A DNA stretch of 64,000 nt from a virus (lineage: Duplodnaviria > Heunggongvirae > Uroviricota > Caudoviricetes), in the IMG/VR virus record IMGVR_UViG_3300027754_000043. One strand, written 5' to 3'. The position numbers and the translations under genes are program-made. This document shows, piece by piece, positions 1 through 64,000 of the stretch. The notes below the pieces were generated by a model. It made no database searches. It was not told the DNA's origin and saw only the letters and a program-made list of their open reading frames with translations. Each line of letters opens with the position of its first letter. Position 1 is the first letter of the stretch.

Positions 1-199
1 AAAACCATAACAACTCAGTTACGATACCTTTGAAATACATTTTCTTTGTTGTGATAAGCGGAAATCCTTCACTCATCTTATGTCGGATCTGTCTACCAAA
101 TACTGATATGGTACCGGTACCTGTTCGGTCTTGTTTTGTTACTCCATTATCAATAATATCCTGAAGTAATGCTTGGTATTGTTTATCTAACGTGTTCAT
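1..199 (-). CDS. Thymidylate synthase family protein (ThyA / dNMP hydroxymethylase fold), N-terminal fragment running off the left edge
   Basis: The minus-strand translation from the ATG at 199..197 reads [66 protein letters not shown]. This matches the ThyA N-terminus, including the DRTGTGT and ELLWF motifs. It was not in the ORF track because it is shorter than 60 aa within the window. Confidence 0.7.
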
Positions 200-632
200 T
201 GATAAGATGTTTTAAACGTTTAATCTCTGCTATCACATCATCACCTAATTCGATTTTAGACATCATGCTCAGATCTATTACTTGTGAATAAAGCAGATCA
301 ATTAACTGGTCTTTAGCATTTAGAATCGGCAATGAATCCGCAGTTCGTTCTAATATGTCATTAGCAACTGCGACTTTGTCATATGGAATTCCAATAAACT
401 CATACACTTCTTTAAGTTTTGGTTTTGCTTCTCGGTGTTCATGAGCACAATTCCAAACCCTACCTTCGCTGTCTGCGATATCTCGTTTACCAGCAACAAA
501 TTGTAACAATTCATCAGCTCCTAATATATCCACAACTACTCCGTATTGATCTTGGATCACAAAGTCTGTTCGTTTCTTAATTGCAGTTAAGCAACTGCCT
601 TCATAATTAATTAAACCTAGTTTCATATTCAT
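183..632 (-). CDS. hypothetical protein
   Basis: 149-aa ORF in the co-oriented minus-strand gene array; no recognisable motif. Confidence 0.45.
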
Positions 633-635
633 ATG

Positions 636-1124
636 TTATACTGTATGTTCGATGTTTACTCTTACGCAAGTTTGTGGTTGTCCTTCATTCATTAAGAAGT
701 TATTGATATAACCCATCATGTTAGCACTACCAATTGGATTTGCTGAATGTACCACTACTTCTGGAAACTTAATAGGATACTGTTTCTTATCGTAACGAGC
801 CATATTAACTCGTTTAGGGTTTGTATCATAGAAGTAATTGATAAGCCATTTACAACAATCAAAGCCGGTCTTCTCCTCAATGTTATCGTAATTCAATTGG
901 TAATTAGTAGATACATTTTTAAAGTACTCACTCATAGCGGTATCACCTAAGTCGTGATCCAATGAAATTAACTCAATATTAGATAATCCTAAGTCCAAAA
1001 CCTTTGCTACGAATTCTTCATAGTTTCTTACGACTGTCCATTCTTCTATACCTTCAACCCATTCATTGTTAGGACTAATCGGTGTACGGATATCGTCTAG
1101 GTATATCCTTGCTTTATTATTCAT
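636..1124 (-). CDS. hypothetical protein
   Basis: 162-aa ORF, tightly packed with its neighbours; no recognisable motif. Confidence 0.45.
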   Translation of the reverse strand: MNNKARIYLDDIRTPISPNNEWVEGIEEWTVVRNYEEFVAKVLDLGLSNIELISLDHDLGDTAMSEYFKNVSTNYQLNYDNIEEKTGFDCCKWLINYFYDTNPKRVNMARYDKKQYPIKFPEVVVHSANPIGSANMMGYINNFLMNEGQPQTCVRVNIEHTV

Positions 1125-1362
1125 AGAATTCTATATTATCTAGTTCGTATATATTATTTTTGTCAGAGATAAGACTTATCTTTTTTCTCGTTATTACAAA
1201 TTCATCAGTTTGTGTACGTGTATCTGTGCTTATTTCATATATAATTGAAACATCTGTACATAATAAATTATCTACAAACCCACCATACTTTGACTTATAC
1301 CTAAATCGTTTACCTTCATACTTTGCACGAAGAGCCGTTAAACTAATTTCATAATCTAACAT
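1117..1362 (-). CDS. hypothetical protein
   Basis: 81-aa ORF overlapping its neighbours by a few nt (translational coupling). Confidence 0.35.
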   Translation of the reverse strand: MLDYEISLTALRAKYEGKRFRYKSKYGGFVDNLLCTDVSIIYEISTDTRTQTDEFVITRKKISLISDKNNIYELDNIEFYE

Positions 1363-1619
1363 ATTATTCGGTTTGTTGAATCAGTGCCACAAGTAACTGT
1401 GTATGGACTCGTTGATGGAGTGTATGGCCATGGTGCAGCTGGTGCTGGTGTTGTGTATGGAGTTCGTTCCGTTAACAATTGTTTCCTCACAGGAGTCTGT
1501 TTGTCAAATACCAATTTCAAATGATCTTTGATAATCTGTGTTTCTCTAACACCTAATGTCTCTGGGTCGTTGATTTCCATGAAACCTTGCAACCAATATG
1601 TAAATTGTTCTGCTGTCAT
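1356..1619 (-). CDS. hypothetical protein
   Basis: 87-aa ORF; ATGA overlap with the downstream phosphoesterase gene. Confidence 0.35.
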   Translation of the reverse strand: MTAEQFTYWLQGFMEINDPETLGVRETQIIKDHLKLVFDKQTPVRKQLLTERTPYTTPAPAAPWPYTPSTSPYTVTCGTDSTNRIIC

Positions 1620-2134
1620 CTTGTTATTCCTAATTGTTCTAATGTTTTTGGTGTATAATCTATTTGTTCACATGATACATTGATATATCTAGTATCCGGT
1701 TCTAATACATCTCCTTCGATATATGATACTTCCCGCATTATGTTATGTTCGTGTATGTGTCCGTGTATATTGCGAGATACTCTGAATTCTAATTCTCTTT
1801 CATGAACTGGGCAATGCGTTAACCAAATTCCTTTATACTTAAGCATCCCGGATACTTCTTCTACATATTTTAACAGTTCCGGAATATGGCGTGGATCATC
1901 GTGATTACCTAATACGACTTTTTTACGGCCGTTCAATGCATCTAATCTATAATAATGGTCAGACGATTCCATTGTGATATCTCCTAGTATGTAAACAAGA
2001 TCTTTCTTTTTTACTACACTGTTCCAACAATCAATGATATGTTCATCATGATAAAATACATCCTGAAATCCTCTATGAGTAGCCATCCAATTGTGACCAA
2101 AATGTAAATCTGATATAAATCTTACTTGTGCCAT
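1616..2134 (-). CDS. calcineurin-like metallophosphoesterase
   Basis: Metallophosphatase motifs DLHFGH, GDIT, GNHD and GHIHE occur in canonical order. Confidence 0.75.
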   Translation of the reverse strand: MAQVRFISDLHFGHNWMATHRGFQDVFYHDEHIIDCWNSVVKKKDLVYILGDITMESSDHYYRLDALNGRKKVVLGNHDDPRHIPELLKYVEEVSGMLKYKGIWLTHCPVHERELEFRVSRNIHGHIHEHNIMREVSYIEGDVLEPDTRYINVSCEQIDYTPKTLEQLGITR

Positions 2135-2161
2135 TATTATTATTTTCTATATTATATGAAA

Positions 2162-2380
2162 TTATTCTTCAATATCCAAGATTGCATCCTGAATTGTTTC
2201 GCAGAATAAGAAATGTGTTTGTGTTCTTAAAACATGGTCCGCACCTCTCCATTTCATATACACTTGAACCATTTCCATGTTAGGTTCTTCATCCATTGTT
2301 TTTGCGAATACATGGATTGGTCGTTGATCTAAGATTATATACTTAGAATCATTGTGTTGAAATACTCGACTACCTCTCAT
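2162..2380 (-). CDS. hypothetical protein
   Basis: 72-aa ORF within the co-oriented array. Confidence 0.3.
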   Translation of the reverse strand: MRGSRVFQHNDSKYIILDQRPIHVFAKTMDEEPNMEMVQVYMKWRGADHVLRTQTHFLFCETIQDAILDIEE

Positions 2381-2699
2381 AACTTTGAAATATACAGTTA
2401 AATTCTAATGTTTCTCGTTGCGACTCATTGTACACTTTGTGGAATACTCCATATGGGATCAATACAATGTCGCCATCTTTTACTATGATAACCTCATCAT
2501 CCAATTCCATACGACCAAATCCACGTATGAAAAAGTATACTTCTTCTAAGCCTTCGTGGTTATGACCACCAGTTTGTTGCAATGGATTCAGTATTGTTTT
2601 GGATAAAGTTAAGTTGTTTAAATACTTGTTGTCTATTACTTTATATACGTGCGTGTCGCGAATTAGCTCACCACCGATATCGTCTTTATTTATCTTCAT
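2370..2699 (-). CDS. cupin-domain protein
   Basis: Cupin-like G(x)HxH...E...G...P...H pattern (GGHNHEGLEEVYFFIRG ... GDIVLIPYGVFH). Confidence 0.4.
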   Translation of the reverse strand: MKINKDDIGGELIRDTHVYKVIDNKYLNNLTLSKTILNPLQQTGGHNHEGLEEVYFFIRGFGRMELDDEVIIVKDGDIVLIPYGVFHKVYNESQRETLEFNCIFQSYER

Positions 2700-2763
2700 A
2701 ATAACCGTTTTATATGTAAAAAAACCGACGCATTACACGCCGGTTCATTTGTAATTTAAAATG

Positions 2764-4426
<1,663 letters not shown>

Positions 4427-4428
<2 letters not shown>

Positions 4429-4960
4429 ACAACGCAATTTTTTCTGAATATTTTAATAACATTTCTGTGTTTTTCCAAGCATTACAGCCGATTCTTTTGC
4501 CTTTACCCATTAATTGCATATCGTTATAAAAGTTAACATCAAAGCAATTACCAGTTTTGTCATAGTTTAGTATTGCATTCTCATAAAAGGTATTCGAATC
4601 GATTACATAGATTGCATTTGCTGTTGCATGATGAAATGATATAGTATCACATTTACCTCGTTTATTCTCACCAATGTTCTTTGCAGCTGCTGATGTTTTA
4701 CGAATTGCTAACTTTTTATGTTCATTGCGGATATCTCCAAATACATGATCATAACCATCTGCATCTACTACTTGTCCTTTGCAATTAAAATAATTTTCTA
4801 AATAAGGCAACACAACCTGCTCTGATAACTTACCAGCATTGATTGTCATTGCCTCTCCTGATTGTAAAAATAATTCTAACATCTCATCGGTAATATGATT
4901 ACTTACATATACCGGCATCGTTACTACTCTACCATTTGATTGTGGCCTGTGTGTATTCAT
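4427..4960 (-). CDS. hypothetical protein
   Basis: 177-aa ORF; no recognisable motif. Confidence 0.45.
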
Positions 4961-4963
4961 ATG

Positions 4964-7099
4964 TTACTTTGCTATTTCTAAGAATTTTGAGTTAATTGAT
5001 TTTGATATTTCTGTCATATTAACCGGATTAATAAATTGTGCATCCTGACCATACATTGTTTTAAAACATCTTCTTTCGCCATCACTGCCCCAATCATAAC
5101 CAGCTGATGAATTAATGAAATAACTAATTATACTAAATCCATATGATCTCATACCATTAACAACATTTTTAGTAAACATAACCGGATCTGCTGCTCTGTG
5201 CATACCTTGTACTGTACTAGGTGCACCATCTGAGTAATTAATAAAAATCAATTCATCTCCTTTTGCATCAGCTTGAATATCTTTTTCAATACTCTTAAAT
5301 GCAACTCCTTCTGGCGTACATCCGAATACATCCAAGTATTTAAATAAACTTTTAATCTTACTCATTTTATCGTGAGCTGAATCATATGCATACACTGTTA
5401 CACATTTTTCAATGTTACTACTTATGGTGTCAGTACCACGAAATGATATTTGTACTCTGATGCCTGTTGTCATAGATGCTGCTTGTGCAATTGCTACTGC
5501 AGATTTAATTGCTGCTAACATTTTATCTCCTGACATCGATCCAGACGCATCTATTGAAATGTGAATGAAATAGTTTTTAAATTTATCGGTTACAATTTTA
5601 TGGAATACATTTACATTGTTATAACCTAATTGAGAAATCAAACGTCTATCAATTTTACCAGTTTGCAATCTAGTTGTTTTAAGACTTCTGTCAGAGTTTC
5701 TTAATTGCAATTTAGATCCTAATTGTTTACCTAATATTATACCAGTAATCACAGCATCATGAGTTTCTTCAATTCGTTTGCTATAAGAACTATAAATCGT
5801 TTTACCTTGCATATGTTCTGATGCATAATCGTGGAATAATGATGGCATAGAACATATAACTTCACGAGTTAATTTCTTCACAACAACTGTTGTTACGTCA
5901 CCCATTGTACCCGCAGATCCATCTGGTGCTGTCGATACTATTCTAGTTTCAGTACCTGATTCTTTTAAGGCACGAACCAATGCATTTTGAGTCTTAGTTA
6001 ACTTACCTGTTTTTTTCTGCTGACCTTCTATGAAATCTTTTTGCTGATTGATTGCATCTTCTAGTTTTTTCTTTTCTTTGTCAGAAAGCATACTTGAGTT
6101 AGAATCAGAACCTTCTCCACCATCACCTCCATCAGCTGGCTGAGAATCCGTATCCATTGACATTTCGTGTGACCCATCTCCTTCTCCTTCATCGCTACCA
6201 TCAGGTGCACCTGCTCCAGAATTCTGATTGAATATATCTTGAATTTCTGATAATTGAGTTTCTAGACACGCTTCTCGTATAATTGTATATACACGAACTG
6301 CTACACGTAAAGCATCTGTCGTATTTTGTAATCTGTGTATATTTTTTAAATCAATAACATCCCATACTTTGCGTAACTGTTTAAGTGAATCCAATCTACG
6401 GTTTGGGTTGGTAAAGTTAATAACATGAAATAAATAATCATCCCATGTCTCTTGAGTCTTTTCATTTGTTACTAGAGCTTTATCAATAACTTTGTCATTG
6501 AAGTATTTGTTATACATTGCCTCATAGTACATACGGTAACCTGGCGCCGTTGTGTATATTTTATAATCGATACGACGATCCTCAACCCAATTCAATAAAG
6601 ATTTTATAGTATTTAAAGCGTCTGAAGTTAATACACTACTAACCGTGTCTGGCAATCCTTCTCTTACAATCGTAGCAAACCTAGTTCGTGTTATATCAGA
6701 GGTCGGTGAATTATTTATTTCACTATTGAATAGTTTAAAATCAGTATAAGCAATATGAGATCCTTCATGCAATGCCAATCCAACTGCCGGGTCAAAGTTT
6801 CCAGCATCTAACTTAGTACCGATTACTACAGATTTACCATCAGTGTAACTACTATCATTGCTTTGAAATATAACTGGTATTTGTTGACCTGTAACAATAT
6901 TCACAAAGTTACCAATTGCTCTTTGAGTAGCTGCTAATTTTGTAAAATCTAAATTGCTACCAACTTTAAATGCTGTATCAAAATCAGTGTCTGCCCAGAA
7001 GCTTGATGCTGATCTTGCATATTTTTGATATGCTTTGCTAGGCACATATGGTGATGATGAGTGCTTTGATGTAATTGAATTTTTTCTATTTGCTTTCAT
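4964..7099 (-). CDS. vWA-domain protein, CobT-like, partner of the adjacent AAA+ ATPase
   Basis: 711 aa. C-terminal von Willebrand A MIDAS motif (ISIDASGSMSG) plus a central Asp/Glu/Gly-rich acidic stretch, as in CobT / MoxR-associated vWA proteins. Confidence 0.65.
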   Translation of the reverse strand: MKANRKNSITSKHSSSPYVPSKAYQKYARSASSFWADTDFDTAFKVGSNLDFTKLAATQRAIGNFVNIVTGQQIPVIFQSNDSSYTDGKSVVIGTKLDAGNFDPAVGLALHEGSHIAYTDFKLFNSEINNSPTSDITRTRFATIVREGLPDTVSSVLTSDALNTIKSLLNWVEDRRIDYKIYTTAPGYRMYYEAMYNKYFNDKVIDKALVTNEKTQETWDDYLFHVINFTNPNRRLDSLKQLRKVWDVIDLKNIHRLQNTTDALRVAVRVYTIIREACLETQLSEIQDIFNQNSGAGAPDGSDEGEGDGSHEMSMDTDSQPADGGDGGEGSDSNSSMLSDKEKKKLEDAINQQKDFIEGQQKKTGKLTKTQNALVRALKESGTETRIVSTAPDGSAGTMGDVTTVVVKKLTREVICSMPSLFHDYASEHMQGKTIYSSYSKRIEETHDAVITGIILGKQLGSKLQLRNSDRSLKTTRLQTGKIDRRLISQLGYNNVNVFHKIVTDKFKNYFIHISIDASGSMSGDKMLAAIKSAVAIAQAASMTTGIRVQISFRGTDTISSNIEKCVTVYAYDSAHDKMSKIKSLFKYLDVFGCTPEGVAFKSIEKDIQADAKGDELIFINYSDGAPSTVQGMHRAADPVMFTKNVVNGMRSYGFSIISYFINSSAGYDWGSDGERRCFKTMYGQDAQFINPVNMTEISKSINSKFLEIAK

Positions 7100-7275
7100 A
7101 TCTTCTATTTTTATACTAATATAATAAGAAATTTACAAGTACAATCCAACCGATTGTTGAATTATTTTATAAAAAGAGACAGATCACGCTGAGTAACGAA
7201 TGGTGATTTTAGCCGTAACTATCTCTTTTTCCGCTATGAAATTTATTATACCATGCCTAAACCAGTACTGGTTAT

Positions 7276-8427
7276 TCAGAATGGATGTTGTGTGTCTGTT
7301 ACGACTTCTTGTTCGGTACCTACATTGAAAATGTCATTTGCTACAGTCTCTACATGTTTTTGTATAATCTGCTTAACAAATGTTCTTTCTGAGTCAGCAC
7401 CACCCGATGCATCAAAGAATGGTAAGATTGCTACTTCGGCTGCTTCAACCAATGTGAACCCATCTGCTAACAAATCACATACTCGAACTGTCATACGAGT
7501 TGAAATCATAGTGGATAATTTACCTTCTTCTGATCTCCATTCTTTTCTAGTTGCCTCAGCAATATCAGCCACTGCATGGATTTGTTGTTTGCTTAATTGA
7601 GTACCATATCTTTTAGTTAATAAAGATTCTTCTTTTTCTAAGTTTAAGATATCTACTTCGATAATCTCAAAACGATCCATCAATGCTCTATCTAATACAC
7701 GTGTTGATGTATACTCAGTACCAATATTTGCTGTTGCAATGAATGATACTCCTGATGCTACGTGAATAGTAGGTGCATTAACATCTTCGTCTAATCTCAA
7801 ATATCTCTGTCCTTCATCTAATACCGGCATCAAGATGTTCCATGCTTCTGGATGCGCTCTAGATAATTCATCTAACAAAATAACTGCGTTCTCAGTTTTA
7901 ATTGCTTTCACAAATGCAGACTCATCAAATGTTGTCTGACCATCTTTGAAATGTGTATTACCAATTAATGCTGACCTAGGATCCTGTGTAGCACCTAAGT
8001 TAAAATAGAAGAATGGACGATTAGTTGCTGCTGGCAATGCTTTTGCTGCTTGTGTCTTACCACAACCTGCAGGACCAACCATCATGATATTTTTACCTCT
8101 TACTGCAGATCTAACTAAATACTTCCATTTGATGTCAGACATCTCGAGATCATCTGGTTTGATGTTTGCGGCATTTGTAATTAAATTAAATATTGGATCT
8201 GTGCTTTGTTTCGTTTCCTGAGTAGTTTTTACTTCGGTACCATGGTCTGGTAAATCTTCAATCATTATTCTTTTTGCTTTCCTAGTCTCATAATCATACT
8301 TAAGTGCCATGTTAGTACTAACTGCTTCATTGATCATTGCAGATCTGAATAAATTAGAAATGTCATTGCCCGTCGATACCTCAATTACTCGACCATTAAC
8401 TACTACCCCAAATGTTTCGTTTTTCAT
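7276..8427 (-). CDS. MoxR/CobS-like AAA+ ATPase
   Basis: Walker A MMVGPAGCGKT, Walker B VILLDELSRA, and MoxR-type architecture of about 380 aa. Confidence 0.75.
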   Translation of the reverse strand: MKNETFGVVVNGRVIEVSTGNDISNLFRSAMINEAVSTNMALKYDYETRKAKRIMIEDLPDHGTEVKTTQETKQSTDPIFNLITNAANIKPDDLEMSDIKWKYLVRSAVRGKNIMMVGPAGCGKTQAAKALPAATNRPFFYFNLGATQDPRSALIGNTHFKDGQTTFDESAFVKAIKTENAVILLDELSRAHPEAWNILMPVLDEGQRYLRLDEDVNAPTIHVASGVSFIATANIGTEYTSTRVLDRALMDRFEIIEVDILNLEKEESLLTKRYGTQLSKQQIHAVADIAEATRKEWRSEEGKLSTMISTRMTVRVCDLLADGFTLVEAAEVAILPFFDASGGADSERTFVKQIIQKHVETVANDIFNVGTEQEVVTDTQHPF

Positions 8428-8448
8428 AACTCTTTAATTAAATTTATA

Positions 8449-8488
8449 TATTATAATAATATGAAAATATATTATAATTTCCAACCAA
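8449..8488 (-). promoter_or_regulatory. conserved ~40-bp intergenic element (copy 1), upstream of the AAA+ ATPase gene
   Basis: tatattataataatatgaaaatatattataatttccaacc is about 90% identical to the element at 32661..32700. Confidence 0.4.
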
Positions 8489-8497
8489 AATATTAAA

Positions 8498-9883
8498 TTA
8501 ATTGAACTTTTTTTGGTATGTACCGTCCTCTAATTGAATTATAATTTGTCCCGGAGTATCTAATGGCACCGGTTGTCCTAGTAGGTTATATGCACGGATA
8601 ATTAGGTTTGTTTTGATTCGGTTGTCTATAGAAATTATATCAAATATTTCATTCTTACCATTATAATCTGTTTGAGTTAATCTGTAATAATTAATGTCAT
8701 CGGCATAGTCCCAATCATATATACCATATGTATGTTCTATTGTAGAATTACCGGCTCCTCGTTCATATTTTATAACCTGCCAATCTACAGATCCATTTGC
8801 ATATACACCGCGTTCCAACGTAAAATAATCATTATCTGCCTCGGTCGCAGTTTGCCATTCTAATAAATTACCATCGATGGTGTTACGTCCTTCAAAATAC
8901 ACTAAACTAATAGGTAAGGAAACCGGATCGCCTAATGCAATTTTTATATTAGGTCTTAAACTACCTCTAACACCATCAGCAGTTGGGTATGAAGCATCCA
9001 ACACTTTATATGCAACTGTATTTGTTTTTGTTGTATAATAAAACCATGGTTCATCAAATGTATAAGCATTATTTCTATTTTCCCATTTAATAAGTAAATT
9101 ATTTGTGTTGTTCCATGGGAAAGGAGTTTGTAACACAATTTCAACCCAACCAACAGTCCAATTAATAGTACCATTGTATACTAATGTATAATTTGAAGAT
9201 ATGTAATTCGTTTGAGCATTCTCTTTTACTGTAGAAGATGGAAATGCAGATAATGTGGTGTGACCCATATAAATCTTTTGGTTTGTTGCCGTATAAGGAA
9301 TTGATGTTACTGGGTCAACTTGAAAACGAATTTTTGTGATATTACCAACAGTATTAATTTCCGATTGTAGATAAATCATATCTGTCCAACCATATTTATA
9401 ATAATGATTTGCAGGAACATTGTAATCACTGACTTCACCACCACCAATACTCACAACAGTACCACCACTACTTCCCTTTTGATATTTGATACGTGCATTT
9501 GCGTTAAGTGTATTACACGTATTGGTTGATGACCATCTAGTGAGTAACACAGAATAAGTACCAGATGTGGAACAGTACCAAGTTATTTCAGATTGTGTGT
9601 TATTATAATCATCACTCTCTGCTAATAAAGCACCACCTGTACCTGTAGAATATAATCTAAGGTAGGTATCAACCGTTGATTGTCCTACTGTTGAAAATGT
9701 ATATTCACTACCAGCAGTCGCAACAAAATTAAATGCTGGTCTATTAGTAGAAATATAGGTTGCACTATATTGTACAGTAGTAGTTGGTGTTATTGTAACA
9801 TTTGTAGTCGCAGTGTTACAATATTGTGAATACGACAAAATAGCTGTAAACGTAATTAAAATAAGTAATATTAATTTTTTCAT
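8498..9883 (-). CDS. secreted Ser/Thr/Asn-rich protein with a T9SS (Por) C-terminal sorting domain
   Basis: N-terminal signal peptide MKKLILLILITFTAILSYSQ. The C-terminus IIRAYNLLGQPVPLDTPGQIIIQLEDGTYQKKFN resembles the Bacteroidetes type IX secretion CTD. Confidence 0.55.
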   Translation of the reverse strand: MKKLILLILITFTAILSYSQYCNTATTNVTITPTTTVQYSATYISTNRPAFNFVATAGSEYTFSTVGQSTVDTYLRLYSTGTGGALLAESDDYNNTQSEITWYCSTSGTYSVLLTRWSSTNTCNTLNANARIKYQKGSSGGTVVSIGGGEVSDYNVPANHYYKYGWTDMIYLQSEINTVGNITKIRFQVDPVTSIPYTATNQKIYMGHTTLSAFPSSTVKENAQTNYISSNYTLVYNGTINWTVGWVEIVLQTPFPWNNTNNLLIKWENRNNAYTFDEPWFYYTTKTNTVAYKVLDASYPTADGVRGSLRPNIKIALGDPVSLPISLVYFEGRNTIDGNLLEWQTATEADNDYFTLERGVYANGSVDWQVIKYERGAGNSTIEHTYGIYDWDYADDINYYRLTQTDYNGKNEIFDIISIDNRIKTNLIIRAYNLLGQPVPLDTPGQIIIQLEDGTYQKKFN

Positions 9884-9895
9884 GATAATGAATTT

Positions 9896-10078
9896 TTATT
9901 GGTGATTGGAATATCCGTTAATAGCTACATGTTGTTGGAATGCTTGTTCATATGCATGAACTAAGTCTATAAATTTATTTGACGCAATTAATTTACCGGC
10001 AGTATCAATTACTTCTCTTCTAACGCCATATGCGTATGCCTCATATAAGATTGCTTCAATATCATCACACTGTGCCAT
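9896..10078 (-). CDS. hypothetical protein
   Basis: 60-aa ORF. Confidence 0.3.
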   Translation of the reverse strand: MAQCDDIEAILYEAYAYGVRREVIDTAGKLIASNKFIDLVHAYEQAFQQHVAINGYSNHQ

Positions 10079-10174
10079 ACTATCCCTTTTAATTTAAATA
10101 TAATTAATATTAGATTAATACCCAACCTTACCACTTACGACAAGACCAATATCTAGCTCCGGTTCTAGTATTCA

Positions 10175-10921
10175 TTACAACTCCCGACGTATTCCTAATT
10201 TAGGTAAATATGTTTTCCATACAGCAAGTACTTTATCTTTCTCAGCTGGAGTAAGTGTTTCGTTGTTTACCCAATGATCTAAATAATCATGTATTATTTT
10301 TTTAAATGGTGTTTTGCTTTTCTTTGCTTTAAGATACATACCATGAATCATTGCTGGTATTTCTTTTTTAAGTAAAAAATAGTTAATAGGTGGTTTAACG
10401 CCTGATTCTATTTTACTTCGCATTGATTGGTCTGATGGCAAATATTTTGATTGTTTAAGATTCCAACCAGATTGTGTTATATGTTCAATTTCGTGACGAA
10501 GTGTATCTCGCATTTGCATTGCAATTTCCTCAAGTATAGTAGGATATTCTGCTGGATCTATTTCGAAACGAACTTCTATTAAAGGCAAATCATCTGAATA
10601 TTTCTTTGTATCATTGTATGCATCACCACCATATTTAAAGTCATTGAAATCTTCTTTCCACATTACTTTCAATGTTAAATAGAATTCCAATGGAATTTGT
10701 TCATTTTCAACTTCTTCAAAAAAGATATGTGATTGTTCTTCTGATTCAATTGTAGGAGCTGTTTCTGATTTAGTATAATAAATCTTCTCTCCTGCAAAGT
10801 AGCCATCAGGATCTTTTGTGGCAGCATAACTGTCTTTAACAACTGCTAACATTCTTCTAGACAACGCAGTTATTAAACTATCGTATCGGCCTTCTATTAT
10901 AAGCATTTTTAGTGATATCAT
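10175..10921 (-). CDS. hypothetical protein with an HExxH motif (possible zinc metallopeptidase)
   Basis: HEIEH motif (LRHEIEHITQ); otherwise unrecognised. Confidence 0.35.
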   Translation of the reverse strand: MISLKMLIIEGRYDSLITALSRRMLAVVKDSYAATKDPDGYFAGEKIYYTKSETAPTIESEEQSHIFFEEVENEQIPLEFYLTLKVMWKEDFNDFKYGGDAYNDTKKYSDDLPLIEVRFEIDPAEYPTILEEIAMQMRDTLRHEIEHITQSGWNLKQSKYLPSDQSMRSKIESGVKPPINYFLLKKEIPAMIHGMYLKAKKSKTPFKKIIHDYLDHWVNNETLTPAEKDKVLAVWKTYLPKLGIRREL

Positions 10922-10934
10922 ACATTAATAAATA

Positions 10935-11489
10935 TCAGTCCATCATATTATAGTTCCAATATTGTTCTTTATCTTTATTATATGGATTACCACTTTGTTG
11001 ATAGAAACAATTTAAACATAACAATTGAATATTTTCTATGCGATGATTAGTATCGTCACCATCCATATGATCTAATAGCAATGGTACCGTATCATCGGTT
11101 ACTCTGCGTTCTGCATACCCACAGCAGTTGCATTGTTCTGGCAATATGTTTAATGCTAATAATCGATTACGAAGCTTCCATGTTGGATAATTAGGATAAT
11201 CACCTGATAATATCCTATCAATTGAATATGGACTTGAAGTTGCTTTTATAACATCTTTTGCAATACCTACGCCGGCTTGGTTTGTATGCATATCATACAG
11301 AGTTTTGCCTGTTTCCCGATCCGTGTACATTTTAGCATATTTCCTCCACGTATCAAACGATATCTTAAGAAAACGGGCAGCCTCTGCATTTGATTTAGTG
11401 TTGGCAATTGCATATCGAATATCAGATTCTGGTAAATCGAAAGACGTCCTACCTCTTCCATAAACATATTTGTATTGATGTTCACTCAT
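10935..11489 (-). CDS. HNH endonuclease
   Basis: CNCCGY...DHMDGDDTNHRIENIQLLCLNCF fits the HNH Cys/His/Asn pattern. Confidence 0.6.
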   Translation of the reverse strand: MSEHQYKYVYGRGRTSFDLPESDIRYAIANTKSNAEAARFLKISFDTWRKYAKMYTDRETGKTLYDMHTNQAGVGIAKDVIKATSSPYSIDRILSGDYPNYPTWKLRNRLLALNILPEQCNCCGYAERRVTDDTVPLLLDHMDGDDTNHRIENIQLLCLNCFYQQSGNPYNKDKEQYWNYNMMD

Positions 11490-11490
11490 A

Positions 11491-11877
11491 TTAATATACT
11501 CCTTTTTTTCTCAATTCATATACTGCATTTTTCGGTAACATTTTGCTAGCAAACATTGTTTTCATTTCTGGCTTAAGTTTGCTGGTAAAGTCGATAAATG
11601 TTTGATGATATAATCCTGAGTGTGCTTTTACTGCATCATACCATGCTGCATAGTTACGATAATCTAAATCAAAACGTTCTTCGTCTGTTTGATTTTCCCA
11701 ATAGTCTAATTGATCTTTCAATGGCCACATATAGATTGGAATGTTCGGATCTTTTCGTCTACCCGGTAATACTGGAAGATGTTTTTGTTGATTTGTGCTT
11801 TTTGTAATAAATTTATCGATCATATTAATAGAACGATCTTTAGGAGATTCTCCTGTGTGTGCTGACTTTTTACCCAT
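11491..11877 (-). CDS. hypothetical protein
   Basis: 128-aa ORF. Confidence 0.45.
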   Translation of the reverse strand: MGKKSAHTGESPKDRSINMIDKFITKSTNQQKHLPVLPGRRKDPNIPIYMWPLKDQLDYWENQTDEERFDLDYRNYAAWYDAVKAHSGLYHQTFIDFTSKLKPEMKTMFASKMLPKNAVYELRKKGVY

Positions 11878-11880
11878 AAC

Positions 11881-12084
11881 TTATTTTAGTTTTTCAGTTA
11901 ATATAACTATTTTTCTCCAAGCATCTTCTGCTTTGTATATATGTATTGCTGCTGCTTCAAATTTTTTAACATTTCTAGCATTTTCTGCTCGTTTTAAATT
12001 TCTGTGAAATGTTGCATGTAATATGCCAATTCTAAAACGATAAAACCATTTAAACATAACTCTTATATTTTGATATTGTAACAA
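11881..12084 (-). CDS. hypothetical protein
   Basis: 67-aa ORF; its 3' end contains a promoter-like motif also found upstream of groL. Confidence 0.3.
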   Translation of the reverse strand: MLQYQNIRVMFKWFYRFRIGILHATFHRNLKRAENARNVKKFEAAAIHIYKAEDAWRKIVILTEKLK

Positions 12085-12364
12085 CTAACCCGTTGTCTTT
12101 TAACTCTTCACATACCTCTTGACACTCTTCGTGCGTATCAACAAATATCGAACATTTGCTACAGTTATGTACCATGGTAGCACATTGTACTGCTTGTAGG
12201 TAGTTATGGTTGCAAATCTCCATTAAATTATCAATAACGTGATCAAACGTATTCACGTTATCATTATGCAGAATTACTTCCCATTTACCACGTTTATTTG
12301 TTGATTGTTTTTTCGACATCTCTGATGATCGCGCATTGTTCATAAAATTCATTTTTTTCGGCAA
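12050..12364 (-). CDS. ClpS-like ATP-dependent Clp protease adaptor
   Basis: Core WEVILHNDNVNTFDHVIDNLMEI...AVQCATMVHN...DTHEECQEVCEELKDNGLVVTISK matches the ClpS fold pattern (v.LhNDdy...fV..vL.....a...m..vH..G.a.v..y..e.AE....). The true start may be an internal Met, given the overlap with the upstream ORF. Confidence 0.55.
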   Translation of the reverse strand: MPKKMNFMNNARSSEMSKKQSTNKRGKWEVILHNDNVNTFDHVIDNLMEICNHNYLQAVQCATMVHNCSKCSIFVDTHEECQEVCEELKDNGLVVTISKYKSYV

Positions 12365-12491
12365 AATCCATGCACTGTTTCAGAAAAATTAGTTTTCTCT
12401 CAGAATCCCAATTAGGAGGCCAAGACCAATCTTCGGTTGCCATGCAATTAATCGACCTGATTAATAACTCGTTTATAAAATTATCTTCCAT
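12294..12491 (-). CDS. hypothetical protein
   Basis: 65-aa ORF overlapping the ClpS-like ORF by about 70 nt in another frame; may or may not be real. Confidence 0.25.
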   Translation of the reverse strand: MEDNFINELLIRSINCMATEDWSWPPNWDSERKLIFLKQCMDFAEKNEFYEQCAIIRDVEKTINK

Positions 12492-12526
12492 AACCTATTA
12501 TATGAATTTTTGATTAATTAACCAAA

Positions 12527-13501
12527 TTATTTAAATTTTATTTTGTCGCCAGGTTTTATACTGTCAGCTTGTAAGTCCTGGTTGAATCCCCTGAGGTCAT
12601 CTAATGTATATCCATTTGCTAATGCTATGGATAAAAACGTTTCTCCGGGTTTCACGGTATGAACTGGACTATTGTTTAGTTTAATTACATCGCTACGTAC
12701 CCAACCAGTATTATCACCTGTAACATATAACCATGTTTTTCCATCTTGACCTTTTTTAGCAGTTGTAACTTTACCAATTGCATTTGGCCAATATACTTTA
12801 GTTTCTAAATTATCAAAGAAACCATTGTCTACATAATCTTCTGATCTAACATTTGTGTAACCATATCCTGGTTTTGGATAAACTATTTTATTAACATACA
12901 CTGATGGATCTAATGGTTTATTAGATACCGGTGTTGTTGTTTGTTGAGTTTTTTTAGTATTACGTTCTTTTGCATACTTATCAAATGCATCTGCATTAGA
13001 TTTCATTCTAGTTACAACACCTCGTAAACTACCCGGATTAGTATAATTAGGATGTTGTAAATACATCGTTGATACGTTGCTCCATTGTCCCTTATTAATT
13101 GCCTCAATTGTATTAGGACCTAAATCGCCGCGATATACTGCATTTAATATTGCTTCTTGTACATATTTTGGATATGCATTAAACTTAGGAACCAATCGCT
13201 TTGCTTTAGATTCGTGTTCTTTAATACCTTTAGTTAACAATTGTTCTGCAGTAGTCGGCGTGATTTTCATTCCTGGTTTTAATGTAGGCAATACTGTAGC
13301 AGTAGTACCATATCCAATTGTTAATGTTCCTTTTAAAGGTGCACCTGGTTTGTGTGGTACTGTTGGATTCTCATCATCATATGCTAAATGATTTCCTCGT
13401 GCATCAATCGGACCTGGTCCTTCCCATGATTTGACCTTTTCACGGAAGTTATCATCTAATGCTAATATAGATTCAGTTATTAAAGATTTTAAACGTATCA
13501 T
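12527..13501 (-). CDS. lysozyme (GH24-like) with a C-terminal LysM domain (endolysin or virion lysin)
   Basis: N-terminal LTIGYGTTATV, a T4-lysozyme-like IGYGH(T) region, and a C-terminal LysM (TVKPGETFLSIALANGYTLDDLRGFN). Confidence 0.6.
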   Translation of the reverse strand: MIRLKSLITESILALDDNFREKVKSWEGPGPIDARGNHLAYDDENPTVPHKPGAPLKGTLTIGYGTTATVLPTLKPGMKITPTTAEQLLTKGIKEHESKAKRLVPKFNAYPKYVQEAILNAVYRGDLGPNTIEAINKGQWSNVSTMYLQHPNYTNPGSLRGVVTRMKSNADAFDKYAKERNTKKTQQTTTPVSNKPLDPSVYVNKIVYPKPGYGYTNVRSEDYVDNGFFDNLETKVYWPNAIGKVTTAKKGQDGKTWLYVTGDNTGWVRSDVIKLNNSPVHTVKPGETFLSIALANGYTLDDLRGFNQDLQADSIKPGDKIKFK

Positions 13502-13833
13502 TTTTTATTTTCTCGTATAATTAATTCACCTAATACTTCTAATCTACCAACTTCTCGTTGAAACTCAATTTGAGTCATTGAAGTTGATATTTTCTTATAA
13601 GTTGCATCAAACTCTTTTTTAGCAGCATCTAAATCAAATTTACCGGCAGCTGCTTTCTTATAATAAGGAAGTTTAACTTTAAAGTGGTGCCATGTTAATA
13701 ATGCTAAGCCACCTTTTTTCTTTGCATTGTCTACAATCTTTTCTGCACCAGCTTCACGCGTATCAGCAAATGATTCGAATGTATCTGGTTTTTTTGTGGT
13801 TGCTTCAAATAGCAGTGACTTTAACTTCATCAT
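13498..13833 (-). CDS. hypothetical protein
   Basis: 111-aa ORF with ATGA coupling to its neighbour. Confidence 0.4.
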   Translation of the reverse strand: MMKLKSLLFEATTKKPDTFESFADTREAGAEKIVDNAKKKGGLALLTWHHFKVKLPYYKKAAAGKFDLDAAKKEFDATYKKISTSMTQIEFQREVGRLEVLGELIIRENKK

Positions 13834-14261
13834 TATCCTTGATTACGTTTGTTTATTTCAATTGCCGCCAATTGTTTCATTGCAGCTTTTTTAGTTGAAT
13901 GTGTTCCTAATACATGATTGCCTTTTTTAGGCTTCACTACCCATTTACCATCTCGATGCTCAATACGTTCTCCCATTACTTGTTTCAAATGGTTTTTGAA
14001 ATCTACTGGTACGAACTGAGGTTGTTGTGAATTGTATGCATCTGTTTTAGTACCCGTTCCAGATAAGAAATGATATACTTCTTCAACATCATCAGCTGAT
14101 GTGGATATATGATCTACTGCCCATGCATGACCGTTGCTTAACAATGAATCCACTTTTTGTGGATCCATATTAAGTAATTCTCCAATTGCATGATGTATTG
14201 TTTTTAAATTCTGAAAGAACATGTAATTTTCATTTTCATGTTCACATCCGCAATCTTCCAT
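13833..14261 (-). CDS. hypothetical protein
   Basis: 142-aa ORF. Confidence 0.4.
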   Translation of the reverse strand: MEDCGCEHENENYMFFQNLKTIHHAIGELLNMDPQKVDSLLSNGHAWAVDHISTSADDVEEVYHFLSGTGTKTDAYNSQQPQFVPVDFKNHLKQVMGERIEHRDGKWVVKPKKGNHVLGTHSTKKAAMKQLAAIEINKRNQG

Positions 14262-14262
14262 A

Positions 14263-14433
14263 CTAAGCCCTTTTTGCTATGATAGACCAAATAGCACCTG
14301 TTAATGTAATAACACTACCAACGATCACATCGATGGTTGCTTGATCTACTAATCCGTTTGATAATACAATACCACCAACAAATGTCAATGTGTGACGGAT
14401 TAATCCTAATGTTTGTTCTTTTGTAAATTTCAT
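14263..14433 (-). CDS. small membrane protein (56 aa, two predicted TM helices, holin-like)
   Basis: Translated by hand as MKFTKEQTLGLIRHTLTFVGGIVLSNGLVDQATIDVIVGSVITLTGAIWSIIAKRA. It has two hydrophobic segments and fills an otherwise unexplained 195-nt gap. It is missing from the ORF track because it is shorter than 60 aa. Confidence 0.35.
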   Translation of the reverse strand: MKFTKEQTLGLIRHTLTFVGGIVLSNGLVDQATIDVIVGSVITLTGAIWSIIAKRA

Positions 14434-14456
14434 TATATTTCCTTTTTATATAAATA

Positions 14457-15257
14457 TTATACCACGTTAGATGCTACCCCCGTTGTGAAATAAGTAACAG
14501 ATGTCCATTTTATAGGAAACCCGCCAGCATTAGGATATCCTGTAGCTTTTAAATTTAACTGAGTTTGATTTCCGACTACATCAATCATATATGTAAATTC
14601 TGGCAACGTGCCTGTAAAATCTGTATTTTTTACTTGAGTTATAGAACCTATAATTGTAACAGATGCATCTGCTTGATTATATTTAACTGTCGCATTTAAA
14701 GTACCACCAATTACTTTTGCTGTTCCTATATCATCCCCATATGTCCCGACTATATCAGTTCGTAGGTTATAACAAAATAAATTTACGCCTGTTAAGGTAT
14801 TTGAAACTGAGTTTATTAAAGCTAAACTACTAGTAGCAGATCCAGTAAACGAACCTGTTGCATAAAATACTTGTGTACCATATGTCGTATTAGCAATATA
14901 TCCATTGCTTTCTAAAAAATTTGTTTTAGATGAATATGATGCAGTTTGAGCAGTAACTATATATGATGCTGTTGTGGCAAATGATGCAGTAACAGCTCTA
15001 GATGCGGTACTAGCATATGATGCTGATTGTATAGTTCCTGTTAAAAATGATGCTGTTAATGCGTATGAAGCAGATGTAGCACTAGAAGCAGTTACATTGG
15101 TTAATCCATTGCCATTGCCGATGAATGATCCAGTAAACGAACCGGTTGCATATATGTCTGCAGATCCTGTACCATCTAATGCTTCTATAATTCTAGTTAT
15201 ATGCGAAACATCGATAGTGCCACCATTTGAAATTCCTGTTTTACTTATTCTTGCCAT
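14457..15257 (-). CDS. Ser/Thr/Ala-rich repeat protein (fibre-like virion protein candidate)
   Basis: Tandem TASY/SASY/TGSFTGS-type short repeats and low-complexity Ser/Thr composition, typical of fibres or decoration proteins. Confidence 0.4.
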   Translation of the reverse strand: MARISKTGISNGGTIDVSHITRIIEALDGTGSADIYATGSFTGSFIGNGNGLTNVTASSATSASYALTASFLTGTIQSASYASTASRAVTASFATTASYIVTAQTASYSSKTNFLESNGYIANTTYGTQVFYATGSFTGSATSSLALINSVSNTLTGVNLFCYNLRTDIVGTYGDDIGTAKVIGGTLNATVKYNQADASVTIIGSITQVKNTDFTGTLPEFTYMIDVVGNQTQLNLKATGYPNAGGFPIKWTSVTYFTTGVASNVV

Positions 15258-15442
15258 TATTTTTTATCCTTGTTTCTATTTTTATATGGCCACATATTTG
15301 CCGTTTTATCATTTAACCATTCCGCTCTATCATCACAACCACAATCTTCATCTAATATTTTAGCAATTGCTTTTGCTAATTGATCTAACCCAGTAGCTGC
15401 AGTTATTTTTTTAACATCATCGCCTAATCCTTTACTTTGCAT
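15257..15442 (-). CDS. hypothetical protein
   Basis: 61-aa ORF. Confidence 0.3.
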   Translation of the reverse strand: MQSKGLGDDVKKITAATGLDQLAKAIAKILDEDCGCDDRAEWLNDKTANMWPYKNRNKDKK

Positions 15443-16505
15443 ATCTACTCCCGTTTTTTAAAGCATTTTGTAATTGCATTATTATTGTTTGATATTGAGC
15501 TGTATGTGGTATTTCAAATACATTGCGGCCTGGATATTGATAATGTTCGTCTGGCTTCATCATTTGACAATGTCCCGTATCATCAATTCCTAATACATCA
15601 TGTGGAACATTTTGCATTGTAATACGGCCATCTGTAGTTGGTATCATTGTGCATTTACCCGGATGATTCCATTGTCCCATCGGGTCAACTACTCCACCCG
15701 TTTTCATTATAACTGCACTCCAACCGGTTGAGTTTAAAAGACTTTGTTTTGTGATATGAGGTATTAAACGATTAAGAACATCTTCCATTACACTATCTTC
15801 TTGTTCATTTAATACTTGTTCTAATGCAAGTTTACCCAAAGATACCTTTTTTTGTAATTGTTTTAAACGTTCGATATATCCTCTATTACGAAGATGTTTA
15901 AATGCCATATTTTCCACTGAATACTCGCCTTCGGCATCTAAACCTGTTTGACGAAGTCTTTGCAAACGCATTAATATGTTTTTTAGTTTAAATTCAATTT
16001 GAGGATCTGATTCTTTGAGTGAATCAATTTCATATTCATATGGATCTGCTTTTTGTTCTATTGCATCATCATCAATTGATATTGTTTCAGCAGATGGTTT
16101 GTTTATCCATTTACCATGTAATACTGAATAAATACCAACCGTAGAATTCAATACATCATTAGAATCCTGTGCATATAATTCTACAGGCAATCCTTTATAA
16201 GTTAATGGATAATTAACATTCCATATACTCTTTTTTGCATGCATGTAATTTTGAACTAACAACATGTTATCATTGATAGCAGAATAATTAATTACAACAT
16301 GCAAATCAATATCACTGTGTTCCGTCCAATTGTAATTAGCACTACTACCTATTATAATAACATCTAAAATATCAGTGTCTACTTCTAAAAAATCATAAAA
16401 TTCTTTTGCGATTTTCATAAACCCAACTCGTAATTTTGGTTGTAATTGATCGCCATCCCATAATTTAGGATTCAGTGTGCTATGTGTTTGATATTCTTGG
16501 ATCAT
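15432..16505 (-). CDS. Pol-beta-superfamily nucleotidyltransferase-domain protein
   Basis: N-terminal IIIGSSANYNWTEHSDIDLHVV fits the GS-x(9-13)-DxD minimal nucleotidyltransferase motif. The C-terminal 150 aa are unrecognised. Confidence 0.4.
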   Translation of the reverse strand: MIQEYQTHSTLNPKLWDGDQLQPKLRVGFMKIAKEFYDFLEVDTDILDVIIIGSSANYNWTEHSDIDLHVVINYSAINDNMLLVQNYMHAKKSIWNVNYPLTYKGLPVELYAQDSNDVLNSTVGIYSVLHGKWINKPSAETISIDDDAIEQKADPYEYEIDSLKESDPQIEFKLKNILMRLQRLRQTGLDAEGEYSVENMAFKHLRNRGYIERLKQLQKKVSLGKLALEQVLNEQEDSVMEDVLNRLIPHITKQSLLNSTGWSAVIMKTGGVVDPMGQWNHPGKCTMIPTTDGRITMQNVPHDVLGIDDTGHCQMMKPDEHYQYPGRNVFEIPHTAQYQTIIMQLQNALKNGSRYAK

Positions 16506-16535
16506 CAGTATTTACTATTTTATTAATAAATATGA

Positions 16536-16883
16536 TTATTTCCAAAAGAGCTGAACTAATAATAAAGAAAGAGCTAAACATAATGATATTGCCGTTTTCA
16601 TTGTTATTGCCTCATTTCTAAAAAAATAAGTCATACATGTAAATATGAATATACCAGCAGTGAATGATAAAAATCTACCTGGCCAGAATTGTCCTCCAAA
16701 ACCCATAACAGCATATTTAGTTGCTTCCATAAACAACCAGGTGATAGGAACTCCTAACAACATCAACACAAAACGATATTGCTTAGCCCATTCCCACAAC
16801 AAAGGCCCATTTACCTGGGCCCATACTGCTATTTGTCCTATCAAAAATAAACTTAATGATAAGAATATGTATTTATAATTCAT
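16536..16883 (-). CDS. multi-pass membrane protein (holin candidate)
   Basis: 115 aa with 3-4 hydrophobic helices, immediately upstream of the amidase and abutting it. Confidence 0.45.
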   Translation of the reverse strand: MNYKYIFLSLSLFLIGQIAVWAQVNGPLLWEWAKQYRFVLMLLGVPITWLFMEATKYAVMGFGGQFWPGRFLSFTAGIFIFTCMTYFFRNEAITMKTAISLCLALSLLLVQLFWK

Positions 16884-17557
16884 TACAATGTTTTTAACAT
16901 TTCAATCATTCGAGGACATGGATATATATCTACTTTGTCTTTTCTATAACTGTTATGTGTATATAAACCATTTTCACCACGCAATGCTTTAGTGTTTACT
17001 GAAAAACATTGATCATAATTAAATGTTAAATCGATTGCATATTGATCACGCCAATATGTTATTAATTGTCTTACTGATTCAATTTGTGCATCTGAATAAC
17101 GGTGGTAATATGTATACCCTTTATATGGTGCATCTAATTTAGTAACTTGGTCTGCAGGTACTTCTCGATCAACATAATTATAATACTTACCGTTTTTTAA
17201 TTCTAATTGACCCCAGTTACATATTTCAATACCAATTGAATGTTTATCTAATTCAACATATGGTACTTTATATGCACGGAATACTTCTTGTTTAACACCT
17301 AAATGATATGCCCAAAATTTAGATGAAAATGCTTGGCAAATTTCTCCATCAGCTGATTGTTTATTACCTGGGCCGCTAATTGCTACACACGTTGCAATGC
17401 GACCTCTATCATCTGTATTCCAATTGCTAATTGTATTAATACCAGATGAATTACCAGCTGTATGATGCAATACAATTTGTTTCTTTTCAGCTTCTGCTTT
17501 ATAATACTGTGTTTCCTTTAATGGAACTTGTTTAATTTTACTTGTGTCTAAACTCAT
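16883..17557 (-). CDS. N-acetylmuramoyl-L-alanine amidase (amidase_2/PGRP family) endolysin
   Basis: VLHHTAGNSS, CVAISGPG and HSIGIEICNWG motifs characteristic of T7-lysozyme-like zinc amidases. Confidence 0.7.
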   Translation of the reverse strand: MSLDTSKIKQVPLKETQYYKAEAEKKQIVLHHTAGNSSGINTISNWNTDDRGRIATCVAISGPGNKQSADGEICQAFSSKFWAYHLGVKQEVFRAYKVPYVELDKHSIGIEICNWGQLELKNGKYYNYVDREVPADQVTKLDAPYKGYTYYHRYSDAQIESVRQLITYWRDQYAIDLTFNYDQCFSVNTKALRGENGLYTHNSYRKDKVDIYPCPRMIEMLKTL

Positions 17558-17567
17558 TGGTTTCCTA

Positions 17568-17834
17568 TTATATTATTGGTTCTTCGTCTTTAGCCGTAGG
17601 CTTGTTAGTCGCTTTGTGTTTTGAAAATTTCTCTGCAGTGCTACCTGTCATGGCAGAAATTATAATAACCTCTACTACATTTAATAATCCAGGTGCTGGT
17701 GCAACTGCTCTCGAAAAACATGTTAATATCATCATTATCAATACAGTTAAAAATCCAGTAAATGTGATAACACGTTTAGATGAAATTTCACCGCTATGAC
17801 AATCAGTTAACATACTTTTAACAAATCGTTTCAT
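17568..17834 (-). CDS. small membrane protein (holin/spanin-like)
   Basis: 88 aa with two hydrophobic helices, directly downstream of the amidase. Confidence 0.4.
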   Translation of the reverse strand: MKRFVKSMLTDCHSGEISSKRVITFTGFLTVLIMMILTCFSRAVAPAPGLLNVVEVIIISAMTGSTAEKFSKHKATNKPTAKDEEPII

Positions 17835-17859
17835 ACTTATCCTTTATAGATAAATATAA

Positions 17860-18648
17860 TTAAATATACTTTAAATTAGTATCAGGGTCATGTTTTATAT
17901 AACTACCCCATTTATAATTTGCGTAAGTGTGACCATTAATCTCTGATTGTTGTCTCAATTCGCCATTTGTTGATGCTGATGCAAAGTGATAAAAATGCAA
18001 ATTCCAATTACGAATCATTTTTAAATCACTTAATTGACATTTCAAAAAGAAATCCCAATCTGCTACCATTCCATTTTCATAATTTTCATCCCAACCACCA
18101 ATTCTCAAATAATCGATCTTTGACATAAAGATTGGTAATGTAGAACCACATTCTTCTTGTTTATCGCCAGATGCATAATGATAATCAAACAACCAAAAAC
18201 GTTCTAAATCAAATGACTCAACGTCTCGACCTAAATCTTCTATAATGAACTGTTTAAACATACTCGGTGTCGGTTCAACTTGGTTTGGTGATATTACACA
18301 ACCAGGTTCCCATACATCTTCCAATGTAGTATCCCAAAACCTAGGAAATACATTATCATCATTAACTATTAATATTTTATTATATCTCGCATTGTATACA
18401 CCTAGGTTAGTCCCCCTACAAAGCCCTTGATTGGATTCGAGTGTCAATATATCAATTGAATCCTTCCACCGTTCTAATACCTCTTTATTTAAGTCATAGA
18501 ACCCATCAACAACTACAATTATTTGATTTTTGTTTTGTTGCCCCTCAATTGCAGATCTTAAACATAAATCTAATAGAGCTGGACTTTTGTATGTAGGTAT
18601 AATTACTGATATCATATGTTTGACCAATTTGTTAATGGAGCTAACCAA
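17860..18648 (-). CDS. glycosyltransferase family 2
   Basis: N-terminal ISVIIPTYKSP...IIVVVDG GT-A signature. Confidence 0.65.
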   Translation of the reverse strand: MVSSINKLVKHMISVIIPTYKSPALLDLCLRSAIEGQQNKNQIIVVVDGFYDLNKEVLERWKDSIDILTLESNQGLCRGTNLGVYNARYNKILIVNDDNVFPRFWDTTLEDVWEPGCVISPNQVEPTPSMFKQFIIEDLGRDVESFDLERFWLFDYHYASGDKQEECGSTLPIFMSKIDYLRIGGWDENYENGMVADWDFFLKCQLSDLKMIRNWNLHFYHFASASTNGELRQQSEINGHTYANYKWGSYIKHDPDTNLKYI

Positions 18649-19334
18649 GCAGTTTCACCGTGTGTTGAATAGCCTGGAATTGATGTAATTAATAATTCAT
18701 TTTGTTCGCGTAATTCTAAGAACATTTTAAAATCATCTGGGTATGAACCTGTAGTCCATTTCCTCAATGTTGGTTCGACTCTTCGCAGTGTTGATACTTT
18801 GCTAGCAAATGTCATTGTGGTTGAATTGGTAATTTTCCAATGAGATGATTTAGATAGATAAACTCGCGTATCCTCAGCACCACCTTCACAATACGGATTA
18901 CCACCGCGAAGTGGATCTAAATATTTATCCGGGTGATCATACAATGAAACAAATGAAGCTCCTAAATCAAATCCTTCTTGTATGATTTTATCGGCGTATA
19001 GTTTATGTAAATAATCATTTTCTACAAAATAAACAATGTCATCATCATTACCCTTTAAAGCCATATCCAATGCTAAGTTAAAAGTACCAGCACCATGTCC
19101 TACCGAAACTTTATGTATATTAATAGGATCGATATATTTGTTAATCATATCAATTGTAGCATTACTACAATTATCTGCAATAATTAATATGTCATGTATA
19201 TGATTGAAAAATACATTGCAAAAATTCTTTAAACAAGTTTCATTGTTAATATAATCTGGTTTTACTTTATTGTAACCAACATCTGAGATTCTATAAATTA
19301 TTTTCATACTTATATTATAAGGAATTAAATTCAA
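18612..19334 (-). CDS. hypothetical protein in the glycan cluster
   Basis: 240-aa ORF embedded between GT genes; no clear motif. Confidence 0.35.
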   Translation of the reverse strand: MNLIPYNISMKIIYRISDVGYNKVKPDYINNETCLKNFCNVFFNHIHDILIIADNCSNATIDMINKYIDPINIHKVSVGHGAGTFNLALDMALKGNDDDIVYFVENDYLHKLYADKIIQEGFDLGASFVSLYDHPDKYLDPLRGGNPYCEGGAEDTRVYLSKSSHWKITNSTTMTFASKVSTLRRVEPTLRKWTTGSYPDDFKMFLELREQNELLITSIPGYSTHGETAWLAPLTNWSNI

Positions 19335-20016
19335 TTATACTAGGAAATTGCATACAATTATATTGTTTTTTTAATCTGTCAGAAATATATAATTCTGGAT
19401 TATTTGTATACAGTGTATCTCCATGTGCATCTATCGAGGTATAATTAGTCCACTTGTTTACTACATACTCAATATTAAGATCCCGGATATCAGGAATAGA
19501 ATCTCCTCCAGTTTCTGATTTATTATAATCAGCACTTATATTCAATGATGATACAGATACGCCATGCAAATTGCAACGATATTTATAATCATTATCTTCA
19601 CCAGCTGCCATAATTACATTTTCATCAAACATACCAACTTTTTTATAAGTATCCCGATGAATACAGAACAACGAAAACTCAAAAGCTCTATCATATGTCC
19701 CTGCAATATTTGTTGGTGTACATAATTGTGTAAGTGCTGCAAGATACTCCTCAGAATATAAATTATCTTCATTGCTAATAATAACTTTTTCGTATCCTAA
19801 TTTATCGAATGCAATTTGACAAATTAAATTCCACCCACCTGCACAACCTAAATTTCTAGAAGTTACATGATGTACATATGGAAGTAATATATCACTATAT
19901 TGTTGTTGACCATTATCAATGATTCGGATTGCAGTGTTAGGGAATCGTTCGGCATCAAACCATGCATCTAAGAACTTAGATGACCCATATCCTAGTATGA
20001 ATAAATTATAGCTCAT
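19315..20016 (-). CDS. GT-A-like glycosyltransferase (putative)
   Basis: N-terminal Rossmann-like start plus an acidic GEDND (DxD-like) motif; weak. Confidence 0.35.
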   Translation of the reverse strand: MSYNLFILGYGSSKFLDAWFDAERFPNTAIRIIDNGQQQYSDILLPYVHHVTSRNLGCAGGWNLICQIAFDKLGYEKVIISNEDNLYSEEYLAALTQLCTPTNIAGTYDRAFEFSLFCIHRDTYKKVGMFDENVIMAAGEDNDYKYRCNLHGVSVSSLNISADYNKSETGGDSIPDIRDLNIEYVVNKWTNYTSIDAHGDTLYTNNPELYISDRLKKQYNCMQFPSIIEFNSL

Positions 20017-20893
20017 TTTTAATTGTATTTAGTATTTCTTCGTCAGTAATAAACGGGTTTAGGTTAATATGCTTACCCGCCGGAAACATATTTGCTGGAC
20101 CTAGTTTAACTTCATTAAATCGTTTCATTACACCATATGGTCCATATAATGCATTCATAAAATCGGTAGTAATTATACATTTAGTACCTACCCCAGCTGC
20201 TAAGTTAGTCATACCACCTTCTTGACCTATCACTAAATCACAGCACTTTATAATAGATGCTGTGTTTGTATAAGTTGATGTAGAATCTAATGATGTATGA
20301 TATTGTGTTACTGTATGATCATATCCCAATGGAATTAAAATACAATTAGATAATTCATTTAAAATATATGAAATATTTCGTCTATTTGTATTAGTATGTG
20401 ACATTATTTGATTAACATTGTTTAATCCAGCTTTATATTCATCTTCTGTATACACAGCTGTTAATGTTTCCCAATTTGCTACATATCCAATTACTTTTGC
20501 ATTAGTCCTATTTAATAAGTCTAATTCATATTTAGTTGACTCATTTAAAGCTGAATCTGTATAAATTGTGTATTCAGGTGTTGGGTTTGTTATCTGACAA
20601 TGTTGTTGATACCATATGGTCGGTTGTATGTCTTGTTTACATTCCGGTAACTCATATATTAAATCATACACAGATTCATCGACATTATCTGGTAATAATA
20701 CTATAGGTCCTTTTTGTTTTGATAAGAATACATTTGAAATATATGGATTATTTTTCAACAATGCATATGGTTGCGGAAATCCTATACAATAATCAACTTG
20801 GCACGTGCCATATTGCTCATGCATCTTTTTTGCAATTGATGATGCAAATAAAATATCACCAATAAATCCGTATGTTTTAATTAATATTTTCAT
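20006..20893 (-). CDS. GT9-like (heptosyltransferase-like) glycosyltransferase, putative
   Basis: The N-terminus MKILIKTYGFIGDILF resembles the GT9 LSALGD start; weak. Confidence 0.3.
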   Translation of the reverse strand: MKILIKTYGFIGDILFASSIAKKMHEQYGTCQVDYCIGFPQPYALLKNNPYISNVFLSKQKGPIVLLPDNVDESVYDLIYELPECKQDIQPTIWYQQHCQITNPTPEYTIYTDSALNESTKYELDLLNRTNAKVIGYVANWETLTAVYTEDEYKAGLNNVNQIMSHTNTNRRNISYILNELSNCILIPLGYDHTVTQYHTSLDSTSTYTNTASIIKCCDLVIGQEGGMTNLAAGVGTKCIITTDFMNALYGPYGVMKRFNEVKLGPANMFPAGKHINLNPFITDEEILNTIKNEL

Positions 20894-21579
20894 TTTATTT
20901 TAATAGTTAAACCCCAAATCATATTTGGAGTATATGGATTACAATACTGTCTATAACTTTCATATGAATTGATATTTGCATCAGCTTCAAACCACTCATT
21001 AAAATCAGATGAAACATAATATTTCTCATCAGCAACTACATAACCAGCTTCTTCTACTTTAGTTTTTATCAATGCTTGTCTATTTGCATCATAATATCGT
21101 AAAAATGGATATCCAGTTTCTTGATAATTCATATATGGGCCGATTGGTAATGTTATTATCAATTTTGAATCGGAATCTTTTAATAATCTACATGATTTCA
21201 ATATACCTCGAATGTCATGATTCCACAATACTATATCTTCTAATTCACTATCAATATCATATGCTTTACCTTCCCAAAACATACCAAAATGTTCAAATAC
21301 TGATATTGAGATTATATAATCATATTTTCTAGATTCATCTAATTTTATAAAGTCTGATTTAATATGTTCCCAATTGGTATTTTTACGAAGCCACGAATCT
21401 GGTAATGATTCTAATATATCAGTAGTTGTAACATTAGTACATCCTAATTCTAATATACTTTCACTAACACCCTCAGATCCACCTTTACATTCGCCAATGA
21501 TTAAAATATCATTATCAATATTTTCAATCTGATTAACAAAGTATGGTACCTCAACTAATTTTGTTCCGATTAATTTCAT
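20890..21579 (-). CDS. SAM-dependent methyltransferase (class I), putative
   Basis: Gly-rich motif I-like LIIGECKGGSEG and a post-II-like DYIISISVFEHF. Confidence 0.4.
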   Translation of the reverse strand: MKLIGTKLVEVPYFVNQIENIDNDILIIGECKGGSEGVSESILELGCTNVTTTDILESLPDSWLRKNTNWEHIKSDFIKLDESRKYDYIISISVFEHFGMFWEGKAYDIDSELEDIVLWNHDIRGILKSCRLLKDSDSKLIITLPIGPYMNYQETGYPFLRYYDANRQALIKTKVEEAGYVVADEKYYVSSDFNEWFEADANINSYESYRQYCNPYTPNMIWGLTIKIK

Positions 21580-22325
21580 ATACCAAATTCATTTTTTACA
21601 CTGTTATAACTATATCCATGCACAAAATCAGTACCATTAAATTCTCGATCAAACTCTTGCTCAATTAAAGAAATCCAATCTTTATCAGATGCATGTCCCC
21701 AATTTTTAACTTTAGTTAGCATTTCTTCTTTAGTTCGAACCCACGAATAGTGATGCATCATAGGATTACCATTCAATGATAATATAGGATAATCGTGACC
21801 ATTAATAAAATTCGGCAAATGATGAAATAGTTGTTGTCGTTCGTGTTCTGATTCTAATTGCCAATTACAATATTGTTTTTTTGTTAACAATCCAGCACCC
21901 TCAACTCTTGTTGCTTGATTTGCTGCATCTCTAAAATACCAATAACATGTAAACCAAAAACTAGCATCTTTATCTTTAATAGTTTCAAACCATGGCATAA
22001 ATTCATCAGACAATATTTCGTCTGTATCTACAAATAGTAACCAATCATTTTTTGCAATATCAGTTCCTAATTTTCTACTTAAATTGTGATAATATCGAGG
22101 AGACTTAGTAGGATCATTCCATTCGAATAATATTATTTTAGTATTTGGATATGAATTAATGATATCATATGATGATTGTAATTTAGATTCATCTTCTGGC
22201 TGACCATTAAAAAAATGAGTACATATTGGAATTATTATTTCATCTGAAAATTTAGATAACTGATCTAAATTACATTTTAAAAATCTATAATCTATAGTAC
22301 TATATTGTAAAATTGTTGATATCAT
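21576..22325 (-). CDS. GT-A-like glycosyltransferase (putative)
   Basis: DxD-containing LLFVDTDEILSD motif. Confidence 0.4.
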   Translation of the reverse strand: MISTILQYSTIDYRFLKCNLDQLSKFSDEIIIPICTHFFNGQPEDESKLQSSYDIINSYPNTKIILFEWNDPTKSPRYYHNLSRKLGTDIAKNDWLLFVDTDEILSDEFMPWFETIKDKDASFWFTCYWYFRDAANQATRVEGAGLLTKKQYCNWQLESEHERQQLFHHLPNFINGHDYPILSLNGNPMMHHYSWVRTKEEMLTKVKNWGHASDKDWISLIEQEFDREFNGTDFVHGYSYNSVKNEFGI

Positions 22326-22328
22326 TTA

Positions 22329-22907
22329 TTAGTTTTTTGAAAAATTTTGAATGTGGTATGTATATACCCCTACCTGTTTAAAATCATATCCCATTTCCGG
22401 TAACATATGTGAAAGTAATGTAACATCATTAGGATATGGATATTTCTGTTCATTTGGATAATCAATGTATGTCGATTTATGAAATGCAACTGGCATATAC
22501 CACCCCATACTATTATATTTAACTTCTCCAATTGGATTATTATTAATATAAGATAAAAATTTGTTATAATCAAACTCTTCTGGCGTTTTTCCACAATCAA
22601 ATTCAACATTTCTGAAATTAACAGGTATTCTGCCAGATTCTATTAATAATCCAGTTACCACTGAATTAGTTGTTGTGTGTTTAATATAAAGTTCATCCCA
22701 ACCCGGACTAACAAACATATCATCATTAATTAACAAAACAACATCATATTTTGCTTTACGTACACCTTCATTATATGCTGCGTATACATCTGTGTTATCT
22801 ACAATTTCTACAATCTCATATGGATTAACTGTGTTTTGTTCGATATATTTTTTGCAAATGTCAATACATCTGCTATTTGATAAATATGGTAAAACTATTG
22901 ATATCAT
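22329..22907 (-). CDS. glycosyltransferase family 2
   Basis: MISIVLPYLSN...VLLINDDMFVSPGW GT-A pattern. Confidence 0.5.
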   Translation of the reverse strand: MISIVLPYLSNSRCIDICKKYIEQNTVNPYEIVEIVDNTDVYAAYNEGVRKAKYDVVLLINDDMFVSPGWDELYIKHTTTNSVVTGLLIESGRIPVNFRNVEFDCGKTPEEFDYNKFLSYINNNPIGEVKYNSMGWYMPVAFHKSTYIDYPNEQKYPYPNDVTLLSHMLPEMGYDFKQVGVYTYHIQNFSKN

Positions 22908-23860
22908 ATTGATGTGTCATTTTGTTTCATCCAATCGATTGTTTGTTGTACACCATCTTTTAAAGAAACTGTTGATTTATAATTTAACTCATTAACTGAT
23001 AATGTAATATCTGGTGTTTTTGTTTTTGTTGTTAACATCTCAGATTCCTTATATGTTATTAAAGAACGATCTGCTCCAGTATATTCCCATATTATATCTG
23101 CTAATGTTTCTATATTGTGATACTCGTTAGATCCAATGTTATAAACACGACCATCAATGAAATTATCTACAATATTCGATATAGCTGTCACAGCATCATC
23201 AATATAAGTACTAGATCTATAATGATTTGTATACACATTAATTGGTAATCCTTTTAATGCGTGATAACAAAATTTACAATTAACCGAACGATATGGGTGA
23301 TAATATTCACCTGGACCATATGTATTGAATAATCGTACAATTACTGCTTCAGTACCATATAATGCTTTTGAATTTGCAATTTGCATCTCATTTGCCCATT
23401 TTGAAATAGCATAATCATTTAACTGCTTAATTTCAAACGTATCCATAATATCTTCTCGCATTACGCCATCAAAATCACCATAAATCTCAGAACTAGAAAA
23501 ATGTACTAATTTAAATTTATATTCTTTTTGAAGTGTTAATAAATTTCGCATTCCGATTGCATTTGATGTCCATAGTTGCTCATAATAATCTTCACCATTC
23601 CATCTACCGAATTCAGCTGCACAATTATATACTAAATCAAATGTTTTACCCGTTTGTGAGAATATTCGATCTAATTGACGATAATCACTAATATCACATC
23701 TACAATAATCTAATGTTTCTCCACTCATTTTTTGAGTAAAACCAATTTCTCCCGGAGCATGATATAAATCAATTCCAAATACATCATGTCCTTTATCTTT
23801 TAATTTTTGTTTTAAAATAGAACCAACTGTTCCTAAAACACCTGTTACTAATATTCTCAT
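22904..23860 (-). CDS. NAD-dependent sugar epimerase/dehydratase (extended SDR)
   Basis: N-terminal ILVTGVLGTVGS Rossmann GxxGxxG and a YxxxK-type SDR layout (YAISKW). Confidence 0.75.
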   Translation of the reverse strand: MRILVTGVLGTVGSILKQKLKDKGHDVFGIDLYHAPGEIGFTQKMSGETLDYCRCDISDYRQLDRIFSQTGKTFDLVYNCAAEFGRWNGEDYYEQLWTSNAIGMRNLLTLQKEYKFKLVHFSSSEIYGDFDGVMREDIMDTFEIKQLNDYAISKWANEMQIANSKALYGTEAVIVRLFNTYGPGEYYHPYRSVNCKFCYHALKGLPINVYTNHYRSSTYIDDAVTAISNIVDNFIDGRVYNIGSNEYHNIETLADIIWEYTGADRSLITYKESEMLTTKTKTPDITLSVNELNYKSTVSLKDGVQQTIDWMKQNDTSI

Positions 23861-23867
23861 TTTTTAC

Positions 23868-24395
23868 TTACTTCTTTTTAAAAATATGTGTACCTTCACC
23901 TACAGTATATTTAACTGTATCATATATCTCAGGCAATACAATTCGATGATATCCATCTTGTTCATATGCATAATTAGTATCATGTATTATAACATATTTA
24001 GGTGTATGCTTATTTAAAATATAATTAGCAACATCACCTCTACAATGCCCAACACCATCTACTAACACAGCATCGAACGAATATTCTTTAAATAATTCAT
24101 CGATACGATCTGTTAATTTAATTGGTAGTTCTGGATTATAATCTACAAAGCCAATTTCATTGTACCAATTAACTTCGCGACCCCAATGTTTATTATGACC
24201 ATAATCTTTTTCAGATACATGGTACCAATCTATTAATTCTGGATATAAGTCATCATTTAATTCGTATGAATATACATACTTAAAGTTTTCTAATAAATAC
24301 TTAGTACCTTCACCTAAGCCAAATTCTAATATTGATATTTTATCTTTTTGTTCAACTGTCGTTTCGACAATATCAATCCAATCTTGATACGGCAT
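23868..24395 (-). CDS. hypothetical protein, possible SAM methyltransferase
   Basis: ILEFGLGEGT resembles MTase motif I; weak. Confidence 0.3.
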   Translation of the reverse strand: MPYQDWIDIVETTVEQKDKISILEFGLGEGTKYLLENFKYVYSYELNDDLYPELIDWYHVSEKDYGHNKHWGREVNWYNEIGFVDYNPELPIKLTDRIDELFKEYSFDAVLVDGVGHCRGDVANYILNKHTPKYVIIHDTNYAYEQDGYHRIVLPEIYDTVKYTVGEGTHIFKKK

Positions 24396-24405
24396 TGTTT
24401 TATCC

Positions 24406-25125
24406 TTATTTTAACGTTTGTAATAAATTTCTATTAATAGCACCTAATTCATGATGATTAGGTAATGCTTCCCAAATTTGTTCATGCCACTGATGGTATA
24501 CTAATTGAGAATCTTCAATTCTACATTGAATATTATTTTTTTGTAAATTGTGAAGAAATGCATCATCGTCATAATATATTCCTGATGCAAAATTATTATC
24601 AAAACCACCAGCATCTCTTAAATCATTTGTATGTATTGCTGCACAAAAATTAAATGGTTGTGGTCTATGAGATGAATGACAATACCATGAAGAGTCTGAA
24701 ATATTAATATCATCAACCGGAGTTGTACGTGTAATAATCTCTGATGATTGTTTTGATAAACTCAATGCACTCATTGCAATATATTCTTTGGATTTAATAT
24801 TATCTAATACATATTGTATGATGTTTGTAGTATGCATACATTCTGCATTTTGAATAATTGTAATCGGAGAGCTAATTAAATTAAATGCTTGATTAAAACC
24901 AATACACGGATTAATCCACCATTTATTATTTGTTTGTATAGAAACTAATTTTATATCTAAGTCAAAATCAGCAAAGTCTTCAAATTGAAGTGGATTCACA
25001 CTCACATCGTCTACAATAATAATATCAACTAAATCTTTTGATTCTTGGTTCTGAATACTCTGTAACGTATTTAATAGTTGTTGTTTTCTATTATAATGCG
25101 TCATACAAATACTAATCTGTTTCAT
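24406..25125 (-). CDS. glycosyltransferase family 2
   Basis: ISICMTHYNR...IIIVDDVS GT-A pattern. Confidence 0.5.
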   Translation of the reverse strand: MKQISICMTHYNRKQQLLNTLQSIQNQESKDLVDIIIVDDVSVNPLQFEDFADFDLDIKLVSIQTNNKWWINPCIGFNQAFNLISSPITIIQNAECMHTTNIIQYVLDNIKSKEYIAMSALSLSKQSSEIITRTTPVDDINISDSSWYCHSSHRPQPFNFCAAIHTNDLRDAGGFDNNFASGIYYDDDAFLHNLQKNNIQCRIEDSQLVYHQWHEQIWEALPNHHELGAINRNLLQTLK

Positions 25126-25135
25126 AACTATTTAT

Positions 25136-25324
25136 TTACTTTTTTATAATAACTGATGTTATACTTTCATTACCCCATGTTTGGGTAACTAACTCAGTTG
25201 GTTTACGATGTATATTTATTTTTTTAATATTTTTTTGCAAAAATTTATTATCATTATCATTTATAAATATTGATTTATATGTGTTTGCTAATTGTGTTAA
25301 ATGTTTCATATTATAATTTTTCAA
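25136..25324 (-). CDS. hypothetical small protein
   Basis: 62-aa ORF between GT genes. Confidence 0.25.
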   Translation of the reverse strand: MKNYNMKHLTQLANTYKSIFINDNDNKFLQKNIKKINIHRKPTELVTQTWGNESITSVIIKK

Positions 25325-26387
25325 GTATTTCTACAATTCTTTTAGATGTATTACCATCCCATTTATATGGTATACTTCCCGTTTTCCATTTACCATCGAA
25401 TAATATATTCATATATATTTTAATGTTATTAGGATTAGTTCCTACTAATTCATTAGTACCATATATAACCGTTTCTGGTCGTTCTGTGTTATTTCGTAAT
25501 GTCATACACGGAATATTCATTACTGTAGTTTCTTCTGTAATACCACCACTATCAGTTATAACGAGTTTTGAATGTTTAACTAAATAATTAAATTCCAAAT
25601 AACTTAAAGGATCTGTTGTATATAAGTTATCATATTGTATATCCAATGATTGTATAATTTTAGATGTTCTAGGATGTACAGGAAATATTATAGGCAATCC
25701 GTGTGAATTATTTACAATTTCATCTAATAATAATTTTAATTGAATTGGATCATCCACATTTGATGGTCTATGCAATGTTATAACAATATATTGTTGATCA
25801 CTAAGATTTAATGTATTCCAAATTTGAGGTTGTTTAAATTTATGTTGATTTTTCAATAATGTATCAATCATAGTATTTCCTACAAAGAAAATAGAATCAT
25901 CAGATACATTAACTGCTTTTAATATAGATGTAGCTATTTCAGATGTAGTAAAAAAATAATCTGTAATTGAATCAGTAACTATCCTGTTAATTTCTTCCGG
26001 CATTGTCATATCACCAGATCTTATTCCGGCTTCTACATGTGCAACTTCAATGTTTAATTTTTTTGCAACAATAGCACACGCCATAGTAGAAGTAACATCG
26101 CCTACAACTAATACCAAATCTGTTGAATTATTGATTAAGAATTCTTCAAATTTAATCATGATTGCAGCTGTTTGTTCTGATTGAGTTCCGCTACCTACCT
26201 GTAAATTAATAGTAGGTTCTGGGATATCTAATTCGTTAAAAAAGTCACCACTCATTTTTTTATCATAGTGCTGACCGGTATGAACTAAATTATACTTAAT
26301 ATTAGTTTTACTCAATTCATGTATAATTGGTGCAATTTTCATAAAGTTAGGTCTAGCACCTGCTACTATAGTTATATGATTGATCAT
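25311..26387 (-). CDS. UDP-N-acetylglucosamine 2-epimerase (non-hydrolysing, WecB/MnaA-like)
   Basis: N-terminal ITIVAGARPNFMKIAPI...VHTGQHYD and a C-terminal ITDSGG epimerase_2 pattern. Confidence 0.8.
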   Translation of the reverse strand: MINHITIVAGARPNFMKIAPIIHELSKTNIKYNLVHTGQHYDKKMSGDFFNELDIPEPTINLQVGSGTQSEQTAAIMIKFEEFLINNSTDLVLVVGDVTSTMACAIVAKKLNIEVAHVEAGIRSGDMTMPEEINRIVTDSITDYFFTTSEIATSILKAVNVSDDSIFFVGNTMIDTLLKNQHKFKQPQIWNTLNLSDQQYIVITLHRPSNVDDPIQLKLLLDEIVNNSHGLPIIFPVHPRTSKIIQSLDIQYDNLYTTDPLSYLEFNYLVKHSKLVITDSGGITEETTVMNIPCMTLRNNTERPETVIYGTNELVGTNPNNIKIYMNILFDGKWKTGSIPYKWDGNTSKRIVEILEKL

Positions 26388-27007
26388 AGTGTGTTGTAAT
26401 AATCGTTTTGTTTTTCTTGTCGTTCTATAGTCTTATGATGTGCTAATGCAAATGCAGAATCTGCAGGAAGATGTGATACTGTTGTGTATCCATTTAATAC
26501 TTCGTGTACTTGATTTACCCATTGTATGTTTGGAGTATTTTTATATATTCTCCACTGATAGTCAGGCCAATTTATCCAATTGTCTTTATTTACTTGCCAA
26601 TTCCATTTATTGATATGTTGATCCGTAATACCTTTTACGGTATTAACTCTTGGTACTCGAATAACATCTACTTCTGAATTTGCTTTTAATATATCCGGTA
26701 ATATTTTACAGATATAATCAGTAGGCATTTCATCAGCATCAATTTGGAAGATGTAGTCTCCCGAACAGAGACTACTTAATTTATTCTTCCAATTTGCAAA
26801 GTGCTTATCGAACTTTGATTTATGCCAAGCAAACTCACCATTTGATGAATGTGCCCTTAAAAAATGTTCGACAGCGGGATCACCATTTGCTTCGTCATAC
26901 AGTATAACTATATTATCTTGGTCTCGTTTGTGCTGAAGCAAAAAGTGCACTAAACGCTGAATTTCAATGAATTCATTACAAACCGTTATTGCGTATGTTA
27001 TTGTCAT
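26384..27007 (-). CDS. glycosyltransferase-like protein
   Basis: ITYAITVCNE...IVILYDE resembles a GT-A start; weak. Confidence 0.35.
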   Translation of the reverse strand: MTITYAITVCNEFIEIQRLVHFLLQHKRDQDNIVILYDEANGDPAVEHFLRAHSSNGEFAWHKSKFDKHFANWKNKLSSLCSGDYIFQIDADEMPTDYICKILPDILKANSEVDVIRVPRVNTVKGITDQHINKWNWQVNKDNWINWPDYQWRIYKNTPNIQWVNQVHEVLNGYTTVSHLPADSAFALAHHKTIERQEKQNDYYNTL

Positions 27008-27031
27008 ATTATTAATATATGAAATTAATAC

Positions 27032-28294
27032 TTATTTACCAACCGTTTCCAATCTAGGCAACTGGATCTTTTTTAGCTCTGGTAATTTTAATTCAACTGA
27101 CTTCGGTATACTTGAAATGGCTTGATCTACAACACTCAACACATCAGTGTATATCTTTGCTACTGCCGTTTTAGTAAATGTGCTATTCGCGAAATATCTT
27201 TGTCTTTTAGCCGGTTCAATCCATTTTTTATAATTCTTATGAACTTCATCAAACATATTGCTAGCATATCTGTAATCAGGTGTAAACCATTTAGCATCTC
27301 CAATTAAAAATTCATTTTGAGCTGACGGGTGTATCGGTGTTAATTGACCTGGTAGTTTACAAATAAATTCTTCTTTTAAGAAATCTGCTTGACCTGAATA
27401 ATGTGGTGCTATAATAGGTTTACCTGTTGTTGAGAATTCTAACAATGGTCTTCCAAATCCTTCTGCTTTAGTAAATGATACCATTGCTTTAATTTTTGGA
27501 TGGTTATACAATGCATTCATTTCAACATCTGTTAAGTCGCCATGCAATAAATATACATTTGGTAAGTTTGCCGTTCCGAATTGTTCTTTAACCATATTGA
27601 TTCTACTTTCAATATCTAAACGATCCATTATACTATATGTAGCCCCACTACATTTTAAAACTAATGCAGGTGCATCCTTTTTATTTTTAAATGTTTCGAA
27701 GAAGTTGTGAATAACACCACCAATATTTTTTCTATCCTCACCTAATTGTCCTTGCAACCAATGTCCTACTGATAAAAATGCAAATGATTCTTCAATTGAA
27801 TCTAATATTGAGAATTGTTCAACATTTTTATTGTTATAAACAGTTTCATCAAAATACTCAGGAATTACTTCAATTTTAGTTGAGATAGTTAAATTGTGTT
27901 TTTTTGCTGTATCAATAAATACTTGTTTTGTGAAATTGCTAGGTACAATTAATAATTGCATTGCATTGATTTTTTCAATCCATTCTGCCGGGCAAATATC
28001 ACCTTCAGTTCCTGCTGTTACTCCAATATTATATTTACCAATTGGTTGCAATTCATTTGGCACTGAAATTTGAACCCAGATATCTGGTTGATCTGGTAGT
28101 GGCAATGGGATAATTCTAAGTTGCAAATCTGTCGAGATTGGGTATGTCATTGGGGTATGACCCCATGGCAATGATACTAATTTAATATCCCATTCAGAAC
28201 CCCTTTGTTCAATTAAATTTGTGATAATTTCACGTGAGTGATGACCATAACCTGATTGTGTCGCAACTGGCGACGCTATAACTACTTTTCTCAT
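27032..28294 (-). CDS. GT-B glycosyltransferase (GT4-like)
   Basis: EGFGRPLLEFSTTGKPII fits the GT4 E-x7-E donor-binding motif. Confidence 0.55.
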   Translation of the reverse strand: MRKVVIASPVATQSGYGHHSREIITNLIEQRGSEWDIKLVSLPWGHTPMTYPISTDLQLRIIPLPLPDQPDIWVQISVPNELQPIGKYNIGVTAGTEGDICPAEWIEKINAMQLLIVPSNFTKQVFIDTAKKHNLTISTKIEVIPEYFDETVYNNKNVEQFSILDSIEESFAFLSVGHWLQGQLGEDRKNIGGVIHNFFETFKNKKDAPALVLKCSGATYSIMDRLDIESRINMVKEQFGTANLPNVYLLHGDLTDVEMNALYNHPKIKAMVSFTKAEGFGRPLLEFSTTGKPIIAPHYSGQADFLKEEFICKLPGQLTPIHPSAQNEFLIGDAKWFTPDYRYASNMFDEVHKNYKKWIEPAKRQRYFANSTFTKTAVAKIYTDVLSVVDQAISSIPKSVELKLPELKKIQLPRLETVGK

Positions 28295-29781
28295 TATGCT
28301 ACTATTCCTGTTCGTTTATAATTCAATTTTTCTACTTTAGTTAATGTGTACATTGGTCTTGATTCTTTAGGAGTTTCAAACAAGTAATCAATCATCGTAA
28401 TCATTGACTGACCCATTTGTTCTGCCGTTAAACCATTTTTCAATGCCCATTCTCTACCAGCATATCCCATTTCATCTCTCAATGTTTCTGGAGTCGTATA
28501 CCAATACATAATTGCATCTGCTACATCTTCAAATCGTACTCGGTCATCAAATATATAAGGTGTTGCTGGTGATCCTTGCAATGATCTATTAGTAGGAAAT
28601 ACTGGTTTAGCCCATACCCCATGCAATTTATACTTACCGGTGTGATTAGTTGCAAATTCACCATCAAAACGAATCCATTCTTCATTTTCATCAACAAACC
28701 CACATTGATCTTGCAACCCACCAGTAACATTGTTAATAATAGGAGTTCCTGACAATATTGCCTCAGTTGAACTAAGTCCCCAACCTTCATTCGAACCAAT
28801 ATTAACTACTACATCGGCTACGTTATACATTGCATTAAGATCTTGTGATGATAGCTTCTGCTCCGAGAATATAATTTTACATTCAGGTGCCAATGTCTTT
28901 GCTACTGCACGTAAATCGGTTCCATTTTCGTCTATTGCTTGAGTATGCATTAATAATGCAACTTTAGACTTTTGATCTGCTGGTAATTGATCAACAAAGT
29001 GTTTAAATGCTAATACTAAATCTCCTGGTTGTTTTCTTCGGATATTTCTATTATTCCACATTACAACAAAATCAACGTTGGTATCTGTTTTAATTTGTTT
29101 AAACATTGATTTATATGCAGTGTCTGCAGAGTCTAATGGTTTAAATACATTGTGATTCAATCCATGTGGAACAAATCCTGTAACTACTTGATTAGATTCT
29201 AAATAACCAGATACAGCATCATTATCATAATCAACAACGTCAAAGCCGTTTTGTTTAAGAACTTCTTTGTGTATATTGTCTGATTGTTTGCTAATTCCCA
29301 TTATTAAATCACAACTACCATAATATGGCGCGTTCCACATTGGGTATGGTAAATCATCCCATATTGAGTAATAAATTAAAGGAATATTAAATGTAGTTTT
29401 AATTTCGTGTTCTAATGCATAAAGCCAAGTCCAATATCGTGGATCTGTAAAGTGAAATATTGCATCAGGTTGTTCTTGATTAATCAATGCAAATAATATA
29501 TTTCGGTCTCCATATCCATTCCATGGTATCAATTTAACAGATACATCTTCTATACCCGTTTCTTCAGCAACTTGTGCCGATAAATCAAAAGCTTGACCAA
29601 CTTCTGGGTGTTGTAATGCTGCACCTAATTGTACCCAATCATAATGCTGTACTGTATTAAAAATAATTTCTTTACTAATCGTTCCAATACCAGATGGCAA
29701 ACGAAAATCGTCTGATAATAATAAAATTTTCTTTTTTGCTGGTTTAGTTGGATTGACTTTACGTAACTTAGGTAATTCCAT
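28294..29781 (-). CDS. GT-B glycosyltransferase (GT4-like)
   Basis: NEGWGLSSTEAILSGTPII fits the GT4 E-x7-E motif. Confidence 0.55.
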   Translation of the reverse strand: MELPKLRKVNPTKPAKKKILLLSDDFRLPSGIGTISKEIIFNTVQHYDWVQLGAALQHPEVGQAFDLSAQVAEETGIEDVSVKLIPWNGYGDRNILFALINQEQPDAIFHFTDPRYWTWLYALEHEIKTTFNIPLIYYSIWDDLPYPMWNAPYYGSCDLIMGISKQSDNIHKEVLKQNGFDVVDYDNDAVSGYLESNQVVTGFVPHGLNHNVFKPLDSADTAYKSMFKQIKTDTNVDFVVMWNNRNIRRKQPGDLVLAFKHFVDQLPADQKSKVALLMHTQAIDENGTDLRAVAKTLAPECKIIFSEQKLSSQDLNAMYNVADVVVNIGSNEGWGLSSTEAILSGTPIINNVTGGLQDQCGFVDENEEWIRFDGEFATNHTGKYKLHGVWAKPVFPTNRSLQGSPATPYIFDDRVRFEDVADAIMYWYTTPETLRDEMGYAGREWALKNGLTAEQMGQSMITMIDYLFETPKESRPMYTLTKVEKLNYKRTGIVA

Positions 29782-29828
29782 TCTGTAACTTTCTATTTTT
29801 GTGTTTATAACTTTATTTAATATAAATA

Positions 29829-30233
29829 TCAGCCAATTATAACTACTGGCTTATTTAACTTAGTAACATTGTTGTGAGCTGTTTTTAATACCGGATCTAA
29901 ACTTGCTTCCGATGTTAATATCATCATGTAATCACATTGCGTTGCAATTAATTTCATTCGGTGATGTAATTGACTAAAATGATATGATTTCCCATAATAT
30001 GACTCTGGCATTGCTGAGTATAAATTATATCCGGAAAATGATGGATTGAACTCACTATAGTTCATACCAAATTCTAATGCATATTTTCTAACATATAAAT
30101 TGGCACCTTCATTACCTCCAGCACCTAATATAGTAAGATCATCTGAAAACTTTGTTTTTAGCATACGAAGTGTTTCTTGAATTTTTCGTTTGTTCTGCCA
30201 ATTTGTATTTCCTATTACTGCAACTTTTGTCAT
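29829..30233 (-). CDS. hypothetical protein (Rossmann/SLOG-like)
   Basis: KVAVIGNT...ILGAGGNEGAN suggests a nucleotide-binding fold; weak. Confidence 0.3.
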   Translation of the reverse strand: MTKVAVIGNTNWQNKRKIQETLRMLKTKFSDDLTILGAGGNEGANLYVRKYALEFGMNYSEFNPSFSGYNLYSAMPESYYGKSYHFSQLHHRMKLIATQCDYMMILTSEASLDPVLKTAHNNVTKLNKPVVIIG

Positions 30234-30445
30234 TATTTCTTTTCATATAAAAATTTAACACCTTTTGGCATAAAGCCATATACCGTTCTAAGCATAGTTT
30301 CCAATGTTTTTGTGTTCTCTTTATGTTTTGGACCATCTATATTAGTACACAATACATATTCACATTTTTCTACTCCTACATATGGATCCCGCTTTGCCAA
30401 TTCGAATTGGTATACATATATATGTTCATGTTTATAACGCTTCAT
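30233..30445 (-). CDS. hypothetical protein
   Basis: 70-aa ORF. Confidence 0.3.
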   Translation of the reverse strand: MKRYKHEHIYVYQFELAKRDPYVGVEKCEYVLCTNIDGPKHKENTKTLETMLRTVYGFMPKGVKFLYEKK

Positions 30446-30463
30446 ACTATATAATAATAAATT

Positions 30464-31423
30464 TTATGAACGAATCCTATTTTCTTTTGGACAATTTACA
30501 TAATCTGTCTTAAAAGGGCAATACTTACAATTTTTGTCACCTTTGCCGGATACTGCCATATAAGGTGCATCAGCATTCTTATTGCCTTCTGTATCAAAAC
30601 AATGTTCAATGAATAAGTCAATTGATTTTTGTACTTTTCTTTGCGTAACCGTACCAGATGCTGGTTTGAATTGTTGAATTCTTTTTTGCGGGAACATTGA
30701 TTCCTCAACTAACTTACGTTTAACAATAAAAAATTCAACATCTATATTATCCTTAGGAATACCAAATTGTTCTGAGAAATAATTCTTATAAGCAACTAAT
30801 TGAGCTGCTTTGATTGAATCCGACTTTTGATATTTATTCCACCCCGTACGACTTGTTTTTATATCAATGATATGCATTGTATTATTAGCAACATCTCGTA
30901 ACACAACATCCATAAACCCGTACCAGTACACTGAAGGATTCTTTATAGATGCTTGGGTACACAATTCAATTTCAATGCCAACTAGTTCCCAATTCTTTGT
31001 GGAAAAGTATTGTTTACGACGTTTCTTAAGCCAATCTAATATAGCGGCACCATCTTCTAAATATTCTGCTAATTGCAATGCATTTGAAAAGTGTTCTCCT
31101 TTATTTTCTTCTACACATCGTTTATATTCTTCTCTTAACTTTGTAGTTAGTATATCTCGCAAATTTAAGTCATCAGCACGTTTAACTGATTCGGTATACA
31201 TAACCGTTAAGAAATATTGCAACGTTTCGTGGAATGCTGTACCAAAACAAGTTTCAATGCTAAATGTAAACGGAGACAATCCATCGATATATGCAAGTTT
31301 CCATTGACGTGGACATTTCTCATATATTGACCATTGCGAATATGATATTCTTCTAGGCACTGTTGTAGCATCTCTTAAAGACAACTTATACAATGGAGCG
31401 ATATAATTTACTTCTGACTTCAT
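30464..31423 (-). CDS. PD-(D/E)XK nuclease, Cas4/RecB-family-like, with a C-terminal Cys cluster
   Basis: IIDIKTS (D-x-K) core and a C-terminal CKYCPFKTDYVNCP cysteine cluster of the type that binds Fe-S in Cas4/AddB nucleases. Confidence 0.55.
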   Translation of the reverse strand: MKSEVNYIAPLYKLSLRDATTVPRRISYSQWSIYEKCPRQWKLAYIDGLSPFTFSIETCFGTAFHETLQYFLTVMYTESVKRADDLNLRDILTTKLREEYKRCVEENKGEHFSNALQLAEYLEDGAAILDWLKKRRKQYFSTKNWELVGIEIELCTQASIKNPSVYWYGFMDVVLRDVANNTMHIIDIKTSRTGWNKYQKSDSIKAAQLVAYKNYFSEQFGIPKDNIDVEFFIVKRKLVEESMFPQKRIQQFKPASGTVTQRKVQKSIDLFIEHCFDTEGNKNADAPYMAVSGKGDKNCKYCPFKTDYVNCPKENRIRS

Positions 31424-31463
31424 ACTATATTATAATAAAAATAATGATAAAAACCAACCGAAC

Positions 31464-40581: not shown

Positions 40582-40624
40582 TATATCCTTTTAATTTTTA
40601 ATATAAATATAGTATAAAAAAAAA

Positions 40625-43144
40625 TCATTTTCCAAATGAAAAGAACTTAGCCGCATTATTATTTTCCGGTAATGCGCCCCAACTCATTGCTGCATAGAAA
40701 TCATCTAATTTACCTTTAAGATCTGCTTCAAACATTTTATTTCTATCAATATATGTTTCAACAAATTTTACTAACTCAACTGGATCTTGATATCCTCGCA
40801 ATGCCATTGTCGCAAACCCATATGGATTATTTTTTAGATATACCCATTTTACTTTTTCACCATCAATAATAGGAGTAATATCATTCAATTTATATACCGT
40901 TAACATATCGTTAAAATTAATTGCAGATTTAACGTGTGCCGGAGTACCTGATAGATATCCCGTGAATGGTTTTCTTTTTTTAGTATATTTTGATATAGCC
41001 TTAACTCCAGAATTCTTCATTACATTTAAAACATCTGATTTCTGAATTTGTTGCTTGAAACCTAAAACCATTTCAGATGTTTCTGTTTTATTCTTACCTT
41101 TTAGAATATGCCACAATGTTTCTTTCATGATTTTTTTGAAATCTTCCGGGAAACTAGATCTAACAACATCTAACCCTTTAATATCTAGTTTATCGGTAGG
41201 TTTACCTTCTTTAAAAATAACCCATTGTGCATAACGTTTTTTAGCAATCCATAATCCTGATTTAGCAATGTATTCCTGCTTGATCTGGAATCTATGTGAT
41301 TTTGTATTATGAAATACTTCTGAATATCTATTATACATTCCATTTACTTTGAGTTGTACCTCAGAAGCAATTGCATTGGTTTGTTCAATCATAAATTGTT
41401 CATCATTTGTATCACAACCAGGGAATCGATGACGTATCAATGGCTCACTGCTACAAAACGTTGAATCTGTATCTGTATAAAATGCATATTCTGCTTTATC
41501 ACCACTTGCATTAATAAAATGATTTTGTCCTAATTCTTTTTCATAATGATTATTAATAACCTTAGCCGAAAATTTAATTACACTTTGACCAACTGCCGTA
41601 ATTGCACCTGCATTATCCAAATCATAGAATCTAAATGTTTTTAATCCTAATACTCCATAAAATGAGTTAAGCAATACTTTTTGTGTTAACTGCATTGCAT
41701 CATAAAATTTGTAATCTTCAGATCCTACTTCGAATGTATCACGTTTGTCTTTAAATATAACACGTTCATCAAACCATTTTTCCAAAATAGTTGGTAAGAA
41801 TCCTCGTTGATCATTTCTATACACTGCTCCATTACTTGCAATACTGTATTCATTATCAGACAACCATTGTTTAACATCTGATATTTGAGTACCATCAATT
41901 AATTGTGCTGGTGTGGGATCTGGTGTTAATAAACATTCTTGATTCCAATTTCTTATAACTGTTACTTTAGTTTCTGGAGAAATGTTTATTGTCATGATGA
42001 TACTTGGATATAGTGATGTTAAATCTAAATCGTAAATCCAATTGTATAATCCAGGAATCGGAGGCATTACATATGCACCTGCTAATGCGTCTTGTGCAGT
42101 TTCATCTTCAATAAATCTAAATTGTTTATTTGGTGCAACAAATCCATTTCGTTTCAAATCCACAACCGCAGCACCATCCAAATATTTAGATGCATAATAC
42201 ACATCTTCATAAGGAACGTGTCCTTTATGACAAATTGTTCTTGCTAAACTCAATAATTGCAATTTTTCATCCATTTCATAAACCAAATCAACGTCGGTCA
42301 TGTTATAAAATGCAAACTTGTGAATATCTTGTTCAAACAATGTATCCAAATCACCATCATACTCAACTTTACCTCGTCCTAATTCTTTTTTAGCAACAGT
42401 GTCTAATCGGTAATTTGGAAGTTCTGTATATGTGAAGTTTTTATATAATTTAATGTAATCTAAACTAGATACACCAAATATTTTCCATTTTTCTTTTTTA
42501 GGATTATAATCAACAATTCCAATTGGACTAAATTTCTTAATTGATTGTGCTCCTAATAATTTTTTACATCTGCCTAATAAATATGGAATATCATATCCAT
42601 CAGTGTTCCATCCTGTTATAACAGTTGGTTGAATTTCAGCAAATATATTAATAAAACGAGTTAATAAGTCACGTTCGTCACGAAATATCTCAATAACATA
42701 ACCATCTCCGTTAATCAATTGATCTTTAATGCGTTTACGTTCATCTAATAATAGTACTCGCTTATCTTTGCCTAGTTTATCATAATATGCAATCGCCGTA
42801 ATAGGGCATCGTACGTCTTGTATAGTACCATATCCTAATTCATCTTTTGAGGACTCAATATCAAAGAAGAAATCTCTATGCCCTTTTGAAACCAAATCTG
42901 ATTCAAAATACAAATCAATCAGCGTACGAACTTCCTCATTTAAATCAGATTCATAAGCATTTGGGTTATCTTTTAAATTTTCATTGACACGAGATAATAC
43001 CGTGCCGTCTAATGCTTGATATTGCCCATTTGCATCAGGTAAATATCCATATGGTTTGAATGGAAACTTTTGATATCCTAATTCATCATCCCAGACGTGC
43101 ATGGTGCCTGTTTTTCTTTCGTATGCTATGTTTTGATATGCCAT
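40625..43144 (-). CDS. DNA polymerase, family B
   Basis: Exo I FFDIES, motif A DLTSLYPSII, motif B KVLLNSFYGVLG and motif C YTDTDS are all present. Confidence 0.9.
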   Translation of the reverse strand: MAYQNIAYERKTGTMHVWDDELGYQKFPFKPYGYLPDANGQYQALDGTVLSRVNENLKDNPNAYESDLNEEVRTLIDLYFESDLVSKGHRDFFFDIESSKDELGYGTIQDVRCPITAIAYYDKLGKDKRVLLLDERKRIKDQLINGDGYVIEIFRDERDLLTRFINIFAEIQPTVITGWNTDGYDIPYLLGRCKKLLGAQSIKKFSPIGIVDYNPKKEKWKIFGVSSLDYIKLYKNFTYTELPNYRLDTVAKKELGRGKVEYDGDLDTLFEQDIHKFAFYNMTDVDLVYEMDEKLQLLSLARTICHKGHVPYEDVYYASKYLDGAAVVDLKRNGFVAPNKQFRFIEDETAQDALAGAYVMPPIPGLYNWIYDLDLTSLYPSIIMTINISPETKVTVIRNWNQECLLTPDPTPAQLIDGTQISDVKQWLSDNEYSIASNGAVYRNDQRGFLPTILEKWFDERVIFKDKRDTFEVGSEDYKFYDAMQLTQKVLLNSFYGVLGLKTFRFYDLDNAGAITAVGQSVIKFSAKVINNHYEKELGQNHFINASGDKAEYAFYTDTDSTFCSSEPLIRHRFPGCDTNDEQFMIEQTNAIASEVQLKVNGMYNRYSEVFHNTKSHRFQIKQEYIAKSGLWIAKKRYAQWVIFKEGKPTDKLDIKGLDVVRSSFPEDFKKIMKETLWHILKGKNKTETSEMVLGFKQQIQKSDVLNVMKNSGVKAISKYTKKRKPFTGYLSGTPAHVKSAINFNDMLTVYKLNDITPIIDGEKVKWVYLKNNPYGFATMALRGYQDPVELVKFVETYIDRNKMFEADLKGKLDDFYAAMSWGALPENNNAAKFFSFGK

Positions 43145-43665
43145 TATAATGCGTATATTCTATTTTGGTTTCTTTTTAATTTGTTGTCATCTAAGCCATA
43201 TCCAACTACCCATTCATCATCAATTTCAAATCCATTGAAATCAGATAAAGAAGTTCCATTTTTTCTTTTTAACATAGTTACTACTTTTACCTCAGAAGCC
43301 ATTCGACTATTTACCATAAACAATGCTTCTAAGATTGTAGCACCAGAATCGCAAATATCATCTACAATGTATACTCGTTTTCCTTTAAGATCTACTTCTA
43401 AATCTTTAGTGCATGTAATACCTCCTGAATTGTCTTGACCTTCATATGATTTTAGTCGTATAAAATCTATTTCACAATCAATTGACATAGCTCTAACTAA
43501 ATCTGAAAAGAAATGAATTGAACCATTTAATATGCCTATTACTACCGGTGGTAGTGTGTTATCACTCTGAACGTGATCGATTGAAATTTCCGCACCTAAA
43601 CGATATACCATATCTTGTAAATCTGCAGAATCAAACATTAGTTTACTTGACGCTTTTTCTTCCAT
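43144..43665 (-). CDS. purine phosphoribosyltransferase (HPRT-like)
   Basis: PRPP-binding motif VYIVDDICDSGATI and type I PRTase size and layout. Confidence 0.7.
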   Translation of the reverse strand: MEEKASSKLMFDSADLQDMVYRLGAEISIDHVQSDNTLPPVVIGILNGSIHFFSDLVRAMSIDCEIDFIRLKSYEGQDNSGGITCTKDLEVDLKGKRVYIVDDICDSGATILEALFMVNSRMASEVKVVTMLKRKNGTSLSDFNGFEIDDEWVVGYGLDDNKLKRNQNRIYAL

Positions 43666-43892
43666 ATTCTGTGAATACCATAAATGTTAATAATTATAAT
43701 AATTAAACTGAGTGTCATATGACTGAAATTGTTTATAAATATGTCATATATAATCCATATAAGATCACCAACGATCCATATGGCCATTGCTAACGCAGAT
43801 CTCCCCTTAGCATTAAAATATGCTCCGAGGAGAATCGTTGCGGTACCAACCCACCCTAATATATTAATTAGAAGTAGCATCAAACATTGCAA
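43638..43892 (-). CDS. small membrane protein
   Basis: 84 aa, two strongly hydrophobic helices. Confidence 0.35.
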   Translation of the reverse strand: MQCLMLLLINILGWVGTATILLGAYFNAKGRSALAMAIWIVGDLIWIIYDIFINNFSHMTLSLIIIIINIYGIHRIWKKKRQVN

Positions 43893-44166
43893 TTTCAGAT
43901 TCTCGAATTAAAATATATTCTTCGCCATCCAATTTTACTTTTTTGTGATCACCTAGGTTATTAGCGTGAACTAAAACAACTTGACCTGGTTGAACTGTTA
44001 CTGGGATTCTATCTCCCGTATGAGTAAACAACCCATCTCCTGTTATAATAACATCTGCATATGAATAATCATCCATACCTGTCATAATGATAAGACCACT
44101 CGCAGTTTTATCTGATTTCTTTTGTTCTTTTAATAGAACTTGATCACCAATTGGTTTCCATTTCAT
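43864..44166 (-). CDS. groS: co-chaperonin GroES (Cpn10)
   Basis: 100 aa. MKWKPIGDQVLLK resembles the GroES start (IRPLhDRVlVk), and there is a mobile-loop-like TASGLII. Confidence 0.6.
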   Translation of the reverse strand: MKWKPIGDQVLLKEQKKSDKTASGLIIMTGMDDYSYADVIITGDGLFTHTGDRIPVTVQPGQVVLVHANNLGDHKKVKLDGEEYILIRESEIAMFDATSN

Positions 44167-44182
44167 AACTTATTCCTTTTAT

Positions 44183-44428
44183 TTATTTATTTAACATATC
44201 TTTTACAGCTTGTACTGTAATTTCATTACCTGTTTTTTTATCCAATGCGCTACCATTTAAATCTGTTATTATTATAGTAGGTATATTTCGTATACTATAA
44301 TATTCTGCAATTTTAGGGTCAGCATCTACATCTACATATTTAATTGGCAATCCAGATGCTTGTAATTGTGGTTTTATTGCGTTACATGGACCACACCACT
44401 CTGCTCCAAAATAAATTAATTGTTTCAT
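44183..44428 (-). CDS. thioredoxin/glutaredoxin-like protein
   Basis: WCGPC active site in an 81-aa thioredoxin-fold protein. Confidence 0.75.
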   Translation of the reverse strand: MKQLIYFGAEWCGPCNAIKPQLQASGLPIKYVDVDADPKIAEYYSIRNIPTIIITDLNGSALDKKTGNEITVQAVKDMLNK

Positions 44429-45240
44429 TATACTCCTCTTTTTGTATCAAATGCAATGATATGATCTCTACCTGTCATATTATATCCTCGTTCTGCACAC
44501 ATATCAAACACAATAGGATACATTTTAACTAATTCTTCTCTGGTGTCGCCAGCTGGCATGATATATGTTTTATCTTTAGGTATTTCTAATAAATTTCTAA
44601 AATACTCAATTTCATTCAGATTTTCTGCAGTACCATCCCATACTGGTTTATAATGATAATCTGAATGAAATGAAATCATTGCAGCAATCTCAGCAGCCTT
44701 TAATCTAAACTTATTGTGTTGGTCTATCATCTTTTGATCCGTGATCGAACCTTGTGGCGTAACAGCTCCCAAAACGGGTACACTATTATTGAACTTAGGA
44801 CTAATAGAAAGCAAACCAATTGGATAATCAGTTTCAATATAATGCGACCCCTCTGTTTCAATTGTAATAAGAATATTTCTTTCATGTGCAAAATGCGTAA
44901 GCTCATTTACTAATGCGGGATGCATTGTAGGCGAACCACCTGTTAACATCATTTCTGTAATATGCGGATTTTCATCATATATCTTAATAATATCGTTGAA
45001 AGTGAATGTACCTTTTTCTGGGTGTATACTTGTATACCAAGAGTCACACCAACCACCTTCTCCGAAATAGCATCTATGAGTACAGCCCGTAGTTCTAATT
45101 GCTATAGTAGGTCTACCAAATCTAGATCCTTCTGATTGAACACATCTATATAATTCAATAACCGGTAATGTTTTCGTGTAATCGTCTATTCTTTTCATAT
45201 TCATATTTTCAAAAAGGTAAGTCATCATTATTGGCATCAT
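44428..45240 (-). CDS. QueE-like radical SAM enzyme (7-carboxy-7-deazaguanine synthase)
   Basis: EGSRFGRPTIAIRTTGCTHRCYFGEGGWCDS fits the QueE N-terminal pattern (EG...G.P..F.R..GCnlrC), with a non-canonical Cys spacing of the kind seen in some QueE clades. Confidence 0.6.
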   Translation of the reverse strand: MMPIMMTYLFENMNMKRIDDYTKTLPVIELYRCVQSEGSRFGRPTIAIRTTGCTHRCYFGEGGWCDSWYTSIHPEKGTFTFNDIIKIYDENPHITEMMLTGGSPTMHPALVNELTHFAHERNILITIETEGSHYIETDYPIGLLSISPKFNNSVPVLGAVTPQGSITDQKMIDQHNKFRLKAAEIAAMISFHSDYHYKPVWDGTAENLNEIEYFRNLLEIPKDKTYIMPAGDTREELVKMYPIVFDMCAERGYNMTGRDHIIAFDTKRGV

Positions 45241-45571
45241 ACTCGATAATTGGTTCTTTAGTTAATACTGGAGTATTATATGTATTATTATTAAAATATA
45301 CATCTAAAAAACTACGTTCATATAACATTATTTTACCAGTATATTTCGTTGTACTAACATCTTTAGTTTCAATTTTAGCACCAACCTTTTTTGCATGTTT
45401 ATAAACTTTATCACCGGTACCTTTTTCTGGTGTTTTTCCTCCTAAATACTCAAATATTGATATCATTTCATTGGGTGGTCCTGTTGATACCGCAGTATTA
45501 CTGTTAATTGGTTTAGCTGTAATTGTATATTGCATTCCATTTTCTTGCCAGGTTGTAACTATTCTTTCCAT
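45209..45571 (-). CDS. hypothetical protein
   Basis: 120-aa ORF between QueD and QueE. Confidence 0.4.
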   Translation of the reverse strand: MERIVTTWQENGMQYTITAKPINSNTAVSTGPPNEMISIFEYLGGKTPEKGTGDKVYKHAKKVGAKIETKDVSTTKYTGKIMLYERSFLDVYFNNNTYNTPVLTKEPIIEYDANNDDLPF

Positions 45572-45574
45572 AAT

Positions 45575-45817
45575 TTAGTTATTTGGTTTAACCGTTATTG
45601 TATATTTTCTAGTATAACTAGAATCCTCGTTTTTTACTAACACACCTAATACCGGTATAAATTCGTTAGAATCAAACATAATTGGTGTAACAACAACATT
45701 TAAGTTGGAGTTTTCTAAAGCAACTTTAATTTGTTGAGTTATTGCCATCTCATTAACTTCTACTTTCAATTGATCTTTACTATTCTTCATATATACTTGA
45801 GTTGTTATCGTTTTCAA
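45575..45817 (-). CDS. hypothetical protein
   Basis: 80-aa ORF. Confidence 0.35.
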   Translation of the reverse strand: MKTITTQVYMKNSKDQLKVEVNEMAITQQIKVALENSNLNVVVTPIMFDSNEFIPVLGVLVKNEDSSYTRKYTITVKPNN

Positions 45818-46256
45818 AACACTCTACTTTGATGCACTTACATCTACCAGCATCTGTTTTTGCTAAAACTTCATTGAATTTATCAAAAACTAATTTAGCA
45901 TTACTTTCAGCACCCATTTTATCTAAAAAATGTACTTTACAAATACCTTCCATTGCCATAGTTTCAAATAAATCTCTATATGGATCATCTGATTGAATTA
46001 ATGTAGTATGATCCCACATATGATCCATCCAATCCTTTAAACCATTGCCTTTAGGTGGTGTTTTAAATCCACCGTAGTCAACAATCCAATTCATATCATC
46101 TAATTGGTTGTCAATATCTGGTTCTACCGATGCAAACCAAACTTTGAATTTTAAAGCATATCCATGTAACAACTCGCAATGTGAATGTGATGCTTTCCAT
46201 TGACGAATTGCCACTGAATAATTTTCAAATAATTTTGTTGAAATATAACGTGCCAT
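45780..46256 (-). CDS. QueD-like 6-carboxy-5,6,7,8-tetrahydropterin synthase (T-fold)
   Basis: SVAIRQW...SHCELLHGYALKF matches the QueD Cys-x5-HGH zinc/catalytic motif. Confidence 0.6.
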   Translation of the reverse strand: MARYISTKLFENYSVAIRQWKASHSHCELLHGYALKFKVWFASVEPDIDNQLDDMNWIVDYGGFKTPPKGNGLKDWMDHMWDHTTLIQSDDPYRDLFETMAMEGICKVHFLDKMGAESNAKLVFDKFNEVLAKTDAGRCKCIKVECFENDNNSSIYEE

Positions 46257-46960
46257 TAGTTATTATAACCTTTTACAAATTGATAAAATTCTGATCTTGC
46301 ATTACCATCTTCAAGGAAAGCTCCTGATAGTTTTGCTGTTTTCATAGATGCACCACGATGCTTAACACCTCTACATGATACACAGTTATGAGTTGCCTCA
46401 ATCATTACAGCCACTCCTTGATTATCAGTGATAAGTTGATGAACTGCGTGTTGAATTGCAACTGTTAATTGTTCTTGAATTGCACCTCTTCTGCCGAAAT
46501 TTTCTACTACCCGATTCAATTTACTTAAACCGACAACTTGACCATTTTCTGCTGGAATATATGCAATATGAACTAATCCTTCGATAGTCTGATGATGATG
46601 TGAACACATTGATGTTAATGGAATACCTCCCTCAAATACTATACCGTCATACCCGTCACTAGGAAATGATGTAATGTCTGACATTGGCTCATATCGACCT
46701 TTCCACAAATCATTAACATATGCCTTTGCTACACGTTTAGGTGTATTATCTGAATTCGGATCTTGTTCCCATTCTACCCCTAATGCACGAAGAAATTCAC
46801 CATAATGAAATGCAGCTGATTCAATTATTTCTTGTTTTTCTAGATCAGTTAATTTAGCATCTGGTCCATAAATTGCTTGTTTAGATGCTAATTGAGTTGA
46901 GATACCATTTGCGAAACCTGACTTAACAAGTTCTAAGTTTTTTCTTTGTTCTTTTGTCAT
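46256..46960 (-). CDS. folE: GTP cyclohydrolase I
   Basis: SMCSHHHQ active-site Cys/His cluster and GLSKLNRVVENFGRRGAIQEQLT, characteristic of FolE. Confidence 0.8.
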   Translation of the reverse strand: MTKEQRKNLELVKSGFANGISTQLASKQAIYGPDAKLTDLEKQEIIESAAFHYGEFLRALGVEWEQDPNSDNTPKRVAKAYVNDLWKGRYEPMSDITSFPSDGYDGIVFEGGIPLTSMCSHHHQTIEGLVHIAYIPAENGQVVGLSKLNRVVENFGRRGAIQEQLTVAIQHAVHQLITDNQGVAVMIEATHNCVSCRGVKHRGASMKTAKLSGAFLEDGNARSEFYQFVKGYNN

Positions 46961-47010
46961 AACTTTATTTCTTATCTATATTATAAGATATTTTATTTCA
47001 ATATCCAACC

Positions 47011-47340
47011 TTACATTGTTGGATCACCCGGTGTATCTATACCAGATGCATCATATTTTGTTGTATCGCCGATTATTCTTAATATTATCCGATTAACATC
47101 ATTACCATATTTTCGTTGTAGATATTGTATAATTTCCGTAGAATCAGCATCGTCTAATGCAAACCTAGCATTTAATACTGTATCGTATCTTGTGATATTC
47201 TCAATATCATTAGAATCTTCTAAATCATTTAATAGCTCTTCTAACCAATCCAAATATAGCTCAATAAAATTTTGAGGTCCTATTTCCTCAATTTTATTAA
47301 TATTTGATGTTTCTAATAATAAATTTTTTAAACGTATCAT
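47011..47340 (-). CDS. hypothetical protein
   Basis: 109-aa ORF. Confidence 0.4.
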   Translation of the reverse strand: MIRLKNLLLETSNINKIEEIGPQNFIELYLDWLEELLNDLEDSNDIENITRYDTVLNARFALDDADSTEIIQYLQRKYGNDVNRIILRIIGDTTKYDASGIDTPGDPTM

Positions 47341-47352
47341 ATTATACCTTTA

Positions 47353-49089
47353 CTATCCTTCGCACGCGAGACATTCATTATATAAATCTCTTTGCATTTT
47401 TGAATCAGCTCTTAAATTAGATTCAGATCTTAAATAATACAATGCTTTCAATCCTAACTTCCATGCTTCGATATGAACTTGGTTAATCCATTTTGCTGGA
47501 GCATCTTGGAAGAATGCTAAATTTATACTTTGTCCTTGATCTAAATATTCCTGACGAACTGCTGCTTGTCGAACTAATTCCATTTGATTAATTTCTTTAA
47601 ATGTTAAGAATACTTCTTTTTCTTCTTTATTTAAACATCTAATATTTTGTACAGAACCTTTATCTTCTGATATCTGATCCCATACTTCTGGTAAATTTTT
47701 ACCTTTTTCAATTAATAAATTTTCTAAGTATGGATTTCTTCTAATGTGAAGTCCTTTTGCATCATCATCAACATATACATTTCCAGCTATTGGCTCAACC
47801 CCCTGCGATACTCCACCCGCTAATTTAGATGAACTACGGTTTGGTGCAACTGCTAACAATGTTAAATTACGTCTACCAGTTCCTTCACACCACAATGGAG
47901 ATCCAAATTTTGAACCCATCCATATGGTAGCTTCTTCAGCTTTTTTACGAATATCACCAAATATAAGTCTAGTTAACGATCTCGCTTCTAATCCATGGAA
48001 AGGAATCATTTTAGATTGCAAATATGAATGCCATCCTAATGTACCTAAACCTAATGCTCTCGATTTTTCAGCAAATCTAACTGTATCTTCAATTCCTTTA
48101 ATATCTTTTGCTTTTTCTAAAAATTCAGAAATAACAGCATCTAAGAATAATGTAGCTAAGAAAACAGTATCGGTATCTTTCCAATCTTCGTATTTAGCTA
48201 AGTTTAATGAACTTAAACAACAAACTAATGAATGATTTGAATCAGTTGGTAAAAATATCTCAGAACATAAATTAGAATGATGGATCTTTAAATCATTATT
48301 CTTCCACCATTCTGGTACTACTTTATTTGCATTATCAATGAACATAGTATATGGTTCACCTGTTTTAACACGCTTCTTTAAAGTAGACAACCAAATTTCT
48401 CGTTCTTTACCATTTTTTTCAACAACCTTTTCCATAAACTCATCTGTGAATATTGCACCTTGGTGTATGTTATGACATTGTCGTTGTATTTCGCCTTTTG
48501 GTTCTCTAATTTCTAAAAACTCAGGAAATTCTTCATGTTCTGCATTCAAATAAATTGCTACAGCCCCACGTCTTAAACTTCCTTGTTTAGATGCTAAAAT
48601 CCAAGAGTCATATCCTTTAATAAAAGGAATAATACCATCAGACTTTCCATTTTCGCCATTTTTAATTGGAGATCCGATTGGTCTAACTGATGAAAAATCA
48701 TATGCTGTACCACCACCTGCTTTAGAAAGCATTGACATCTCTGTACTCTTTCTATTTAGCTCAAACATATCATCTCCAACTTTCCCTGAGAAACAAGAAA
48801 TAGGAAGACCTCTATCCGTCCCAAAATTTGCACAAACAGGTGTAGATGGTATTAACCAAAGCTTTGATAATATATCATAAAACTTAGGTTCTAATGTAGG
48901 ATCATTATGAAATTTTGCAGCTGTACTTGCTAATCGTTTATATCCTTGATTTGGCGTTTCTCCTTTTTGTAAATATTCACCTTGAATCGTTGTTAGATAA
49001 AGAGCATTATTTCCTTCAACCGGGAAATCTTCTCCAACTTTCCACCCTAATTTTTTAGCAATTGGATGTGTTTCTATTTTTTCTGTCAT
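47353..49089 (-). CDS. nrdA: ribonucleotide reductase class I large subunit (short form, no ATP-cone)
   Basis: Active-site NLCSEIFLP, a C-terminal Cys pair (ECLACEG), and an adjacent R2 subunit. No VxKRDG ATP-cone motif is visible at the N-terminus. Confidence 0.8.
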   Translation of the reverse strand: MTEKIETHPIAKKLGWKVGEDFPVEGNNALYLTTIQGEYLQKGETPNQGYKRLASTAAKFHNDPTLEPKFYDILSKLWLIPSTPVCANFGTDRGLPISCFSGKVGDDMFELNRKSTEMSMLSKAGGGTAYDFSSVRPIGSPIKNGENGKSDGIIPFIKGYDSWILASKQGSLRRGAVAIYLNAEHEEFPEFLEIREPKGEIQRQCHNIHQGAIFTDEFMEKVVEKNGKEREIWLSTLKKRVKTGEPYTMFIDNANKVVPEWWKNNDLKIHHSNLCSEIFLPTDSNHSLVCCLSSLNLAKYEDWKDTDTVFLATLFLDAVISEFLEKAKDIKGIEDTVRFAEKSRALGLGTLGWHSYLQSKMIPFHGLEARSLTRLIFGDIRKKAEEATIWMGSKFGSPLWCEGTGRRNLTLLAVAPNRSSSKLAGGVSQGVEPIAGNVYVDDDAKGLHIRRNPYLENLLIEKGKNLPEVWDQISEDKGSVQNIRCLNKEEKEVFLTFKEINQMELVRQAAVRQEYLDQGQSINLAFFQDAPAKWINQVHIEAWKLGLKALYYLRSESNLRADSKMQRDLYNECLACEG

Positions 49090-49101
49090 ATATATTAATT
49101 A

Positions 49102-50088
49102 TTAAAATAATTCCTCTGTTTCCCAATCAGCATTTGGTTTTGCATATCCGGTTTCTCTATTAAAAAAGAAGTCTGTTTGTTGTTCACCTGATACTAATAT
49201 ATAAAACCAATCCATTTCTTTAAGCAATTCTTCGTCTACTGGATATGAGTGATTAACTCGTAATTCTTTTAACTTTCTATTTGCTCTATCATACATGAAA
49301 TTTTGAACCTGTGCCTTAGTAATTGTGTCCAAATCACCTAATTTAAACACTTCATCAATAAATGCAAACTCATTTCGTAATGCTAAATCAAATCCAGTAA
49401 TAATATCATATTCCAATTGCGGAGCATATAAACCAGGATTTTCATCAATCAAGGTATTATATAGTTTACACCCAGCTTCTGAATGCAATGATTCATCGCG
49501 AATTGAAAATATCATTTGCTGACCAATTCCTGTCATTAAGTTTTTCTTTCTCAATGATAGCATAATAGCAAAAGAAGAAAACAACTGAATACCCTCGGCA
49601 CATGCACTAAATAATGCTAATGAACGAGCAATGTTAGTTAACGAATCATCATTTTTATCCACATTAATTAATACATCTAATTTGTTCATGATTGTTGGAT
49701 CATGGAGAAATGCTTCATAATCTTCTAAATGCAACACTTCATTTAAATAAGAATATGCTACTGCATGTATTGTTTCAAATGCCCCAAATGTCTGTGCCAT
49801 CATTCGTATCTCAGGTACAGGAAACCAGTTAGTCACATAAGTACTCCAGTAATCTGCAATTTGTGTTTCTGACTGAAAAAATCCTTTAAGAATTTGCCCA
49901 ATAACACTTTTTTCTTTTTCAGACAATTCACTCTTCCAATCAGAAATGTCTTTTTGCATATTAATTTCTTGAAACATCCAATGTGCATTTTGTTGCTGAA
50001 ACCAATAGTCATATGCCCATTGATATCTAAATGGTTTAAATGCTAATCGTGGCGTTAAAAGTTCGCTTTTCTGTGTTGTAACATACAT
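49102..50088 (-). CDS. nrdB: ribonucleotide reductase class I small subunit (ferritin-like R2)
   Basis: Di-iron ferritin-like pattern (E...E..H repeats, e.g. FETIHAVAY and DESLHSEAG) and a C-terminal acidic tail. Confidence 0.8.
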   Translation of the reverse strand: MYVTTQKSELLTPRLAFKPFRYQWAYDYWFQQQNAHWMFQEINMQKDISDWKSELSEKEKSVIGQILKGFFQSETQIADYWSTYVTNWFPVPEIRMMAQTFGAFETIHAVAYSYLNEVLHLEDYEAFLHDPTIMNKLDVLINVDKNDDSLTNIARSLALFSACAEGIQLFSSFAIMLSLRKKNLMTGIGQQMIFSIRDESLHSEAGCKLYNTLIDENPGLYAPQLEYDIITGFDLALRNEFAFIDEVFKLGDLDTITKAQVQNFMYDRANRKLKELRVNHSYPVDEELLKEMDWFYILVSGEQQTDFFFNRETGYAKPNADWETEELF

Positions 50089-50117
50089 AATGTAATCTTC
50101 TTCTTTATTTATAAAAA

Positions 50118-50150
50118 CAGTTTTTAGACAAAAAAAGGACCGGGTATTTC
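50118..50150 (-). terminator. rho-independent terminator
   Basis: The minus strand reads GGUCCGAGUAGAAAUACCCGGUCC followed by UUUUUUUGUC, downstream of the helicase gene. Confidence 0.5.
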
Positions 50151-50181
50151 TACTCGGACCTTATTTAGTATATATATCGTT

Positions 50182-51549
50182 TTATCCAAAACTTCCGCCC
50201 ATATCTTTAAATTTTTGAGCTAAATTTTTCTTCATTATATTCTCACCACTTTTCATTACTTGAGTAGTTTGCTTACCCTGAGTTGTTTGTGGTTCGAAGA
50301 ATTGAAACTGACCATTATTAGTATTAATCTTACTAGGCAATGTAATACCATCTGGACCAAACCTATTTTTAATTACGTGACCACGACCTGTTCCTGACAT
50401 TTTATCTTCAACTTTTCTAGACAATGACATTAAAAAGTCAGCCACCATTACTTTACCATATGACGAAGCAATTTTGTCAGCTTCGATGATATCTTCTTCC
50501 AACGCTGAACGACCTGCTTGAGAAGCTGTCCACACAGGAACATTGTACTCACCTGCCATTCCTCGTAGTTCCTCATATAGTTCTTCAAGAGCTTCATGCT
50601 TATCCTTTTTAGTATTAATTTTTAGCAAATCACCATAATCCACAATTACTAATTCAGGTTGTTGTCCAAGCATTATTGTTTTTTCTAAATGAGCTTTAAG
50701 ACCCATTACGCCTACTGACTTAGTTGGGAAATACTTAACAATTAATTCACCTTTAAGTGAATCCATAGTATCTTGTACTGTATCTAAATGATGTTTTAAT
50801 GTCTGTGCATTAATACCAGTTAATACCGAGTCGTAACGTTGTCCAACATATTCTTTATTCAACTCTAATGTGTAATGTATAACCGTTTTACCAGCTTTCA
50901 CTGCATTAGCACCAATATTAATTAATAACCAAGATTTACCAATACCTGCAGGTGCCATTACTACCCCTAATTCACCTGGTGCTAAACCACCATCCATTAA
51001 ATCATCAACTACATCCCATCCTGTCGTAATAGTGCTACGAGCCGATTCGTCATAACGAGCTGAAACTGTTTTTTTATAATCTAAACCAATATCAGTGTCA
51101 GCACCTGCCTTCATAGCAGTATCTATTTTAGTTTTAATTTCATCATAGTTACCCATTTTTAATAAGTTAACTGAATCCATTATTGCTTTTTTAATCTCTT
51201 GATTCTTGCAGAAATTTAATATTTCGTGTTTCACAAATGATAAATCATCTGATTCTGTATAACGAAGTACTTCTTTTAACTGCTCTAATATAGAAGCTTT
51301 TAATATAGCTTCAGGTCCATCATCACTTAATTCAGTAATTTTAACTTTTAACACATCTTTTGATGGAGGTGTTTTATATGTAATAAAATGGTTTAAAGTA
51401 ACGTCTAATAACCAATTGTTCGCATCTGATTCAAAATACTCAGGGCGAATTATATCAGCAATTTGTTGTAAAAATATTCTATCCGAAAACATTGCTGCCA
51501 AAACTTTAACTTGAAAGCTCCAACCATATTCACTTAATTTATCTGTCAT
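50182..51549 (-). CDS. DnaB-like replicative helicase
   Basis: Walker A APAGIGKSW, Walker B IVDYGDL and the overall RecA-fold C-terminal domain layout of DnaB. Confidence 0.75.
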   Translation of the reverse strand: MTDKLSEYGWSFQVKVLAAMFSDRIFLQQIADIIRPEYFESDANNWLLDVTLNHFITYKTPPSKDVLKVKITELSDDGPEAILKASILEQLKEVLRYTESDDLSFVKHEILNFCKNQEIKKAIMDSVNLLKMGNYDEIKTKIDTAMKAGADTDIGLDYKKTVSARYDESARSTITTGWDVVDDLMDGGLAPGELGVVMAPAGIGKSWLLINIGANAVKAGKTVIHYTLELNKEYVGQRYDSVLTGINAQTLKHHLDTVQDTMDSLKGELIVKYFPTKSVGVMGLKAHLEKTIMLGQQPELVIVDYGDLLKINTKKDKHEALEELYEELRGMAGEYNVPVWTASQAGRSALEEDIIEADKIASSYGKVMVADFLMSLSRKVEDKMSGTGRGHVIKNRFGPDGITLPSKINTNNGQFQFFEPQTTQGKQTTQVMKSGENIMKKNLAQKFKDMGGSFG

Positions 51550-51585
51550 ATAACCAATATATATAATTTGTACTTAAAATCCAAA

Positions 51586-52647
51586 TTATTTATGCGTTTG
51601 TTGTGCGAATGCATTTAATGATAACCATGTTCTAGTTAACCATTCAGGCAAATTCTTCATAGTAGTCCACATTTTATCTTCCATGAATATTCTTTGAAAC
51701 TCGAGTTTATTTAATAATGGAATTGACCCATTTATAATTTGTCGGATATTCGAAGTATGTGTTGCTGATATATCCAATAACTTTAAATTCATTAATTGAT
51801 AATTCTTCTCAATGATTTCACGTGAATCTAAAATGGTTTGATATTTTTTACCAATCTTTGCCTCATTTAACAATGATTCTGATTTAGTAAATAAATCATC
51901 TGGTGTAAATTCTTGCTCATTTGCTAGCTCAGGTAAGCATTTTAATATAGTTTTGTCACCAAAACCATTTACTCCTGGTATATTATCTGAGTTATCGCCT
52001 GTAAACGTTCTATATACAACATAGTTATTTGGGTGAACCCCAAATTCGTCTACTATATCTTGAGTGTTGTACATCTTCTTTTTGATAGGCGACCAGATCT
52101 GCACAACTGGACTTACTAGTTGATAAAAATCTCTATCCGTCGATACAATTGTAATCTTTTTACTAATATCTTTATACATATCAGTAATATACATAATTGT
52201 ATCATCAGCTTCGATGCCATCAATCGAAATAAGTGTGCATGGCAAATTATCTAAATAAGAAACTAACCTGCTAAATTGATAACGCATTGCTTCTTGTTCG
52301 TCTTCAATACTAGCAAAGTGATGATCATGTCGTCTTAATCTAGTTTTATTTGCTCGGTTACCTTTATAGTCCCCATAAATCTTTTTACGACGAGCAGATC
52401 CACCTCTACCATCAAATACCACAATACATCTACTAGGTTTAAAATCTCTAATTGCTTTACCAATTGAAAATAAAAATCCTGTGATACCTCCGATATGATC
52501 TCCATCTTCGTTTGTCGACGGAGTTGCTCCAAAACTACGTATAAAAGTGTTAGTGCCGTCAAACACCATGATATGATCATTGACACTTGACGGAGCACTA
52601 TCCTTTTCTTGTTGTAATTGTTTGAATAATTGTTGATATTTATTCAT
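51586..52647 (-). CDS. 5'-3' exonuclease / flap endonuclease (PIN-5'nuclease, T4 RNase H-like)
   Basis: IMVFDGTNTFIRSF and VVFDGRGGSARRKKIYGDYKGNRA are conserved 5'-nuclease motifs. Confidence 0.75.
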   Translation of the reverse strand: MNKYQQLFKQLQQEKDSAPSSVNDHIMVFDGTNTFIRSFGATPSTNEDGDHIGGITGFLFSIGKAIRDFKPSRCIVVFDGRGGSARRKKIYGDYKGNRANKTRLRRHDHHFASIEDEQEAMRYQFSRLVSYLDNLPCTLISIDGIEADDTIMYITDMYKDISKKITIVSTDRDFYQLVSPVVQIWSPIKKKMYNTQDIVDEFGVHPNNYVVYRTFTGDNSDNIPGVNGFGDKTILKCLPELANEQEFTPDDLFTKSESLLNEAKIGKKYQTILDSREIIEKNYQLMNLKLLDISATHTSNIRQIINGSIPLLNKLEFQRIFMEDKMWTTMKNLPEWLTRTWLSLNAFAQQTHK

Positions 52648-53811
52648 CTATCCTTCTTCATCAATAACTTCATCCGTAACAATAACATCGTCTATACCAC
52701 CATCAATACCTGCTTGGTATCTGAAAATGTATGATTCGCATAATCTAGCATATAAACGATCTTTTATTTCTTTATTATCTATAACTTTTTCTACGAAGTT
52801 TTTTGATTGGAATTTAATTTCACCAAACACTTCACCTGTTTCAATATCAGTATCATCTAAGGTGTAATGAGCACCTGCTTGTTTAACTAGATCAAACTTT
52901 TTCATTATTTCTAACCATCCGCCGTAATTGTCAATACCACTATCATAGTAAATGTCATAATTTACTTTTCGGTGTGGAGGACCCATACGATTTTTCACAA
53001 CATGTACTTCTGTCTTACTACCAACAACTTGTTCAACACCATTAATTTTTGCTTTAATCATTCCGGTATTTTTTAAACGCAATCTAACCGATGCGTGGAA
53101 TGGAATTGCTTTACCACCTGATGTTGTCCATTGGTCTCCAAATGATACACCTAACTTTGTTCGTAACTGATTTGTAAATATCAAACAAATATTTTCTCGA
53201 GCAATCCAATTCGTAACTTTACGCATTGCTTTTGATAAAATGATTGATTTACTTGTTGCATAACCATCTTTGTCATATTCAGCAGCCATTTCTATCTTAG
53301 TAGAAGCACCCATTACTGAATCCACAATAATTGTAACTAATCGTTCTTTATTTGATTTACGAACTTGCTCTACTATAGTCTCAATCGTTTCAAATATTTC
53401 TTCAATTGTCTCTAATGGAACATATAACATTGTCTTTAAATCAATACCGATAGCTGACATAAATTCAGCACTTGACGCTGACTCAGTATCAATATAAACT
53501 GCTAAGCCACCTTTTTTCTGTGTCTCTGCTACTACATGTGATACTAATAATGATTTACCTGATGCTTCTAATCCGGTAACTTCAGTAATTCGACCTACTG
53601 GGAATCCTCCGTTCGGTCGATTTGAAATTGCTAAATCGAGCATATCACAACCAGATGAAATCCATTCGGATACATTACTAGGAGAATCATCATCGCCTTC
53701 TAAAAAGAATGCAGTTTTTAATGATTGCCCTTTAAACTGTTTATTGATACTTTCTGCTAATGTATTTGCTAAAGAATCTTCCAGTTCTAGTTTGCTTTTA
53801 CTCTTTGCCAT
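52648..53811 (-). CDS. RecA/UvsX-family recombinase
   Basis: GRITEVTGLEASGKSLL (Walker A), AVYIDTESA and the RecA core layout. Confidence 0.8.
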   Translation of the reverse strand: MAKSKSKLELEDSLANTLAESINKQFKGQSLKTAFFLEGDDDSPSNVSEWISSGCDMLDLAISNRPNGGFPVGRITEVTGLEASGKSLLVSHVVAETQKKGGLAVYIDTESASSAEFMSAIGIDLKTMLYVPLETIEEIFETIETIVEQVRKSNKERLVTIIVDSVMGASTKIEMAAEYDKDGYATSKSIILSKAMRKVTNWIARENICLIFTNQLRTKLGVSFGDQWTTSGGKAIPFHASVRLRLKNTGMIKAKINGVEQVVGSKTEVHVVKNRMGPPHRKVNYDIYYDSGIDNYGGWLEIMKKFDLVKQAGAHYTLDDTDIETGEVFGEIKFQSKNFVEKVIDNKEIKDRLYARLCESYIFRYQAGIDGGIDDVIVTDEVIDEEG

Positions 53812-53822
53812 TTCGTTACTCC

Positions 53823-54593
53823 TTAGTTAAATAAATCATTAAATGCATCAGCTACATTCTCAACTTTATTAGCTGGTGCTTTTGTTGTAGCTGGTTCTGA
53901 TGCGTCAGTGCTAGTGCTGTTAGATGTTTCTACATCCGCATCTGCATTCTCAGGATTCATCCATTCTTCAAGAGCTTTCTGTAACTCATCATATGATGGT
54001 TCTGGGAAAATGTCAGTGATTTCAGGTTGGTTCATGATTTTTTCAGCAATTGCTTTATCTTCAGTTGCTGGTTGTGTATTTGGCTTAACACGAATTGTCG
54101 TTTTAGGAAATCCTCCACCCTCTGCTGGTGTAAATTCTACATCAATATCACGACCATTCATTAAGTCTGTAATATCACCATAATCTGGATCTGAAATGAT
54201 TGATAACAATTCAGTGTAGATTTGTTTACCGAATCCCCAAAATTTAACACCCTCGGATTCTTTACCTCGGACGATTACCGGTACATATGTTCTCATCTTA
54301 GGTTCGATTTTACGACCCATGATCCATTCATCTTTGTCACCAGTTTTCTTTAATTTTTCTGCGAATTCTACAATTGGGTCAGTGTTGCCAAATGTGATTG
54401 GAGATAACATTGATTTTTTTGCAATGTCATAGTGAAAATATAATTCCAAGAACGGATTATCTTTTCTGTGTACATAAGGGACGATACGAACACGTGTCTT
54501 TCCAGTTTCTGGTTTCCACAAGTTGTTTTTCTTTTCGTCACTCTTGTTTAATTGGTTAAGTTTTGCTTTGATAGCATCTAAATTTAAAGCCAT
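53823..54593 (-). CDS. ssDNA-binding protein, gp32-like
   Basis: The N-terminus LWKPETGKTRVRIVPYVHRKDNPF parallels T4 gp32 ([22 protein letters not shown]), with an acidic C-terminal tail ending DAFNDLFN. Confidence 0.6.
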   Translation of the reverse strand: MALNLDAIKAKLNQLNKSDEKKNNLWKPETGKTRVRIVPYVHRKDNPFLELYFHYDIAKKSMLSPITFGNTDPIVEFAEKLKKTGDKDEWIMGRKIEPKMRTYVPVIVRGKESEGVKFWGFGKQIYTELLSIISDPDYGDITDLMNGRDIDVEFTPAEGGGFPKTTIRVKPNTQPATEDKAIAEKIMNQPEITDIFPEPSYDELQKALEEWMNPENADADVETSNSTSTDASEPATTKAPANKVENVADAFNDLFN

Positions 54594-54720
54594 AATTTTG
54601 CCTTTTGTTAAGTTATTAATTTATGTTATTTATTAATTATATTATAGATAATTAATTCTATAATTCCAAGTTATTTGTTAAGTTTTTTATTATATCTAAT
54701 ACATATATAAATATTAGTAC

Positions 54721-54748
54721 ACAAAAAAAGTAGACATTTCTGCCTACT
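54721..54748 (-). terminator. rho-independent terminator (near-identical copy of the 40143 element)
   Basis: The minus strand reads GUAGGCAGAAAUGUCUAC followed by UUUUUUUGUGU, after the stop of the 54769 gene. Confidence 0.55.
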
Positions 54749-54768
54749 CAAGTTGTATATTATTTAAT

Positions 54769-55308
54769 TTATTTCCATCTAGGATCTCTAGTTACATTAG
54801 CTTCAAGTTCAGCATCAGTGAATTCGCCAGTTTCTTTATAAGTTTGTAATGCCATTTCTGCATCATCTGGATCTTGGGCATATGACATTATAATATCTAA
54901 CATTTCATCATCAGTCAAACCATTATCAGTTCCACCATTTAAGCCATATTCTTTTCTTGCCATCACAACAACATCTTCGGCTTTCGTGTCAGCACCCGGT
55001 GCTCTCCAATATCCATCCATGGTATCCCATTGAATTGCAAAACTTTTACCTGTCTCGTTATTTTTAACGTATTGTTTTTCACCACTACTGTGTGTAGTAA
55101 AACGAGGATCATTGTTTAATTGGTCAATCAATTCATCCCATTCTGATGGAGTTGGTTCAACTGCTTGACCTTGTGGTCGGTATTCATCAGCTGCTGGATT
55201 TCTTCTACCATTACCGTAATTACCGTAATAAGATCGTTCGTTTAGATTCTTAGTACCAAATCTACGCATATTTTCAGCTAAGATATTTTCTAAATTGCGT
55301 TTTGACAT
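54769..55308 (-). CDS. leader-peptide family protein C
   Basis: N-terminus NLENILAENMRRFGTKNLNE shared with the ORFs at 39700 and 40192; divergent body. Confidence 0.5.
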   Translation of the reverse strand: MSKRNLENILAENMRRFGTKNLNERSYYGNYGNGRRNPAADEYRPQGQAVEPTPSEWDELIDQLNNDPRFTTHSSGEKQYVKNNETGKSFAIQWDTMDGYWRAPGADTKAEDVVVMARKEYGLNGGTDNGLTDDEMLDIIMSYAQDPDDAEMALQTYKETGEFTDAELEANVTRDPRWK

Positions 55309-55350
55309 ATTTTCCTAATTTTTTCTGTATTATATATAATAAATATTAGA

Positions 55351-55734
55351 TTACCAAATAATCTTCTTAAAAAATACTAAATTAATTATACGGTAACCTT
55401 CTTCGTCTGTGAGTATAAATGAATTTTGATATTGTTGCCAATCTAATTGATATGATTTATCTAATACCCCATTGTTCACTGCTCGTATAACTTCGTTTAA
55501 TGCATTAACCGTATACAATGTGTTTGTTTCTTTTTTTCGGTGTATGCTAATAGTATTCTGACCTCTTCGATTTGATTCCATTGCATTATATGTGCAATAC
55601 AATGTATTAGGTACAGTTGAATTAGCAAACACAAAGATTCTAGATTCTGGTATCTCGTAATTGTGTTGGATATAGTCTGTTATGATGTTTATATCTGATT
55701 TATGTGCAAATGTGCACAGTAATTGCGTTTTCAA
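55351..55734 (-). CDS. hypothetical protein
   Basis: 127-aa ORF. Confidence 0.4.
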   Translation of the reverse strand: MKTQLLCTFAHKSDINIITDYIQHNYEIPESRIFVFANSTVPNTLYCTYNAMESNRRGQNTISIHRKKETNTLYTVNALNEVIRAVNNGVLDKSYQLDWQQYQNSFILTDEEGYRIINLVFFKKIIW

Positions 55735-55746
55735 TTTACATGTTCC

Positions 55747-56991
55747 TTATGATTGTTGTTCTATGTATGAATAACCGTTATTTGCTGATACATTTTTCAA
55801 TACAAACCGATATCTACCCTGTGATACCGTATCAACAGCAAAATCTGCTGGCAATCCAATATGAGGTACTGGGTTTCTATAATCATACCATATTAGCCCA
55901 GCTATATTTTGAAAAAATGTAGATTTAACTCTATTTAATTCTACAATAAAATTATTAGGTTCGCGTATAAATTCATTACGAGCAACACGTTTAAACCATA
56001 TTATAACATCATTGTTGCTATCAGTTACCGGATCTCCGATTAATATATCTGCTGTATCATCAGTTCCGGCTGATTGTCGTATAGAAATAGCATCTTCATC
56101 ATCAATCCAATAAGATTCTTCATTACCATCATTATTAACTGTTAAACGAGTATCTTTAACTGATGTATCTAATTTAGTTTTATAAAATATGTCATGTAAT
56201 TCTTTGAATCCATTATACCAATTAAACATGGCAGATTTCTTCCATTCATATGATTGTAACTTGTCTAAATCAATTGCTTCAGAAAAACGTGTTTCAAATA
56301 TCATGATTAACCGTTTAAGTTGTTCATGTGAACTAGGATCTACTAAATGATGTAATTGTTGATATGGATCTCCAATTTGGTCAACTGGCAATACAATATC
56401 TTTATAAAAAGATTGTATCTTTTCGGTTAATACAAATTTCGATGCTAACCCTTCTGCTGCTGGGTCAAATTTACCACTTTTTAATTCTTTAACTTCCCAT
56501 TCACCATATGGCATCACAATATCATGCTGAGCAGTACCACCTGGTTTAGAATCAGCCACACCCAACAATACAGCAATCTCACCATTACCCATACCACCAC
56601 GTGCACCTCCTACATTCACTAAAAAGAATTTTTCAAATGCGTTGTATCCTCGTTCGACATATGATTGTATTGTATGTGCTCTATAATTTTTATCAAACTC
56701 AGCTTTTTCATTGTCTGACAATGCATCATATTGTATTTGTACTTGTTGTACAATATCTGCCGGCAATCCTATTTCTGAAAAATTGATTGATGTTGGTTGC
56801 GGTGCGTCAACAGTATCTTCTGGTTGCTCATTTATTCCACGAGCTTTTGCGACAATGTTATTTCGTTCCGTTGAGTCCAATGATGTCATTTCTAACAATA
56901 CATTATCTAAAATTTGATAATCAGAATCTGATTCAGGATATCCTTTAGGTAATCTATAAGTCCACTCGGTAAGTATTGATTTTATATTCAT
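55747..56991 (-). CDS. hypothetical protein, possible PD-(D/E)XK nuclease
   Basis: VGGARGGMGNGEIAVLLG followed by DIVMPYGEWEVKEL (D...E-x-K) suggests a restriction-endonuclease-like fold; weak. Confidence 0.3.
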   Translation of the reverse strand: MNIKSILTEWTYRLPKGYPESDSDYQILDNVLLEMTSLDSTERNNIVAKARGINEQPEDTVDAPQPTSINFSEIGLPADIVQQVQIQYDALSDNEKAEFDKNYRAHTIQSYVERGYNAFEKFFLVNVGGARGGMGNGEIAVLLGVADSKPGGTAQHDIVMPYGEWEVKELKSGKFDPAAEGLASKFVLTEKIQSFYKDIVLPVDQIGDPYQQLHHLVDPSSHEQLKRLIMIFETRFSEAIDLDKLQSYEWKKSAMFNWYNGFKELHDIFYKTKLDTSVKDTRLTVNNDGNEESYWIDDEDAISIRQSAGTDDTADILIGDPVTDSNNDVIIWFKRVARNEFIREPNNFIVELNRVKSTFFQNIAGLIWYDYRNPVPHIGLPADFAVDTVSQGRYRFVLKNVSANNGYSYIEQQS

Positions 56992-58313
56992 AACGATATA
57001 ATATTCATTTTACTATAAATATCCCCTACTTTAACTTTAACCGGAAAATTACCCGACTCTAGGATAGTCTTAATCTTAGGTAAAATTTCTCGAGCTTCTG
57101 TTAATGGGACATCAAATAAAATTGAATCATACGTGTATAAAATCATACATGTTTGTGTATCGGTTAATATTTGTTGAACTTGTTGTAATTTTTGCACTGA
57201 TACTTCTGTTTCTACTGACTGTAAATAATAATTGAATAATTTATTTGCTGTCATGTTTTTTATAGTATCAGAACTAATTGTACGATGCAATATCGGTGTT
57301 TTAATAAATCCATTGGCTTTCCATTGTCGCCACAAATCATAAATAAAATCATTTACTTGTTTAAAAAATGGAATTGATAAAAATTCAGAATCAATCCCTC
57401 CATACAATAACCGGAATGTTATTTGTTTTGCCTGATCATACTGTTCTTCTGATAATGCAGTTGTATCGAAATAAAATCTACCAAAATATTCATGCACAGA
57501 TCCATTTGGTAAATTATAACCAATTAATCTAGCAATCAGTCTTACGTGGTAGGCATCAAAATCCATTTCAACCAAAGCACCGTGATCGTGTCTGCTACAA
57601 AATGCATCACGGGTTCCATCTTCTTTGTTCATTGCAGCAAAGTTGAATCCTCGATATGCATTACTAGGTCTACCAGTTGTGGTATGATAATGATAATTAC
57701 TATAAACTCGCGTATTGCTATGAATCAAATCAGGCAATTTAAATTCTGAAGTTACATGCAATCCGTTTCGTTCAATTGCAGCAAACGTTTCTGGATATAA
57801 CTCATTGAACTGTAAATATGATTTTGTTAATTTAGAATTTATACACATTGGCCAAGCATACTTTCGTATTTTCTGACACATTGCTAAATGTTGCATTAAT
57901 GGAACAAGTGCATTAACATTGTTCAGTGTTTGATGACGTCTCCAATAAAATGTATGAGCTGTGGTATAATAATGAGTTTCATCATAGGCTTCTCCGTAAG
58001 TATACCACCAAAGTGTCTTAATATCCCATACGGTATTGTTTCCGCCCAACTGTAGCCATTGTTTCTTGTCATACACAAAGACACTTGATAACTCTAGGAA
58101 TCTGCTTAGATGTTCGGAAAAGGATATAAGTTGTTCAGTATGGCGGATAGGTACTATTCGTTCTACACCATCCTCAGTATAAACATATATACACGACACA
58201 TTATTTTGTGATACATGCAAATTAGGATCTGCTAATACCGGGACTATTAATGTTTTACGATCATGTATATATGTAAATAATGCATTTAAATCTGTTAAAT
58301 CATCTACTACCAT
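56988..58313 (-). CDS. family A DNA polymerase-like protein (palm/fingers only, divergent)
   Basis: LVEMDFDAYHVRLIARL resembles Pol I motif A (DYSQIELRILAHL). QYDQAKQITFRLLYGG resembles motif B (RxxAKxxNFGxxYG). YTYDSILFDV resembles motif C. No exonuclease domain is present. Confidence 0.4.
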   Translation of the reverse strand: MVVDDLTDLNALFTYIHDRKTLIVPVLADPNLHVSQNNVSCIYVYTEDGVERIVPIRHTEQLISFSEHLSRFLELSSVFVYDKKQWLQLGGNNTVWDIKTLWWYTYGEAYDETHYYTTAHTFYWRRHQTLNNVNALVPLMQHLAMCQKIRKYAWPMCINSKLTKSYLQFNELYPETFAAIERNGLHVTSEFKLPDLIHSNTRVYSNYHYHTTTGRPSNAYRGFNFAAMNKEDGTRDAFCSRHDHGALVEMDFDAYHVRLIARLIGYNLPNGSVHEYFGRFYFDTTALSEEQYDQAKQITFRLLYGGIDSEFLSIPFFKQVNDFIYDLWRQWKANGFIKTPILHRTISSDTIKNMTANKLFNYYLQSVETEVSVQKLQQVQQILTDTQTCMILYTYDSILFDVPLTEAREILPKIKTILESGNFPVKVKVGDIYSKMNIISL

Positions 58314-58352
58314 ACAACATAATTATATGAATAATAAATTAATAAACCAAAT

Positions 58353-58958
58353 TTATGCGTTAATATCTTTTGGAGTTGCGATATCGGTATTCAAATAAAA
58401 TTCTGAATAATTAGTTAACACATTTATCATACCAGGTAGTCGCTGTTCTGCTGCAATCGTAGTTAATCGGTTTTTTGTTATAACACCTCTATTAAATACA
58501 CTATTAATATAAGTATCAGTTAATTCTCCAGAAATTGCCCAATCAATATATATTGCATCATATATTACTGGATCTATTTTATCTGGATAAAGATCGAACT
58601 GGGTTTTATCAATTTCGATAATTCGAGAATCATTGTTCTTTTTAACAAAGTATCTATTAAATGACCCACGTTTCATATCATCAGCAGTTGGTGATACTAC
58701 AACAGCATATGGTTCTTTAAAATTAATATTTAATTGTTTTAAAGAATTATATATTGTGCTAGTAGCAGTTATATTTTTATATGGAACTAATTTTTGAGAT
58801 ATTTTTGCATTCCATATTTCTCCAGTATATATTTCATTTGTTATGTAACGATGATATAATCCAACATATTCAACGCCATCTTCAGACATCCATTCCGAAC
58901 CAGATGTATATAAATTAGTTGTTATCTCATCAACTGTATAGTATAATTTTTGTCTCAT
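58353..58958 (-). CDS. hypothetical protein
   Basis: 201-aa ORF. Confidence 0.4.
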   Translation of the reverse strand: MRQKLYYTVDEITTNLYTSGSEWMSEDGVEYVGLYHRYITNEIYTGEIWNAKISQKLVPYKNITATSTIYNSLKQLNINFKEPYAVVVSPTADDMKRGSFNRYFVKKNNDSRIIEIDKTQFDLYPDKIDPVIYDAIYIDWAISGELTDTYINSVFNRGVITKNRLTTIAAEQRLPGMINVLTNYSEFYLNTDIATPKDINA

Positions 58959-61246
58959 AATATATTAGGCCTCATTATGCATCTAACAGATGTTAACCAT
59001 TTTCCATCTGAACTAACTTTGTGTGTTATACTGATAATACTAAATACAACATTTTCTCTGTATTTTAATGGTAATACTTCAAATGTTAACACATCACCAT
59101 ATCTAAGTCCATTTATCCCATCTATAGTAAACTCAGCAGAGAATGGAAATATTGGTGCTGTTAATTGCTGTGATTTTAAAATTGAATCTGTCGGATGTTT
59201 TAAATATGTAGTTAATGATCTAAATAATGCTGATACTAATTCAGGTACTCCTGGTGATAGTCCAAATTTCGTACGAGACTCCATTATATCAGCGATAGCT
59301 TTTTTATGGCGGCTTGAATATTCATCAATTAACTTATTTTTTGCAGCCGCAGTTTTAGAATTATACATGTAATTAATATACGGTGCAATATCTTCCTGAC
59401 TAATATCATCTGATTGATTTAATATATATGATAATGTTTTTACGTTATCTGGAATTGTTGCTGACAGTTTAAAATCATGCACAATTGTTCCAAATTCATG
59501 TGCAGCATACATTGGTATTGAATATGGTTTAACTGGATCTGTTTTAATGCCGGATGTTGATTTTAAAAATTTAGTATCAGTAAACAATAACCATGTTTCT
59601 TCTAACGGATGTGTTGCAAGTTGCATTGAAATTGCATTTCCAGTTGCATATGAAATTTCAGAACTTATTGATGATATAAATTCATTTAAAGCAAATCCAC
59701 GTGTACCCCCATTAGTTATACCGCCGGTTCGTTTTCCATCTTTACCTTCTATCCCTAATAGTATATCTTGTATTGTTTCTAAATTAATTAATATTCTAGC
59801 AGGATATATAATACCTGTATTTGTAGTATTATCATATTCATGTATACCAGACCATGTTTCTGGTTTTATATCTTTAAAATATATAGCAGCTTCATTTGGG
59901 TCTTGCCCATACCAATTCATATCACTTGGGTTATTAGGATTTTTAGGTAATAGTAAAACACTATCCGGATTACACGAAACTAAATTTGTATAATAATTGC
60001 TTTTACACTGAATATCATTACATGCAATAAGTGCTCTAGATCCGCTACCTTGCATTGATTTTAATGGATAATCGTTGATAAATTGAATTAACCCACCTAA
60101 AGTTATATATCTGCTAAATTTAGTAGTATTATAACGTTTTGTATTTGAATAAAATTGACGATTAGTTGGGCTATATGGTTCACCATATACTATATATTGA
60201 TCAGTCGATGTTTTTTCACCTGGTTTAGTTACATATGGTATACACCCAGTACCAACTGGTGTGGAATCTCCAGCAGTTGCTTTAATTATAGTATCAACAG
60301 TATTATATAATTTTTGATAAAAACTAGAAACACCAGTTACTGATTGTGGATTATTTTTATCAGCAGGCGGTGTTGTTATAACAGGATCATATGTAGGATT
60401 TCTTACTACATTTACTGTTTTAGTTGCTGGTACTTCTTTCTTTGATTCTTCATCAGTTGGCATAAACACTTTAATATCAGTATACGTATTACTAGTACCT
60501 GTTATTGATAATGTTATATCCACATACCCAGATGGCTGATATGAAAATTCAAAATTAGTAATTAATCCTTCAAACAAATATTCATTCATATAAGATAATT
60601 GCTTAAGACGCTCTTCATCTATAGTCCAATTTGGATATCGTTCTTGCAATTGTTTAATTGGTGGTAGTGATCCAGATGTTAATATTCCGGCAGTAATGTC
60701 TTGAGAAACGATCGCTGATTTTGGATGTACTATTACAATTGCCATATATCTACCCGGACGTAACCAAATGTCTTCAATTGTATCTAAATCTCGCATTGGA
60801 TTTGGTACTGTTATATTAACCGTTGCTTTGTTTAATATACCCATCGAATGATCACCTACGGTAACATCTACCGCTGTAATATATGGTCCAATTAATCTAG
60901 ATTGATCTTTATTATCATTCTTAATAACATCTTTGAATCGATTAGTTGTACTATCCCACTCTGACGTTGTTGTTGAATATGTTCTAGCATCATTTAAAAA
61001 TCCATCTTCACCAGTTGGTAAATATCGACCTCCCCTAACCTCAGAACCACCTAATTTATCAACTTCTTTAGTTGTTATATTATTACCTTCATATGCAACT
61101 ATTTCAACATTAGCAATTTTTTCAAGCATAAACTGCAAATCATTGGTACTAGGATTCCTAGTTATACCAGAACGACCACGAGCGTTTAATTCTTTTTGTA
61201 AATTAGGATCTACAGCTGTATAAAATATATTAGTACTATCACTCAT
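58955..61246 (-). CDS. large hypothetical protein, probable virion structural component
   Basis: 763 aa, beta-rich and Thr/Asn-rich composition, in a co-transcribed block with other large unannotatable ORFs at the genome end. Confidence 0.35.
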   Translation of the reverse strand: MSDSTNIFYTAVDPNLQKELNARGRSGITRNPSTNDLQFMLEKIANVEIVAYEGNNITTKEVDKLGGSEVRGGRYLPTGEDGFLNDARTYSTTTSEWDSTTNRFKDVIKNDNKDQSRLIGPYITAVDVTVGDHSMGILNKATVNITVPNPMRDLDTIEDIWLRPGRYMAIVIVHPKSAIVSQDITAGILTSGSLPPIKQLQERYPNWTIDEERLKQLSYMNEYLFEGLITNFEFSYQPSGYVDITLSITGTSNTYTDIKVFMPTDEESKKEVPATKTVNVVRNPTYDPVITTPPADKNNPQSVTGVSSFYQKLYNTVDTIIKATAGDSTPVGTGCIPYVTKPGEKTSTDQYIVYGEPYSPTNRQFYSNTKRYNTTKFSRYITLGGLIQFINDYPLKSMQGSGSRALIACNDIQCKSNYYTNLVSCNPDSVLLLPKNPNNPSDMNWYGQDPNEAAIYFKDIKPETWSGIHEYDNTTNTGIIYPARILINLETIQDILLGIEGKDGKRTGGITNGGTRGFALNEFISSISSEISYATGNAISMQLATHPLEETWLLFTDTKFLKSTSGIKTDPVKPYSIPMYAAHEFGTIVHDFKLSATIPDNVKTLSYILNQSDDISQEDIAPYINYMYNSKTAAAKNKLIDEYSSRHKKAIADIMESRTKFGLSPGVPELVSALFRSLTTYLKHPTDSILKSQQLTAPIFPFSAEFTIDGINGLRYGDVLTFEVLPLKYRENVVFSIISITHKVSSDGKWLTSVRCIMRPNIL

Positions 61247-61542
61247 CTTGAATTATTTAATATGTTAATCAATTGTTGTATATTTTTATCCGATGGTATA
61301 CGTAATTTAGAATTTTTAGGTACTACAATTGTTCCTTTTCCTAATCCATTTGCTACAGCAATAATCCACCACAACGTAGAATCTTTATAAAATGTATTAG
61401 CTAATTTATCTAAACGTTCGGTCGATGTTGTTTGTATGTATACATCAGTCGATGATACCGGAACTATAGGTAGTATTGAAGATCCTAATCGACGTTTGCC
61501 GGTTGAATCTTGTAGTATTGAATTTGTTGTATATCTGCTCAT
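61243..61542 (-). CDS. hypothetical protein
   Basis: 99-aa ORF with ATGA coupling. Confidence 0.35.
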   Translation of the reverse strand: MSRYTTNSILQDSTGKRRLGSSILPIVPVSSTDVYIQTTSTERLDKLANTFYKDSTLWWIIAVANGLGKGTIVVPKNSKLRIPSDKNIQQLINILNNSR

Positions 61543-61561
61543 ATATTTTTTCCGTTACTCG

Positions 61562-63046
61562 TTAAGTAAATAAACTGAATTCTGTAGGTGTCGAGTCATC
61601 GTTTTCCAATGGACCGATAAAACCTTGATCTCCCGGATTAAGTGGTTTATTTTTATTTCTATTTTTTAATGTTTCTGGTTGGATAAGTCGATTTACATCT
61701 TCATTTGCTTCACTTAACCAGTTATTTTCACCTCGTTTTGCACGACCATTTGCATCCCAATCTTTTGCTAATGTATAGAATCTTCCTCCTTTTTGTGGCA
61801 AGTAATCTGTTATTAAAGTAAATCCACAGTTAACTGTAATTTTACGAGGTACTTGCATCATGGTTGGATCATGTTCTATATTAATTTCCCATGTTGTATC
61901 TGAGTCTTGCAATGTATAAGATAATGAAGTTAATATAGCTGGTTGTTGTCGAAATAAATCACCGATTGTAATACGCATCCATGGTGCTTTCAATCCGATT
62001 GTAGTTCCATCATATTCCGGGGCAGTATATCCTGCCATTGCATTTAGTTTACGCCAAATTGGTTTAAGTTCATCTCTATCTGTTGCATACACAGTAAAAT
62101 CTAATTGTAAATCTCGACTATATCCAGTATATTGGTAATTTGGATCTGCTCTACCAATTAAAGAAACATTGGTCCAATTGGGAGTAAATGAATCTGATAA
62201 CCCATTTATTAATGCTCTGAAAACTATAATATCATCTGTTTCGTCATCCGTTCTACCATTAAATAATTTTGGTCCAGTAAAATAAAATTTTATAAAATCT
62301 TGTGTTAAACCAACTCCTAAATCACCACTTCCTAACTTACTACCCAATATTGAATTTACTACCGGATTCCATGCATATGCATTTTTTTCTGATCGCTGCC
62401 CAAAGTCTATAACAGTGACACGATCTCCACGAAATGGTGTTGCTAAATCGAGTGGATTTAGACTTGGTTTCCAACTACCTGGTTTACCATTAATTGGAGT
62501 TGAATCCCATCTTGTTGCAACATGACTCCTCAATGTAAAATCATTAGTTATAGCAGATGGATTACTTTCATCGCCAATACCAGCTCCAAAATATTTATTA
62601 CCACCAATATTAAATACAGTATATGCTCCACCTGGTGCTGCGGCCGCAGCTGCATAAATTGCACCAATCCAACCACGGCGTGTTGCTGCGGATGCGCCAT
62701 CAAATCTTCTTGCTCGGATATTGTCATATGGAATTCTAGAACGAAAATCTTGATAACGCAAACCTGGAATTGTATTTAATTGATCAAATGGTACCGTAGC
62801 ATATATTGTTTCAAATGCACCCGTTTCAGTTTTATTTGAATTAATTTCAAATATTTGCGGATAACCGGTTAATGTTGCTGCACTATTCAATGCTAAATTT
62901 TCAGAAAATAATCCAATATTTCCGCCAAAATTACTAGTAATATTAGTTGATTTACCATCTCTTGGTAATGATATTGGTGTTGAAAAATCAAAAATAGCAC
63001 TTACACCCATTGCAAGTGAACCTGTTTTAAATTGTATATCACTCAT
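61562..63046 (-). CDS. hypothetical protein, probable virion structural component
   Basis: 494 aa, Gly/Asn/Thr-rich; no enzymatic motif. Confidence 0.35.
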   Translation of the reverse strand: MSDIQFKTGSLAMGVSAIFDFSTPISLPRDGKSTNITSNFGGNIGLFSENLALNSAATLTGYPQIFEINSNKTETGAFETIYATVPFDQLNTIPGLRYQDFRSRIPYDNIRARRFDGASAATRRGWIGAIYAAAAAAPGGAYTVFNIGGNKYFGAGIGDESNPSAITNDFTLRSHVATRWDSTPINGKPGSWKPSLNPLDLATPFRGDRVTVIDFGQRSEKNAYAWNPVVNSILGSKLGSGDLGVGLTQDFIKFYFTGPKLFNGRTDDETDDIIVFRALINGLSDSFTPNWTNVSLIGRADPNYQYTGYSRDLQLDFTVYATDRDELKPIWRKLNAMAGYTAPEYDGTTIGLKAPWMRITIGDLFRQQPAILTSLSYTLQDSDTTWEINIEHDPTMMQVPRKITVNCGFTLITDYLPQKGGRFYTLAKDWDANGRAKRGENNWLSEANEDVNRLIQPETLKNRNKNKPLNPGDQGFIGPLENDDSTPTEFSLFT

Positions 63047-63049
63047 ATG

Positions 63050-63946
63050 TTATGCCCATGTTCCTCTATTAATACCAGGTGCAAATAAATTGTCTCGTTT
63101 AAGAGCTGAGGTTTGTGAATCTATTGCATCTTTCATCATGTTACCAACTGCGGTAAATGCTTGAACTAATTGTGATATTTGCGCACTTGTCATTGCTGAA
63201 TTAGAACTATTAATAGATCTTGCTAATTGTCTATTACCATCAACATTTGTTCCAGCAATCATAGTGCTATCATTAACTCGCATAAATTTATCACGTGGAT
63301 TGAATTTTACTACACCATCATTAATCATTAATGCATCTTCGTGTTGACTATTAACACCTTGTATTTGTGCCTCTTCCATACCCGTTGGTGAACCACCTGT
63401 GTTCTCTGACATTTGTTTTGCGAGATCAGCTGCACTCATTTCCGTCATACGTTTTGTTAACAAAGCACCTCCTAAATCTTCCATTTCAGATTTTACATAT
63501 TCTATTAACTTAATATTTGCTGCAGATGTTTTAACATTGCTAGAGGCTTGAGCAATTGTATTTATTTGATCATATATCAACATTTGTGTTAATGCAGATT
63601 CTTGATTAACCTGTAATATCTCACCTAATGTTTCGTCAGTAGTTCTAGTATCTTCTAGTGACATCAATTCTTTAAAGCCCTCATCAGTCATTTTACCAGT
63701 ATCAACTAGAGCTTTTGCTTGTCTAATTAAATCATCGCCTTTTACATTAAATAATATTTCAGCTCCAGATTTTTCTAGTATTTTTTTCTTTTGAATTGCT
63801 CGAGATAATTGCATTTCATCAATACCTAATAATTTAGACATTTGTTGACGTGCTAACAAGTTAGTTTCTAATTGACCTCCTTCTTGAGTTAATATTGTAT
63901 TTAAAATATCTGCTTGTTTATTACCATCTCGTTGTAATGTTGCCAT
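63050..63946 (-). CDS. hypothetical protein (the frame stays open to the window edge, so the true start may lie beyond 64000)
   Basis: 298 aa from the first Met. The minus-strand frame upstream of that Met has no stop through position 64000. Confidence 0.4.
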   Translation of the reverse strand: MATLQRDGNKQADILNTILTQEGGQLETNLLARQQMSKLLGIDEMQLSRAIQKKKILEKSGAEILFNVKGDDLIRQAKALVDTGKMTDEGFKELMSLEDTRTTDETLGEILQVNQESALTQMLIYDQINTIAQASSNVKTSAANIKLIEYVKSEMEDLGGALLTKRMTEMSAADLAKQMSENTGGSPTGMEEAQIQGVNSQHEDALMINDGVVKFNPRDKFMRVNDSTMIAGTNVDGNRQLARSINSSNSAMTSAQISQLVQAFTAVGNMMKDAIDSQTSALKRDNLFAPGINRGTWA

Positions 63947-64000
63947 TCGATATGCATTAGTTAAACTTTTGCCTTGAAGATCTAATTGTGCTTTTTCATC

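Follow-up and report, generated by a model that had tools for sequence, protein, structure and literature searches.

Chloroviruses glycosylate their capsid with their own cytosolic enzymes. Among bacterial viruses, a precedent is provided by mycobacteriophages, whose glycosyltransferases (GTs) glycosylate virions (Freeman 2023, as cited in PMC12619734), and comparable GT islands have been described in cyanophages and pelagimyophages (PMC7029224, PMC12801897). The flagellin O-GlcNAc transferase GmaR, GalT1 of the Fap1 pathway, and the peptide S-glycosyltransferases SunS/ThuS all act on polypeptide acceptors in the cytoplasm (PMC9638930). Here we analyze a GT island in a caudoviricete genome, of which a stretch of 64 kb (the window) was available. 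A preliminary description of this DNA considered such machinery rare in phages, which is overstated in view of the cyanophage and pelagimyophage islands and of the at least 8000 protein-search matches obtained with the core GT family.

Layout and Surroundings of the Island

The island occupies positions 17860-29781 (~12 kb) and consists of 14 tightly packed, co-directional minus-strand ORFs, which encode ~10 GTs, a WecB UDP-GlcNAc 2-epimerase, and an extended SDR. Neighboring genes share 4-nt ATGA overlaps at five junctions (26384-26387, 22904-22907, 21576-21579, 20890-20893, and 18612-18615, the last of these on condition that the final gene begins at the ATG chosen when L082 was called independently) and a 1-nt overlap at 28294. 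The extent and head-to-tail ATGA packing initially given for the island are thus both correct. Its G+C content (0.27-0.29) is lower than that of its flanks (0.32-0.34). An independent JGI contig carries an identical copy of the island and a Logan contig carries the end containing its first gene, GT4-495; the lineage concerned is one of very abundant freshwater phages.

The surrounding genes function in replication, nucleotide metabolism, and lysis, and the island lies outside any structural module. Its conserved left neighbor, even in relatives at 25-35% identity, is a PD-(D/E)XK nuclease. A small SLOG/YpsA-like protein (29829-30233, minus strand; Pfam YAcAr 2.9e-5, below cutoff) is found directly upstream of GT4-495 in 78 of 80 related loci (76% identity) and is missing from that position in Flavobacterium phage immuto and Microcystis phage Mel-JY01; it appears to be a boundary marker, whose functional tie to the island is putative at most. 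The 47-bp gap upstream of GT4-495 contains the motif TTATATTAA (29817-29825, minus strand), a candidate phage promoter element. The window has 12 copies where 6.4 would be expected, and the coding strand carries 11 of these; short gaps hold six copies, located upstream of GroEL (two), 11491-11877, GT4-495, 39158-39598, and 40192-40581. On the right, the island is bounded by a lysis cassette (16536-17834, minus strand), made of an amidase (16883-17557; phrog_1794 4.7e-9) and two 2-TM proteins with TM-like segments (17568-17834 and 16536-16883). An amidase also follows the island in L036, L064, L073, L113, L119, and L122.

A Conserved Core and a Swappable Cassette

The island is modular, an aspect new in this analysis: a conserved core of three GTs is followed by 8.5 kb of hypervariable DNA. 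The core comprises GT4-495 (28294-29781, 495 aa), a retaining GT-B enzyme of family GT4 with an E-x7-E motif (Pfam Glycos_transf_1 8.4e-7, 29.1 bits; phrog_2170 2.6e-21); its GT4 paralog GT4-420 (27032-28294, 420 aa), also with E-x7-E (phrog_2170 8e-15; Glycos_transf_1 2.1e-5, below cutoff); and GT2-207 (26384-27007, 207 aa), a minimal GT-A/GT2 with a DxD motif (QIDADE; Glycos_transf_2 2.6e-5, above cutoff). GT4-495 is present in all 80 related viral loci (69-87% identity, median 77%), GT4-420 in 74, including 64 in which it spans at least half its length (median 72.5%), and GT2-207 in 57 (median 59%). The trio also occurs in immuto (46%, 44%, and 54% identity for GT4-495, GT4-420, and GT2-207, respectively) and in Mel-JY01 (40-52%, 40%, and 38%). 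The more distant Rhodothermus phage RM378 contains the GT4 pair, at 28% identity for GT4-495 and by profile only for the second gene (p014, 86% probability), as well as a separate GT2-207-like gene (p016, 25%). The recorded hosts of these phages (Flavobacterium, Microcystis, and Rhodothermus) span three phyla and differ in their envelopes. In a profile scan of 185,579 species, each represented by one genome, 21 core GT4 loci were recovered, all on MAG contigs and all with phage synteny (PD-(D/E)XK nuclease, GT4-495, GT4-420), and none in isolate genomes; the scan relied on two peptide patterns, which distant cellular homologs could escape. Within the scanned genomes, the core GT4 family is found only in phage contexts.

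The best solved relative of GT4-495 is the chlorovirus protein B736L, both in the profile search (2.2e-16) and in the fold comparison (2.3e-14; AF2 model, pLDDT 79), followed among fold neighbors by MshA, PimB', GlgM, and the trehalose-6-phosphate and sucrose-phosphate synthases. B736L is also the best PDB match of the GT4-420 profile (6.5e-7). For GT2-207, the best PDB profile match is the GmaR O-GlcNAc transferase domain (1.8e-9, full length), followed by an uncharacterized Leptospira GT (6p61), and then by GalT1 and SunS; the top six Foldseek PDB matches of its AF2 model (pLDDT 93.7) are SunS/ThuS enzymes, with polysaccharide synthases and teichoic-acid GTs in the next tier. GT-A/GT-B similarity is a poor guide to the acceptor, and the GT-B likeness is concentrated mainly in the donor-binding domain.

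Each of the 11 genes behind the core (17860-26387) is found in zero to five of the 80 loci, with the exception of the SDR, which has 15 matches at 27% identity. The corresponding regions of 42 relatives together encode 379 ORFs behind GT2-207, which group into 179 families (88 singletons). Pfam matches in these cassettes include sugar-nucleotide SDRs, GDP-mannose dehydratase, methyltransferases (including FkbM), GT2, GT10, DegT aminotransferases, and hexapeptide acyltransferases.

In the present genome, the cassette begins with WecB (25311-26387), which makes UDP-ManNAc and is found in only one of the 80 loci; the initial assignment to UDP-GlcNAc 2-epimerases is confirmed, the enzyme being of the non-hydrolyzing type (TIGR00236 324 bits, cutoff 210; Pfam Epimerase_2 5e-98). 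The extended SDR (22904-23860; Pfam Epimerase 5e-40) likewise belongs to the NAD-dependent NDP-sugar epimerase/dehydratase family first proposed, and its specificity is not fixed by its score against the dTDP-glucose 4,6-dehydratase model (117 bits, under the cutoff of 365). Two GT2 enzymes lie at 24406-25125 (Glycos_transf_2 6.8e-9; two of 80 loci, 32% identity) and 22329-22907 (192 aa; 1.7e-6, 28.5 bits, cutoff 23.3). The terminal GT2 (17860-18648; Glycos_transf_2 8e-12, above cutoff), semi-conserved and located at the right end of the island, probably starts at the ATG at 18615 (251 aa, as in the L082 gene call) and is 80% identical to its homolog in L020, 49% in Mel-JY01, and 28% to immuto gp169. 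Its semi-conserved partner, a GT-A-like protein (18612-19334; hhalign 89%, 2.3e-6 to the terminal GT2 family; weak TarS match, 0.089), directly precedes it in L020 (79% identity) and Mel-JY01 (29%) as well. The adjacent GT-A glycosyltransferase (19315-20016) matches phrog_29879, "galactosyl transferase" (6.8e-14), and the terminal GT2 family (hhalign 96%). The first tally of at least five GT-A/GT2-like and two GT4-like enzymes is accounted for by four GT2 above the Pfam cutoff, two GT4, and two GT-A recognized through PHROG and hhalign, while 21576-22325 is a weak candidate GT-A (Glyco_tranf_2_4 5.7e-4, below cutoff; hhalign 10% to GT2-207), with no homolog among the 80 loci. The GT9-like label of the GT-B-like protein at 20006-20893 (TIGR02201 1.2e-4) holds for its N-terminal 86 residues, which align with the heptosyltransferase family members WaaC/F/Q/U of E. 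coli (hhalign 97%, 6.8e-11), and not for the remainder. We could not substantiate the two methyltransferase-like proteins, in which only motif-I-like strings are visible by eye, with no support from Pfam, NCBIfam, PHROG, PDB, or hhalign. The one at 23868-24395 (175 aa; ILEFGLGEG) has no significant match in the first four of these resources (best weak matches: Erm 0.029, UvsW_N 1.1e-3) and no homolog among the 80 loci; the one at 20890-21579 (229 aa; ILELGC, DYIISISVFEHF) occurs in three loci (Methyltransf_12 0.023; hhalign to phage methyltransferases at most 12%). Both are left here as proteins of unassigned function.

Nature of the Acceptor

We confirm that export machinery is absent. A hydropathy scan of the window revealed no protein with more than two TM-like segments and no multi-pass membrane protein, and none of the latter is encoded by the 379 ORFs of the 42 related islands; under the same scan, E. 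coli Wzx, Wzy, WaaL, and WcaJ give 5-14 segments. No initiating transferase, flippase, polymerase, ligase, or ABC transporter was found in the 42 islands or the window, and the 379 cassette ORFs include neither a flippase nor a polymerase. A phage could borrow a host initiating transferase and flippase. The preliminary description also took the lack of TM helices in the GTs as an argument for a cytoplasmic acceptor, which is invalid alone: in E. coli K-12, GTs that genuinely act on Und-PP or LPS likewise have 0-1 TM-like segments, so that this trait cannot separate a cytoplasmic from a lipid-linked acceptor. All 14 island proteins resemble soluble enzymes in their acidic pI (4.65-6.43), and a pI above 8.5 is reached by only 3% of the 379 cassette ORFs; in E. 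coli, median values are 9.0 for Und-PP-acting GTs and 5.5 for soluble NDP-sugar enzymes, a control taken from a single bacterium of a different phylum. The GT4-420 homologs of immuto and Mel-JY01 are basic (pI 8.9), a frequent trait of membrane-interface GTs.

Apart from the TM-helix argument, the proposal of a soluble, phage-specified acceptor gains independent, if partial, support from the relatives devoid of multi-pass proteins, the core shared across three host phyla, the phage-only GT4s, the nearest characterized relatives (B736L, GmaR, SunS/ThuS, and GalT1), and the acidic pI. We tentatively favor a phage-autonomous system that glycosylates one or more phage proteins, probably those of the virion surface, in the cytoplasm, with a glycan of constant core and variable outer part. 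Gene content, core/variable architecture, lack of export genes, core GT4 distribution, and closest characterized relatives are observed; what the acceptor is, in which order the steps run, and what purpose they serve are inferred. From host nucleotide sugars, GT4-495, GT4-420, and GT2-207 would assemble an inner core that, like its acceptor, is conserved, and the swappable cassette would extend this core with a lineage-specific outer glycan, here through WecB (UDP-ManNAc), the SDR as a sugar-nucleotide modifier, ~seven further GTs, and the two proteins of unassigned function. The semi-conserved pair at 18612-19334 and 17860-18648 possibly puts on a common cap. No export step would be required because virions assemble in the cytoplasm, and the exchange of cassettes among phages that are otherwise 70-90% identical would yield differing virion "glycotypes." The non-structural genomic setting, the basic GT4-420 homologs, the polysaccharide synthases and teichoic-acid GTs among the second-tier neighbors of GT2-207, and a GT number far above that of mycobacteriophages weigh against this reading. 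The two virion acceptors initially named, the Ser/Thr-rich fiber-like protein at 14457-15257 and the protein at 8498-9883, are conjectural candidates.

Remodeling of the host envelope, the published interpretation for similar pelagimyophage and cyanophage islands (PMC7029224, PMC12801897), is in our opinion possible but rather unlikely. Acting from the cytoplasmic side of the membrane, the phage GTs would use host intermediates that are undecaprenyl-linked or belong to the lipid A-core, and a host initiating transferase, flippase or ABC transporter, and ligase would export the altered glycan, changing LPS, O-glycan, or capsule during infection, with the possible gain of excluding competing phages or keeping progeny from sticking to debris. 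Such a role would suit the O-antigen/capsule-type gene set (NDP-sugar enzymes, GT2, GT4, GT9-like, WecB), the low G+C content and hypervariability typical of such loci, the lack of TM helices in true lipid-linked-acceptor GTs, and the pI of the immuto and Mel-JY01 GT4-420 homologs. However, all five kinds of export gene are missing from the 42 islands and the window, and host export enzymes would therefore need to accept very many different phage-specified glycans; moreover, the core trio is kept across hosts of three phyla with differing envelopes and occurs in none of the isolate bacterial genomes scanned, the nearest characterized relatives of GT2-207 are protein/peptide GTs, and the island proteins are all acidic. 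Less probable still is another soluble or non-virion acceptor, such as a non-structural protein of host or phage, a phage protein that is secreted, a lipid, or a small molecule, or else the synthesis of a free oligosaccharide. An example of a secreted candidate is the signal-peptide protein at 8498-9883, whose earlier "T9SS" label finds no Pfam or NCBIfam match. The missing export genes and the acidic, soluble island proteins agree with this possibility, and MshA, PimB', GlgM, and the sugar-phosphate synthases, close to GT4-495 in fold, use small soluble or lipid acceptors, but GT-B similarity is mostly confined to the donor-binding domain, a metabolic small-molecule role is hard to square with a hypervariable multi-sugar product, and the relatives show no island-linked carrier or target gene.

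Modified DNA, the other acceptor initially put forward, is disfavored and appears very improbable to us. The GTs would glycosylate a modified phage base and protect it from host nucleases, as in the glucosyl-hmC of T-even phages, the arabinosyl-5hoC of RB69/DLP3, or TET-dependent 5hmC glycans. Phage DNA-glycosylation clusters may indeed hold GT-A/GT-B enzymes related to LPS/teichoic-acid GTs along with nucleotide-sugar genes, and their glycans reach up to three sugars (bioRxiv 10.1101/2023.12.21.572611; PMC13326640); the DNA-metabolism genes around the island, the conserved PD-(D/E)XK nuclease, and the conservation across host phyla expected of a phage-specified acceptor would also fit. Yet known routes need a hydroxylated pyrimidine, made via a thymidylate-synthase homolog or via a methyltransferase and TET, and no TET, C5-methyltransferase, or hydroxymethylase route was found among the scanned ORFs of the 64-kb window (genome ~160 kb). 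The immuto ThyA homolog shows the Asn and the C-terminus that mark true thymidylate synthases; the start of a gene 85% identical to it is present in the window. Furthermore, a different DNA-modification route is present, the 7-deazaguanine pathway (FolE, QueD, QueE, and a weak DpdA-like protein; immuto encodes DpdA, QueC, and QueF), and ~ten GTs with methyl-, amino-, and acetyltransferases in 179 families go far past any known DNA glycan.

Comparison with Known Glycosylation Systems

Among known systems, O-antigen and capsule loci have exactly the gene repertoire of the island, and hypervariability is their hallmark too, which counts against virion proteins as acceptors. The chlorovirus protein B736L is the nearest solved relative of both core GT4s. 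In mycobacteriophages, two to four GTs have been reported, far fewer than the ~ten encoded here.

Gene content and modular organization of the island

Fourteen ORFs, all on the minus strand, occupy positions 17860–29781, with ATGA overlaps at five junctions. Those beginning at 17860, 22329, 24406, and 26384 matched Pfam Glycos_transf_2 above cutoff (GT2), and the last of them, GT2-207 (26384–27007), also shows the DxD motif (in QIDADE) and an AF2 model matching GT-A enzymes, as in CAZy family GT2. The ORFs at 28294 and 27032 encode the GT4 proteins GT4-495 (28294–29781) and GT4-420 (27032–28294), which scored 29.1 bits (above cutoff) and 24.6 bits (below cutoff) with Pfam Glycos_transf_1 and which both carry the E-x7-E motif of CAZy family GT4 (EGWGLSSTE and EGFGRPLLE, respectively). 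Further glycosyltransferases (GTs) were assigned at 19315 (GT-A, by PHROG and hhalign), 18612 (GT-A-like, by hhalign), and 20006 (GT9-like for the N-terminal domain only, by hhalign), along with a possible GT-A at 21576 (weak Pfam match). The ORF at 22904 is an extended SDR with no NDP-sugar specificity assigned, and that at 25311 is a WecB above the equivalog cutoff, scoring 324 bits with TIGR00236 (cutoff 210) against 88 bits with the NeuC model (cutoff 236); as this 2-epimerase matches WecB and not NeuC, we discarded the idea of a sialic-acid-type pathway. On an identical JGI contig, an independent gene call adds a 62-aa ORF (25136–25324, minus strand) to the 185 bp that separate WecB from the following GT2.

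Two ORFs (20890–21579 and 23868–24395) had been described as methyltransferase-like, a label that was not borne out: they contain motif-like strings only, and HMM, PDB, and profile tests were negative or marginal. Lenient Pfam (E-value up to 5) and NCBIfam searches gave no methyltransferase support, hhalign comparison with two annotated phage methyltransferases was negative, and single-sequence PDB searches of 18612, 20006, 20890, and 23868 returned nothing significant. We also dropped the idea of a GtfA/GtfB-type pair, in which one catalytic and one degenerate GT4 glycosylate serine-rich-repeat adhesins, because both GT4s keep E-x7-E and because sequence and fold searches returned neither GtfA nor GtfB.

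A scan of IMG/VR with GT4-495 gave 151 relatives, 80 of which were compared by mapping all window proteins onto them. The left backbone (clamp loader, PD-(D/E)XK nuclease, and SLOG-like protein) is syntenic, with 65–85% identity. GT4-495 was found in all 80 loci (77% identity), GT4-420 in 64 (72%), and GT2-207 in 57 (59%), and each of the next eleven island genes in zero to five. Synteny returns at the lysis cassette in loci L036, L064, and L073, as well as in L113, L119, and L122, identified by an amidase-anchored search that yielded mostly unrelated phages and only about six loci of this lineage. The variable part behind GT2-207 (17860–26387 in the window) is 5.6–8.5 kb long and lower in G+C; in 42 relatives, it comprises 379 ORFs falling into 179 families at 40% identity, 88 of which are singletons. 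A Pfam scan of 150 family representatives identified nucleotide-sugar SDRs, methyltransferases including FkbM, GT2, GT10, DegT aminotransferases, and hexapeptide acyltransferases, the largest family being GDP-mannose 4,6-dehydratase (17 loci). The ORFs at 18612 and 17860 form a semi-conserved pair at the end of the island, with 79% and 80% identity in locus L020 and 29% and 49% in Microcystis phage Mel-JY01. The island is a modular glycan-assembly system, made of a conserved phage-specific core and a hypervariable outer cassette, without an export step. Its gene content was already known in kind; what is new is the architecture, namely a deep phage-only GT4-GT4-GT2 core with a swappable cassette, in an abundant lineage that has a cultured relative.

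Distribution of the core and genomic surroundings

Judged by the first gene of the island, the nearest cultured phages are Flavobacterium phage vB_FspM_immuto (hereafter immuto; 160 kb), Mel-JY01, and Rhodothermus phage RM378, whose hosts are recorded as members of Bacteroidota, Cyanobacteriota, and Rhodothermota, respectively. Immuto has the same gene order (PD-(D/E)XK, GT4, GT4, small ORF, GT2), followed by an 11-kb cassette of other content (WecE-type aminotransferases, a methyltransferase, a PglD-like acyltransferase, an epimerase, and GTs), and in Mel-JY01 the trio is accompanied by a short cassette. In RM378, the GT4-495 homolog shows 28% identity, its neighbor fits the GT4-420 profile (86%), and a GT2-207-like gene lies separately. 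We found no published discussion of the immuto or Mel-JY01 island. The GT4-495 homolog of Mel-JY01 is annotated as two adjacent CDSs (L084, 13995–15486; PP395634.1, 83441–84932); the split would be due to a frameshift or sequencing error, or else mark a pseudogene.

When one genome from each of 185,579 species was scanned with a profile, relying on two peptide patterns that distant homologs may escape, 21 core-GT4 loci were detected, none of them in an isolate genome. All 21 (L086–L106) are MAG contigs with the phage synteny PD-(D/E)XK, GT4-495, GT4-420. Their labels contradict each other (Methanobacteriota, Woesearchaeota, Saccharibacteria, Pelagibacter, Saprospiraceae, Flavobacteriales, and others), a sign that public MAGs contain mis-binned contigs of this phage lineage. 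In a protein database search, GT4-495 and GT2-207 each had at least 8000 matches; the lineage is therefore very abundant. The contig carrying the identical island is a JGI freshwater contig, and a Logan contig carries the GT4-495 end. The island had no megablast match among 50,697 phage records, and no sequence match was seen in cultured cyanomyophages except a weak one in S-EIVl.

Nearly all window genes lie on the minus strand, with a G+C near 0.32. They include a family-B DNA polymerase (43.6% identity to Mel-JY01 and about 30% to T4-like cyanophages), a clamp loader, ribonucleotide reductase, DnaB, an exonuclease, UvsX, SSB, and endolysin/amidase genes. A phage GroEL (2764–4380, minus strand; phrog_5725, 2e-178) shares the 2764–8427 stretch with a CobT/CobS-like pair, formed by a 711-aa CobT-like protein adjoining the GroEL region (4964–7099, minus strand) and a CobS/MoxR-type AAA+ ATPase (7276–8427, minus strand). 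Between the lysis cassette and a fibre-like gene lies a 357-aa protein (15432–16505, minus strand; phrog_36119, 1.4e-47) whose N-terminal domain is of the Pol-beta nucleotidyltransferase type and which keeps about 60% identity in relatives. Directly upstream of GT4-495, a SLOG/YpsA-like small protein (29829–30233, minus strand; Pfam YAcAr, below cutoff) is found in 78 of the 80 relatives (76% identity); neither immuto nor Mel-JY01 has it there.

The window contains 12 copies of the motif TTATATTAA (6.4 expected), 11 of them on the coding strand, with minus-strand sites at 4394–4422, 11898–11906, 29817–29825, 39611–39619, and 40598–40606. Six copies immediately precede genes, in short gaps, two of them before GroEL and one each before 11491–11877, GT4-495, 39158–39598, and 40192–40581, making this motif a candidate phage promoter element. 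Scanning for sigma-70 promoters and terminators revealed no excess over shuffles.

Capsid, sheath, and tube genes were not recognized among the window ORFs scanned. The fibre-like protein (266 aa; 14457–15257, minus strand) has the highest Ser+Thr content of the window (28%) and repeated (T/S)AS(Y/F)A motifs. It is present in only two amidase-anchored relatives, at 38% identity where its neighbors show 56–90%, and had no match in Pfam, PHROG, or the phage database (tblastn against phage records); we regard it as a candidate fast-evolving fibre-like receptor-binding protein or glycan acceptor. A 461-aa Thr/Ser/Asn-rich protein (8498–9883, minus strand) with an N-terminal signal-like hydrophobic segment had been labeled a T9SS protein. 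Its C-terminus resembles a Bacteroidota sorting domain by eye only, as neither Pfam (lenient, E-value up to 5) nor NCBIfam detects a T9SS C-terminal domain, and the label is not supported.

Where the glycans may be attached

The preliminary description had stressed that the island lacks export machinery, and this absence is real because the same hydropathy scan picks up the E. coli controls Wzx, Wzy, WaaL (6–14 segments), and WcaJ (5 segments), nothing comparable being present in the window. No protein exceeds two hydrophobic segments throughout the 64 kb, and the only such segment among the island proteins is a marginal internal one in WecB. Hence no flippase, polymerase, ABC exporter, or ligase was recognized, either in the window (no ORF with more than two TM-like segments) or in 42 related islands (none with more than four among 379 ORFs), where multi-pass membrane proteins are likewise absent from the cassettes and the ORFs with two to four segments are nearly all small, holin-like, and adjoining the amidase. 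Initiating phosphoglycosyltransferases (WbaP/WecA/PglC type) had no Pfam or NCBIfam match in the island; in the relatives, 14 of the 379 ORFs have one hydrophobic segment, and none of these falls into a family of this type among the 25 commonest of the 103 matched. Like a Wzx/Wzy- or ABC-dependent polysaccharide locus, the island groups GTs and nucleotide-sugar genes in one operon-like block, but the initiating and export genes of such a locus were not found. A serotype-converting Gtr cassette (GtrA flippase, membrane-anchored GtrB, and polytopic GtrC) does not fit an island devoid of membrane proteins, and synthase-dependent polysaccharide was rejected, the GT2s having no membrane segments. 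The lack of TM helices in the GTs had also been taken as an argument for a cytoplasmic acceptor. Alone, it is insufficient, since genuine E. coli LPS, O-antigen, and colanic-acid GTs show zero or one segment in the same scan.

The core enzymes give additional indications. With the GT4-495 profile, the first PDB match is B736L of chlorovirus NY-2A (2.2e-16; next match 9e-8), which is also the top PDB match of the GT4-420 profile; the AF2 model of GT4-495 (pLDDT 79) likewise matches B736L best over its full length (2.3e-14), followed by generic retaining GT-B enzymes including MshA and PimB'. The GT2-207 profile aligns over its full length with the GT domain of Listeria GmaR (1.8e-9), then with an uncharacterized Leptospira GT, GalT1, and SunS, and the top six PDB matches of its AF2 model (pLDDT 93.7) are SunS/ThuS peptide S-glycosyltransferases, polysaccharide synthases coming one tier lower. 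In GmaR, the N-terminal ~180 residues transfer GlcNAc to flagellin (PMC9638930). These distant similarities (15–18% identity), unable to fix the acceptor, do lean toward polypeptide substrates and a capsid-glycosylating virus group. All island proteins are acidic (pI 4.65–6.43), and pI exceeds 8.5 in 3% of the 379 cassette ORFs; median values in E. coli K-12 are 9.0 for Und-PP-acting GTs, 7.7 for LPS-core GTs, and 5.5 for soluble nucleotide-sugar enzymes. This favors soluble enzymes only weakly, because acidity characterizes the phage proteome as a whole and because immuto and Mel-JY01 have basic GT4-420 homologs.

Phage DNA might also receive sugars. Known DNA glycosylation requires 5hmC, 5hoC, or 5hmU, made via a thymidylate-synthase homolog or a methyltransferase and TET (PMC13326640; bioRxiv 10.1101/2023.12.21.572611). 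The left window edge holds a minus-strand ThyA fragment (2–205) of 68 residues, 85% identical to part of immuto gp224, a ThyA homolog that is unusually long (423 aa, with insertions) and has the Asn of "PFNIASY" and the canonical C-terminus, as in true thymidylate synthase. The scan of window ORFs, covering 64 of about 160 kb, revealed no dCMP/dUMP hydroxymethylase, 5hoC synthase, TET, or C5-methyltransferase, and no island ORF matched the T4 alpha- or beta-glucosyltransferase families in Pfam. The window encodes QueE-like (44428–45240), QueD-like (45780–46256), and FolE GTP cyclohydrolase (46256–46960) proteins and a 416-aa protein with a weak match (2.9e-5) to tRNA-guanine transglycosylase/DpdA (35949–37199), all on the minus strand, and immuto carries DpdA, QueC, QueD, QueE, QueF, and FolE. 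FolE, QueD, QueE, and the weak DpdA/TGT-like protein suggest 7-deazaguanine modification of phage DNA. With this route found in place of the hydroxylated-base route, and with a cassette whose scale and chemistry go beyond any known DNA glycan, DNA glycosylation by the island GTs appears quite improbable; as the inspection covered 64 kb of about 160 kb, DNA counts as disfavored and not as excluded. Glycosylation of 7-deazaguanine-modified DNA itself is very unlikely.

On balance, we tentatively read the island, with somewhat less than even confidence, as a system for cytoplasmic glycosylation of phage proteins, probably those of the virion. It holds phage-encoded soluble GTs without export genes, as in mycobacteriophages, and virus-encoded cytosolic GTs with nucleotide-sugar enzymes, as in chloroviruses. 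Alternatively, the enzymes could remodel host envelope glycans through the export machinery of the host, the reading offered for similar islands (PMC7029224; PMC12801897); we consider it possible, if rather doubtful, and acceptors of other kinds unlikely. Returning to glycosylation of virion proteins, a more specific version, advanced with greater reserve, is that an ancient phage-specific GT4-GT4-GT2 core, which Bacteroidota and Cyanobacteria phages have in common and a Rhodothermota phage shares more distantly, primes a conserved virion protein, on which the freely exchanged cassette would write a hypervariable "glycan serotype" displayed by the virions of a freshwater phage lineage that is among the most abundant.

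If true, the lineage would possess a viral equivalent of the O-antigen diversity of bacteria, which would imply that host defenses, adsorption partners, or grazers exert strong diversifying selection on the phage surface. Glycosylated virions would mean strain-specific glycan coats on abundant freshwater phages, with a bearing on adsorption, defense evasion, particle stickiness, and carbon flux. Aquatic phages have long been seen to carry large blocks of "LPS-like" genes, usually explained, without data, by host-surface modification. The present lineage sharpens the question, as it combines a phage-only GT trio, a cassette differing in nearly every relative, a constant lack of export genes, and nearest characterized relatives that either have polypeptide substrates or belong to a virus that glycosylates its capsid. 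Because a cultured relative with the same architecture exists (immuto, host Flavobacterium sp. LMO8), this old question is directly testable.

Comparison with known glycosylation systems

The acceptor segments of mycobacteriophages are C-terminal extensions of structural proteins. In virion glycosylation of the Che8/Corndog type, glycans are put on capsid and tail-tube subunits in the cytoplasm (Freeman et al. 2023, as cited in PMC12619734) by phage-encoded soluble GTs, without export machinery, and the GT genes lie outside the structural module, as they do here. Two to four GTs are present in those systems, for which no core with a hypervariable cassette has been reported, whereas the present island has about ten GTs plus nucleotide-sugar enzymes and belongs to a Bacteroidota-type myophage.

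Chlorovirus (PBCV-1/NY-2A) protein B736L (PDB 3OY2) comes first among solved structures for both core GT4s when compared by sequence profile and, for GT4-495, also when compared by fold. Chloroviruses have their own cytosolic GTs and nucleotide-sugar enzymes, including the GDP-mannose 4,6-dehydratase found in 17 related islands. Their glycans consist of a conserved core with strain-specific decoration. However, they are giant viruses of eukaryotes with scattered GT genes, whereas the island is one block, and B736L is only 18% identical and of putative function. Similarly, the model of GT2-207 is nearest to SunS/ThuS (about 3e-11, TM about 0.68), but GT2-207 is a bare 207-aa catalytic domain, 15–18% identical to enzymes of the GmaR, SunS/ThuS, and GalT1 type, which add TPR or peptide-binding domains giving substrate specificity.

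Phage DNA glycosylation (T4 alpha/beta-glucosyltransferases, RB69/DLP3 arabinosylation, and TET-dependent GTs) also involves soluble phage GTs, a phage-made acceptor, and sometimes nucleotide-sugar genes, but the island is far larger in scale and diversity. Bacterial O-antigen, capsule, and colanic acid clusters share with it the enzyme classes (GT2, GT4, GT9-like, WecB, SDR, methyl-, amino-, and acetyltransferases), the low G+C, and the hypervariability; unlike them, it has no phosphoglycosyltransferase, Wzx, Wzy, ligase, or ABC transporter, its GTs are acidic rather than basic, and its context is phage only. The GT islands of pelagimyophages and cyanomyophages (PMC7029224; PMC12801897) likewise occur in large aquatic T4-like myophages, with many GTs and nucleotide-sugar enzymes in hypervariable regions and no flippase reported. 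Those islands lie in a host-recognition cluster by the tail fibres and are dominated by GT8, whereas the present one is located after a PD-(D/E)XK nuclease and before the lysis cassette, and is headed by a conserved phage-specific GT4-GT4-GT2 trio.
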